Origin: Prorocentrum cordatum
Lineage: Eukaryota
Direction of reading: 5' to 3'
DNA: 64,000 nucleotides
Assembly (NCBI GenBank): GCA_963575745.1
Contig: CAUYUJ010000200.1
Location: 1-64,000, forward strand
The notes below the pieces were generated by a model. It was not told where the DNA came from, made no database searches, and saw only the letters and a list, made by a program, of their open reading frames with translations. Below, piece after piece: positions 1 through 64,000 of this stretch; the first letter of the stretch is position 1, and each line of letters starts with the position of its first letter. A program made the position numbers and the translations under genes.

Positions 1-59
1 CCAAAAGTTTGTGTTTGTACCTATTGTGAAGGCCTTACGGCTGGTGCCGCCGACCCAGA

Positions 60-89
60 AGGACGACGACCACGACCACGGCGATGACC

Positions 90-124
<35 letters not shown>

Positions 125-250
125 GACGAGCTGATGACCCCGCCACACGCTCGGGACATGGGGCTGGCGTGGAGGGAGGAGGAGGAGGATGAGGAGGATG
201 CGGAGGAGGAGGAGGAGGCGGAGGAGGAGGATGGGGAGGGGGCGGGGGGA
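60..250. repeat. (GAC)n/(GAG)n microsatellite
   Basis: Direct trinucleotide runs. Confidence 0.9.
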
Positions 251-417
251 GGGAACTCCAAAAGTTCATGCTTATACCGATTCTTTTTTGGGTGTTTGAG
301 AGGCCGCCCTTCTCCAGGGCGGTGGGCGGCGGCGCGCGAGGGCGCGAAAATCATCAGCAGCGCGCCGCGCATCACTGGACGCCGGACGGCCACGCGTGAA
401 GCTGGGCGATCTGGGAT

Positions 418-565
418 TCGAGAGGCTCGGGAGGCTCGAGAGGCTCGAGGGTCGAGAGGCGCCAGAGGCTCGAGAGGCTCGAGGGGTTCGAGGTTCGAGA
501 GGCTCGAGGGTCGAGAGATTCGAGGGTCGAGTGGGTCGAGGGTCGAGAGGGTCAAGGGTCGAGGT
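418..565. repeat. Degenerate short-period repeat (GAGGCTCGA/GGGTCGA units)
   Basis: Many imperfect copies of a TCGA-containing 7-9 bp unit. Confidence 0.75.
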
Positions 566-1104
566 TGGTGACCTGTAGGTCCAAGGCCCGCCTGGCCGAA
601 GCCGGGGCCGACCGAGGTATAAGATCGAGGGCGGTTCGGGGAGGGTACCCCAGTGTAGTGTTTTACGTGTCGCATATTCTTGGAGGATGTTCTTCTGTCC
701 TAGGTCCGGCCGTGCCACCTTTTCCGCGCCATTCCTTGCTCCTGCGCACGCGTGCTGGCAGGAGGGAGGGCCATAGCCATCGTAATCCAGGCCAGTCTGA
801 AGAGGCGACGTGGTCGCCGGAGGCTCACCCAGAGCGCCTGACAAGAACGAGTTACCCCAATCACAGGCTTGAGATCGTCATGTGAGCGACGCAGGAAAAT
901 GGGGTCGTCTTCACCGACATTGGCGCGTAAGCCACCCGCGCGAGGTCTCGCGTCAGCGCCCTCGTTTCAGCGTGGCGTACAACGCTGGCGGCCCGCGTAA
1001 GCAGCCACCGCGTAACGTCGACATGCCACCTTGCGTCAGGCCCGCTTCTTCCCTTTGCTCATTCATTGAAGTCTGTGTGACGGCGCCTGAGCGGAGCCAC
1101 GAGC

Positions 1105-1770
<666 letters not shown>

Positions 1771-3019
1771 GCGCGCCCCCCCGCGCGTCCCCGCAGGAGG
1801 CGGGCGCGGCCGCGCAGGAGGCGGGCCAATGCGCCGCCTGCGCTGCCTCCCGTGCTCGGGGCGGACATCCTTGGTCATGCGCCGCGGACGTCCGCCGTCG
1901 TCGTCGTCGCCAGCCGCCGTCGTCGTCGTCGCCAGCCGCCGTCGCCGCTGCCGCCGTCTCCTGAGAGGCGGGAGAGAGCTGAGACAACCAGGTGTCGGAA
2001 ACAATGAAGCAACACTCACGCATACCATATGGTGTGAACTCCCCCCCTCCCTCCGAGTGCAATGTTGGGCTCGGATCTCCCGAGTTTGAGTGTCGGACCA
2101 GTGATGCATATACGTACCAACTTTGAGTTGCGGGGGGAGGGGGGGGTGTTGCTTAACTTTTTCCCTAAACCGGCGGTCGTGGGCCTTCAGGGGGCCGCTC
2201 GTCGCCGCGGCTGGATGCAGCTCGGGAGCTGGCGGTGTCTTAACTTGCCTTGCTCCGAGTCCCTGTCGTCGTCGTCGTCGTCGTCATCGTCGTCGTCGCA
2301 TCTGTCGCCGCCGTAGTCGTCGACGACGTCGCCGCCGCCGTCGTCGCCGCCGTCTTCGTCGTCGCCGCTGCCGCCACCGTCGTCGCCGCCGACGCCGTCT
2401 TTCGAGGTCGTGGGTTCGAGGGTCGAGGCTTTCGGGCGTCTCTCTCCCTTCTCTTCTGGGCTTCTGGAGGCGTCTGGAGGTGTTCCATGGCCTCTGCACG
2501 ACGTCGGTCGTCATCGGCGTCGTCGTCGTCGACGTCGTCGTCCTCGTCCTTCTCCCTCCCTTCTCCCTCCCTTCTCCTCTCTCCATCCTTTGTTTTTCTT
2601 CCTTCCTCCTTTCCTCCCTCGCCTGAACATCTCTTCGGAAGCTCAAGTGGCAGTAATCGGTCTGCAACATAGATCGGTCCCTTTTCCCCTGAGCTCCCCG
2701 TTCTCCTTCACATGTCCTCTCCTTCCCTTCTCGTTCCTCCCCTTTCCTGCCAGGATTTGTACACCGTGGCCAGTCGCAAACGGTTGCAGTAGTGGTGTCG
2801 GCCCCAGTGGCCGAGACACCGCGGAGCCGTTTGCGAAGTCAGTGCGCAGCAACATGGGGCGGGATGGTCGGCGACGCCCACAGGCGGGGCGGCGCGAGGA
2901 ACCTCTTGCAGGGCGGGGCCTTCGGGAGGCGGGGGCCTTCTCAGATGGCCCCGGATGCTTTCAAGGAGGGACCTCTCTTAGAAGCCAAGCGGGCTTCCAA
3001 GAAGGCCCTCCATACTTTC

Positions 3020-3457
3020 CGTGGGCCGTTTTGGGGAGATCGGAGCCTCTTGGGCCGTCTTGGATGCTGCGAAAAGGACGATTGCGAATACGCAAAAGCT
3101 ACTGAATGGCCTTCGGCCCATCCCGCCACGTGCCTGGGTTGTTGGCCATAGGTCTCAAGGATGTTCGTCGGGATGTCGCGGGAGGCCTCTCAACGGTTTC
3201 TTGGGGGCCATTTTGAAGCCTTTTAGGTGGCGTTTTGGGCTTCTCGGAGCGTTGTCGGGGCCTCTTGGGGGTCTCTTGGGGGTCTCCTGGGTGCCTCTTG
3301 GGGCCTTCTTGAAGCCTCCTGGGGGCCTCTTGGGACGGAAGACTCGGACTTTCGGTTTGTTTTCCTCCTCTTGGGCCTTTCTTGGGGCTGTGATTGGGCC
3401 CTTTTGGGCCGTCTTTGGCGCCTCTAGGACCGTCTTGGTGCCCTCTTGGGCCGTGTT
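3020..3457. repeat. Degenerate GGGCC(T/G)TCTTGG-type repeat, interrupted by element B and resuming at 26892-27160
   Basis: Recurrent gggcctcttggg / ggccgtcttgg units on both sides of element B; a similar repeat in opposite orientation lies at ~28250-28800. Confidence 0.7.
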
Positions 3458-3500
3458 TGCAGATTTCCCTAGTTATAAGCCTGAGCATTTCATGTGAGGT
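3458..3500 (+). repeat. Element B 5' LTR, left part (internally deleted)
   Basis: TGCAGATTTCC matches 26501; CCTGAGCATTTCATGTGAGGT matches 26690-26710. Confidence 0.8.
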
Positions 3501-3737
3501 GACTTTAAGGGTAGCTCTTTGGGAGATGTTATAGATAATCGGGAGTATAGCCTGCGCGTCGCTGCCTTATGGCTCAAGGCACGCGCGCCCTATTTGCCCG
3601 GATACTGACTTGGTATTCGCTATGTGCTGGAAAGTTCATTACATCGATCTTATCCTATTTTACTCATCCACACCCCATATCGTATTCCTTCGACATGGAA
3701 TTGGATGCAATACGACCTACCGGAGTCATTTCAGACT
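3501..3737 (+). repeat. Element A 5' LTR
   Basis: Near-identical to 18787-19020 and followed immediately by TGGTAGCGGAGC. Confidence 0.92.
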
Positions 3738-3749
3738 TGGTAGCGGAGC
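3738..3749 (+). other. Primer-binding site, probably initiator tRNA-Met
   Basis: TGGTAGCGGAGC directly after the LTR. TGGTAGC is complementary to the GCUACCA 3' end of many eukaryotic tRNAi-Met. Confidence 0.75.
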
Positions 3750-3849
3750 TGGCCGCACTCTCGTGTGGTCAGCTCTTGCTCTTCTTATCCTCACGCTACA
3801 CGGCACGATCCTCGTGACCACTCTCTACCCTGCGCCACTACTCCACCGA

Positions 3850-5460
3850 CATTTACGAGGATCAGTTCAGAGCAAGAAGCAACACGAGAGGTACGACGTC
3901 TAGACAACAACGTTGGTACCATATACGCTTCATCACTACGCTACCGCCAACCGCTCGGCAACGATCCAAAAGCGCAGTACTTGAAGCGTTGGCGAGGAGA
4001 CCCGCAACATAAAGCGCCTCGTAGACTTGACAAGGCGCTACAAGCCCTACCCCAGCGCGGCAACGCGCCCGAGAACCACCCATACCTCCACAGCCTAGGG
4101 TTGGTTATCTCCGCCATTATATGGTTTGCGCTGGGGGCGACAATCGGACACATGCGCCGAGGAGATATTAGCACCGATGGGCAAACACATGGCCCATACT
4201 GGGACCCCCAAGGCAACGTACTTTTTTTTGCGAGTACGTCTACGAGGTCAACGCGTGGCTTAACGTCACGAGTGGACGCATGACGCCACAAGCCCAAGCA
4301 GCCGCCATACAACGCGGCCTGGGCGACCTAGCGAGGACACTCGCCATGAGGGTACCACCTGACATCATAAACTATGGTGCGGACATCGATGGTGCCCACA
4401 CCGACCCAGCAACCGATATTATGTTCCTCCTAAGCATGAAGTTCGAACGCCTGGAAGATGAGTGTCAGCTCACCTCAGGCACTCAGCTCATCGACTTTCA
4501 TGTGCCCCACGGAGAACGAACCGACGTAACTGTTACTCGTCTTGAGGCACAGTCGGTGGGTTTTTACCTTCCCAGCTTCCAACTGCTTACGACCATCCTA
4601 TTCCGCGCCCTAGGCGTTGGCAAGCAGCGAGCTATGCAACTCCTACAACCACTCAACCACCAAATGCCCCGAACACAACAACAATATGAAGAACTGTGTG
4701 AGAGGATGCGCTCGATAGGCCTCTTGTCAGCACGGTCTCCTGGCAACGTGGGATCAGTGTCTGGAAGGGGAAGGGGAACTGGCAGTGGAAATTTCTACAC
4801 TACCTTAACCACTGAAGCTCAGCCTGGCAACGGGCCCTCAAACATATGGGCCGACGATCCTGGAAAATCTACTGCCCAACTAGCAGGGGATCGATCACAA
4901 CCAAGCTGGGCAACCAGCCCCCCTCCTAGAGAACCTCAGCCTCACCGCTCGCTCTCTATGGGGAGAAGCGAACCCCTTAAACGACGGTGCAGCCACCTAC
5001 GTAGGTAACGACGATTTCGACTCAGGCACCGACACCGACACGATATCATCATATGGCATCGAACCACTGGACTGGTCAGATATCATGCAAATGGAAGGTG
5101 ATAATCAGCGTGCCGAGCATCTATCTTGGTTACTGCAACAAGCAAAGCGTAGGTGGAGGAGGTTTACGCGAAAACCAGTGCGTCGTGTTAGGAGGAGGAT
5201 GCGGAGGAGCTTCAAAGGAAAAGGCAAAGGCAAACGGGGTCGCCGAAGGTTGAACGGACGAGGCATCACGGCTTTCCTCCAGAGGCTTTCGGATGACAGT
5301 ATGATGAGATATTCTTCGGGGGAAAAGGCCGTGGAAAAGGCCGTGGGGAAACCTCTGGAAAAGGCAGAGGCAGGCGGCGAAACCCGCGAGGTAGAGACGG
5401 CCAGATCTTGAAGTGCCATGAGTGTGACAGCACCGATCATCTTGTAAAGGATTGCCCAGT
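3850..5460 (+). pseudogene. gag: Element A gag-like region (frameshifted) ending in a CCHC zinc knuckle
   Basis: ORF pieces 3765-4283, 4280-5008 and 5085-5411 with a basic KGKGKG tract; CHECDSTDHLVKDC (C-x2-C-x4-H-x4-C) at ~5414-5455. Confidence 0.75.
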
Positions 5461-8130
5461 GAAGGGGAATGGAAAGGGTAGATCGTCCGAAGTCGACTTA
5501 GGCTCAAGTGAACCTGCTGTTGAGTATCTGAGCCTCCAAGACTTCGAGGCTGCGGAACAGATATTTCTCATTTGGGTCAGTAACGTGGACGCTCTGGACG
5601 AGATCGAGGCGTGCGGCCATGGGCACTACGCGTACTACTTTGAGTACCTCCGCACGTTCGTCTTCGGAGCCATCGAGCTCACGCCTGTGGAGAACGGGGC
5701 GCTGGGAAACCAGCCCCTTTCCTTCTTCGACTGGATGTTCGGGAATCCAGGTAACATCATGGCCTACGAGAGCAGCGACGAGGACGTCGCTGTTGAGGCC
5801 TCACCTCCGGAGGTCGAGTACAACCTTCGACGGCAATCCGACCTCATGCCTGGAAACAGGCCTACTCCAGTGTATCCGCCGAACTACTGCGAACTAATGG
5901 AAATGGAGGCTCAAGCCTTCACCGTGTGCGTGCCAGGCAATCCTCACGAGCCTCCTGGTATGCCCGCGCCGGGCGAGTACGCACCATGCACGGTGCTGCA
6001 GACTCTCGTGCAGATGCGCGCCGCTCAAGCTGAAGAGTATCCTGATAGTCAACAGAGCGTTGAGAGCGGCCACATGGTGCTGCAAGATTCCGATGTCTGT
6101 GATGACTCGGAATTGCTGCTGGCGGCCCTCACTCTCATCGACAGCGTGCTCCCCGACGACGTGCAGCGACGCGTGTGGTATGCAAAGGGGCGTTGGCGCC
6201 AAGCCCTTGAGAGGGCTATCGCAATGCGGGGACAGGCGCTTCCTCCGCCGGGATGGGGTCTCCAGGCGGTGGGGCTACAGCCCAACCATGCGGCCATGCG
6301 AAACGTCATCGGGCAGCCCTCCTATGACTATGATCAGCTTGAGGCGCGCGCCGTGCTCGGCAGCGAGCCTGAGCCGACCGCCGTGCCGCCGGCGCCGGGA
6401 CAGCCTGGCGGGCTCAGACGCCTCTGCAGCAGGGAAACCTGCCCATCCCGGCTGGGCCAATGACCATTGTCAGTGGCAACCGTATTTTAGAAGTTGAAGA
6501 TGATGACGGATGTGGATTGTGCGAGGACGAGGCCACCATCCTCATGATGGACGTCAATGGCGAAGGCGAGGAGGTGGACTTCGACCCAGACAGTCCTGAC
6601 GCACAACCATCCGCACAAGAGCCAATCATGCCAGACTCCTGCCTGCCCAGGATGCGCTGCCTACGCCTACCCAGGAACCCCGTCAGCTCCTGCTCAGGCT
6701 ATGTCAGCAGCATCATCCCATGAACAGGCCAGGAGGTCTCGCTCACATCCGCGTCTTAGGGACGATCCGCACCGTCAAGGACGGCTCCCACGTGAATGGG
6801 GGCAGGCAGCCCCATCAGAGCATGCCGCTCGACGGGGGGGCCAGCTGCTCGCCTACAACGACCCTGGGCGTCAAACGGGTGAGCACTCTGCCTTTGGACG
6901 GGGCAACCCGATCTACAGGGGCGCCCAGGGCAGGTCCATGCGAGGTGGCTGTCAGCTCGCGACGAACATTCGACGTCCTGATAAAGAGGCAGCGCGGAAA
7001 CAGCTGAGAGCCATCATCGAGGAGCGCCGCTCAATGCGGTCTGCGGTCCATGCTCACAGGACTTCCAGGAACACAGACCTGGTTGTCCTGTAGGCCTCAA
7101 TGGCGTCTTGAGCCCGAACAGGGGCCGCACTCCTGCAAAGGAGGGTCATCCACCTCTTGTGCCTATGACCCAAGAAGAGATCGATGCGGTCAATCGCCGC
7201 CTCGGAACCACGGCCCACAGAAGCTCTACTGCCCAAGAGATTCGATCTCCGCGGGGACGTGCGCCTATGACCCAAGAAGAGAAGGATGCGCTCAATCGCC
7301 GTCTCGGAATGCGGGGAAACCCGCCTGGTGTCTCCAATCAGGCTCAACCGTACGAGATGACGAGTGACGACGAGCATGAGGTTCAACGAGCCGCAGCAGA
7401 AACAGAGCGCAAGCGAGTGGCAGAAGAGCGAACCCGCGAGGCAACTCGCCGAATGCTGCTGGAGTCACAAGCTGAAGCAAAGAAGCCCCCAACGTTCCCG
7501 AAGGCCAAAAGCGAGGCCCATGAACCTAGGGCGCCTTCGGGTGAAAGACAGAAAGTTTCTACCCGCATAGAGGAGCTCGGGTTCGATGTGCAGATGGGGA
7601 GGCCCCTCTCCGAAGTGCCACAGTCACCGACTCGAGCAATGCCTGCAAAGAGACCTGACCCCAGGCAACAACCTCAGGACTCCCTGGAGATCCGCCGGCG
7701 ACTGCCCAGCCGTAGTGGCTCTATCGCCGGCAAGGCCAAGGCATTCGAGCGTGCAGGGTATACCCCTACGCCGGCCTCGCCAGTGGCGACGCGCTCCAAG
7801 GCGTCCGAGGAGGGTGTTTTGCCTCGGGGTACTTGGGTGCCTAAGATTAGGAGCAGCACCAGCCGAGAGACACCGCGGGGGAACCCGCCAGGCGCTGCAG
7901 CCGCAGCATCCTCATCATCAGGAGCTGCAGCCTCGTCAGCGGCAGAGGCCCCATTGCGGGGAAACCCGCCAGAGGACAAGCTGCGCCACCCAGGCGACAC
8001 CTCCTTTACGAGCGGGAGGCAGGCGTTGATCAACGATCGTCGTGCTCTACGGAAGCTTCCACCGATGCGTTCGGTTGACGAGGCGCTTGTGGAGAGCTGC
8101 AGGCAGAAGAACATCATTCCGAGAAATAAC

Positions 8131-8900
8131 CACAAGCTCAAGCAGCTCAGTAAGTGCCTCAGCAAGATCTGTAGGCACGCGCTTGACAAACCGCACAATC
8201 CAGCGTGGAAGCTGAGGACGTTCGACGACCACGATGGATGGATCAACCTCCACGAGCTCGTAAACGAGTTCCCCTGGAACGACGGTATGAGGCATGACGG
8301 GTGCAACCCGAGGCATGACGATGCCAAGATCATCGCCGAGACCTTTTTCGACAGAACGGTCGACCAGATGGCTGCCATTATGATGGCGATCGTCCGCGTC
8401 TGCGAGGCGGACGGTGAGGAGAAGCAGCGTCTGCAGTTCAAGGTCCTGATGCGAGATTCTGGCACGGCCGATCTGTTCATCCGTGCTTCGCATGGGCGCT
8501 CGTGGACGCTCGAGGCCCCTTGGTCGCTGTACAAGTACATTGTACTGCGGGAGACCGGCCCCGTACCCCGACGTTGCCATTCACGGCACACGGTGGGCAG
8601 CCTTCGAGGGCACCATGTGGATAGGCCTTTCCTGCCGCAGAGAGCACAACACCAAGAAGAAAGGGACTGGCCGTTCACACATCCACTTTGTTCCAACGCT
8701 TCAGCGTCGTGACGTGCAGAGTGGATTGGACCCTGATTCCGAGATCATCATCTCGGTGGACTGGCGCCAGGCTTTGAAGGACGGAATTGAGTTCTGCTGG
8801 TCCGACAACGGGGTGCTGTTATCGGAAGGGGTCGACGGCATTATTGAGCCGTATTACATCAACTACGTGGAGGAGATCTCCACAGGCAAACAGTGGCGGA
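8131..8900 (+). pseudogene. TPT1: Tpt1/KptA-family RNA 2'-phosphotransferase domain within element A (one frameshift at ~8560)
   Basis: Motifs in the correct order: LSKCLSKICRH, DDHDGWINLHEL, EKQRLQF, IRASHGRS (ORF 7108-8712). After a +1 shift (ORF 8483-9847): AIHGT, GRSHIHF, SG, EIIISVD, ALKDGIEFCWSDNGVLLSEGVDGIIEPYY. Confidence 0.92.
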
Positions 8901-10427
8901 ACCCACGCTACTTGGGTAGTCGCCGTGCACGCTGTTCCACTGCCACGATGAACGAACCAAGCAGATGGAAAACGGTGGGCAATGCGAGTATTGGGTGCAG
9001 AATGTCTCTCTGGCGTGATGATGAGCCTCCTACGGCTTGGTGTCAGAGAGAGTTGGGGGACCACTACAACCCAATAGTGCTGGGAAGCCAGCCCGAGACC
9101 CACCAGATCCTGATAATTAACGAGAGTGAGGCGGGGAGTGCGGCTCCAAGCCGTGCTCCAAGCCAAAGGCCTAGTGCCATATCTTGGCAGGTCCTCAGCA
9201 CCTCAGATCTGGATCAGATTGCTGCTGCTCTAAACCCTGAGCACGTGGAACAGCTAGCGGACAGATTGTACCAACAAGATCCCTGGGCCGCTGGCCAAGG
9301 AGCTATGTCTGCCATGGTGACACGCAACCGCCAGGCCGTGCAGGGGAACCTGCCCGTTAACGGACTCAGGATTGACATGCCCGAGCCGCAGGGAGACCCG
9401 CAAACGTTCGGCCGCATCTTCGGAGAGCCCGCTCGATTTGAGCAGATGCCAGGGAGCCCCTCGCACAGCATGCGCACACCGAGGGGCATGACCCCAGTGG
9501 CGACACCGCCAGCACAGTCTCCATTCGGGACTCCTGGTCGGTCTGCCACGAATGGCACTCTCATGGAGCGAATTGCTGCGGCCAGAGCTGAGCATGGTAC
9601 AGCTCTTTTGGGCATGATGCCACCAGGCGCGCCATCGAGTTTGCGGGGGAACCTGCCTGGTACTCCAGTGCACCACCGACCTCTAGCCGACCAGAACATT
9701 GCTACTGGAGTGCCTGATGACTACCGCACGCGGGTGGCGGCTGCGGCACAACAGGCGCAAAGCCACAACCTGCCCCACCCGAGCGGTCAGAGGTGGAGAC
9801 CAGCCTGGTCTTGGGAGCCGGAGGGTCCGAATCCACTCGGCCTTTAATGCTCATCCGAGCATGGCTCAAGGCCAGAGGCCAGCACCTGCTCCAATGGATC
9901 CGCCACTGTACCCAGACGGGTCTAGAGTCCCGAACAGATTTGTTCGCGAGACAGCGGATCAGTTTCATAGCCTCACGAATGTGCGCTGCAGCGACCAGTC
10001 CATGCACCCGCACATGGCATTCATGCCTGCACCGACGATGCCAGAGGTGGCCGTCCAGCCTACTGCCCATTCGATATCATCAGGCAGTAGGGGAGTGCCA
10101 GATTACATCAGGCAGACGTACCACACTCAACAGGCGTGTTTCAGACGCCGGCAGGCGGTGCAGAGTGTACGTGACCAAGCACGCGCAGCAGCACTTGAGG
10201 TCATGAGGAGCAGGGGCCCCCCCATGCGAGGAAACTCGCCAGCCGTGTCGCCCGCAGCCTCCACAGCAGCAGCTACTCCAGCAGTGGCCGCCGCAGCGCC
10301 GGAGGTGCAGACACCCGCAGGAGATCCTCCAGCTGCCTTCCTGGGCTCTGAAACAGTTCTGGAGCGGCAGCGGCGAGTGTGCCCTAGGGCGGCAGACGTG
10401 GAAATCTATACTGGGATGGAAGACACC

Positions 10428-10583
10428 TGTGCGGTATGTCTCGAGGAGTTTATGCCGAGGGAGAGTATCTACCGTTTGAGGTGCAACCATCTGTTCCACG
10501 AGGATCGCTGGAACTCGAATGTGGTGGGCCATGTTGCGAATCAGCGAGAAGGAGATCCTCAGCAACCAGTATGTGCTATCTGC
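10428..10583 (+). pseudogene. RING-H2 zinc finger (E3 ubiquitin-ligase type) within element A
   Basis: CAVC-x14-CNHLFHED(R)W...CAICR in ORF 9699-10661; the sixth ligand is Arg (CGC) where Cys (TGC) is expected. Confidence 0.85.
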
Positions 10584-11439
10584 CGAGCGCCAGGCATCAT
10601 AGCGTCGTCGTTCCCATGGACCGGCTCCGTCACTCAGGCTCCTGAACAGGCAGCGAGGTAGCTGCGAGAATTGAGGAGCATGGTGGAGGAAATGACGGCC
10701 AGCATGCTAGACAGGCAGGCAGCACTGCCCCAGCAGCGGGGAAACCCGCCGGAGGAGGTGAGGGCGCCGATGGAGACGGGATACCGTGAACAGCTTATCC
10801 CGATGACAGCGCCTCAGCAGGGAAACCTGCCCAATACTCCACCTGTGCCGATCCTTCCAACTCAAGGTGGCTCCTGCGATGTCGCCCCAGAGTGGGGGTG
10901 GGGCCGAGCTGCCACTGGGCCCTGAACAGCTGCGTGAGCTGCGTGTTCGCCGCTTCCAGACCCAGATGGACAATGCACGCACCACGTTCATGTTGGACGC
11001 CGATAATCCTGAGAGCGAGTCGTTTGACCTCTCAGATTCTTCAGCGGCGACAGCGGCAACGGCAGTCAGGGCCGTTGAACTCTCAGCCACGAATACTGAG
11101 TTCGACGAGCGGTTGCAGTACAGGGATCACTTTACAAATGAGGGATTACAAGACAGCGCCCTTCAGTCATATCTGACGCTGACGCGACGCACCACTCGTG
11201 AACAGTACACCAGCATACGCGATGAGTATGTTAACTGGCGGGAGGAACAGGGCGCCCACGCCCAGGACGTGTCGCACTTCCAGTACATCGACCTGGCACG
11301 CATGGCCGCAGGAAGGCCAAGTGCCAGCACGATGCGGGGAAACCCGCCAGGAGGCACGACCGAGATGCGGGGAAACCCGCCAGACAGCGCAGCCGGCATG
11401 TCAGAGACGGTGCACATAAAGCAGCCGAGCAGGACGTTT

Positions 11440-11900
11440 CTGGAGGACGGTGGAAATTCGATCCTCATAGACGTGGGCTCGGAGATCAATATAATGGGAG
11501 AAAGCACGAGCCGCAAATTCGTCCAGGCTGCTGAAGCACACAATCGTCCTTGCATGTTTGAACCCCGTTCTCGATTGAACATCAACGGGGTAGGCGAGGG
11601 GTCGGCCCCAGCTGATACCGTGGGGACCTTCAGCATTGCCTGCGAGTGCCAGGGCTCGACCCAGCTCGACTCGTACAAGACTAATATTGTGTCAGGCTGC
11701 GGCAAGGACCTGCCTGCTATCCTGGGTCTCGACAGCATGCAGGACAAGAGCACCATTATTGTGCTCGAGCGAGGCCAGGAGAAGCTGAGATTCCCTGGGA
11801 AGGGACAGGTCAAGACGGAACTCCCCGAGGGCTCCAAGATCATGCCGACAACGAAGCTGCCATCAGGACATCTGTCAATCAGGTGTGATCGATTTGGAGC
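11440..11900 (+). pseudogene. pol: Element A aspartic protease
   Basis: ILIDVGSEINIM active-site motif, INGVG flap and PAILGLD in ORF 10867-12114. Confidence 0.8.
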
Positions 11901-12547
11901 CGCGGGGCAACCCGCCTCAAGTACAAGTACAACATCGTTCCAGACGGTGCTGACAGGCGAGCCATCCCCTGCGCAAGAGCGCCAACAACTGCAGGGAAAT
12001 CTGCCTCAGGGGCTGCTCGCGATACTCGCCAAGGCGACGATGAAAGGTGACAGCATCGACGATCTGGAAACGTTCGATTGCTTCGTAGCCAGGACACTGG
12101 CCCAGCATGGCTGACTTGTGCCCATGGATGCTGTGAGGACACGCCGGAAGATAGTGATGGGGTACACGAATCACGAGCTGCAGACGGTCAACGACGCAAG
12201 GTCGAAGGGCCTCCTGAAGCAGCCGATGGATAGTCCATCCATGCTGGCCACGTTTGCGGAGCAATCCGCCTCTGAGGCTACCGCGCGCTGCAGTGCAGAG
12301 CTCCAGCACTTGAGAGAAGCTCAGATGCTGGCAGATGTGGCAGGCGCATCTTCTTTATCTTGAAGATGGCAGGGCGACGCTGCCCCCTCGTCGCCTTGCC
12401 TGATGGCCGCGAGGCCAGGGGGTAACAAGGACAGCGGGGCAACCTGCCATAAGAAAAAGAACTTTCGTTATCGAAGATACGAGAGAAGCTTGCGCTGACC
12501 TCCGCACCCGAGGATATACCTGTGATCGTATTTCCCACAACGAGCTC

Positions 12548-13000
12548 ATGACAACTGTGGGCACAGAATATCTGGGTGCAGTGATTAGTGGGGACTCTGC
12601 TCTAATATGGGTCAGTGCCCCGGGTGACTGGTACGTACGGACACCAGGTAAAAGAGTAGCCCCACACTGGTCGCGCATTCAGAAGCTTCTGACGAAGGCC
12701 AAGAAGTTCCGCATGACAATTATAGCGTTTGGCCCCCAGGATACGTCTGGAAGTTGTCTCCAATACGTGATACTCTGGAGGATCTTAAGTTGACGGTAGT
12801 GCGGATGCGGTTGTGCCATTTCGGTATCAGGTTTACTATGCAAGACAATGCACCAAGTGGTACATATATGCAGGCAGCCACAGCAATACCGATGCAAACT
12901 GGCGATACCACAACATGTCTTGGATTGTTACGGCCAAACGGTACGACATGCCGAATGGAGAGCACAGACACGCATCACACTCATTCGTCACCTCAATGAT
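12548..13000 (+). pseudogene. Possible first, highly degenerate methyltransferase-like domain of element A
   Basis: ALIWVSAP...IIAFGP...VRMRLCHFG loosely parallels the layout of the domain at 13726-14370. Confidence 0.35.
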
Positions 13001-13725
13001 AAGATCCTGGGGAAAGGCAACACTACGCACGGAAACGTGCCAGTATACTTGAATACCTACACACGTACGGATCACAACGTACATCATTATGTGACGACCA
13101 ATAAGGGGGACCGAAATGGTCCGATGTTATCCGACGTAACGATTAACCTGGATACCAATGCGTTTATTCAGGATATCGCAGTAGCCGATCAACCAACGGG
13201 ATATGATTGGCATGCACCACTACCTGCAGGGGTTGCCAACATAAGTACACGGATGTACTGGCAGCCCGAGGAACCGGTCATGCTCGGCAACGAGCCTGCT
13301 CAATCACCACAGAAACCTAGACGCGTCATCATAGATGACTGTCCTTCCCCCCTCCCGACTCTGGCGATTGCTGCAGGTACCCACTCATCAACGACGATGG
13401 GCACACAGACCGGTGAACAGGACGAGCAAGTCTTACCTATGGAGTCGCGTATCAGACAGAAGGAAAGGCTCAAAGCCGAAAAGGAAGCAGGCATCAAGCC
13501 CCGCCGCATCAAAAAGCACGTTGAAGATGGAAACGATGATTGCGGCGATGACTTGTCAGGACTCGGACGGGATCTTATGGCGACCTGGAGCACTGACGTC
13601 CCTGTCGAGCTGATTAACTCTGACGAGGAAGATGATATGTTCCTTACCCTCCCCAGATGTATGCCCGACGCACACGCCGACGTATACAGCATAGTGGCTA
13701 CTCTATGCTATGGCAACAACAATTG

Positions 13726-14370
13726 CGTGGATATGGTGGAGCTGTGTGGAGGCGAGGGTCGCATTTCAGAGCTTGCCTTCTCAAGGGGTCTCTCCTCGGG
13801 AGGCAATCTAGACAAGACCCGCATGTGTCGACCTGGGAGATCCCTCGGTGCAGCGAGCTGTAGACCACTAATTTGCAGTATGCTATGTACGAGTAGCCAT
13901 TCTACAGCCCAACTGCCGCACCACAGGACCACCATCCTACTACAACTACAAAACCAAATATGACACTTGGGAACAGCACCACAAAGAAGATTTGCCACAC
14001 ATAACCTACTGTGGTAAAACAGCCGGCACACAAGAGAATGCACGGAGGTGGTTTATACGCGAACAACCCACAGGAACATGGGTGGACGATCTTCCCCCAT
14101 GGAAAGAACTTGCCAACCGACCACACATCACTACCGTGCGCATCGACCAATGTGCGACGGGACTTAAGGATACGTCTGGTGACTATATCAAGAAGCCGAC
14201 AAATATCACCAGCAACGACGAGGCAATTCTTAAACCTTTTGAGCGACTCAAGTGCAACGGTCAGCATGTGCATGCACAGCCGTGCAACAAGGAGCTTTCA
14301 CTGGCACAAAATACACTCGACGACTGCAGTCTGCCTTTGTGGAAGCCGTCTATCTGGCGAAAGCCATCGA
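13726..14370 (+). pseudogene. C5-cytosine DNA methyltransferase-like domain of element A (frameshifted)
   Basis: VELCGGEG (motif I-like), VDL, ILQPNC (motif IV-like PxC, alternative frame ~13900), FIREQP (motif VI-like), IDQCATGL, KKPT, CNGQHVH. Confidence 0.65.
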
Positions 14371-15019
14371 TGATACGCGCGGAAACGCGCCTGCACGAAC
14401 TGCTCATGCCTATCCTGCCGACCTCCCTGATCAAGCTGAACCAGGAGAAGGTATGAGACGCATCGGCGACCGCATCATCCCAAAAGTGGCTACATGCCCA
14501 GCATGTATCGACAATGTCCGAAAGGACAGTTCATGACTCCATCTCAGTATACTGGCCATGCCCTGCATGCCAGAGGGATCTTACGAGAAGCAAGGGTGTT
14601 AAGAACCACCTCGACACGGAGCCCGGCAAATGCCATTTTGTTGAGCCATTCAAACTCCCAGATGATCATGTTCCCGAGGGCCGCACTGTGCCAGCTTGGT
14701 GGAACTCTTACCCATGCCTGGTGAGGGCCAAGCTTCGGCATCGGGTGGCCGTCAGGGTGCTCATGCCAGGCCACCGCGACCACGCGCCTTTGGGAACGCT
14801 GATCCTACATCTGGCGCTAGCAGTTGTGACATACTGCGAGACGCGCCCGAGCGTGGAAACACGCCCTCCGCGTCTTCGGGCGAACTATCACAGGTAGCGG
14901 CCCGCCGCGGTCGCTTACAAGGCATACCTCCACCACCAGATGCAGCTGATGAAGGAGACCGACTGCGGAGAGCTACGAGGAACCCTTTTGCCTCAACCGG
15001 CTCGGGGGCTCCACGACTG

Positions 15020-16100
15020 CCCGACTGGGCGAGATTTGACATCCAACACAGTCTGCAAAACCTCCGTAGTCATGAGCCTCACGTAGTCAAACAGGGACTC
15101 CGCAAACTGCACTTACGGTGGTATCATGCGAAGGAACCCAAGATGGGGCTGATCCTAGATAAAGTGGGACTGGATAGCGTGCGACTAAATATGATCAAAG
15201 AAATCTGCGACACATGTCGGGGATGTAGAGCATGGGAGCGCCCAGGTAACTCTACGCTACCTTCCGTAAGCCTTCCGGGAAATTGGCTTGACGAAGGCGA
15301 AGTAGATCTCATGTTTTACAAGAAACGGGCCATATTCCACATTATGGACCGATGTATTCGCCTGGCAGCAGGCCAAGAAATCCCCGATAGAGAACGTGAC
15401 GCCATACTCGACGCTTACCACTACTGCTGGATCGCCGATCATGGGCCCTTCAAAGTCTTGTTTTCAGATGGAGAAGGCGCCCTCAACAATGAAACTGCCA
15501 AGGCCATGATGGCGAATAAAGGTGCGACACTTCGTATCCGAGCGCCTGGCCAGCGCGCGACCTCGATCGAGTCACGCAATGGCATTCTTAGGGGCACTCT
15601 CCACATGATTGAGGAAGAGCTGAACAGACACAACATCCCCATTGTATTTACGAGAGTACTGGCCGAAGGTATCTTCGTCGCTAACGCCTTCACGCTTTAC
15701 AGCGGAGTATCGCCGTACCAAGCACACACTGGGCGACAGCCCTCTTTCCATCCTGACCTCGACACCCTTGTCTTTCCCAAGGGACCCGAGACGTCAGGCC
15801 ACGAACGCAAACGCTGTGTGAGGGAAGTCAGCCTGGGAGCAATAACTCAAGCCACGGCGGTTGCGAAGACGAATCGCGCCCTCAGGGCTAAAACGGCCCC
15901 AGATGGTGCTCGCCTATACTCAGCTGGGGACTTGGTCGATTATCGCCGACCTACGGCCACTAAGGACGACCATGGAGGCTGGAATGGCCCGTTCCCTGTG
16001 ATTCGTAACGTGTCTGAACGAGGACACGTCGTCGTCAAGGCAGGACCGCGTGAGGTAATTGTAATGTATTCTGGTGCTCGCCACGCGCTATACGTTGAAT
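15020..16100 (+). pseudogene. pol: Element A integrase
   Basis: LHLRWYH...CRGC (HHCC), EVDLMF, FSDGEG and IESRNG (DDE), SPYQAHTGRQP and WNGP in ORF 14696-16315. Confidence 0.9.
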
Positions 16101-17059
16101 GCCTTCTCACCAGGGAACTTGGCATGGACAACATGGCCATGCAAACCGTCCTTACATATGTGGCACACCTTGGTGCAGGGAAACCTGCCAAAGTCTCTGG
16201 CTATATTCCAGACTACAAGGGGAACCTCAATCTTTCCGACGACAGCAAATTTACCCGCGCGTGCATTTTGCACTGCAGTATTTCGTGCGAAACTACTTCC
16301 GAGTTGAGCGTGTAGTAGCCGTGAGATTGGCCAAGAGCGTGCTCAATCTACCTGCAGTGAAGTACGCCACCGGGTCTACACTGATCCACTACGACAACGA
16401 TGTGAACCCAGCCTTCCACTATTATCAGTGTGTAGGCACCGGCCTGAACATCCTTCAAATTACTGGTAGCACTCACTCCAGACTCATTTAGTGCCTGACG
16501 TCGCAAGTTCCTTCCCTAGAATTCCATGACGACCTTGCCAAGTATCAACACTTGGACACGCCGTCTGGAGGACCCGACCAGCCTGGAGACAGGCCCCCTC
16601 CAGACACCCCAGGTGTTACATCACCAAGTGAAGGTCGCCTGTCTACAATCTACGAAGAAAGCGAGGAACACGACATCGAGGCTGTGATGATGGAGGAGTG
16701 GTGCGATGAGCTACGTATGGACCTTCATCCCACAACGGTTATCGACGACTATCTCTGCTGCGTCCCAACAACCGTGCTGCCCGACAAATGTGTCTTGGTC
16801 TCAGCATCTGTGGACGAGGAAGATACCGTTGTGTCGGAGATGCTCGGAGACGAGCCCGAACTACAAGAGCCCTTGTTTGTCTTTTTATGCTCGACTACAC
16901 CTGACGAGGGTTATTTTCTTGACAGTGATGAACACGGTCCCTATGTCGGGCTATGTTTCACGCCAGAAATGTCAAATATCGTGTTGGATCAGACGCAACT
17001 CGCACAGCTCGAACCAAACATGGTCGCAACGATGAGAGTATACGTATCATCGGCTGCTA

Positions 17060-18130
17060 AACGTGCTGTGGTAGTCAAGGAAGACGACCTACTCACCAAA
17101 GCCGACATAGCAGCACATCCTAAAGAGGTTAGTGAAGCCTTGCACACCGAACTCAAGATCTGGCTTGACAACCGATGCTTTGAGATGTATGACCTATCAA
17201 AAGCTTCCAACACCATGACATCCAGATATGTATACAAGTGGAAGTTTGTGAAAGTAGGCACCGATAGTGTTAAAACTATCCGTCTTAGACTTGTCCTCCG
17301 CGGATTCATGGACACGGAGGCTTTCGATGTAGAAACCTTCTCGGGAACTGCCCGCAGACAGTCCCAGAGGCTTCTGGCAAGTGAGGCGGCATGTCATCCA
17401 TAATGGGTCTTAGCATCTATGGACATCGACAAAGCGTTCCTCAACGGACTGACGTATGAGGAACTTGCTCATGCCACCGGCGAGGAGACTCGCATGGTTT
17501 GCTTCACCCTTCCACCAGGAAGTGCCCAGGTGCTTCGCACCCTACCAGGCTTCTCTTCTTATGATGAAAGCCGACACTGCCTCAGATGCCTCAGGCCAGG
17601 AACGGGTGCAAAGGGCGCCCCAAGCGCGTTCTCCCTCAAGCTTCGTACGACAACACGAGCTATAGGCCCTACACCGACAAGCTACGATCCTGAGCTTGAA
17701 TTCAGTCAGGATCTGTTAGCGGCAAAACATGTTGACGACATCAATATGACAGGCCTAGAGAAAAACGTAGGCGACTATGTACAACGTGTCGAAAAGGGGT
17801 GTGTGGTAAATGTAAGCTCAACAAACATTCTTACACGAATTGCGCCGTTCGCTACACGAAGAATGAACGAGGGGGTGTGATCATGGACCAGGACGAGTTG
17901 TTTTAACAATTGCGTCCTATCACACATCCTGAGCTTACGGGAGCAGCGGCAGACGCCAAATCTACCAAATTCATCACCGACATGTTCGTTAGCCTGCGAG
18001 GAGCTCTCGCCTATGCCCTTCTTACTCAAGTCTGGCTCATGGTGTATGTGGTATCTCTCCAGAAGATCCAAGAGCCCACCAACTTATAAGTCAGACGACT
18101 GAATGCTGTGACGCGAAAGCTGACCAGCAG
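17060..18130 (+). pseudogene. pol: Element A copia-type reverse transcriptase (stops and frameshifts)
   Basis: SRYVYKWK, RLRLVLRGF, DIDKAFL, PGTGAKGAP, KHVDDI. Confidence 0.9.
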
Positions 18131-18164
18131 CCCGAAACGCATCACCTTCTCTCGGATGAAACCG

Positions 18165-18670
18165 ACGAATGAAGTATACATACATAGTGATTCGGGGTAT
18201 CGGAAATTCACCGGGGAGGAGGACGATGAAACCAAGGGCTACGGTATTCGTGGGGCTAACGTAATTCGGCGAGGAAACTCGCCCCAAGGCGAATCCGTCG
18301 TTCACCCCTGCGACGGACTATGCAAGTCACACCGACTGCAGGTGAGGTCCAGCTATGCCGCTGAGGCACTTGCAGCTGCACACAATCTTGATGAATGCTA
18401 CCCCACGCTCATCACTCTCCACGAGCTCAAGGCCGGAGCACTTACCCCACGACAACTACGAGATATGCGTGAGGTTGGAGGCCTAGCTATCAAAGTATCC
18501 CTTACTATAGACGCTGAGTCTGTATACAAATCGTTATCCAGCAAAGACCTTAAGATACCGACGGAACGTACTTTGCTGGGACATATCAGCTGGATACGTG
18601 AGCTCATGGATATAGGTATGGTGCATAACGTACAGTGGTGTGACACTAGAGACATGACCGCAGACATCTC
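18165..18670 (+). pseudogene. pol: Element A RNase H (C-terminus appears truncated)
   Basis: HSDSGY, RSSYAAEALA, IDAESVY, WCDTRDMTAD. Confidence 0.88.
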
Positions 18671-18786
18671 GCCCTTCAGTCTGGTGGTTGACCAGGCTGC
18701 GTATACTGTTTTCCTTGCAAGCAGAGTTGCGCACCTGCCGAGAGCCTAGCGACCGCGAGGCTTTACTCTGCGTCTCCTCCCCTCCC

Positions 18787-19020
18787 GACTTGGGTAGCTC
18801 TTTGGAGGATGTTATAGATAATCGGGAGTATAGCCTGCGCGTCGCTGCCTTATGGCTCAAGGCACGCGCGCCCTATTTGCCCGGATACTGACTTGGTATT
18901 CGCTATGTGCTGGAAAGATCATTACATCGATCTTATCCTATCTTACTCATCCACACCCCATATCGTATTCCTTCGACATGGAATTGGATGCAATATGACC
19001 TACCAGAGTCATTTTAGACT
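18787..19020 (+). repeat. Element A 3' LTR (may start as early as 18678)
   Basis: Matches 3501-3737. Confidence 0.92.
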
Positions 19021-19201
19021 AGGTGAGCGTGCGTTCGCTGTGTATGCCCATTGCTGTTTCTCTCTCGAGCGAGCGCCCCTTCGCTTGTGCTCACGGGCGC
19101 ACGTTTTTGACTTGAGGCTCCTGGAGAGGAGCGCGATCTGACGCAGATCGCGGGGTGGAGACATACAGCATACCACTGCGCTAGACCCGCCTAGACTTGC
19201 A
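19021..19201 (+). repeat. Element B 5' LTR, right part
   Basis: Homologous to 26707-26891, ends TTGCA and is followed by PBS TGGTAGCAC. Confidence 0.88.
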
Positions 19202-19239
19202 TGGTAGCACGAGCGCGTGGTGGACGCGGAACCCTACGA

Positions 19240-20890
19240 TGAACTCGAGTGACGATCTTCGGGAGAAGGTGCCAGGCTGGGACGGAGACCCTACGACCTG
19301 GCGGACGTGCAGGCGGAAGGCTTCCCAATGCCAGGAGGGCACCAAGCGAGAGGACAGATACCTATGCGGCCCGAGGCACGAGGCGCGTCTCAGGAGCAGG
19401 GGCGAGGTCACCGTCGAGCGCTGCGAGCCAGGCTGGCCCTCCAGGGCAGACGGGGTCGAGAGGCTCTTGGCATGGCTCGAGCGGAGATGCTCGCGCCAAG
19501 CAGTCCCTGATGTCGGCCAGGAGCTCGAGACGTAACGTCTGACGGCTGGGAGTACACTGACGGCCGAGGAGACGAGGATACCGAGGACTCTCACCATTGG
19601 AGTGCTGCAGCCCCAGGTGCAGATGCCGAGGAGGAGCTCGACGAAGTGCTAGAGGTCTTTCCAGGGCTCGCCCTCGGCTGGTTGATGCTCGCGCCCTCTG
19701 ACCTCGACTCCCGCGAGAGATCAGCGATCCTGACCGCGACCAGAGGGTCGCTCGATGTCAATATCATGCGTGAGAGGGCTGATATCGAGCTGGGGGGACG
19801 ATGACATAGCAAAGCGTGATGGACAGGCCACGTAACCGAAGGCATATGCAGCCCAGCTCGGTGAGGCTGACCGCGCATGGCTAGACGGCGAGGAGGGCGA
19901 CGTGGACGCGGGCAGTTTCGTGGCAGGTCAGGAACCTCCAGGGGCGCGCGATGAGGAGCTGGACCAGGCTGAGGCCGACGAGGACGACGTCGAGACGTAT
20001 TTGGCGGCCCAGCACGTGGAGGTAGAGGTCCTGGCCGCGATCCACAACGCCCGGCGGACCCTCCGCCGGACCCGCGAGGCGCAGGGAGACAGTCGCCTGA
20101 GCCAGGGCTTCTACCGTGGAGGACGACCAGCCAAAGCCAACCCTTTCAAGGGAGGTGGCCGAGGTGCCGGCGGAGGATTCCCAGCGGGGTCGCGCCAGCG
20201 GATGGGCAAAACCAGTTCGGAGGCAGGGGTGCGCCGCCGACCAAAGGCCAGGAGAGGTGCACGAAGTGCGGTGAAGCTCATTGGCCTCAGGACTGCCCCG
20301 ACCGCCATGGCCCGCGCGTCACAGGTGGCGCGACAAGCTCGCCAGGCGCAAGCGCGAAGGTGGCCGCCCGCGGGAAGGAGCTGCAGTTCAACCTCGCGGC
20401 CGCGATGGTCGGCGAGCAGGAGTCCGGGGGCTCGCCATGCGAGGCGATGTTTGCAGAGCATGCCATCCGCGAGGGCAGGGGGATCGTCGACCTGGGATGC
20501 GCGGGCGCCATGGGAGGCGAGCGCGCGCTCGACATCTTTGCCCGCGAGAACATGGAGAGTGCGGGGGGGCGAGGCTCCAGGAGGTGAACCTCAACTGCCG
20601 CCCAGCGTACAGCTTCGGGAATAGCGAGATGGGGCGCGCCGATGGCCGGGTGAAGTCCGGGATCGCGGGCGCGGGCGTGCAGGGGGGGCATCGCCGTCGA
20701 CGGCTTCGCGAAGGATGCCCCGATCCTCGTGTCCAAGAAGGTGCCGAAGAAGCTGGGGGCCGTCGTGGATTGCGACGCAGGTGTCGCAGTGTTCGTGGAG
20801 CTGGCCTCGGACGCCCCGGCCCAGATCAAGGAGTCGCCAGACGGTGGCCGCTGCTGCATGAACCTAGTGGGCGACCTCCTCGAGCAGAAG
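19240..20890 (+). pseudogene. gag: Element B gag and protease remnants
   Basis: EKVPGWDGDP; CTKCGEAHWPQDC knuckle at ~20256-20295; GIVDLGC protease motif at ~20480. Confidence 0.7.
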
Positions 20891-22239
20891 GTCAAGGGCC
20901 CGATCGAGCCGCGTCACCTCATTGAGATCAGCCGTCACATCTCGGAGCGGGGCTGGCAGAGTGCAGCTGCGAACCAGGACTCAGAGCGGTGCCGGGATAG
21001 GCGCGCGGTGCGAGATGAGGAATACTTGAGTCCACCTTCCTCCCCCGCTCTCGCAATCGCCACCATCAGCGAACCTTCGGTCGAGCCAGAATCGAAGGGT
21101 TAGACGGAGTAGTCGCGAGGTCCTGGCGGGGATCACGGACGCATTCATAGCCGTTGCGGCTTGAGCCCAGCGCGAGCTCCAGCAGATGGATTGATCGACT
21201 CTGTGGGGCTACCAGCGCCGCCAGACCTTCCATATCATCCAAATTCCCGGCCGTCGCTGGTCGATGGCAGAGAGATGTTCTGCGGCGGCTTCCTCGGGGG
21301 CCATCCAGTTCGCCGGCGTCGGGGCCGCGTGCCGGTGCGACTCGGGCGCGGGCAATGCCGGCGTCGCGCAGCGGGGCGCGGGGCTTCCCCGAGGCGGAGG
21401 CGGCGAAGGTGATCGAGGAGCTTGGCTTCCCCGACAGCCCCGCCTGGAGCACGGACGGGCTGAGGCAGATCATCTTGGAGAACCTGCGCCCGCGGAACGA
21501 GACGGAGGCGCAGAAGGCAGCGAAAAGCATCGGTTCCAGGAAGAAGGCCGAGCTGACCGAGAAGGCGACCGATGTCGGGCCCCGCGTCGCGCCGAACATG
21601 ACGAGTGCCTCGCTCAAGTTGGCGATCCGCAATGCAGTCCCCCAGTGGACCTCTCCGGGGCCGACCGATTACATGGGCTTCGGGAAGCGCGGCGCCATGG
21701 CTTGCCAGCAGGCCCCGGGCCAACGCCTGTCCCGCGCCGAGTGGGCCAAGAAGAAGAAGGAGGCGAACGCCGAGAGCAGCTGGGGGATCATCAGGTTTGT
21801 CTCGTGGCTCAACGGGGCGGGGGTCGCCCAGCCGGAGAAGCAGATGGCCAGGGGCTGCGAGGATGTCCTGGCGGGGCCGACCGCGGCTCGAGGGGGCGCG
21901 AGGTCATCTCGCCGAAGGACGGCGTGCGCTCCGATCGGGGGCGAGCTTGTGGAGGAGGAGAAGCGCGCGGCAGACGTCGAGGAGAAGCGGGCCAACCGCC
22001 GCGTCCAGGAGATGCTATCAGCGCTGGGCCAGCTCAACCAGAGGCTGGAGAGACTCGAGGGGCAGCCGAGGGCGCCGAGCACGGCCGACGGGAGCTTCCT
22101 TCCAGTGGGTTCCAGTCAGGATGGTCTGGGCGGGGTCTGAATTACACGACAGAGCTGGGCCCGAGGAAGCAGCGCTGGCTCGCGAAGTGCATCGAGGAGA
22201 ACGACCGCACCGAGGACCTCGAGGCATTACTTGCCCATG

Positions 22240-22860
22240 GAGGGGTCCAGCTAATACAGATGGCCTACAGTCCTGCCTCCATCCCGAGCCCCGAGATGGC
22301 CGAGAAGATTGGCGAGGGCGCAGTCCGACGCGCCAGCTCCTGGAACGGGCGCAGGCTGGGGGCCCCAGCTGGGGGCCAGAAGGCCAGGACCACCTCTGGA
22401 TCAGCACGAGACGTGGACCACTCTCGACGCTCGCCCTCGGCTTCAAGAGCTGAGGCCACCCGGAAGTGCCGACTCCAGGCGATCAAGGAGTACGAGGGCG
22501 CGGTGCGTGCGCGAACAGGCGGCACGGGGCAATCGCGCGCACTGGGAGTGGCCCATCAAGTGTGACAGGCGGGGCCGCGCCATGATCAGGCAGATGGTGG
22601 AGGACTGCGCGATGACCGTGGTCAAGGTGGCCCGAAGCCAGCTCGGGGTGAAGAACGAGGAGGGCGACCCTCTTCTGAAGGAGTGGCTGATCGCCGCGAC
22701 TTCCCCGGAGATGGCGGCGAGGATGGCCATGGGTGGAGTGTCCAGGAGGTCATCGCCGCGGCGAGCTCGCAGGAGGCGGACTCACCGCGTCCACGAGCTG
22801 TTGCGCACGCGAGTTTGCGAAGACGGCGGGCGCGAGCCATGATCGAAGAGAGCGCGCCAG
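22240..22860 (+). pseudogene. Element B degenerate methyltransferase-like domain
   Basis: QLIQMAYSPAS...SWNG, HWEWP (motif VI-like), QLGVKNEEGDPLLKEW. Same position (between PR and IN) as in elements A and C. Confidence 0.45.
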
Positions 22861-22959
22861 ACTACCGCGAGTTCATGAGGAACATGGCCGAGGCCGAGGC
22901 GCAGGAGGGGCGGGCCCTGACCGCCGGCAAAGTGAGGACCGAGTTCCATGGAGCACCGG

Positions 22960-25900
22960 CAGATCACGCGGTGGCTCACCTCGGCGCATAGGGGATCGGG
23001 CCACAGTTCGAAGGCCTCCGCGCTGAACGCGCCCTGGAGGAAGGAGGGCCTCCAGGTGCTACGCGTGGCAGAGGATCTCCAATGCGACGCCTGCGCCGAG
23101 GCTAACCGCGACCGCCCGACGCACCCGCCAGTCATCTTCGAGGCCATGCCCCCGAAGCGGAAGCGCATCCAGGCCGACCTGTTCGAGCGGGGGCGCGCTC
23201 AGAAAGCGAGGTCCAAGTTCTTATTGATCGTAGACGGGGGCTGCAAGGTAATTCTCAGCAAGCTGCTCTACAACATGGTGGGCGAGGACCGACGCAGAAA
23301 TCCAGTGTGGGCCGACCTGAAGAGCTTGCGAGGCACGTTGGTTGCCATGCTTCGGGAAGCCTCAGAGGATCAAGGTGGGCCCTGACGGTCCGTGGATGTC
23401 AAAGCAGGCCGCGGAGCACTTCGACTCCGACTCCATCGTGTGCGAGACGATCCCGGGGCGGGCCCGCTGGCGCACCTCCCTCGCGGTGGCCATCCAGGCC
23501 ACGAAGGGGGCGATGGACAAGCTCGTGGCGGAAAGCCCGGAGATGACCACCGAGGAGGCTCTGGCTCGGACTGCGCACAGCATCCGGGAACTCCCGGGAG
23601 GACGTTCGCGGCCATTTCCCGCTCCAGCGCGCGCCGGGTAGGGCGCCAGACCTCGACGGCCACTTCTTCGAGGGCGACTTCGACGAGCCCCCCTACGTGG
23701 AGGCCAAGGGGGCTGACAAGGAGTGCGGCGACAACTACGCGAAGATGCATGCTGCATAGCGGGAGTACCTGAGGCAGGTCTATACGACGGATAAGCCCGG
23801 AGGAGAACGCGAATAACCAGGCGCTTCAGGCCGCGGCACCTGGCACGTGGGCGCGCAACTTCCGCGAGGAGAAGGGCGAGACCAATGGCCGGTTCAAGGG
23901 CCTCGCGCGGGTGCTCGCCGCGGAGACCAGCCGCCCGGTGGACGGTGACCTCGGGGAGAGCCCGACCTTGCATCCAGGTCGGGCTGGGCCCGTGGTCTGG
24001 CCGGTCCGGGCGGGCCGCGCCATCGAGGGGGACTTGTGCCGGATCCGAGCAGCGTCTGCGCGCGAGGTTGCCGGCGCGGAGCTCGTGGGCGGCATGGGCA
24101 CCCCCGTGGACGGTGCGCACCTTCATGAATCAGGCGATGAGACAGGGGAACTTAGATTTCTCGGGCCACGACCCCACCGACCACGACGAGGAGTTGGCTT
24201 CCTGGGAAGGAGTGCCGGAGCCAGCGCTACCATTGGAGGAAGCACGCTTCGAGGGGCCGCCGAGTGAGTCGCCGAGGGGCCCACCTCTGCAGCCAGCGCG
24301 GAAGTCGATCCGACAGAAAGGGGGGCATCCAGGCGGCACTTCAGATGGGGCGAAGGCAGCGAGAGCTGCAGCAGCAGAGGAGACCATGAAGGAGAGAGCT
24401 GCGCTCATGGCCGAGGCCTCACCAGATGCCCGAGCTTGCTGGGCAGGCCAGCGTGCGTCGCTGGAGGTGTCGGTGGAGATTCCGCCTGCAGGTAAGGCCC
24501 CGAGGCAGGCCGCGAGGCTCGCGAGCACCTACATGGCGAGCCAGCTGAGGAAGGGCAAGCGGGAGATCTCGGAGAGGGCCCTCGCCCTGGACGAGGTAAA
24601 ACAGTTCGGCGTCGCGAAGGCCACCGAGGTGAACGACTGCGTCATCTCCTCTGTTCTGGAATTCCCACCACCAGGGGTCACTCCGTCACCAGTGGACGTC
24701 GTGCGCATGCGATGGGTCCTGGAGTGGAAGATGGACGAGACTACAGGCGAAAGGAAGCCAAAGGCCAGGATCGTGGTTCTAGGCTACATGGACCCAAGGT
24801 ACGAACGCCGCCCGATGGCAGCACCCACCGTGACACGGACGTCTCGACATATGGTGTTGCAGGTGATGTCATGGCTGGGCTTCAAGGATTTCAAGGCAGA
24901 TGCGACAGGAGCTTTCACGCAGAACCGGGAGATCCAACGCGACCTCCTCGCGATGCCTGTCAAGGAGCTCGCCGCCGCCCTGGGGTGTCCAACGTCGCCG
25001 CGATGAGACTTCGGAAGGCCGTGCACGGGCTTGTGGAGGCCGCCATTGAGTGGTTCATGACAGTCAGTGAGGCTCTTGAGGAGTTCGGCTGGGCCCAGAT
25101 GAGGATGGACCTGTGCGCCTGGGCGTTGCGCGGCGATGCCCATGGCCAGGGCGATCGCTTCGCCGGGGAGGCGCTGCAGGACTTCCTGGGCCCCGAGAAG
25201 CTGGACATGCTGGTCGCGGCGAAGGGCGACCTCGACGTCGTAGCCGCCGCAGGCTCGCGCGTGGGCGACGTCCTGACTGGGGGGGGAGAGTCTGGCCCAC
25301 AGTGTGTATATGCACGCACGAAGATCGAGGAGCGCTTCAAGTGGAAGCTTTGGAATATGGACGAGTTCATGCAGACAGGCGCCCGGATCGAGCAGCGGGC
25401 CGACAAGAGCTTCCGCGTGGACCAGAGCGAAGGCATCAAGACCATCGAGACGGCAGCCCTGCCCCCCGAGCGCAAGAAGAACAGGGGCGCGCCGACCACC
25501 GACAAGGAGAAGGAACAGCCAAGGGCGATTCTCGGCGCAGTTGGGCGGCGCTCCGAGCAGTCGGGGCCCATGCGCTCAGCCGACGCCAGCCTACTGATCA
25601 GCGCGATTCCATCATCCACGGTGCAGGCCATCAACGAGACGAACCGCCGGGTCGACAGCGTGCGAGAGTGTGCTGACCTCCCAACAGTGATCCATAGCCA
25701 TTCCCAGACACAGGTGTTCGTGCCCATCGAGTGGTCGGACTCCTCGGAATCGAACCGGCCAGACTGGAAATCCACCAGGGGCCTGGTCTGTGGGGTGGCT
25801 CTGCTGAAGACCCCCCAGGGCGACGATACGGACGTGAGCATCATATCATGGAGGTCGGGTAAGATCGATCGTGGATGCTGCTGTTCAGTCGCATGCGAGA

Positions 25901-26290
25901 CGAGGTCAGCAGTGGACGGAGAAGATGAGCTGCGCGGAGACTAGCTACAGTGGCTAGAGACCTTGGGCAACAATATCGATTGGCGGAACCTAGAGGAGAC
26001 CCTTTCCAGGCTGCCAGCCGCCGTGGTTGTGGACGCCGAGGGCCTCTGCGACAATTTCCAGACGACCGCGTGCACCTTCGGGGGCAAGGAAAGGAGGACC
26101 GACGTGGAAGCGATGACCATGAAGGAAGGGACGACGGCCGCCAACAACTGGATACTCTGGGTGCATGGCGACGCCCAGCTGGCGAACTCACTGACCAAGG
26201 GCCACGAGCCAGGCCAGCTGAGGATGTACTACAGCAGTGGCCACAGGTGGAAGCTGGTCTACGACGCCAAGTTCCAGAGTGCCAGGCAGC
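22960..26290 (+). pseudogene. pol: Element B integrase, RT and RNase H remnants
   Basis: AHRGSGH...CDAC, IQADLF, GPDG; RMRWVLEWK, KARIVVLGY, ADATGAF, KAVHGL, RVGD (decayed HVDD); WSDSS, WRSGKI, VDAEGLCD, WVHGDAQLANSLTK. Confidence 0.85.
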
Positions 26291-26500
26291 GGAAGGCGGC
26301 CGGCATGTTCCCTTGTGAGCATGTGCCTGCAGGAGTGCTACGCGAGACGAGTTCAGATGCATCGGAAGGGCTACTCACAGCCTCATCAGGAGCCGCTCAC
26401 CACGAGGGGGACTTCCCCCGACTACGAGGCCGCGTCATGTGACAGCAGTTCGGATGAAGACCAAGACCGGAGTATGCTCAGCTTGGAGGACCCTTGTCCG

Positions 26501-26891
26501 TGCAGATTTCCTTAGTGTTAGGTCGGGCATGTCCCCCTACAGGCGGATTCCGGGCCAAACATTGAACAGGCAAAAAACGTATTCCAACTGGTCTAAACAT
26601 GCTCAAACAATCGTCCCCATGCTGTTTGTTGGCTATTTCTGAATCTTCCCCCTGTAGATGGACAGGCCCGACATCACCCTAGTGACAAACCTGATCATTT
26701 CATGTGAGGTGAACGTGCGTTTTCTCTGTGTGTGCGCCCGTTGCCGTTGCATTCTCGAGCGAGCGCCCCCTCGCCTGTGTTCAGCGGCACACGTTTCTGA
26801 TGTGAGGCTCCTGGAGAGGAGCCCGAGCTGACGCAGATCGCGGGGTGGAGAGATCAAACATACCACTGCGCTATACCCACCTAGAGTTGCA
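26501..26891 (+). repeat. Element B 3' LTR (391 bp)
   Basis: TGCA...TGCA; homologous to 3458-3500 plus 19021-19201. Confidence 0.88.
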
Positions 26892-29005
26892 GCGTTGGGG
26901 CCCTCCTGGTGGGCCTCTTAGGCCGTCTGGAGCGTCGGGGGCTGGAAAAGTTGACGGCGCCCCAAACCATTGAAAAACCAGTGGGGAATCAATGACTTGG
27001 GCCTCTCGGGGCCCTCTTGGGAAGGCTTTTGGGGCGTCTTGGAAGCCTCTTGGGCGGTCTTGGGACTATGTTGGGCGTTTTGGTGCAATCGTTTGGCGAT
27101 TCGGGGCCCTCTTGGACCGTCCTGGGAGCCGCTTGGGCCCCTCTTGGGCCCTTCTTGGGCTTAAAAAGGTCACGCAAGCAGACGTGAGAAACCCCGGAGA
27201 GCACGCGGGAAGCCCAAGAAGATTTAGCAATTTGGGCTCCAGGCCGCTTGAAGACTCCCTCAGGAGTGCTTAAGGGATTGGGCAAAATACTTGGGGGCAC
27301 GCCCACTATGTGCCCAGCGGCATGGTTGCGGGTGCGCTTATTTTATGGATTGGGAGGAGTTGTCCTTCTGGGGGCCCTGTTGGGAGTCGTCTGGGAGCCC
27401 TCTGGGGGTGCCATGGGGGCCTCCTGGGTTGTTTTGCGGCCAATGGCCATCGGAGGCCACGTGGAGGCCTTCTTCGATTGTCTTTGGGCGTCCTGGGAAC
27501 ATTTCGAGCCCATCGGACGACGTCTGGGATCATTTCTAGAGCGAGTAACCCCCAGGGAAGTTGGCGGGAACCCTCTCCCGTCCAACGACCAGACCGAGCT
27601 CTAGGCGGAGGCCTTTTGGGCCCAGGTTTAGAGAAAAGCAACACCATAAATCACACGCCGTGCAACCCTCAAGGGGCCGGCAGATTTCCTATGCGTGCTT
27701 TTTTGTTCTCCGATCAGAGCGTATGCGGCCTTTCAGAAGTTGTGCTCAGGTTGCAGCAGCGCCGCCCATTTTCAGTGGTTTCCATCGTTCCTTCGTCTAA
27801 CGGAACGACGCTCTCGCCGCGGCGTTGGCCGTGTTCTTGCATCAGCAAAAGTGCCGTTCCCGCTGGATCGTTTGCCACGCTTCCAAGTTTCCGATTCGGC
27901 TTCCGTCCAATAGAACGACGCTCTCACCGCAGACCTGGCCGTACTCCAGGCAGGTCTCGAATCGAGATGAGATAAATCCCTTCCAGAGCGTTCCAGAACG
28001 TTCTCAGAGCGTTCCAGAACGCTCTGCGAAGGCCGCGACGCTCGATACATCCTCCAAATCCGCCGAGTCTCAATTATTTCCCATATATTCCCTTTTCTAT
28101 ATTTTTACAATCCGGGGGGGTGGGAACCCCCCCCCCCCCCCCGAAAATCGGACCCCCGGGATCTGGCGCTTTTTGGGCCCCCTGGACGCCTTGCAAGGGG
28201 TCCCCCGGGCCTTCCGGGCCTCCTGGACGCCCCTGCCGGGCCTTGCCAGCGGGCCCAAAGCGGTCAGGAGGGCGGCCAAACGGCCCCGCGAGAGCCCCAC
28301 GCGGCCCCAGACAGCCCCAAGACGCCCGAAGACGACCCAAAGAAGACCCCCAAGAGGTCCTCCAAGTGCAAAAAAACAGCACTTTCCTTTCCTTTCCTTT
28401 CCTTTCCTTTCCTTTCCTTTCCTTTCCTTTTTTGTTTTAAAAGAAGGAGTTTTTGGACATTCGGTTCTTCGGTATTCCGTGCGTCCGAGTCCGCCGAAGA
28501 GGCCCCAAAAATCCTCCCACAACGGTGTCAAAGGGCTTCCAGACAGTCCAAAGGAGCCCCAATATGGTCCAACAGGGCCGCAAGATGGCCCCAAGAGAGC
28601 CCCGCTGACAGCCCCAGATGGCCCCAAGACGCCTCCCGAAGCACTCCAAATCGTGACTCGGTCGTTCAGGGAGACCGTGGTTGGTAGCAAGGTGGCCGCA
28701 AGAAGCCCCCAGAGGCCCCCAAAAGGCGCCCAGGAGGCCCCCAGAGGTCCCCAAAAAGCTCTTGAGAGGGGCCCAGGAACACCTCCAAAGAGGAGCCCCT
28801 GCAATAAAAACTGGGGATGAGGACAAGGAGTGGCTCGCAGACAAGGAAGATTACGAGTAAGAGGAGAGGAAATATAAGGATAGTACATAACATTACTATA
28901 ACGACGATGGCGCAAACGGCAACAATGAATCATCGCTATATTTGGCTCTCCTGCATGCCGAGCTTCAAGAACCAAGGTGCATGGCGCGAAGCGCCAATGC
29001 AGTCT

Positions 29006-29007
<2 letters not shown>

Positions 29008-29055
<48 letters not shown>
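29008..29055. repeat. (TA)n microsatellite
   Basis: Pure TA run. Confidence 0.98.
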
Positions 29056-29057
<2 letters not shown>

Positions 29058-30439
29058 TCCGACGTTGTCTCGATTCTGCCTTCGTCTTAGTATTTTCGCA
29101 TCAGCAAAACAAATCTCCCGCTGCAGCGCCTCCAGAAAACCTATATTTTGATTGGGCCTCCGCCCAGGGAAAAAGGCGCTCCCGCTGCCGCGCGCGGCCA
29201 TGCCGCCAGCCGCAAAACGGAAGCGGTGTATTTGCTTCAGCGTTTGTTTTTTTGCCCCCCCCCCCCCCAGGTCAAGGTGGCCTTTTCGGACGAGGGGGCT
29301 CAGTTCTCAGAGGAGGAAAAAATGCTCCAGATTTCTTAATAAAAGGGAGGGGTCACAACCCTCCCAGATGAAAAGTTTTAGACCCTTCCAGACCATCCAT
29401 GAAAGGGAGGCCCTTCGCCCAGACCCCCCCGAACCCTCCGAGACAGCTCAAATCAGACCCCCCCAAATGTGACCCCCCCCACTTTATTATGGAATCCGGA
29501 GTACCCACTCCTCTATCCATTCGCCCGTGTCCTCCTTTTTTCGGCCTACGTGATGCGCCGCCACGTGATGCGCCTAGAAATGCTGGTCCGGAGGCACCCC
29601 AGGAGAATTCGGGGAGTAGCGTTATCAGTACTTTGTGGTTTCCCCAGATGAAAGATGGGACGGAGGGGTATGATGTCAGACCTGACCGTGGCGTACCACT
29701 CTCCTTCACCTCGGCCCCCTCCTCGCCGTCCTCTTCCCCCCACCCTCCGCCTCCCCCTCATCCTCTTCTCCCACTCCCGCTCCCTCTCCTCCTTCACCTC
29801 CTCCGTCCTCCTCCGTCCTCCTCCGTCCTCCTCGTCCTCCTCCTCCTCCTCCTCCTCCTCCTCCTCCTCGCGCGCGTCCGGTCGGGGGCACGAACTGGTC
29901 GACGCGAGCCGCCGCGAGGCGTCGGAAGAGCAGTCTCCCATGGGCGACGGCTGGGGGCTCGCGGAGGACCTCCGCGGCCGCCGCCCGCCCCCCAGGGAGG
30001 AGGAGGAGGAGGAGGAGGAGGAGGAGGAGGAGGAGGAGGAGGAGGAGGAAGAGGACGAACGCCACAGCGGTCACGCTCAGGTCGGTCTGACGTAAAAGGA
30101 GGAGGATGAGGAGGACCAGTGTAAACCCAAGAGTCATCAACGATGTTTGCATAAACCTTCCCTCCAAGCTCCCTCTTCATAGACCCCTACAACTGTCATT
30201 TCCAATGAGGGAATTGCCTCGTTGGAAGACAACCGTTTGAAGACCCTGAAGCATGCCAAAACATTATTCTCGGGACTCCAACGCCACGGATCAACCTGAC
30301 TGTTGCGCTTTGATGATCCCTTAATCGCGCCAGAGGGCCATTCTTGGGACTTCAACACCGCGAATCAATGTACTTGTTGCAACCTCATAGTCATGAATTT
30401 TCCCAAAAGCAGTATTCCTGGTACGTTGACCATGGGAAT

Positions 30440-30860
30440 CCGCGAAACTCTTGTGCAATTTTCAACTAGGAATGTGTGCGGCGCTAAGGCGAGAACCGCT
30501 TTTTGAAAACGATCCGCCCTCAATCCGTGAAGCTCTTGCAAATGTCCAACCGAATGTACGCGGCGCTAGGGCGAGAGCCACTTTGAAAGCCACCCCCCTC
30601 AATCCATGAAATTGTTAAAGCTGTTTAAGCGAATGCGCGCGGCGCTAAGTCGAGAGCCACATTCTGAAACTTTGAAAACCACCCGTCCTCTCCGTGAAAC
30701 TCGTGCAGATAAGAGAAAAACGAGTGTGCGCCGCGTTACGGCGAGAACCACATTTCGAAAACCACCCGCTCTCCATCTGTTAAGCTGTTGCCAGTGTTTC
30801 AGCTTCCGGGTCATGAGTGGTGGGGAAGTCTGGGGCGAAACGCCTGGCCCGCCTTTTCGA
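30440..30860. repeat. ~80-90 bp tandem repeat (GCGGCGCTAAGGCGAGAGCCA...GAAAACCACCCGCCCTC), second array at ~31710-31995
   Basis: Unit starts near 30479, 30561, 30639 and 30729. Both arrays end in a shared AGCTTC...GGAAGTCT...AACGCC(T/C)GGCCCGCC tail. Confidence 0.8.
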
Positions 30861-31500
30861 CCGTAGGGAGCTATAACTGGGGCCCCAGTGGAAAGGCTCG
30901 CACTGCACCGCCGCCCCACCTTTGGCCCCAGAGGGAGCTCCACTTAAGGCCCCAGAGGGAGGTTTCGCATGGCACCGCCGCCACATTTCAGCACACCCCT
31001 CACACGCTTCGTGACCCCATGGGGAGCTCCACCTGATGCCCCAGTGGCAGGGTTCTCATGGCACTGCCTCCCCATTTTGGTACACCCCTCACGCTTCGTG
31101 GCCCCATGGGGAGGTCTACTTCAGGCCCAAGTGGCAGGGTTCGCATGGCAGTGCCGCCCGATTTTGGCACACCCCTTACACGTTTTGTGGCCCCATAGGG
31201 AATTCCACCTGAGGCCCAAGTGAGAAGGGTTTCCATGGCACCGCCGACTCCATCTCCACACACCCCTCACACGCTTCGTGGCCCCATAGGGAGCTCCACC
31301 TAAGGCCTCATTGGGAGGGTTCGCTTGGCACCGCCGCCCCCTTTCAGCACACGCACCACACGCATGGCGGCCCCGCCCCGTCTCGGCACACCCTTCGCAC
31401 GTTTCGTGGCCCCATGAGGAGATCCACCGGAGGAGACACTCACAACAACGGTACTAACAACTGCACATGGTTGGGTCCGTCGCCAGGGTCATTTTTTGAC
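30861..31500. repeat. ~89-bp tandem repeat array (TTCGTGGCCCCATAGGGAGCTCCACCT...) with a unique tail
   Basis: About 6 diverged units; same family as 35845-36314 and 45372-45905. Confidence 0.9.
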
Positions 31501-32319
31501 AGGGATGGTGGGGGGGGGCCCGCATTGGTCCGGGTTGGCTGCCGGTCGCCTCGGGGAGGGGCTGTTTATCAAATAGGGAGCAATGATAACCCCTCCCCGA
31601 AGGGGAACAACGGGGTTGGAAGAGGAAACTCTAAACCACTCACGCCCCAAAGAGCTTGTGGGATGCCGAAAACCATCCGTCCTCTACCCCTGCCTTTTTC
31701 GCGATAGATCAAGACCAATGGACGCCGCGCTAAGGCGAGAGCCACCCTTCATCGGTGAAGCTCTTGCAGATGTTAAGACTGATGTACGCGGCACAAAGAC
31801 GAGAGCCATCTTTTGAAAACCACCCGCCCTCCATGTGCGAAGCTCTGGCAAACTTTCAAGACGAATGTGCTCGGCGCTGATGCGAGAGCCACATGTTGAA
31901 AACCACCCGCCCTCCATCCGAGAATATGTTGCAATTGCAAGCTTCAGGATCATAAGCCGTGAGGAAGTCTCAGGCGGAACGCCCGGCCCGCCCTACCGAC
32001 ACATCTCGGGGTGCGACACGGCGAAGTTATTTCTAAGGAGAAGGGATGGAGGAGGAGGACGATGAGGAGTGAGGAGGAGGATGGGGGAAGGAGGCGGGGG
32101 AGGGAGCGTTGGCAGGCTGCGTTGGAATATCGACGCTCGAGCAGCAACATGCCAACAAGATGCAGATGGAGAGTATCTGAAGATCATCTGTGCTACTGCT
32201 CGTCGAACACGGTGCATGTTGATAGGCTTTCCGTCTCAGCTCAAACACGGGAGAGGGAGAGAGACAGAGAGAAAGAGAGAGAGAACAATTCCTTCTCCCT
32301 CCCTCCCTTACATAGTTTC

Positions 32320-32864
32320 CCCTCCTCATCCTCTTCCTCCTCCTCCTCCTCCTCCTCTTCCTCCTCCTCCTCCTCCTCCTCCTCCTCCTCCTCCTCCTCC
32401 TCCTCCTCCTCCTCCTCCTCCTCCCCCCCTCTCCTCACCCCCTCCCACCCTCCCTCCCTCCTCTCTAGCTCCCTCCCTCCTTCCCGTCCTCTTTCCCTTT
32501 CTCCCTCCCTCCCTCCTCCCTTCACCCTCCTTTCTCCTCCTCGCCCTCCTTCAAGCCGCTGGCCGAGGACACGCTTGGCCTGGACGAGTTCGCAGGCTCA
32601 GGTGGGAGGGGGAGGGGGAGGGGGAACGAGGGACGAAGGTAGGTACGTAGGTAGGCAGGCAGGCAGGCAGGCAGACAGGCAGGCAGGGAGGGGAGGAGGA
32701 GGAGGAGGAGGAGGAGGAGGAGGAGGAGGAGGAGAAAGAGGAGGAAGAGGAGGAGGAGAGGGAGGAGGAGGAGGCGGAGGAGAAGCAGGAGGAGGAGGAG
32801 GTGGAGGAGGAGGACGAGGAGGAGGAGAAGTGAGGAGGAGGAGGAGGACGAGGAGGAGGAGAAG

Positions 32865-32908
<44 letters not shown>

Positions 32909-33308
32909 GTGATGGTGATGGTGATGGTGATGGTGATGGTGATGGTGATGGTGATGATGATGACGATGCTGATATTGATGATGATGATGCTGATGCTGAT
33001 GATGATGCTGATGATGATGATGACGAAGACGATGATGATGATGATGCTGATGATGATGATGAGGAGGATTGGGATGACGATCATGATGATGATAATGATG
33101 ATGATGATGCTGATTATGATTATGACCTTGATGATGATGATGTTGTTGCTGCTGCTGATGCTGCTGCTGATGATGGTGGTGGTGATGATGCTGATGCTTC
33201 TGATGCTGATGGTGATGATGGTGATGGTGATGATGGTGATGCTTATGATGCTGATGCTGATGATGATGCTGCTGATGATTATTATTATGGTGATGCTGAT
33301 GATGGTGC

Positions 33309-33346
<38 letters not shown>

Positions 33347-33925
33347 GTGTTGATGATGATGCTGCTGATGATGGTGATGATGATGATGCCGATGCTGGTG
33401 ATGATGACGAGGCTTATGCTGATGCTGATGCTGCTGCTGATGATGATGATGCTGCTGATGATGCTGATGATGATGATGATGATGGTGGCGGTGGTGGTGA
33501 TGCTGCTGCTGTTGCTGATGATGATGATGATGAGGAGGAGGAGGAGGGACGATGAGGATGTTGATGCTACTGATGATGATGATGACGACGATGACGATGA
33601 TGATGATGATGATGATGACGACGATGATGATGATGATGATCATGCTGATGATGATGATGATGATGGTGATGGTTATGATGATGGTGCTGATGCTGATGCT
33701 GTTGCTGCTGCTGCTGACGATGATGATGATGCTGATTCTGATTATGCTGCTGGTGATTATGACAATGATACTGATGATGATGATGATGCTGATGCTGATG
33801 CTGATGATGATGATGATGATGAGGATGATGATGATGTTGCTGCTGATGATGATGCTGACGATGATGATGCTGATGCTGATGCTGATGATGATGATGATGA
33901 TGATGATGCTGATGATTATGCTGAC

Positions 33926-33968
<43 letters not shown>

Positions 33969-34005
33969 CTGATGGTGATGATGATGATGCGATTGTTGAT
34001 GCAGT

Positions 34006-34064
<59 letters not shown>

Positions 34065-34097
34065 GATGATGATGCTGCTGATGATGATGATGATGAC

Positions 34098-34179
<82 letters not shown>

Positions 34180-34617
34180 GTGATTGTGAGGATGATGAGG
34201 ATGAGGATGATGATGATGATGAGAGGAGGAGGAAGAGAGGAGGAGGAGGAGGAGGAGGAGGATGAGGAGGAGGGAGGAGGAAGAGAGGAGGAGGAGGAGG
34301 AGGAGGAGGACGGAGGATATGCGGAGGAGGAGGATGAGGGAGGAGGAGGAGGAGGAAGGAGGAAGGAGGAGGAGGAGGAGGAGAGGAGGAGGAGAGGAGG
34401 TGAGGAGGGAGGAGGAGGTGGAGGAGGAGGATGGAGGGCGGGAGGTAGGGAGGGAGTGAGGGTGGGAGGGTGGGAGGGAGGGAGGGAGGGAGGAGAGAGG
34501 GGGGGAGGAAGGGAGGGAGGGAGGGATTGGGGAGGAGGAGGAGGAGGAGGAGGAGGAGGAGGGAGGAGGAGGAGGAGGAGGAGGAGGGAGGAGGAGGGGG
34601 AGGAGGCAGGCGGCAGG

Positions 34618-34649
<32 letters not shown>

Positions 34650-34790
34650 TAGACAGGCAGGCTGTAGGAAGAGGAGAAGGAGGAGGAGGAGGAGGATGAC
34701 GACGAGGACGACGAGGAGGTCGACGAGGAGGAGGAGGCGGAGGAGGAGGAGGAGGAGGAGGTGGAGGAGGAGGAAGGAGGAGGGGAAAGA
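32320..34790. repeat. Compound (CTC)n-(GCAG)n-(GAG)n-(GAT)n-(GAG)n microsatellite block
   Basis: About 1.35 kb of degenerate GAT (32865-34220) flanked by GAG tracts. Confidence 0.95.
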
Positions 34791-35844
34791 AGGGGTGCGC
34801 AGGGGGAGGAGGGTCGTCGTTTTTTGGACGCTTTTGGATATAAGGGGGTCACAACTGGGAAGCTTCTGGTATTCTGGAAGCTTCTGGGGACCTGCAGAGA
34901 GTTCCTGGGCTCTCGGCCCCCCTACTGACCGTACCCCCCCTCCCCCAGGGTACCCCCCAGCGACCTCCCAGTGGCAGGAGGAGGGTCTTCGAGGGTTTCA
35001 CGAGGCCTCTAGGGTTTGCATCAGCTTTGCGAGGACATCGGGAGGGCTCCGGCTCTAGGAAGGAGGGGGAACTGGAAGCAAAGAGAGGTGACGAGGGGTG
35101 GGATGTTCGGTATGATGGTGGAGAGAGCGATGGGGGAGGGGGTCGGAGAGGGGGCATGTGGGAGGATGGATGGGGCGGGCGGAAAATGGGACTGGGAAAG
35201 GATGTGGGATTGGACCCAGTGCGGTGGTGTGGGGCAGGGGTTAGTGGGATGTGTTCGACGGGGATGAGGGACGGAGGACGGGAGACGGAGCACGGAGGAC
35301 GGAGGATGCAAGGAGGGAGGAGGGATGCCACGAGCGGGTGAATGCGATTCGTCACGCGAAGTCTTCGACTTGCAGAGTCCTCGACTTGCGCACGCCTGTG
35401 AGCGGGCTTGGCCTTGTCATGAGCCCTCGGCCATTGGTTCGAGCGAGCCAGGTCTGAATACTTGGAGCCAGGCTCTTTCTACAGTCAATGCATTTAGAAC
35501 GTGGGCCACTTCTGTTCTGATGGGTTTTGTACAGGACTCTGGGTTCCTCAAGGTCCTGACGTTCCTGAGCTGATCCCTTCCAATGGGCGCAACCGGCTCT
35601 AGAAGGGGGCTTCGTCAGTGCTCTGTTTGAAGCCTCGGATGAGAAGACCTTGATTGTACTTACGTGCTGATTCGCTGTTGTTTGGCTCGAGTTAAACGTT
35701 GTTTGGCCGATTTCGTGGACCGTTTTCATTCTTTGGTCCCAACTATCCTGTGGTGTTTGATCCTCGTTTTGAGGAGACGGCGCCCCGTGTTCCTCCCTCC
35801 TCCTCCCCCTCCCTTCTCCGATCCTTGCGTTTGCTCTCCACATG

Positions 35845-36314
35845 TCCATTTCGGCACACCCCATACACGCTTCGTGGCCGCATAGGGAGCTCCACCTGAT
35901 GCCCCAGTGGGAGGGTTTTTACGACACCGCCGCCCCATTTCGGCACTCCGCTCACACGGTTCGTGGCCCCATGGAGAGCTCCACCTGAGGCCCCAGTGGG
36001 AGGGTTCTCATGGCACCGCCGCCCCAGTCCGGCACACCCCATACACGCTTCGTGGCCCCATAGGGAACTCCACTTGAGGCCCCAGTGGGAGGTTCCCATG
36101 GCACCACCGCCCCATTTCGGCACACCCCTCACACGCTTCGTGGCCCCATAGGGAACTCCACCTACGGCCCCAGTGGGAAGGTTCGCATCGCACCGGCACA
36201 TCCCTCACGTTTCGTGGCCCCACAGGGAGCTCCTCCTAAGGCCCCAGAGGGCGGGCTCGCATGGCACCGCCGCCCAATGTCGGCACACCGCTCACACGAT
36301 TCCTGGCCCCATAG
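35845..36314. repeat. ~89-bp tandem repeat array, left half (split by element C)
   Basis: Unit starts at 35871, 35960, 36049, 36137 and 36211 (the 36137-36211 unit is a 74-bp variant). Confidence 0.9.
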
Positions 36315-36570
36315 TGTGAAATTTGTATTAGCAAGGATGTGAGTTATAGGATGATGTTTAGAATTATCTATGTTGCTGCTCTCGCTCGCTCATGCTTGCA
36401 CTCTCTTGTTCACTATTGCCGTTTTTGGCTTGGACCCGCCAGCTGTGGCGGGAGGGTGGGCGCATTCTACGACTGTCTAGCTTGACATCGGAATAATATC
36501 AGATCACACTCTATCTATTTCTTCTTGCATCAAGAGGTTGTGGGTGGAGAGATCAGGATCAATCTTTACA
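36315..36570 (+). repeat. Element C 5' LTR
   Basis: TGTGAAA...TTTACA; matches 45116-45371. Confidence 0.97.
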
Positions 36571-36634
36571 CTGGTAGCGTGAGCTGAATCAGTCCACGGT
36601 ACGAGGATTTCATACAGAGTGGCCGTGCAGATAT

Positions 36635-39200
36635 ATGCTGGCGCTCACTTGCATCCTCGCGGTGCTTAACCACTGCGCTCATCAACAGATCACAGTGATC
36701 GACAACGCGCTCAAAATCATTACCTACAACAGCTTGGACGAGGATCGTTGCATCAACAGCATCCCGGGCGAGCAGCGGAACTACAGCAGCAACGATCAAG
36801 ATAGTTACTACATCAGTGACAAGTTCAGTAGCATCACAGTCATCAAGATAACGTCCAGGCAGCAGCAGCAGTTCAATGACGGCCCCCTCTTCGTTGACAA
36901 GGAGGGCGTAGTACACTACCACGGCGACCCATCCTACGGCGAGGAGTTCGAGGAGCGTGCAGTACTCGGCTACCACGCAAGCGAGGAGAATATCAAGAAG
37001 CTCTATGCGATCAAGCTCAAGAGTTCTCTAAATGGACGAGCGTGGACACTTACGCGAAAGAAGGTTGAGATCAGTACGCAGGCAGTTTTGGACGAAGCAG
37101 GTAATGACCCACTTGCTGCAGTCAAACTGGCGGTAACTACAGTACGACAGGCGTGCGAGAGAATCGCACCACTACAGAAGCAGCAAGCGTTCGAGGAGTA
37201 TTTCTTCCGAGGTTTTCGCAATCGAACGGAGTCTGTGCAGGACTACATATCGAGACGAGAGACGGAGTACGAGCGGCTCAAGTCACTTTCAACGAACACA
37301 ACAGTCAGCGAAGACCCACGGACATACTTCCTACTAAAGCTAGCCAACATCAGCATGCAAGAGCACAAGGCGATCCTTGGCCAATGCAACAACGAGTACA
37401 TCTGGGACGACGTGACGGCAGTCATGCTGATACAGCTGGACAGCACAGGCCGAGACGATCGTGGGCATGGACGATACGGAGCCTATCCGGTGGACTACGA
37501 CGACGAAGAAGAAGAAGATGCTCTACTCGGAGACGAATGTGCACCGTGCGACGAGGACGTGTTCCTGAGTGATGCGGACTACGACGCCCTTGCAGCGGAC
37601 ATCGACGAGTTCGAGGGAGCGATTGACGACGTGGACCCGGAAGAGATCAGCCAGAAGGAGTGCGACATTCTGACGACGGAGGCTCAACGTCTTGGCTGGA
37701 AAGCTTGGACGGCGAAACCACAAGCCCAACTACAAGCAGGCCCGGGAGCGGCTTGCTCAGAGCAAGTCGAATAGAGGCTGGAAAGCCAACATCAACAGAC
37801 AGGGCTCCATCAAGAAGGACAGCAAAGAGGCTGAGGATAAGCTGAAACAGATCAAGGCGCGCGCGAAGTGCAACGCGTGCCACAAGAAGGGTCACTGGAA
37901 GGGTGACCCCGAGTGCGAAAAGACGAGGTCACCAGCGAGTGGACCCAGTATGCTACAACGTGGAGGACGAGGAGGCGGACGTGGAGGACGAGGCTTTCAC
38001 GGACGACCTGGAGGTTTTCTACGACGAGCTGGATTCGCAGTGGCGACCGAGGTCAAGCTGCTGATGGCGGACAGCGCGATGGACATGACCGCCATTCAGA
38101 TTGTCAGCGACCAGCTGGCAAGCATAGACGTGGCGATGGAGGAGATCACGAGTCTGACGAAGGTGCGAATCGACACCGAGGAGCAGATCGTGAACACCTA
38201 CGCGGTATCAGCAGCAGGAGACCAGCCGAACTTCCAAGAGAGGATCGACCAGGCACACGAACCATACCCAGTACCTGGAGAGCATCAAGCACGAGAATCT
38301 GACGAACCCCTTAGCACTCCAGTGAGCTCAACCAGCAGGCCGCCACCAGGTACGTGGTCGAGGACAGAGTCCAGCAGACCAAGCACAGACTACTTGGAAG
38401 AAGACAGCACAGAGACTGACCTACAGAAGATACGAGATCGTGCAGAGCAGATCGCAGCATTGTGGGTAAGCTGCGAGAACATGGAAGCGGCCTACAGGGA
38501 CTATGTGGATTTCTGTCTGGACTGGGCCTTACATCGCTTCCAGCAGCTCATGCACATCACCATGGAGATGGCGCCGAACGGTCTCAGGAATATGGCCTAC
38601 GATCTATGCCAAGCAGCCTGGGACAGGACCTCGGAGCTTCGTGACATCGTAAGGAGCACCTGCGAGCGCCTACCGATTGGAGTACGACCGACATGGCTGC
38701 GGACGCAACGCCGAGCTGGAACCACTTACGCTCCAGAGGGAGTTGGGCGGCAGCAACCCTGCGAGGAGCTGGAGGAAATTGAAGCCTACGCAGTGCGAAA
38801 AGGACCTATTCCAGATGGACATGCTGTACTGGACACTGCGTGCCTACATGGATGTGGAGGTTCAATATCACTGGACGGCTACACAGAGGACGGCAGAGTC
38901 ACCACGCGGATGAGAGGATCATCCATGCGCTTCCGAGGCGTGAATGATAGCGCCCCGGTCACGGCAGAAGGGGAACAAGAGGTGACGGCTGGACTTGCTG
39001 GAGCTGACGTGAACCTACGCTTCCAGAGGTTGCCGAAGTCAAAGACGCCAATACATCTGAGCATCCACCAGCTGGAGGAGCTCGACACAGTGATATACAT
39101 CAAGGATCGGAAGGCGGACTTCAAGGCGATCAACAAGTACGGAGTGCCTCTAAACAAGACGGAGAAGGGGCACCTGACGATCTCGCTCAAGGAGTGGCCG
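36635..39200 (+). pseudogene. gag: Element C gag and protease (frameshift at ~37700)
   Basis: YHGDPSYGEEFEER, LNGRAW, ESVQDYISR; CNACHKKGHWKGDPEC knuckle; AVLDTAC protease motif with FRGV flap and GHL. Confidence 0.85.
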
Positions 39201-39404
39201 AAGAAGGAGACGACAAAGATCGAGCCATCAGTCACGTCCGACGAGATCGACATCTGGAATGCGGAGGTCCAGGAGATCGATAAGGGCATCCTACGGCGGA
39301 AGCAGAGGAAGCAGATCGAGACGTGGGAGAAGGAGATTCAGGACAAGCTGGACCAGTGCCAGCAAATCGTGGACACGCTGAAGGCGGACCCGGAGGAGAA
39401 GCGG

Positions 39405-40020
39405 CACATCATCTGCGAGCTCTACGCAGGTGGCATGGCAGCCACATCAGAAGCTCAGCAGCGGCGGCGCCCAGTGACGAGGCCAAGGGACATCCTGATC
39501 GGGGGCGACCTGCTGGACGCGAAGTCGCAGAAGACCGTCCTGAAGCAGCTGAACGAGGATGACTCCTACGTGACCTTTGGGTTTCCCCTGCGACCCGTTC
39601 ACGAACATATCCCACATGTTCCCGAAGGACACGAAGATGCGCAAGTTGGCGATCGGCATGAAGCACCTGCAGCTTGTCAAGAAGATCTGGCTCAACTGCA
39701 AGCGCCGAGGAGCTCATATGCTACTGGAGAACCCAGTGACGTCAAGAGCCTGGCAGCTTATGCCATGGCTGGGCTCAGAGTTCGTAAGCGCGATGATGCA
39801 CCAGTGCGCCGAGGGCAGCAATCTGGTGGACTCCATGGGCGATCCGGTCAAGAAGCCGACGAGTGTCCTGACGACGGCCATCATGCTCGGCAAGAAGTTC
39901 AACAGCATCAGGTGTGACGAGCAGCACGTACACACGAGCGTGATCAACAGGCCGAAGGGAACAGCCTCCAGCCTTGGGAACAGGACCAAGGAGCTGGCCA
40001 AGACGATCTTGGACGGCATC
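39405..40020 (+). pseudogene. Element C C5-cytosine DNA methyltransferase-like domain (one frameshift at ~39580)
   Basis: CELYAGG (motif I), RDI/GDLLD, GFPC (motif IV catalytic PC), LLENP (motif VI), HQC, KKPT, LGN...LAKTI (motif X-like). Confidence 0.75.
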
Positions 40021-40199
40021 GAGGATCAGCGAGACCTTGAGAAGCAGCATGGTGGTTACGCCCGGTACGCCAACAATTTCGACGACATCGACTGTGACGA
40101 TTTCGAGGCCAATCCTGCAGAGACGGAGGCGCCGATGCACGCTAGCGCGGCGACGATCTTCAGCAAGCATGGCGAGAACATCGAGATGGCGGAATGGAC

Positions 40200-41270
40200 G
40201 GCGGTGCCACCACTCATGCGAGCAGCTATCAAGAAGATACACGAGAGCCATTCACATGGACCTTACAAGGAGTCATTGGTACGGTATCTACAGCATGGTG
40301 GAGCTAGCCGACGAGCGGTGCAAGCAGCACGTCTCTTCAGATGCACGACATGTGAAGAGCAGGCTCGGACGGCAGCGAGACCTACGGCAGCTCGGCCTAA
40401 GGTTAAGGACTTCAACGAAGCCATCAGCATGGACTTCGTGATCATACCCGACCTGGACAAGAACATGCACGTGGTGCTTGTTATCGTGGACGTGGCCTCG
40501 GACTTCACCGTGGCGATCTACACGTGTCCCGGATCGAGACCTACGGCAGAGTTACCAAAGAAGGCTTTCGAACTCGGATGGCCCACCTGGGCCGGGCCTC
40601 CACGCGTCGTGGAGCAGGACCAGGACTCTACCTTTATGGGCGAGTTTGAGACGCTGTGCAACGTCCTGGGCATTGTGATCAACAGCGCGGCTCCAGAGGC
40701 TCACTGGCGAATGGGCAAAGTCGAGAGGAAGATGCGATACCTGAAGGAGATGGCGACAAGTGTCTTCAACGCTGGGGAAGTTCGTGGTCAAGATTCGGTT
40801 GCAGCAGCAGTGCGTGGTATGGCCAACGCGTGCAATCAACTTGTCAGCGCGGCAGGCTTCTCACCGCAGCATGGAGCTGGACACCGACTGCCTGCAAGTC
40901 TGGCGAATCCCGACAACGACCCAGCAGTGGTTTCACGAGTGGCCGAGAACACGTCATTCTGGCACCGACTACACCTTCAACAGATCTGTTCGAAATCCTT
41001 TTTCAAGGCAGCAAACTCATCAGCATTGAGACGGACAGTTCCGGCGAGGACGAGGCCCCAGCCAGAGCCATTTCAGCGAGGTGATTTATGGATGTTTTGG
41101 CGATCTGATAACCTAAGCGCAACCTGCATGCACGATGGCATGGGCCTGCCCGGTGCCTGGGCACGGATGAGCACGGTTACTGGTTGATTCATAACAGGAT
41201 CCCGATCCTAAGTTCACCCAGTTTCCTTCGAAGGGCGACTGAGCACGAGGTGGCCAACATGCAGTTTACC
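40200..41270 (+). pseudogene. pol: Element C integrase
   Basis: IHESHSH...CTTC, ISMDF, EQDQDS, GKVERK, GFSPQ in ORF 39577-41187. Confidence 0.9.
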
Positions 41271-42469
41271 GACCTTCTCAGATGGCGGACCTGCACGTAG
41301 ACGAGCTGGTCAGCGGGGTTTTCTGGATCTTCGAGGTCAACAGTATAACCCAGCACGAGATGATCAACAGCCAGACCAGCAGCCAGATCAACGGCCAGAT
41401 CAGCAGCCAGATCAACATCAAGATCGCCGAGATCCAGGACATCAGCAGCATCCTGGACAGGGTGATGTTCCACCACAGCCAGCCGGAGGACAAGGTGATG
41501 CACCATCGAGTGCACCGACGACGGCACCAGCAGCACCTGCTCAGGGCAACGTGGAGCTGACGAAGCCAGCGGACAGCAGGAAGCGACGATCGGAAGTGGT
41601 ACACGATAACGACGTGATGCCAATGCGTCAGAGGCTGGACGACGAGTACGAAACAGTGCCAGCTGATCAAGATCAAGCGGAAGAGGACCTTCGAGCACGA
41701 CTTGTTCGAGCGCACCAAGCTTGGGACACCATCTTGGGAGCGGTGGCGGCCAGCAGCCAGGGCGAGACCGACCTGAGGCAGCTGGGCAATGTCAGGAACG
41801 CCCCTCTTCCACCTGACCCGACACCTGGGTGCAATATTGAGGGGCGGTTTTTCAACTTGGACACGCGCGACCTGGTTAAAGATATCTCGAGTGGACTGGA
41901 TAGCCAATCCTCAGATCATCGACGATGTGGCATCACAAGACCCCATCACGATCATCGAGGAGATCACTCTGGGAAAGGAAGAGGAAGCTGGAAATGGACC
42001 AGGAGGTGGCCAACAGCCTGCAGCAGCCCCGCAGGAGCCTACCAATACTGACGAGACCATGGAGGAACCTAAGGAGGTGAAGCGCGGAGGCAAGAAGCAC
42101 ACCAAGAAGGGCCTGAAGCTCAAGCAGACCAAGCGGGACGACGCTCAGGACGATCGAGCTCAGCTTCGAGTACCTGCCAGGATCCAGAGGCACATGGAGG
42201 AACGCCAGAAGGCGGAGGAAACGGCAGCAGCACCAGCAGAGGTACCGCAAGATCAGCCGGCTACATCATCGTCAAGTGCGCGACAGCCTGCACAGGGCAA
42301 GCGCCAGGAACACCCAGTCACGATCAAGGAGTTCTTGCTGGACGATGTGCCGATCAGCATCAAACGAACCCGGGCACAAACTGGGCCAGTCAAGCAGCTG
42401 GCAGATACACCGCTGCTCGTCGAGGCGTTCGTGGCCGAGCGGATGCGCAGCCAACCGACGAGAGCCAAC

Positions 42470-43740
42470 AAGCATCAGGAGATCAATTTGAAGACGCTGG
42501 GCGATGACAAGCTCAAGTGGAAGAAGATGCAGCAGGCGGTGGAGAAGGAATGGAACACGCGGTGCAAGTACGACGCAGCAACCCACATATTTGGAGCAGC
42601 AGTCGACAAGGTCGACCCGGACAAGATCCTGAGCTCCAAAGTGGTCTGGGCCGATAAGGACCCCACGACTATCGAGCTGAAAGCCAGGATCTGTGGAAGA
42701 GGCTACGAGGAGGAGTTTGACGACAAGCTACGACGGGACTCACCTACAGTCTCAGCACAGATGACGTTACTCCTGTGCAGCATCGTATCGAGTCTCAACT
42801 TAGACCTAGTCATCGCAGATGTGAAGGGAGCCTTTCTGCAAGGCGAAGCCATCACACGCGAGCTCTACTTCCGTATCCCGACGAACCTCGGGAAGTGCAA
42901 CATCCCGGGAGTGAAGGCAGGCGACTAGACTGTACGTATCTCCAGAGAGCGCAGCAAGGCACCAGATAGCGCCTTGACCCATGCAGAGCATCGTGGACTA
43001 CGAATGGTAGTTGGACAACTGCAATGGGCTGCGCGAGTGATATGCTTCGAGGAGGCCTTCGAGGCATCCCGACTGGCATCTACGCTGGGAGCTCCGACGG
43101 TGAAGGGCCTACAGGACGGCAGCGCGGCCATCAGGCGGATACAGAAGCGGGGCGACTTGCTGATCAGGTTCTCAGCAGGCCTGAACCTGTGGGAGACTAT
43201 GGTGATCAATGTCACCGACAGTGCTTTCGACAATCTGCCGAAGCACAGATCGCAACGCGGACACTTCATCATGCTGGGCGACCAGAAGATCAACGAGTAG
43301 CACAGTAACAAGTACAAGGTGCACTGCATTGGGTGGCAGTCGTCCAAGATTCAACGAGTGGTGCGATCTACTCTATCGGCGGAGGCCTACTCATGTGCGG
43401 ATCCGGTGGACATGTTAATACGGACAAGGTCGACCCTGGCGGAGATCCTGTGCCCGGAGATGGGCATGGCCGAGATTGTGCGCGACACCTGCCCGGTGAA
43501 ATGAATTTCGGTGACCGACTGCAAGAGCGTATACGACACGATCACAAAGGAGAAGATTTCTATGACGGACAGGAGGCTTTCTTTGGAAGCGGCTATAGTG
43601 CTGCAGTCACTCAAAGAGGTCAGCATCAAGTGGGTCAAGAGCGAGCAGATGCTAGCGGACTGTTTGACAAAAGTATTTCCAGGAGGCTACGCGAGAAAGA
43701 TAGTTACATCAAATGTGTGGACTCTTGGGCCTGATGACAG
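42470..43740 (+). pseudogene. pol: Element C RT (catalytic core missing) and RNase H
   Basis: KARICGRG, RDSPT, ADVKGAFLQG, then a direct jump to VVGQLQW. RNase H motifs VTDSAF, WQSSKIQRVVRSTLSAE, TDCKSVYD, WVKSEQMLADCLTK. Confidence 0.9.
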
Positions 43741-44809
43741 GGCACCATCAATGCGCGGACGAAAGCTTGTTGGACCAGAGAAGGTGGCAGCCAACAAGGA
43801 GGTGGAAGAGCTCAACGCGAAGATGGCCAAGTACGTCAAGCAGGAGCTGTGCGACGACGCCGGGGAGTGCGACGAGGAGATCTCTACGTGGCCGGTGGAG
43901 ACGTACAACTACGTGGACGAGTGCTTCTGCGACGACAAGGACGAGGTTCAAAATGAGGACTACGTCGAGGCATTCTACACGGAAGAGCTCACGGACAACT
44001 ACCTGATGGAGAGGAGTGGCGCGCAGAGAACCATCCAGATACCTGGCCAAGCTGTAGTTCTTTTTCATTTTTGTGCACTTGCAGTGCATGGAGTTTGTCT
44101 TCCGATGTCTCCTACGGTGGTGACAGTAGTCTCTATCATCGCGGGTATCATCATATTCATTTACGTAGTGCAACCTAAGCAGAACGACAGCGAGGACACC
44201 GCTGAGCCGATGGAGGTGGATAGTTCAAGCAGCGACAGCCTGTTCAAGCCGGAGTTGCCCGTGAAGCCAGTCAAGGTCAAGTCCAGGACGGCGAAGGCTA
44301 CGCCGAAGGCTACGACGACATCACTCGCAGTACGAGCCGATCCAGAGACCCACGATGATGAGATCATGGGGGATGGACCAATTATGCTGGGAGATAGTGC
44401 TCTACTGAGACAGTGGCTGGAGACCATGGGACCGACGATAATCAGGAGTGGCAAGTACGAGGGCGACAGCTACGAGACGATCTATATGAAGGACAGGCAC
44501 TACGCAAATTGCCCAGGACGTTGTCTCAAGCTGGACGCAGACGAGAGCAGGAGTTATATCCTCGACCCGAGCATCACGGTTTACATTGCACACATCATCA
44601 TCAAGTCAGCAGTACGTGTACGCTGATCCCCACTACTACATGTGGGGATATCTGGGAGCCAGCCAGGGCAGTGGCTCAGATGTGAACGGTGGTGAGGAGG
44701 ATGAGCGATTTGTGTTATCATTTTCAGATGATGAGTGATGTTTGGTCACCATCTACAGATGAGAAGTGAAAGCACCCCCTCAAGAGCTCAGGTAAAAATT
44801 TTATATCTT

Positions 44810-45040
44810 GATATCTGTTGCTCGGTGCGCAGACCTCAGGTAAATATTTCATCTGTTGATCAGTGCGTGGATTTCTTCTATCTTAATATATGTTGCTCGG
44901 TGCGTTGATTTCTTTTGTATCTGGATATCTGTTGCTTGATGCACGGACGGTAGTTTGACCGTTCGAGCAGAGAATCTTTGATTTCTTTTATTTGATATCT
45001 GTTGCTTGGTGCACGGACGGTGGCTTGACCGTTCGAGCCA
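44810..45040 (+). repeat. Short tandem repeats in element C 3' UTR
   Basis: Five copies of an ATCTGTTGCT(C/T)GGTGC-like unit near 44811, 44850, 44886, 44924 and 44994. Confidence 0.8.
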
Positions 45041-45115
45041 ATATTATTATTCAATCTTCTGGAGGCTTGCTGCAGAATTTGCCAAGGCATTATTTAGCAA
45101 CGTTTCCTTTTCCTG

Positions 45116-45371
45116 TGTGAAAGATGTATTAGCAAGGGTGTGGGTTATAGGATGATGTTTAGAATTATCTATGTTGCTGCTCTCGCTCGCTCATGCTTGC
45201 ACTCTCTTGTGCACTATTGCCGCTTTTGGCTTGGACCCGCCAGCTGTGGCGGGAGGGAGGACGCATTCTACGACTGTCTAGCTTGACATCGGAATAAGAT
45301 CAGATCACACTCTATCTATTTCTTCTTGCATCAAGAGGTTGTGGGTGGAGAGATCGGGATCAATATTTACA
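45116..45371 (+). repeat. Element C 3' LTR
   Basis: Matches 36315-36570. Confidence 0.97.
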
Positions 45372-45905
45372 ATAGGGAACTCCACCTCCGGCCGCAGTGG
45401 GAAGGTTCGCATGGTACCGGCACATCCCTAACGTTTCGTGGCGCCACAGGGAGCTACAACTAAGGCCCCAGAGGGCGGGCTCGCATGGCACCGCCGCCTC
45501 ATTTCGACCCACGCCTCACACGTTGCGTGGCCCCATAGGGAGCTCCACCGAACCGAAGGCCCCAGCGGGAGGGTTTGCTTGGCATTGCCGCCCCATTTTG
45601 GCATACCCTTTTTACACGCTTCGTGGCCCCAGAGAACTCCACCTAAGGCCCCAGTGGGAAGGTTCGCATGGCACGGGCACATCCCTCACGTTTCGTGGCC
45701 CCACCGAGAGCTCCTCCTAAGGCCCCAGTGGGAGGATTCGCATGGCACCACCGCCCAATTTCGGTACACCCCGCACCCGCATGGCAACCCCGCACCATCT
45801 CGGCACGCCCTTCGCACGCTTCGTGGCCTCATGACGAGATCCACCGCTCACAACGACGGTACTCACAACTGCAAATGGTTGGGTCTTTTGCCAGGATAAT
45901 TTTTC
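45372..45905. repeat. ~89-bp tandem repeat array, right half, with the shared unique tail
   Basis: Resumes in phase (ATAGGGAACTCCACCT) after the LTR; the tail matches 31415-31500. Confidence 0.9.
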
Positions 45906-48040
45906 AGCAAAGGCGAAACGAAGACAGGATAACGGAAAACGTTACCAGAACGAGAAGGGAAAACACTGTTTAGCTCGAGCCGCGTCTGCAACAAAGCCAT
46001 CCTGGAGTCATCCGTTCCAGTCTGGCCGGCCAGTTCGTTTTCTTTCGCGCCCCCCTCGCCGCCCCCCTCTGCTCGTCCACTTCCTGCTCTGCTCTGGTCC
46101 TCCTCCTCCTCCTCCTCCTCCTCCTCCTCATCCTTCTCGTATCCTCCTCCTCCTCCTCCTCCTCCTCCTCCTCCTCCTCCTCCTCCTCCTCCTCCTCCTC
46201 TCCTCCTCCTCCTCCTCCTCCCTCCTTCTCCTCCTCCTCTCCTCCTCCTCGTCGTCCTCGTCCTCATCCTCCTCCTCCTCCTCCTCCTCCTCCTCCTCCT
46301 CCTCCCCCCTCCTCCCACTCATGCTGACTCTCTGCGACCGGTCACAGGCGACGTCCTCGGCGAGGCACCGTAGGCACCGGCCGTGCGGGTGCGCTGAGCC
46401 TGCGTGGCGGAGGGGGGGAAGGTACAGATGCCGCTGCCCCTTGTCGCCTTGTTAGGTCTCCTGGGAAGCCCTCGTCGCCACGGCTGGATTCCCTTCGAAA
46501 ATCTGGCCAGAACGCACCCCACGAGAGGTCCAGGGAGTAGGAGTAATTATCGGTACCTGTTCGTTTCCCCAAGGACGGGGTGGAGAGGAGAGGGTGGGAA
46601 GAAGGAGGCGTGGGGAGGAGGAAGGAGGGAGAAGGGGGAGACGGGTGGGGACGGGGGTGGGGGGGGAGAGGGGGAGAGGAGGACGAAGGAGTGTCTGGGA
46701 AGCCCCAGTCGGAGGTTCGGGGGGGGTGCGGCGGAGGGCCCCGCCGCCGCCACGGATGGGTACGGAATCGCGGGGGACGAGGTGAGGAGGAGGGAGGGGA
46801 AGAGAGCGGGGAAAGGAGGAGGAGGAGGAGGAGGAGGAGGACCAGTGTAAACCCCAGACGCGAGGGCGCGAGGGTGTGGCGGGATGTGTGGTGATCACGC
46901 GAGGATCAGTGAGGCAGCGGGGCCGCAGGCCCCAGCACTGCGGCCACGTCTCCGCGATCGCCGCGTGCTGCCCCCTGGGTGCTGCTCCCGCTGGCTTCCC
47001 GGACCAGGCCCGCAGTGCGCATCTCGCTGCCGTCCGCGACCTGCCCGTCCTCCGCGCTGCTTCCGCTGGCCTCCTGCACCGGGTCCTCGCCGAGCCTCCC
47101 TCCGGGTACCTTCCTCGAACCGCCCGCCAGCTGAGCTGCTCCCGCTGCTCCCCCGGATCGGGGGCCTCGTCGGGCACCTCGTTGTGCCGTTCGCGTGCGG
47201 GGGCGGGCCGCCCACCACCGAGGAGCCGTCGGCCACGGCGGAGTCCTCCTCGTCCTCTGCCTGGAGATTAGGGCTCCCACGAGGGCGCGAAGTTATTCGC
47301 GCTTTGCGGTCCTCGTTCCTTCTCCCCCTCCTCGTCCTCCTTTTCTCCCTTTGGGGGGGCGGCGCGAGAGCGCGAAGTTATTCGCGCTTAGCGCTTCGCG
47401 GAGCGCGAAGCGCGAAGTTGGGAGCCCTAGGGGGAGGCGGGGGGCGCGCCGTCTCCGGTGTGCCTCTCCAGGCGCCCTGCAGTCTCCCTTCGGTGTGCCT
47501 CTCCAGGCGCCCTGCAGTCGACCTGCCTGCAGTCGCCTCGCGGTGGAGCTCTCCAGACCCCCCCACGGCTCGTTCTCGTCGCTGTCCCGCAGGGCCGCCG
47601 CCATGACCGCTCGGGCTTGCCTGGCCGCCTCCTCCGCCCAGTCGGGCCGCGGCCACGCCAGGGCCCCCAGTCCTCTCCAGCTGTCGGTGTCCTCCGCCGA
47701 GCTGGGGGCCGCATCCCCTCCGCGCGGTGACCGCGAGCGAGTCCTCCTCCCTGGGGCGCCCAGCAGCATCTTCCTGGTCTCCCTTGCTGAGGTGGTAGGT
47801 GGGCCGCCGCTCGCTGCCCAGGAGGATCAGCGTGTCGTGGTGGTTGCGCAGCTGCCTTTGCAGCTCCCTGCCGTGCTGCTGCGCGTGCTTGGCTTTCAGG
47901 GTAACATGAGGCTCTGGCCAGGTTCGGGAGCTACGTGTCCCGCGAGAACTTGGCTGCTTTATCATCCCGCCGCGGGCCTCCCTGCGCGGGATCCGCTCCT
48001 CTTCGCGCCTCCTGGGTGGGCGAAGCCCCCGCTGTGGATA

Positions 48041-48335
48041 GCGAAGCCGCTGTCCTGGGAGTACCCGCTCGGCCCCTCCAGCCGATCCCCTCTCCCTGAC
48101 TTCCACAGGGGACGGGTTGCAGCCTTCGCGAGGGTCGTGCCAGGTCCGCGACGCGGTCTCTGAGCGTGGTTCGGACCGCACTATAGATGCCGAAGCCGCT
48201 GGTCTGGGGGTACTCGGCTCGGCCCCTCCAGCCGATCCCATCCCCCTGACTTCACAAGGGTCGGGTTGCAGCCTTCGTGGGGGCCGTGCCAGGTCCGCGC
48301 CGCGGTCTCCGAGCGTGACTCGGACCGCTGGTAGC
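48041..48335. repeat. ~150-bp tandem duplication
   Basis: GAAGCCGCTG...CTCGGCCCCTCCAGCCGATCCC...CGGGTTGCAGCCTTCG...GTGCCAGGTCCGCG...TCGGACCGC occurs twice. Confidence 0.85.
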
Positions 48336-48409
48336 CGCAGTGGTCCCTACCGTCGTGCTTCGGGATTACTTGGTCGTTGGGGATCCTTCTGCTGCCCCAG
48401 GCATGATAG

Positions 48410-48538
48410 TGATCTTGCTGCTGCTGTTGCTGCTGCTGATGATGATGGTGGTGGTGGTGATGATGATGATGATGATGATGATCACGATCATGATCATGAT
48501 GCTGCTGCTGCTGCTGATGCTCATGCTGATGCTGATGC

Positions 48539-48579
<41 letters not shown>

Positions 48580-49078
48580 GGGATGGTGATGATGATGGTG
48601 GTGGTGGTGATGCTGATAAGGATGATGATGATGATGCTGATGATGATGATGATGATGATGAGGATGACGGTGGCGATGATGATGTTGATGACGATGATGA
48701 CGAGGAGCATGATGACGCTGGTGGTAGTGGTGATGATGGTGGCGGTGGTTATGGAGGTGGTGGTGGAGATGGAGGTGATCGAGATGACGCCGATGGCGCT
48801 GATGCTCATGCCGATGATGATGCAACTGCTGATGATAATGATGATGATGGTGATGATGATGATGGCGATGATGCTGCTGATGATCATGATGGTGGTGATG
48901 CCAACGATGGCGACGATCTATGATGATGCATGATGATCATGGTACTGTGGTGTTTTTGATGGTGATGATGATGACGACGATGCTGTTGATAATGATGAGG
49001 ATGCTGATGCAGATGATGCTGATGATGATGCTGCTGCTGATGATGATGATGGTGATGGAGATGATGGTAGTGATGATA

Positions 49079-49111
<33 letters not shown>

Positions 49112-50548
49112 GTGGTGGTGTTGGTGGTGGTGATGATGATGCAGACGAGGATGCTGTTCATTATTCTGAGGATGATGGTGCTGGTTCTGGTGGCGATGAT
49201 GATACTGATGCTGCTGAAGATGAGGATGAGGATGAGTTCAGGATGAGGAGGATGATGGGGATGATGGGGATGGTGATGATGACGATGCTGCTGATGATGA
49301 TGCTGATGATGCTGATGATGGTGAGAATACTGATGCTGATGGTGATGATGGTAATGATGGTGGTGGTGTTGCTGCTGCTGATGATGACGCTGGTGGTGAT
49401 GATGGTGATGACGATGATGGTGGTGATGATGATGATTATGATGTTGATCATGACGATGATGATGATGCTGATGATAATGGTGATGATGATGCGGAGGATG
49501 ATGATGGTGATGCTGATGGAGATGATGATGATGATGTTGATGATGATGATCATGATGATGATGCTGATGGTGGTGGTGCCGGTCGGTGTGGTGAAGGTAG
49601 TGGTGGTGATGGTGAAGATGATGGTGGTGATGATGATGATGGCGATGATGCTGATATTGATGCTAATGCTGCTAATGATGGTTACGATGGTGGTGGTGAT
49701 CATTGTGGCTGTTGTGATGGTGATGATGGTGATGATTAGGATGTTGATGATGATGATGATGATGCTGATGCTGACGCTGATGGCTTGGATGGTGATGGTG
49801 ATGGTGATGGTGATGGTAGCGTTGTGATGATGATGGCGGTGATGGTGATGGTGATGGTGATGGTGATGGCAATGGTGATTATTGTGATGATGATGAGGAG
49901 GATGATACTGATGATGAGTATGATGCTGATGCTAATGATGGTGGTGAGGATGATGCTGATGCAGCTGATGCTGATGAGGATGATGACGAAGACGATGATG
50001 ATGGTGGGAATGGTGATGATGATGGTGATGATGAGGATGTTGATGATGCTGATGCTGATGATGATGACGATGAGCAGTATGATGCTTGTGCTGTTGATGG
50101 GGATGATGATGGTGATGATGGTGGTGATAGTGATGGTGACTGTGATGATATTGATGATGACGCTGATGGTGTGGATGGTGATGGCGATGATGACGGTGAT
50201 GATGATGACGATGATGATGTTGATACTGAAACTGCTGATGATGGTTATGATGGAGCTGGTGACCATGATGGTGGTTGTGCTGATGATTGTGGTGATTATG
50301 ATGAAGATGCTGATGACGATGACGATAATGATGATGCTGATGATGGTGCAGTGGATGGTGATGGTGGTGGTGATGGTGATGGTAATGTTGACAATGATGT
50401 CGACGATGATGATGCTGCTGATGATGATGATGACGATGACGATGGTGATGATACTGATGACGATGATGATGGTGACGATGATGATGACGATGGTGGTGAT
50501 GTTGATGAGGATAATGATGATAGCTGGTGCTGATGATGATGATGATGT

Positions 50549-50598
<50 letters not shown>

Positions 50599-50696
50599 GT
50601 TGATGCTGCTGCTGATGGTGGTGCTGGTGACGACGACGATGATGACGACGATGATGACGATGACAACGACGATGACGTCGACGACGATGATGCTGC

Positions 50697-50738
<42 letters not shown>

Positions 50739-51163
50739 CGAGGATGACGAGGATGACGATGATGACGATGATGCGTTGATGACGAGGAGGTGGAGGAGGA
50801 GGAGGAGGTGGAGGAGGAGTACGCAGATGAAGAGCACGAGGAGGAGGAGGAGGAGGAGGAAGAGGCGGATGAGGAGCAGGAGGAAGAACACGGGGAGGGA
50901 GCAGGAGGAGGAGGAGCAAGATCAGCAGGGGGGGGGACAGCCTACTTCACGCGCCTCATTTCCTCCTGAGCGGCTTCTGCTGCTGCTGCTGCTGCTCCTA
51001 CTGCAGGTCTCAGCTTCGTTCTCGCATCTTGACGGAGCGGGATGGGAGAGTAGCAGGAGGAGGAGGAGGAGCAGCAGGAGGAGGAGGAGGAGTAGCAGGA
51101 GGAGAAGGAGCAGCAGGAGGAGGAGCAGGAGGAGGAGGAGGAACCAGGAGAAGGAGGATGTCA

Positions 51164-51238
<75 letters not shown>

Positions 51239-51289
51239 GTGATGATAATGACGATGATAATGATGCTGATGCTGATGCTGATGATCATG

Positions 51290-51370
<81 letters not shown>

Positions 51371-51467
51371 CTAATGATGATGTTGATGATGATAATGATG
51401 ATGATGATGCTACTGATGCTGATGCTGATGCTGATGCTGCTGCTGCTGATGATGATGGTGGTGGTGG

Positions 51468-51544
<77 letters not shown>

Positions 51545-52050
51545 GCTGCTGCAGCTGCTGCTGCTGCTGCTGATGATGATGAGGAGGAGGAGGAGGAGGA
51601 GGAGGAGGGAGGAGGATGGAGAGGAGGAGGAGGTGGAGGAGGGTGAGAAGGATAATGATGAGCGACCTGACCCGAGGTCCGACCCGGGGCGGCGCGGACG
51701 CGCCCGCCCCGGAGCCCGCGCTTTGGGCCCACCCTCGTCTCACCGCCCCGTTCGCGCCTTCGCAGCCCTGGCGGGGCGACCGCCCCCCCTCCCCATAGTC
51801 AGGGCCGGCTGTTTTCGAGTCGCCCGTCCTGCTCCTCCTCCTCCTCCTCCTCTTCCTCCTCCTCCTCCTCCTCCTCCTCCTCCTCCTCCTCTCCTCCTCC
51901 TCCTCCTCCTCCTCTCCTCCTCCTCCTCCTCCGCTCCCTCCTCCTCCTGCTCCTCGTCCTCCTGCTCCCTCCTCCTCCTCCTCCTCCTCCTCCTCCTCCC
52001 GCCTCCTCCTGCTCCCTCCTCTTCCTCCTTCTCCTCCTCCTCCTCCTCGT
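48410..52050. repeat. Long degenerate (GAT)n microsatellite with (GAG)n/(CTC)n tracts
   Basis: GAT/GGT/GCT/GAC triplets at 48410-50780 and 51166-51580. Confidence 0.95.
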
Positions 52051-55000
52051 CTTGCAGAGTGAAGTGTTCCATTCAGGGAGCGGCCTGGGTGTTGCGCATG
52101 AGCGCCGCCTGCACACAACCCTCCACCATTCCTGAGCCACGCGCAACGGAGAGCAGGACAGACAGGGACCCTCTCAGAATCAGGTGGTCCCTCAGAATTT
52201 AAAGCCAAACCCTGCCAGTAGTATGGGTGGGCCGTTGTGTAAGATATCGAAAACATTGAGAATAGTCCAGAAACTCGTCTCATCGACTGCAAGTCAGCCA
52301 GGCCTCTTCGGGCAGGCCAATGCCGGAGGTTGTCACTGCGACGCCTGCCACGGGGTAGCCGCGTCGTCATGGCATCCCAAAGCTCGAAAGCGAACTTGCA
52401 ATCTTCGAAGTGCGCCCGCTGGCTTTTCCAAATTCGCATGATGAACGGGCCCGGGACCGGGTACTCCCCCCGCAGCATCTGAAGGACGTCAAGGCTGATA
52501 GCGTACCGTAATGAGAAACCAGAAAATCCCAACTGTGCACAACGGCACTTTCTACATCGGAGATCCGCCCTAGCACGGCAACAGAATTCGGTCGAGGGCA
52601 TGCTGTTGAACGGCGGGATGGCGTGCTTTGCCTTGTCCAACGAGTTGCCTGTGATTAGCCATCTTTCATAGGGGTGGGCGTGCGAACCGTGTCAGTCGTC
52701 TAACGAAACGTGCACATGGGCATCCAAGAATTTCACGGAAACCGTCCCCTCACCCGCAGAATACGACCCAGGTTCGTCAAAAATGATTTGTTTTTGGTAT
52801 ATTGTATTCACCTGGCGGGCGAGACAGCAGCGACACAAGATGAACGAAACCATCAAGATTTCGTCGACCTAGCGCCCCATGTAGAATGCACGTTGCCTGC
52901 TGTCTGGTAGCCCAAACTTGGCCGAAACGGGTTCCCACGTACATTTGTCGTCGTACAACTGCTCGCACCGGTTGCATACACTTGACAATGCCAGGCGACT
53001 CAAAGGCCCCCCCGATTGGCAGTCCCCTGAGTTGTTCGACGAACATGTCACCGAGCCTGTATACACGCATACGGAGAACTGCTGTGAATGCTCGTTTCGT
53101 TGTGCTGGTGCAGACATACACATGGGAGCGCGAGCGCTGATCAATGGAATTGCTCCACTGGGCCTTGTGCCTGTCCTGTCGAACAACAGCGATACAATGA
53201 GGACTATTTTCACGATCATGGTCTGCATGACGCGCATCAAGGCAAGAGGTAACAACATCGACACCAATGGCCTCGAATGATTGACGAGCGTCAGCCACGT
53301 AGACACCTGGAAACGACATCGAGTCCTCGCACATGTAGCAGCAGCGTCCCTCAGGTGGCTCGGCGGGCAAGTGACGCCGCAGAAGAGCAACCCCACCGTG
53401 CACTTCGTCCAGAGCACTCCGCATATTCCACAGCTCTGATCCGTGCCATACCGAAGTTATGATAAACTGGTGCGTTCTAGCCAAATACGGGAAACTGACC
53501 TTGCTGTGCATCGCAGCAAATCAGACATCCGTTCGCACGCATGAGTGGCCAGGCTGGTGCACATGTGCTGACAAACAGACATCGACATCCACCAGCACTT
53601 CGACTTTACGGTGCTGTATACATACGGTATGTGGCTGAGCTTGAAGATTGTAGCATTGAGCATCGAACACGGGAGAGATGAGTCAAAGAGCTCCCGGTAG
53701 TTCTGCAGCACTTGTTCAGGACAGATCTTCAATATTTGCCACCTCTTTGGTGCTTGTGTGAACTGATAGACCAGACGCACCGCTGCATCACACACAACTT
53801 GGTGCCATAAGGTAGCAGAATACTTGTCTTGCAGCGTGCACGTCCCGCCGCGGTGCTCCATTTCTCGGAACGCAGAAAAAGTCGACAATGCCGCAGCAGA
53901 CACATTGGCCGGATTCTCATCAGCGAACCAGGCACCACTCAAGCACCATTTGCGGAGAGAGCTAGGGACGCCTACCGATTATGCCCAAGGTCTGGAAGAT
54001 TCATGAGAGATCAACTCCGCATCACCAGCTAGCCGGAAGAACGGGCGTTTCGCATACATTAGAATTTGTTGTATATCACCTGCAATTGCCGCCTGCATGT
54101 GCTCGTTTGGCATGTCCACCAAACTTATGAATTTGAATTGCCGCAACTTTCTTCCAACTGTATTCAGCGGCTCTGCCACGTCGGCGTGGGTGCGCCAGAT
54201 GGCCCTCCGACAGGCAGGCAAGTTGGGGTACTGTTGAGCCCAGCAGGCTGCCACGTAACACCGCGCATTCTTCAGTGATGGGACGCTGGGGACCATGAAG
54301 ACTGTGTTTGGGGTTTCGCAATCTTACATGGTCGGACCCATCCCAGATTCGGTCACGTATCCTAGAACGTGCAATGGGCCACGACACGAAAGAAGTCTTG
54401 CACTCTTGTGCAAACAATCGCACGTGCACCCTCGCACCCTGCAGAGTACGTCACAATCTGGGTCTGCGGAAGCTTCTATCAACCATCGAACGAACCCAAC
54501 AACAACAATGCGAATCTATCAACATAGGGCCTGCAAATCCAGGGAGAGCCATGACATCAAAGCAACACTTGTGGAACGACATCTGAAGGAACTTCTGATT
54601 CTCAGTCCGACCTCGTCTTCGTCCTGCCTGGGATGTGTACCGAGATTTCTCGTGAAAGAAGTGCACCTGGCAGTGGATCAGTAATGCTGTTCTTCTCCGT
54701 GAACTTGCCGCGTTCTTTGGGAGGGAGGCCAGACGTGCTTCCAAAGCCCTGCACCGGGTTTCGGTGAGGCCTTGCGTGTGACCTGTTTCGCAATCTTGGC
54801 GAACTCGGTGCGCGCGGTTTTTCTTGGGAAGTCGAATTCGCTTCAGGTTGTGAGTAACGAATGTGGGCACTCTCAGTCGGTACCTCTAAGTCCGACCTCA
54901 CGCTCACGACGGCAAGAAGGGAGAGGAACTTCGAACCAGAGGACTTCATCTTTTGATAGCGTGGCTCGGGCAAGCCATGTACAGACTCACCGCTCTGGAA

Positions 55001-55918
55001 ACACAATTTCGAATGAGATTTCCAATGCTCCACGCATCTGAGGGCGATGCCGGTCATGTGATCGTTTCCAGTGCGTCGAATATTGCGGGCACGGCCGACG
55101 TACCTTCGATTACCAGAGGTCATTTGATATACGCATGATTCGTCGGGCGCGCGCACAAACAGGCCACGCATCTGATCACCTAGCAGAGAGAATCTACTTT
55201 CAACGCTTGCTCCTTATCGATCTTGGCACGGTGCGCTAACCACTTCGTGGTATCATGCTTCAGTCCCGAGCAGTGCTTCCTACCTTTGCCGAAGCTGCGC
55301 TTTCCGCCCAACCACCAGTGTCTGAGTTGAAGGAAACATTGAACGTTGCAAGGCAACACGTTACCATCAGAGCCTGGGCATCGAATGCGCCCCGGGCACG
55401 CTGCCCATGCAGCACCCGCATCCTGCAAGATCTCGCTGATAGCGTTCAGCACGACAGGGTATGTGTGAGGGGCGAGCAAGTGCAGCAACCATATATTGTA
55501 TTAGTCAGGAGTGACATGCTGAACTTCCTCATCAACGTCTGAAGGTATGTATTTCCATGCGCCCCTCCCCGCAGTAAGCCCTTTAAAACCATGAATACAG
55601 CACTGGAGAACATGATGCAGTAGAGCAGGTAATATACTGCGGCGGCGAGTTCCCTGGTCAGCAACCAAAAGTGCAAGGGGACAGCTAGTAGCCAAGAATT
55701 CGGAGCAAGATGAAGAGTGCGATACACAAGTAGCACCGATAGGTCTTTCTGCAGGATTGTGTATGTTGACCTCGCTCCTGGTAGTCTGGGGGAGCGCACA
55801 TAGACTGATGACAAAAAGATCCGTCATAGCACCTCTCTCGCTTGCACAGTGAGATTTCCCATTCAGGGAGCGGCCCGGGTGCTGCGCACGACCGCCGCCT
55901 GAGCGCCGCCTGCACACA
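52051..55918 (-). mobile_element. Decayed Penelope-like retroelement with GIY-YIG endonuclease N-terminal to RT, bounded by direct repeats
   Basis: Direct repeats at 52051-52117 and 55841-55918. CVYQM...RYVGRAR...LRCVEH (ORF 54602-55171). RT motifs VADARQSFEAI, EQLRGLPIGG and R*VDEI (~53300-52855). Confidence 0.75.
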
Positions 55919-55989
55919 GGATTCCTGTGGTCTTTCGACCATCTCTGAGCCAAGCGCTCCTCCTCGTCCTCCCTCCCTCCCTCCCTCCT

Positions 55990-56870
55990 GCACTGCACCC
56001 AGACAAGACCAAGATCTGGACGAACGTCAGCCAGAGAGAGGGGAGAACAATTTCTCATGTCGACATCAACGGCGGACGCATCGAAATATTGTGTTCCGAC
56101 CAGAGCACGAAGTATTTAGGAAGGAAGCTTACTTTCCACGACTTCCACGAGACAGAGCTACGCAATAGGATTGCCGCAGGATGGGGTCGCTTCAACCAAT
56201 TAAGGTACGAGCTGACACACAAGTGTTTCCCACTCCACAGTCGACTGAGGCTGTTCAACGGAACAATCACAGCATCAGTGATGTACGGGTGCTCCTCTTG
56301 GACCCTCACCAGCGACATGCTTCTCACTTTACGGCGTGCACAGCGGAGGATGCTCAGGCTTGTCATCGGGATGCCAAGGCGTCGCAATATACAAAACCAC
56401 ATTCGCGACACTGACACCAACGAAGCGACCATCGCCGACGCAGCAGGCTCCCCCATCCACCACGACAGAGCCGACGACGGAGAAGACGGCGACGGGTTGG
56501 AACCATGGGAAGAATTCATACGAAGATCGACGCACGCAGCCCTAGAGCATGCTCGGCGCGCAGGCGTAGAGGACTGGCCTACGGTATACTACACACGGAA
56601 GTGGCGGTGGGCATCGCGCGTCGCAGCCCACGACTTCGACAGATGGACGCGGCTCTCACTACAATGGACCCCGAACACCCACGACCCACGCCAAACCCTA
56701 CGACGCCACGGAGGACAACGGAAAATATGGGATGCCGAAATCACACAATTCGTACGCACAGTCACTACACACGAGGGAGACGACGACCACAAAGGTGGAT
56801 TCACATTGCGACGGACAAGAAAGCATGGTCGGCGTTGGAGCCGAAATTTCTGGCTTATGTCAATTGTGGG
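55990..56870 (+). mobile_element. 5'-truncated non-LTR (LINE, RTE-like) retrotransposon fragment, RT C-terminal region
   Basis: LHPDKTK, KYLG, ELRNRIAAGWGRF, RLRLFN, MYGCSSWTL, QRRMLR, WRWASRVA, RW...LQWTP in ORF 55927-57003. Confidence 0.88.
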
Positions 56871-57239
56871 GATTGTGTGCGAAACTCCCACTTCACGGTC
56901 TGAGTCTTTCCTCCTCCCTCCTTCCCCCTCGACTGAGGTTCTTTCTCGGCGCTCCGGCGCCACCGCCGGGCTCTCGTTGGGCCGTTCCCGCCGGGACGAT
57001 TGACCGGCGCCTCGCCTGGCTTCGCCTCGCCTCCCTCCCTCCTCTCTCCACTCCCCGCCCCTCTCCCTCATGGGGCCCTTGCCCTGCTCCCGCGCTGCGC
57101 GCGCGGTGTTTCTGTCCTGCCCTTCGCGCGGACTGGCTGCAGTGGTCCTCGCAATATGCGAGCGGTCGGAGCTGGCTCGAAAAGAGGCGACGCGCGGGGG
57201 GCAGAGCGTGGCGGGAGGGAGGAGCAGGGAGGAGTAGTG

Positions 57240-58640
<1,401 letters not shown>

Positions 58641-61529
58641 GGAGGACGAGGTAAAGGGAGAGGCGCTTGAGGATTCGACCCGGACAGTCGAGAGCCGAAC
58701 TGCTTTTCTGGCCTCCTCGCGAGCCAGTGCGGGTGGGCCCGAGGCTCTCGGGCCTGCCCGCGGGAGCGAGGGGTGGAGCGTCGTGCTCCCGAGCCTGGCT
58801 GCCGCCCTCCGCTGGGGAGGCCCCTTCTGCAGTCGGCGCTCCCTCACTCTTCATTAAATATTTGGGATAGCTGCGAAAAATAACACGAGCGACCCAGTAC
58901 TTCAGACACGAAGCGCGAGGCACGAAGCGCGGAAGAGCGAGATCGATTCTTTCCATTGATTTCTGCCTTGCTTTCCTCCCCACTCTTCCCTTTCGCCCTG
59001 CCCCTGCAGGTCGCCAGGGAGGGGGGCAACCCCAGGGAGGACGGTCAAGAGGAGTGTCAGCTTGAATCGGGGGCCATCGCATGAACAGATCGTCGAGGAA
59101 CCCCCGTTTTCGTCGAGGAACTCCCTTCTTCTTCGGGGAGAAGCCCCCCTTTCCGTCGTCGAGGAGCCCCCTCGTTCGGGGAGGAGGGCAGAGGTAGAGG
59201 CGGCCGGCCGAGGGCAAGGGCGGCGGTCCTTGAGCTTCGTGAGCGGAGGGGCGCAGGCGGCGCACGCGCGCCGTCGCCGCTCGCCCGCTCCCTAACCCCC
59301 CTTCCCGAGGCCGTCCTGGGCTGTCTTGGCCGCCTTTGGGGCCTTCCCGGGGCTCCCCTGGGCCGCCCTGGGCCTCTCTGGAAGCCCTGTTGGGCCTCCT
59401 TTGAGTGGGGCCCTCTTTGACGTCACCTCTTGGAGTCCTTCGCCGTCTGGCCCGTTCTGCTGGAGCTGGGGTTAAGTCTAGCGTGCACCTGCCCTCCCGC
59501 CCCTCCCGCAGCGCGCGCACGCCCTTCGCCGCCCCTCCCCTCCTGGCCTCGACTCGACGTGAGAGTGACCTTTCGTCGGAGGGACCTTGGATGCGGGACC
59601 GATCGCCGAACGCGAAGCGGCAGCAGCGGATTGGGCGCCTAGGTTTGGCCACCCGCGTCCCCCGTCAAGCCGCGCACCCGCGTGTAGCCGATCCTCTCCT
59701 CCCCTTGCCCTCCAGTAGTTCAGGGCAGCCCCTGAATTATCATGTTTCGGCGGCGACCGAGGGGGGGGGAAGTGAGAAGGTGAAGGTTTTCTCAGAAGGC
59801 GGCGGGGCTTCTCAGAAGCCCTCGCGCCTCCTGCGACGTTTCCAGTATTTTCGGAGAAGGCTTGGAGAACTGCTCGGACGGCTTGGGGGGACTTCCGATC
59901 TTTTGAGAAGGCACGCCTTTTCTTATTCCGTCCCGCTCGCCGCCAAGTTTATTGTTGCGCTGGCATGGCTTCCCGAACGTGACGGGAATTGGTCGGTCGT
60001 CGGTATGCACCGTTCCGAGCCGTCCCTGCTTGTGGATTTGTTCGCAGATTAGTTTGCAATGCTTGTAGTGTTGATGCTCCTCGCAAGTGTCTGCACATCA
60101 CGTCTAATACTGTGTCATGCTCTCCGTCCGTCACCGTCGGTGTGGACCCTCCAAATCTTACCCCCAGGTGCGAGCCCGTAAGCTAGAGCTTTAGGGTACC
60201 CCACTCCCAAGGGGGCGACCCCCCAGCCGAGGCTGCGGCCGCGAGCAAGGGGTGGGGGGGTCACCTTTCTCGATCGCCTGTGATGCAGGCGCACTGTCTG
60301 AGGTGGAACAAGCGGCAGGAAAGTATCGACGTGGTGATTGCCGTCATCGGCCGTATCAGAGGCCGCCTGCGCTCGAATTCGCACCAGGGCTGGTGCCTCC
60401 GAGCTTGATCTGCTCGAGCTTCTTCTCCAGGTGGGCGATCTTGGCGGTGATCTCGTCGCTGCTGTTCTCGCCCCTCTTGCTGTAGTCCACCCACATGCTG
60501 GCGTCCTTTTGCCGCCACCCGCAGCAGATCCAGGCGCGGGGGTCGTCCTCCTTCCATTCGGGGCGAACGGGCTTGCCGATCTGCATCTTGTTGCAGTTCC
60601 TCTCGCTCGGCACCGTGACCGTCTCGAGGCTCTTCGTGCCGATCTGGCCGTTGCACGTCTGCAGGCCCCTGATAATATCATGGGTACGAGGAGCTGGTCC
60701 TCACTCGTGTGGATGCACTCCTGCTTGGCCATCTGCTCCTTCCTCGTCGGTGCCTCCATCACCTTCGTGCGAGCGAAGCTGACCATGATCATGGCTTTTA
60801 GTTAAGGAGGGTCTTGATCCCCGTCTGGATGCCGCTCTGGACTGCTTTCCACACGTGGCTGGTGGTCAAGATGTTCGCTTCCGCGCAGGCCAGCACGTGC
60901 TCAACGTCGCCAATGGCCGAGTGGGCAGTGCCGTGGCATCTGAAGTATGGAGGGCTCGTCATAGTTTTCCTGGTGTTGCTGATGTTCTCTGAAGCATTCT
61001 GTGCTCCCAAGGCTGTATGTAGCTTGAGCCCGAAGAGCTGGAGTCGGAATGCCATAGGAATACGTTGGAGCGCCTAGTCGATTCTGGAGTCGGAGCTGGT
61101 GCCGAGTCGCGCTCGGAACAGGAGTCGGTACTTCTCCGCAGGGCCCTATGAACCAACTGAGCAAAGCCAGCCCCAGGCCCCTCCCAGTGCACCGAGCTCC
61201 TGGTTGGACAGCATCAGGGCCCTCGTGTCCCAGCTCCAGGACTACGAGGCACACCGCTCGTCAGGTGCGCCCTTGGGGACTCCACGATTGCTGTGGCTGG
61301 CCTGTCTGCTCTTGCGGGCCTGGCACCGCAGTCGAAGGAGAAACACCGACACAACCACGCACTTTCGCAGCTCCGCGCTGATTTCCTGGATCGGCGCTGG
61401 TCCCCCCCTGGCGGCGCCCCTGGCGCCGCCCCCTGGCGTGCTCCACGCGCCAGGGAGGGTTCCAAGCGCAGATCCAGGAAATCCGCGCGGACCTCCGACA
61501 GGGTATAGTTACGCAGTTTCTTGTTCCTC

Positions 61530-62000
61530 TAAGAGGAGGAGGAGGAGGAGGAGGAAGAGGAGGAGGAGGAGGAGGGGGAAGGAGGAGGAGGAGGAGGAGG
61601 GGGAATGAGGAGGAGGAGGAGGAGGAGGAGGAGGATGAGGAGGCGCAGGAGGCGAAGGAGGAGGAGGAGGAGGAGGAAGAGGAAGAGAACACAGAAGAAG
61701 ACGAACACACATAAAACTTATACCAAGAACACGAATGCGAACCGTAATACTAATAGTCATACGGATACTACTAGTAGCAATAATAATGCGAATGCGAATG
61801 GTAATAATGCTAATGCTACTAATCATAGTAATAATGACGCAGAAAAAGAAGCATCGAACTAACAACAATAACAATACTACTGCGGCATAGTAATCACACT
61901 AATAAGGCTAATCGCAAGAAGACGAATAAGAAGGAGAGGCGGCGGCGGCGGCGGAGGAGGAGGAGGAGGAGGAGGAGGAGGAGGAGGAGGAGGGTCCTGC
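61530..62000. repeat. (GAG)n and degenerate (AAT)n microsatellites
   Basis: Direct inspection. Confidence 0.85.
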
Positions 62001-62309
62001 CTCTTCCCACCCCCCTCTGGCCCACCTGTCCCCCCCGCCTGCAGAGGCGAGGAGGGCTTGCCCTCCTCGGAGGCGGCGCCCTCCCGCGGGAGTTCCTGGG
62101 CGCAGCCGGGGGGGTCCTCCTCCTCCTCCTCCTTCCCTCTGCTACCTGCGGTAGTGGTGGTGGACAATCGGCCCACTACCGCCCCCCCCCTCCCCCCCCC
62201 GCGGTGGCCATGGCGCGTGACGCGCTGGCCAAGAGGGACGACACGAAGCGGGACGATGAGGCGCCTCGCGCGTCGCCGCCACACGTCGTCATCGTCGGCG
62301 TCCTTGCTA

Positions 62310-63010
62310 TTACGATGATGCTACTCATGATGCTGATGATGATGCTGCTGCTGATGATGATGATGCTGACGATGACGATGATGCTGATGATGATGCTGAT
62401 GCTGATGCTGATGCTGATGCAGATGATGTTGCTGATGATGCTGATGCTCATGATGCTGATGCTGATGCTCATGATGATGATGCTCATGATGATGATAATT
62501 CTGATGAGGGTGAGTGAGGGTGGTGGTGGTGATGGCGGTGGTTGTGGTGATGGTGGTGGTGGTGATGATGGTGATGATGGTGGTGGTGATGATCGTGATG
62601 ATGATGATGATGCTGCGTGATGGTGATGCTGGTTACGATATGGATGCTGATGATAATGGTGATGATGCTGATGATGGTGATGATGCTGGTGACGATGATC
62701 ATAAGCTTGATGGCGATGATAATGATGATGCTTGATGGTGATGCGGATGCTTGATGGTGATGATGACGATGGTGATGTTGATGATGATGCTGCTGATTAT
62801 GAAGATGATGCTGATGATGATGAGCAGCAGTAGCAGTAGCAGCATCGTCAACATCATCATCAACATCATCATCATCACCATCCTCATTACCATCATCGAA
62901 TCATCATCATCATCACCACCATCAGCATCGCCACCATCATCATAACATCTCCTATTCATCTCCAACATCATCGTCATCATCATCATCACTGTCAACGTCA
63001 GTATCGTCAC

Positions 63011-63041
<31 letters not shown>

Positions 63042-63747
63042 GTCATCACCGTCATCATTTACATTCTCATCGTCAGCGTTATCAATATCGTCACCACGCA
63101 GCAGAATCCCAATGATCATCATCAGCATCCTCATCATCGTCATGATCTTCGTCGTCATCCTCATCATCGTCATGATCTTCGTCATCATCATCATCAGCAT
63201 CATCATCACTGTCGTTTTAGTGCTCGCCGTCTTTGGTTTCTTCATCTTGCTCCTCATCGTCCTCATCCTCCTCGTCCTCATCCGTCTTCCTCCTCGCCAT
63301 CTTCCTCGATCTCCTTCTCGCCTTTCTTTCCTCGCCCGCCCTTCCCCCATCCTCGCCTCTCTCCTCCTCCTCGCCCTCCTCCTCTCTTCCTTCTCCTCAA
63401 TCTCTCTTCCTGACAGACTAATAGAATAATCCTCCCTGTCGCACCACCAGGCATGGCTTTAAAGTGAGTCGTACGTTGTTCGGCACCGTCTTGATTTCGA
63501 AGGTCTGGCGGCTGGTGCCGTCGACCTTTGTGCTGGGTGAAGGAGCTGGAGCAGGAGGAGAAAAGCATGTGGGGGACAAGAGGGGGTAGGGGGGAAGCGA
63601 AGAAAAGGAGAGGCTCCTTCTTCGTCTGGTTCCCTCCTCCCTCCTCCCCCCCTCTGAGGAGGAGGAGGAGGAGCAGGAGCAGGATGAGGAGGGGGAGGCA
63701 TTCCTCCCTCCTACCCCCTGTGATGATGATGCTGATGATGATGATGC

Positions 63748-63787
<40 letters not shown>

Positions 63788-64000
63788 AATGCTGGTGATG
63801 ATGATGAGGATGCAGATGATGATGATGATGACGATGATGATGATGATGCTGATGACGATATGGATGATGGATGATGGATGATGATGGTGATGATGATGAC
63901 GATGACGATGATGATGACGATGATGATGCTGATGATGATGATGGTGATGATGGTGATGATGCTGCTGATGATGATGAGTGATGATGGGTGGTGATGCATA
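62310..64000. repeat. (GAT)n / inverted (CAT)n / (CTC)n / (GAT)n microsatellites
   Basis: Direct inspection; orientation switches near 62825. Confidence 0.9.

What the first reader, a model, noticed from the sequence alone, without database searches (positions are those of the whole stretch)
3990..18285. About 18 dispersed, covarying GNRA-tetraloop hairpins, found by eye only in element A
Seen: a 14-nt stem-loop recurs along the element. GCGGG-GAAA-CCCGC at 7311, 7956, 10736, 11334, 11367; GCGGG-GGAA-CCCGC at 7875; GCGGG-GCAA-CCCGC at 11902; GCAGG-GAAA-CCTGC at 6429, 10817, 16175; GCAGG-GGAA-CCTGC at 9340; GCGAG-GAAA-CTCGC at 10226, 18269; GCGTG-GAAA-CACGC at 14851; GCGCG-GAAA/GCAA-CGCGC at 14377, 4055; G.U-wobble versions at 9643, 11991, 12434. 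Stem changes are compensatory and the loop always stays GNRA. The motif is read in different frames (RGNP/QGNL versus AGKPA/AGQPA), including inside pol domains, so selection appears to act on nucleic-acid structure rather than peptide. Inference: multivalent Gag packaging or dimerisation signals (as with dispersed packaging hairpins of RNA viruses), tetraloop-receptor contacts compacting a 15-kb RNA, or a tiny self-spreading palindrome.
Basis: partly seen in the sequence, partly recalled or inferred. Interest (0 to 1): 0.78.

Follow-up and report, generated by a model that had tools for sequence, protein, structure and literature searches.

The report
Conserved GNRA hairpins throughout a retrotransposon RNA
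A 15.5-kb copia-like retrotransposon carries about 38 copies of one tiny RNA hairpin on its sense strand, kept at matching positions in distant relatives whatever the reading frame, which points to an undescribed RNA signal used by the element.

Summary
A systematic count gives 32 canonical and 6 decayed copies of a 15-nt unit, GC-NN-G / G[A,C,G]RA / C-N'N'-GC + C. All lie on the + strand between the LTRs (3509-3737 and 18792-19020) of a copia-like LTR retrotransposon.

Perfect 5-bp GNRA hairpins number 30 on the + strand and 0 on the - strand. Shuffles give 0.5 (dinucleotide) and 1.8 (protein-preserving codon shuffle). The stem is exactly 5 bp in 29 of 30. Of 30 matches to the fixed positions alone, 25 have both free pairs Watson-Crick (about 2 expected). 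Two copies lie in the non-coding leader. Others lie in homology-confirmed frames 0, 1 and 2, inside IN, RT and RNase H.

Two metagenomic relatives (about 50% integrase identity) carry the same hairpin, with stems GCACG and TCGTG. Eight of 9 and 4 of 4 lie at or near positions that also hold a hairpin in this element. One shared site is read in three different phases. More distant relatives lack it.

RNA-level selection is well supported. The function, most likely multivalent protein-binding or packaging sites, is inferred. A self-spreading DNA palindrome is disfavoured.

The parts
3509..3737 (+). 5' LTR
   Evidence: 96% identical to 18792-19029. Boundaries from alignment A3.
3738..3752 (+). 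PBS-like TGG... sequence next to the LTR
   Evidence: Sequence read. The same 14-mer follows the putative LTR in L002.
3738..4151 (+). non-coding 5' leader, holding hairpins 3992 and 4055
   Evidence: Candidate Gag ATG at 4152, by homology to the L002 Gag start.
3992..4006 (+). decayed hairpin GCGAG-GAGA-CCCGC, one A/C mismatch
   Evidence: At 3995 all laid family contigs read G, which would pair (table 3).
4055..4069 (+). hairpin GCGCG-GCAA-CGCGC+C, in the leader
4331..4345 (+). hairpin GCGAG-GACA-CTCGC+C
4822..4836 (+). hairpin GCCTG-GCAA-CGGGC+C, with one U.G pair
4905..4919 (+). hairpin GCTGG-GCAA-CCAGC+C
5374..5388 (+). decayed hairpin GCGGC-GAAA-CCCGC, closing C/C
5411..5467 (+). CCHC zinc knuckle (Gag/NC-like)
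   Evidence: PF21890, E 1.4e-4, below the curated cut-off.
5701..5715 (+). hairpin GCTGG-GAAA-CCAGC+C
5848..5862 (+). hairpin GCCTG-GAAA-CAGGC+C
6355..6369 (+). decayed hairpin GCTCG-GCAG-CGAGC+C, loop GNRG
6429..6443 (+). hairpin GCAGG-GAAA-CCTGC+C
7311..7325 (+). hairpin GCGGG-GAAA-CCCGC+C
7436..7450 (+). hairpin GCGAG-GCAA-CTCGC+C
7875..7889 (+). hairpin GCGGG-GGAA-CCCGC+C
7956..7970 (+). hairpin GCGGG-GAAA-CCCGC+C
8140..8830 (+). Tpt1/KptA-like RNA 2'-phosphotransferase domain, split over two frames in this copy
   Evidence: PF01885, E 9.9e-14 for the C-terminal part and 2.9e-3 for the N-terminal part.
9079..9093 (+). decayed hairpin GCTGG-GAAG-CCAGC+C
9340..9354 (+). hairpin GCAGG-GGAA-CCTGC+C
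9388..9402 (+). decayed hairpin GCAGG-GAGA-CCCGC, one A/C mismatch
9643..9657 (+). hairpin GCGGG-GGAA-CCTGC+C (G.U); lies near L002 257
10226..10240 (+). hairpin GCGAG-GAAA-CTCGC+C; aligned with L002 915, which is read in another phase
10422..10586 (+). RING-H2 finger
   Evidence: PF17123, E 1.1e-7. Conserved in L001 and L002, E about 4.5e-9.
10736..10750 (+). hairpin GCGGG-GAAA-CCCGC+C
10817..10831 (+). hairpin GCAGG-GAAA-CCTGC+C
11334..11348 (+). hairpin GCGGG-GAAA-CCCGC+C; aligned with L002 1497
11367..11381 (+). hairpin GCGGG-GAAA-CCCGC+C, tandem partner 33 nt after 11334
11404..11900 (+). aspartic protease region (D-V-G-S, by eye)
   Evidence: Collinear with L001 and L002. No Pfam hit.
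11902..11916 (+). hairpin GCGGG-GCAA-CCCGC+C, phase 0
11991..12005 (+). hairpin GCAGG-GAAA-TCTGC+C (G.U)
12088..12102 (+). hairpin GCCAG-GACA-CTGGC+C
12256..12270 (+). hairpin GCGGA-GCAA-TCCGC+C
12361..12363 (+). in-frame stop at the same aligned place as the stops in L001 and L002; possible readthrough site between gag-pro and pol
12434..12448 (+). hairpin GCGGG-GCAA-CCTGC+C (G.U), phase 0; about 24 nt from the position aligned to L001 1644 (phase 2), which aligns exactly with L002 2245 (phase 1)
13027..13041 (+). hairpin GCACG-GAAA-CGTGC+C
13282..13296 (+). hairpin GCTCG-GCAA-CGAGC+C
13430..14300 (+). C5 cytosine-methyltransferase-like domain
   Evidence: AlphaFold model of the L001 homologue; Foldseek best hits MET1, DNMT1, DNMT2, M.HaeIII (E about 1e-3, prob 0.99).
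14377..14391 (+). hairpin GCGCG-GAAA-CGCGC+C, phase 1; aligned with L002 3932
14851..14865 (+). hairpin GCGTG-GAAA-CACGC+C in the pre-integrase linker; aligned with L001 3696, and about 66 nt from L002 4364
14975..16204 (+). integrase (HHCC and D,D,E by eye)
   Evidence: 51% identical to L001 and L002. The protein atlas places it beside rve clusters.
15360..15374 (+). decayed hairpin GCCTG-GCAG-CAGGC+C in the integrase core
16175..16189 (+). hairpin GCAGG-GAAA-CCTGC+C, phase 0, integrase C-terminus; no indel against 5 relatives
16581..16595 (+). hairpin GCCTG-GAGA-CAGGC+C
16842..16856 (+). hairpin GCTCG-GAGA-CGAGC+C in the IN-RT linker; aligned with L002 6302 and L001 5706
17200..17900 (+). 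copia-type reverse transcriptase (HVDD), with an in-frame stop at 17401-17403
   Evidence: RVT_2 on the L002 homologue, E 4.2e-7.
17480..17494 (+). hairpin GCGAG-GAGA-CTCGC, phase 1, inside RT; no indel against L002
18090..18700 (+). RNase H
   Evidence: 55% identical to L002. Motifs read by eye.
18269..18283 (+). hairpin GCGAG-GAAA-CTCGC+C inside RNase H; this copy has 3 residues more than L002 here
18792..19020 (+). 3' LTR

Best explanation
Shown: element A (3509-19020) is a degenerate copy of a very high-copy, copia-like LTR retrotransposon. Its domain order is gag(CCHC) - Tpt1-like - RING - PR | stop | C5-MTase-like - IN - RT - RNase H. Its full-length sense transcript would carry about 38 copies of one discrete hairpin: a 5-bp stem clamped by G-C/C-G outside and G-C at the loop, a G[A/C/G]RA tetraloop, and an unpaired 3' C. 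The copies run from the leader to the end of pol. The motif is defined at nucleotide level. It is independent of reading phase, embedded in unrelated flanks, and kept at the same places in relatives whose linkers have otherwise diverged beyond recognition. Its stem letters change in pairs.

Inferred: the hairpins are cis-acting RNA signals on the genomic RNA, read by a protein. The most likely reader is the element's own Gag/nucleocapsid or another polyprotein domain. Many weak identical sites along the RNA would give high avidity, so that this RNA is chosen and condensed for packaging into virus-like particles. Each lineage uses essentially one stem sequence (GCACG in L002, TCGTG in L001, mostly GCGGG/GCAGG/GCGAG here).
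For: Enrichment and strand bias: 30 against 0, with 0.5 expected. The excess survives protein-preserving codon shuffles, 29 against 1.8.

Exact 5-bp ruler. 3' C in 34 of 38, and G before the stem in only 4 of 38, so the stem is kept from growing.

Selection-free covariation: 25 of 30 fully paired, with all four pair types at both free positions.

G.U mismatches outnumber A/C 7 to 2 across the three elements, as expected for + strand RNA.

Two copies lie in the non-coding leader.

Phases 0, 1 and 2 are all used in homology-validated frames, including within the single frame of L002.

Positions: 8 of 9 L002 hairpins and 4 of 4 L001 hairpins lie at or near a hairpin of A. Four L002 sites align within 9 nt; about 4% per site is expected by chance. 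Stems differ on both sides between lineages.

An independent test of the model on relatives gives 5 hits at E <= 0.015, all on the + strand of L002.

Stability: dG -4.5 to -9.3 kcal/mol. Mean pair probability exceeds 0.5 in a 200-nt context for 23 of 32.

Flanks are unrelated: 26-27% identity against 25% for random positions.

A Gag CCHC knuckle is present.
Against: - No binding, packaging or RNA-structure data exist.
- Element-encoded readers are conjecture.
- 9 of 32 hairpins have predicted pair probability below 0.5 in context.
- Related elements with the same domain set lack the motif. L004 and L005 have none. The 150 representative integrase relatives show 1 compatible peptide signature among 31 xG[ND]xP, about the 5% expected by composition. 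The motif is therefore not needed by the wider family.
- Known retroelement packaging signals sit in the leader, not throughout the ORF.
- Uniform stems within a lineage could also come from concerted evolution, without any sequence-reading protein.
- This copy is itself broken by frameshifts and in-frame stops. Its hairpins therefore reflect inherited selection, not current selection.
- Alignment in the linkers is uncertain: three of the eight L002 matches are 24-66 nt off.
Confidence: 0.4

Rival explanations
1. The hairpins are binding sites for a host factor: nuclear export, RNA stability, protection of a long unspliced RNA from decay, cryptic splicing or silencing. Lineage-specific stems would then reflect different hosts.
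For: It rests on the same evidence for an RNA-level, strand-specific, conserved motif. The density along the whole 15-kb RNA, including regions far from the leader, fits a need that scales with RNA length. This copy has 21 hairpins where L002 has 9 over the homologous span.
Against: No host factor or host genome is available. No Rfam family matches. No such motif occurs elsewhere in the 64-kb window, so host transcripts here do not use it.
Confidence: 0.2
2. The hairpins work through RNA-RNA contacts. Identical palindromic stems pair between two genomic RNAs (dimerisation), or GNRA loops dock into helices to compact the RNA.
For: Stems are palindromic and nearly uniform within a lineage: all 9 in L002 start GCACGG, and all 4 in L001 start TCGTGG. 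Any hairpin could therefore pair with any other. GNRA loops are classic tertiary-contact modules (established knowledge).
Against: Half of the canonical 11-nt GAAA receptor (CCTAAG) occurs only twice in the element. Stems in this copy are heterogeneous, with at least 10 stem types. The conserved unpaired 3' C and the avoidance of a sixth pair are not explained. No experimental test was possible.
Confidence: 0.12
3. The hairpins are substrates or marks for an element-encoded nucleic-acid-modifying enzyme. One candidate is the C5 cytosine-methyltransferase-like domain acting on RNA or single-stranded DNA, as DNMT2 acts on a tRNA stem-loop. Another is the Tpt1-like domain.
For: The domain between PR and IN folds like MET1, DNMT1, DNMT2 and M.HaeIII. 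Motif-I-, IV- and VI-like residues are conserved in the alignment (motif names recalled). The hairpin has invariant cytosines at the loop closure and at the 3' overhang. Tpt1/KptA is present, E 9.9e-14.
Against: L005 shows a short match to the methyltransferase-like domain region (18 residues) but has no hairpins. The region of this copy holding the Tpt1-like domain has no counterpart in the L001 or L002 contigs, which are incomplete at their 5' ends, yet both carry hairpins. The fold match is weak (E about 1e-3; model pLDDT 65.7).
Confidence: 0.08
4. The motif is a by-product without function: a tiny palindrome that spreads by insertion, templated hairpin-forming mutation, or short-patch conversion during reverse transcription.
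For: The unit is 15 nt, or 5 codons, so an insertion would keep the frame. Some sites show small length differences: this copy has 3 extra residues at 18269 and 4 at 14851 relative to L002. Tandem pairs lie 33 nt apart in both A and L001. Three identical 16-mers with the same bulge occur in L002, two of them with extended similarity. Stems are uniform within each lineage.
Against: All copies have one orientation, 0 of about 38 reversed. At least five copies in well-aligned domains (15360, 16175, 16581, 17480, 11902) show no length change against relatives. No consistent 5-residue gap appears. Flanks are unrelated and show no target duplication. Positions are kept across about 50% protein divergence, where neutral 14-mers would have decayed. 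G.U exceeds A/C among mismatches.
Confidence: 0.08
5. The motif is a peptide signal, such as protease cleavage sites or a short linear motif x-G-N-x-P at domain borders, and the palindrome is incidental.
For: About 19 of the coding copies are in phase 2 and encode x-G-N/D-x-P. In L002 the sites lie at domain borders. Six of 9 encode HGNV[PA], of which three share the fuller xHGNVA with similar flanking residues.
Against: The same nucleotides occur in phases 0 and 1 (ARERA, ARRRA, CTETL, xTETC in the single frame of L002; AGKPA, GEETR here). They also occur in the non-coding leader. The residue pairs R-P, Q-L, L-E and H-V are linked only through base complementarity. Keeping the protein and shuffling synonymous codons destroys the hairpins, 29 down to 1.8.
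Confidence: 0.03

Closest known systems
Dispersed packaging signals of single-stranded RNA viruses (MS2, STNV, parechovirus, HBV pregenome)
   Same: Many short stem-loops share a loop motif, are scattered through coding sequence, and have variable stems. Together they give avidity for the capsid protein. (PMC6281560: search listing and highlights seen. Virus examples beyond picornaviruses and HBV are recalled.)
   Different: Here the carrier is an LTR retrotransposon. The stems have one exact length with a fixed GC clamp and a 3' C, which is far more uniform than viral packaging signals. No capsid binding has been shown.
Retroviral and retrotransposon Psi elements (for example the GACG tetraloop hairpins of gammaretroviruses, HIV-1 SL3) - recalled
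   Same: These are hairpins with conserved purine-rich tetraloops on the genomic RNA, read by Gag/NC. Two copies here lie in the leader, between the PBS and the gag ATG.
   Different: Psi is a single clustered structure in the leader. Here 36 of 38 copies lie inside gag-pro-pol, up to 14 kb downstream.
Alphavirus packaging signal: an array of stem-loops with a GGG loop motif inside nsP1 - recalled
   Same: A repeated stem-loop with a conserved loop triplet lies inside coding sequence. Copy number matters.
   Different: That array has 4-8 copies within a few hundred nucleotides, not about 38 over 15 kb. The loop motif differs.
Phage lambda/P22 boxB hairpin bound by the arginine-rich N peptide - recalled
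   Same: A 15-nt hairpin with a 5-bp stem and a GNRA-fold loop, recognised by shape plus a few bases by a short basic peptide.
   Different: boxB has a pentaloop, occurs once or twice per transcript, and acts in antitermination. No arginine-rich partner was identified here.
Small mobile palindromes inside genes (Rickettsia palindromic elements, bacterial REP, mitochondrial GC clusters) - recalled
   Same: Short GC-rich palindromes are found many times, sometimes in frame inside coding sequence.
   Different: Those insert in both orientations, are longer (over 30 nt), and appear as indels against homologues. Here the orientation is strictly one, the unit is 15 nt, and several copies arose by substitution.

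Membership tests
Ty1/copia-like LTR retrotransposon (carrier element) | Direct long terminal repeats flanking an internal region | tested here: met
   3509-3745 against 18792-19029, 96% identical. Boundaries. LTR-to-LTR joints appear in family contigs (table 5).
Ty1/copia-like LTR retrotransposon (carrier element) | Domain order PR - IN - RT - RNase H (integrase before RT) | tested here: met
   Collinear alignments with L001 and L002, and motifs read in translation.
Ty1/copia-like LTR retrotransposon (carrier element) | RT matches the copia-type profile RVT_2 (PF07727) | tested here: inconclusive
   L002 homologue scores 30.2 bits, E 4.2e-7, just under the 31.6-bit gathering score. No hit for the broken window copy.
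Ty1/copia-like LTR retrotransposon (carrier element) | Primer-binding site next to the 5' LTR | tested here: inconclusive
   A TGG-starting 14-mer follows the LTR here and in L002. No tRNA of the host was available to match (one search found none in the window).
Dispersed packaging signals | Many stem-loops with a shared loop motif spread over the genomic RNA, sense strand only | tested here: met
   32 canonical plus 6 decayed copies, all on +, from 3992 to 18269.
Dispersed packaging signals | Sequence-specific binding by the capsid/Gag protein, and an effect on assembly | not testable with these tools
   Needs binding and packaging assays.
Structured RNA under selection (general) | Covariation that keeps pairing | tested here: met
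   25 of 30 selection-free matches are fully paired. Stems at shared sites differ on both sides between A, L002 and L001. The count on alignment A2 is circular, because rows were chosen for pairing.
Structured RNA under selection (general) | Positions kept in relatives | tested here: met
   8 of 9 L002 sites and 4 of 4 L001 sites match at or near a site in A; 4 L002 sites lie within 9 nt. Absent in L003-L012.
Mobile mini-palindrome (REP/RPE/GC-cluster kind) | Copies in both orientations | tested here: not met
   0 reversed copies. The - strand has 0 GNRA hairpins in the element.
Mobile mini-palindrome (REP/RPE/GC-cluster kind) | Copies appear as clean insertions against homologues | tested here: not met
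   No length change at 11902, 15360, 16175, 16581 or 17480. Gaps elsewhere are 3, 4, 11 or 13 residues, never a consistent 5.
GAAA tetraloop / 11-nt receptor pair | Receptor motifs in numbers comparable to the loops | tested here: not met
   CCTAAG occurs 2 times and TATGG 14 times in the element. Docking into plain helices was not tested.
Any Rfam family | Match to a curated covariance model | tested here: not met
   0 matches at E <= 1 over 3400-19300, both strands.

The most novel reading that the evidence does not exclude
The hairpins form a family-specific RNA 'barcode'. A polyprotein domain of the element reads both the GNRA fold and the lineage's stem letters (GCACG, TCGTG, GCGGG and so on). 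The element therefore packages, or chemically marks, only its own RNA among competing retroelements. One candidate marker is its own DNMT2-like C5 methyltransferase domain. New copies of the barcode are recruited by point substitution, even inside RT, RNase H and integrase, as the RNA grows. This would be a self/non-self code written through the coding sequence of a eukaryotic retrotransposon.
Probability: 0.12. Interest if true: 0.9.

Novelty: new variant of a known kind. Interest (0 to 1): 0.74.

Why it matters
Cis-acting RNA signals of LTR retrotransposons are known almost only from leaders of a few model elements. This case shows one minimal hairpin repeated about 38 times through a 15-kb coding RNA. 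It is conserved in place across deep divergence, in all three reading phases, and strong enough to change residues inside RT, RNase H and integrase.

If these are protein-binding sites, this would be the first retrotransposon with virus-like dispersed packaging signals. The motif is small enough (15 nt) to test by simple binding and packaging assays.

It also gives a clean natural example of RNA structure overriding protein coding. The carrier family is unusual in itself, with RING, C5-methyltransferase-like and Tpt1-like domains in a copia-like polyprotein. Three full-text searches found no description of such a system. Subscription-only papers were not searched.

Tried and rejected
- Whole genome: none is held.
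- Earlier findings of the scan: none by place, words or sequence.
- First metagenome scan with the single integrase found nothing. The viral-contig scan found nothing.
- Expression: no RNA holder was listed among the runs, so expression and RNA ends could not be examined.
- Read laying printed only 40 of about 2,790 variable places. Conservation of hairpin columns among family copies could not be measured. Deletion joints ending at 7311 are explained by a 102-nt tandem duplication, not by the hairpin.
- Rfam: no match. tRNA scan: none.
- PDB sequence search for the PR-IN domain: nothing meaningful.
- The peptide-signature scan of 150 representative integrase relatives found no wider spread. 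This is indirect, because only proteins were available.
- My early idea that this copy has about 5 kb extra relative to L002 was withdrawn. The L002 contig simply ends there.
- Link to the conserved in-frame stop: the hairpins lie 40-90 nt downstream of it. That is too far for the usual readthrough stimulators, so no link is claimed.
- m6A consensus: the base after the loop-closing C is often G, which does not fit (reasoning only; consensus recalled).
- The pair count on alignment A2 is not used as independent evidence, because its rows were selected for pairing.

Full report
OBSERVATION

A mechanical scan for perfect 5-bp stems closing a GNRA tetraloop finds 32 on the + strand of the window. 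Thirty of them lie between 4055 and 18269. The - strand has one.

Also missed were the G.U version at 4822, two GACA-loop copies (4331, 12088) and six decayed copies. The decayed copies are 3992, 5374 and 9388, each with one mismatch, and 6355, 9079 and 15360, each with the last loop A changed to G.

The unit is really 15 nt: GC-NN-G, G[A/C/G]RA, C-N'N'-GC, then C. The following base is C in 34 of 38. The preceding base is G in only 4 of 38, so a sixth pair is avoided. Loop position 2 is never T (A 25, C 10, G 3).

IS IT MORE THAN CHANCE?

- Inside the element (3746-18791) there are 30 perfect hairpins on + and 0 on -. 300 dinucleotide-preserving shuffles give 0.53 +/- 0.68, maximum 2. The other 48 kb of the window hold 2 on + and 1 on -.
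- Over 4200-18790, 29 are observed. Shuffling synonymous codons with the protein kept gives 1.81 +/- 1.35 (max 7). Shuffling codon order gives 0.57 +/- 0.82.
- The number of stacked pairs around GNRA tetranucleotides falls off as 399, 97, 28, 10, 2 and then jumps to 29 at exactly five pairs, with 1 at six.
- To avoid circularity I matched only the fixed letters, GCNNGGNRACNNGC. There are 30 matches on A+. Twenty-five have both free pairs Watson-Crick, where about 2 are expected. Five have one free pair, and three of those five are G.U. There are 0 matches on A-. The rest of the window has 2 matches, neither paired. All four pair types occur at both free positions.
- A covariance model built from 32 copies scores all of them at 19-28 bits. 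Nothing outside the element exceeds 15.1 bits.
- The 30-nt flanks of different copies are no more alike than random positions (26-27% against 25%). The repeat is therefore the 15-mer itself, not a larger duplicated block.

WHAT CARRIES IT

The hairpins lie between two 229-nt direct repeats, 3509-3737 and 18792-19020, which are 96% identical. A TGG-starting primer-binding-like 14-mer follows the 5' repeat.

The internal region reads, on the + strand:
- a leader (3738-4151);
- gag starting near 4152, with a weak CCHC knuckle hit;
- a Tpt1/KptA-like domain (PF01885, E 9.9e-14);
- a RING-H2 finger;
- an aspartic-protease-like region;
- an in-frame stop at 12361;
- a domain of unknown family;
- integrase, a copia-type RT (HVDD) and RNase H.

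Integrase lies before RT, and the RVT_2 hit on the intact relative (30.2 bits, E 4.2e-7) sits just under the gathering score. Together these place it with the copia-like elements.

This copy is degenerate. It changes frame repeatedly relative to its relatives and has an in-frame stop inside RT. Contigs of four public runs show that the family is very high-copy: 2,003 to 9,441 contigs were laid at 80-99% likeness. Several frame changes are private to this copy. At 3995 all laid contigs read a base that would complete the otherwise mismatched hairpin at 3992 (table 3).

RELATIVES

The integrase ORF has only three close protein relatives in the 90%-clustered collection. A profile scan of metagenome contigs returned 12 loci.

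L002 is 9.0 kb with 47-51% integrase identity. It is collinear with 9600-18665 of the window in one reading frame. It carries nine copies of the same hairpin, all on the + strand and all starting GCACGG:
- five canonical copies at 257, 915, 1497, 6302 (one U.G) and 8302;
- four with a one-base bulge in the 3' arm at 2245, 3932, 4364 and 6329.

Within that single frame they sit in phase 2 (five), phase 0 (two) and phase 1 (two).

L001 is 5.7 kb with 50% identity. It carries four copies with stem TCGTG/CACGA, at 1644, 3696, 3729 and 5706.

The model trained only on the window finds five L002 copies at E <= 0.015, all on +.

Protein-guided alignments place the relatives' hairpins as follows.

| Relative's hairpin(s) | Counterpart in this element | Offset |
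|---|---|---|
| L002 915 | 10226 | aligned |
| L002 1497 | 11334 | aligned |
| L002 3932 | 14377 | aligned |
| L002 6302 and L001 5706 | 16842 | aligned |
| L002 2245 and L001 1644 | 12434 | about 24 nt |
| L002 257 | 9643 | about 36 nt |
| L002 4364 | 14851 | about 66 nt |
| L001 3696 (tandem partner 3729) | 14851 | aligned |

L002 6329 and 8302 have no counterpart.

At the site after the protease, L002 (CTETL, phase 1) and L001 (RGNA, phase 2) align exactly, and this copy (AGQPA, phase 0) holds its hairpin about 24 nt away. At the IN-RT linker the stems are GCTCG/CGAGC, GCATG/CGTGC and TCGTG/CATGA. Those are changes on both sides, or wobbles.

With 21 hairpins in the homologous 9.2 kb of this copy, a random site has about a 4% chance of falling within 9 nt of one. 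Four of nine L002 sites do.

More distant relatives have no copy. These are L003-L012 at 32-44% integrase identity, including the 5-7 kb loci L004 and L005.

Among 150 representative relatives of the integrase (108,478 residues), the peptide signature of a phase-2 hairpin appears once among 31 xG[ND]xP. That is the level expected by composition. The one case (P0036, 49% identity) lies at the pre-integrase linker. P0015 has two such signatures at the same linker. The system is therefore a feature of one subclade.

PEPTIDE OR NUCLEIC ACID?

In phase 2 the unit reads [CNN]-G-N/D-[N'N'G]-P. This gives RGNPP, QGNLP, RGNSP, PGNRP, LGNQP, HGNVP, LGNEP and RGNTP. The first and fourth residues are linked only through base complementarity.

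The same nucleotides occur in phases 0 and 1, in frames validated by homology:
- AGKPA in integrase;
- AGQPA after the protease;
- GEETR in RT;
- RAETR before integrase.

They also occur twice in the leader, upstream of the gag ATG. Keeping the protein while shuffling synonymous codons removes them. A peptide explanation fails.

INSERTION OR SUBSTITUTION?

At 11902, 15360, 16175, 16581 and 17480 the hairpin sits in well-aligned sequence, with no length difference against relatives that lack it. Elsewhere the gaps are 3, 4, 11 or 13 residues, never a regular 5. No copy is reversed.

Among imperfect stems, G.U-type mismatches outnumber A/C 7 to 2 across the three elements. That is the asymmetry expected if the + strand RNA is what folds. 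These points argue against a DNA-level mobile palindrome and for selection on the sense transcript.

Local tandem duplication does add copies. Pairs lie 33 nt apart here and in L001, and 27 nt apart in L002.

The stems are stable (-4.5 to -9.3 kcal/mol, mean -7.8). In a 200-nt context, 23 of 32 have a mean pair probability above 0.5 and 9 do not.

HOW IT MOST LIKELY WORKS

The shown part is a discrete, strand-specific RNA hairpin of fixed geometry, maintained by selection along the whole genomic RNA.

The inferred part is its reader. The exact 5-bp ruler, the invariant closing G-C, the 3' C and the restricted loop point to recognition by a protein, not to mere stability.

The number of copies scales with the RNA: 9 in the L002 contig against 21 over the homologous span here, and about 38 in all. 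The lineage of this copy has written new copies into RT, RNase H and integrase at the cost of residue changes. That fits a signal whose strength depends on multiplicity. The best-known case of that kind is the dispersed packaging signals of RNA viruses.

Each lineage uses essentially one stem sequence. That is not expected from structure-only selection. It suggests either a reader that also sees stem letters and co-evolves with them, or concerted evolution among copies. I cannot separate these two.

I put 0.4 on protein-read multivalent packaging or assembly signals, and about 0.85 on the broader claim of a selected cis-acting RNA motif. The rivals, with their tests, are host-factor sites, RNA-RNA contacts, substrates of the element's own modifying enzymes, a functionless spreading palindrome and a peptide motif.

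COMPARISON WITH WHAT IS KNOWN

No Rfam family matches. Three full-text searches found no description of repeated GNRA hairpins in a retrotransposon (listings and abstracts only).

The closest known kinds are:
- dispersed viral packaging signals (PMC6281560, highlights seen);
- leader Psi hairpins of retroviruses;
- the alphavirus nsP1 stem-loop array;
- the boxB/N-peptide hairpin.

The last three are recalled, not checked. The element works most like the first. Membership cannot be claimed without binding data.

SIDE FINDINGS

The domain between protease and integrase has no Pfam or PDB sequence match. An AlphaFold model of the L001 homologue was built from 25 aligned sequences. Mean pLDDT is 65.7, with core blocks at 80-97. 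By Foldseek it best matches C5 cytosine methyltransferases: MET1 (E 1.1e-3, prob 0.99), DNMT1, DNMT2 and M.HaeIII. It has conserved ELCGGEG, P-[N/T]-C and RE[Q/N]P stretches that resemble motifs I, IV and VI. The motif names are recalled.

A 2018 study reports DNMT domains in dinoflagellate LINEs and charophyte elements. It states that the abundant Symbiodinium Copia elements lack one (PMC5890265, abstract and one passage read).

An in-frame stop lies at the same aligned place in all three lineages, 11-12 codons before a conserved S/P-C motif. It is TGA here and TAG in L001 and L002, followed by a shared CAGG. It may be a readthrough site between gag-pro and pol.

VERDICT

The function remains to be tested.

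Noticed in passing
13430-14300 (homologue L001 2200-3600): A conserved domain between protease and integrase has no Pfam or PDB sequence hit. Its predicted fold best matches C5 cytosine methyltransferases (MET1, DNMT1, DNMT2, M.HaeIII; E about 1e-3, prob 0.99). That would be a DNMT-like domain in a copia-like element.
   Followed up: partly
8140-8830: A Tpt1/KptA-like RNA 2'-phosphotransferase domain (PF01885, E 9.9e-14) lies inside the gag-pro region of the retrotransposon. It is split over two frames in this copy.
   Followed up: no
10422-10586; L002 about 1000-1140; L001 about 480-620: A RING-H2 finger is conserved in the polyprotein of all three related elements (E 1e-7 to 5e-9).
   Followed up: partly
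12361-12363; L002 2154-2156; L001 1564-1566: An in-frame stop codon sits at the same aligned position in three lineages (TGA, TAG, TAG), followed by a shared CAGG two codons later. It is possibly programmed readthrough between gag-pro and pol.
   Followed up: partly
3738-3752; L002 about 8650: The same 14-nt TGG-starting primer-binding-like sequence follows the LTR in the window element and in L002, despite about 50% protein divergence.
   Followed up: no
7130, 11792, 12404, 14515: Four further perfect 5-bp GNRA hairpins lie on the + strand of the element without the GC clamp. 12404 sits in the 70-nt stretch between the conserved in-frame stop at 12361 and the hairpin at 12434. They may be variant members.
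   Followed up: no
7158-7207 and 7260-7309: A 102-nt tandem duplication (90% identical) ends just before hairpin 7311. Some family contigs lack one unit.
   Followed up: partly
3467-3502, 18996-19201 and 26677-26891: Sequence just outside both ends of the element resembles a stretch at 26677-26891 (81-89% identical). This is possibly a repeated target or another LTR remnant.
   Followed up: no
32750-35000 and 48000-51600: Long G-rich tandem arrays with periods of 9, 12 and 15 nt and strong GC skew (0.35-0.47).
   Followed up: no
L002 2243-2262, 3930-3949, 4362-4381: Three identical 16-mers carry a hairpin variant with a one-base bulge. Two of them share similarity extending 5' of the hairpin. 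This hints at local copying or a coding compromise (Ala in place of Pro).
   Followed up: partly
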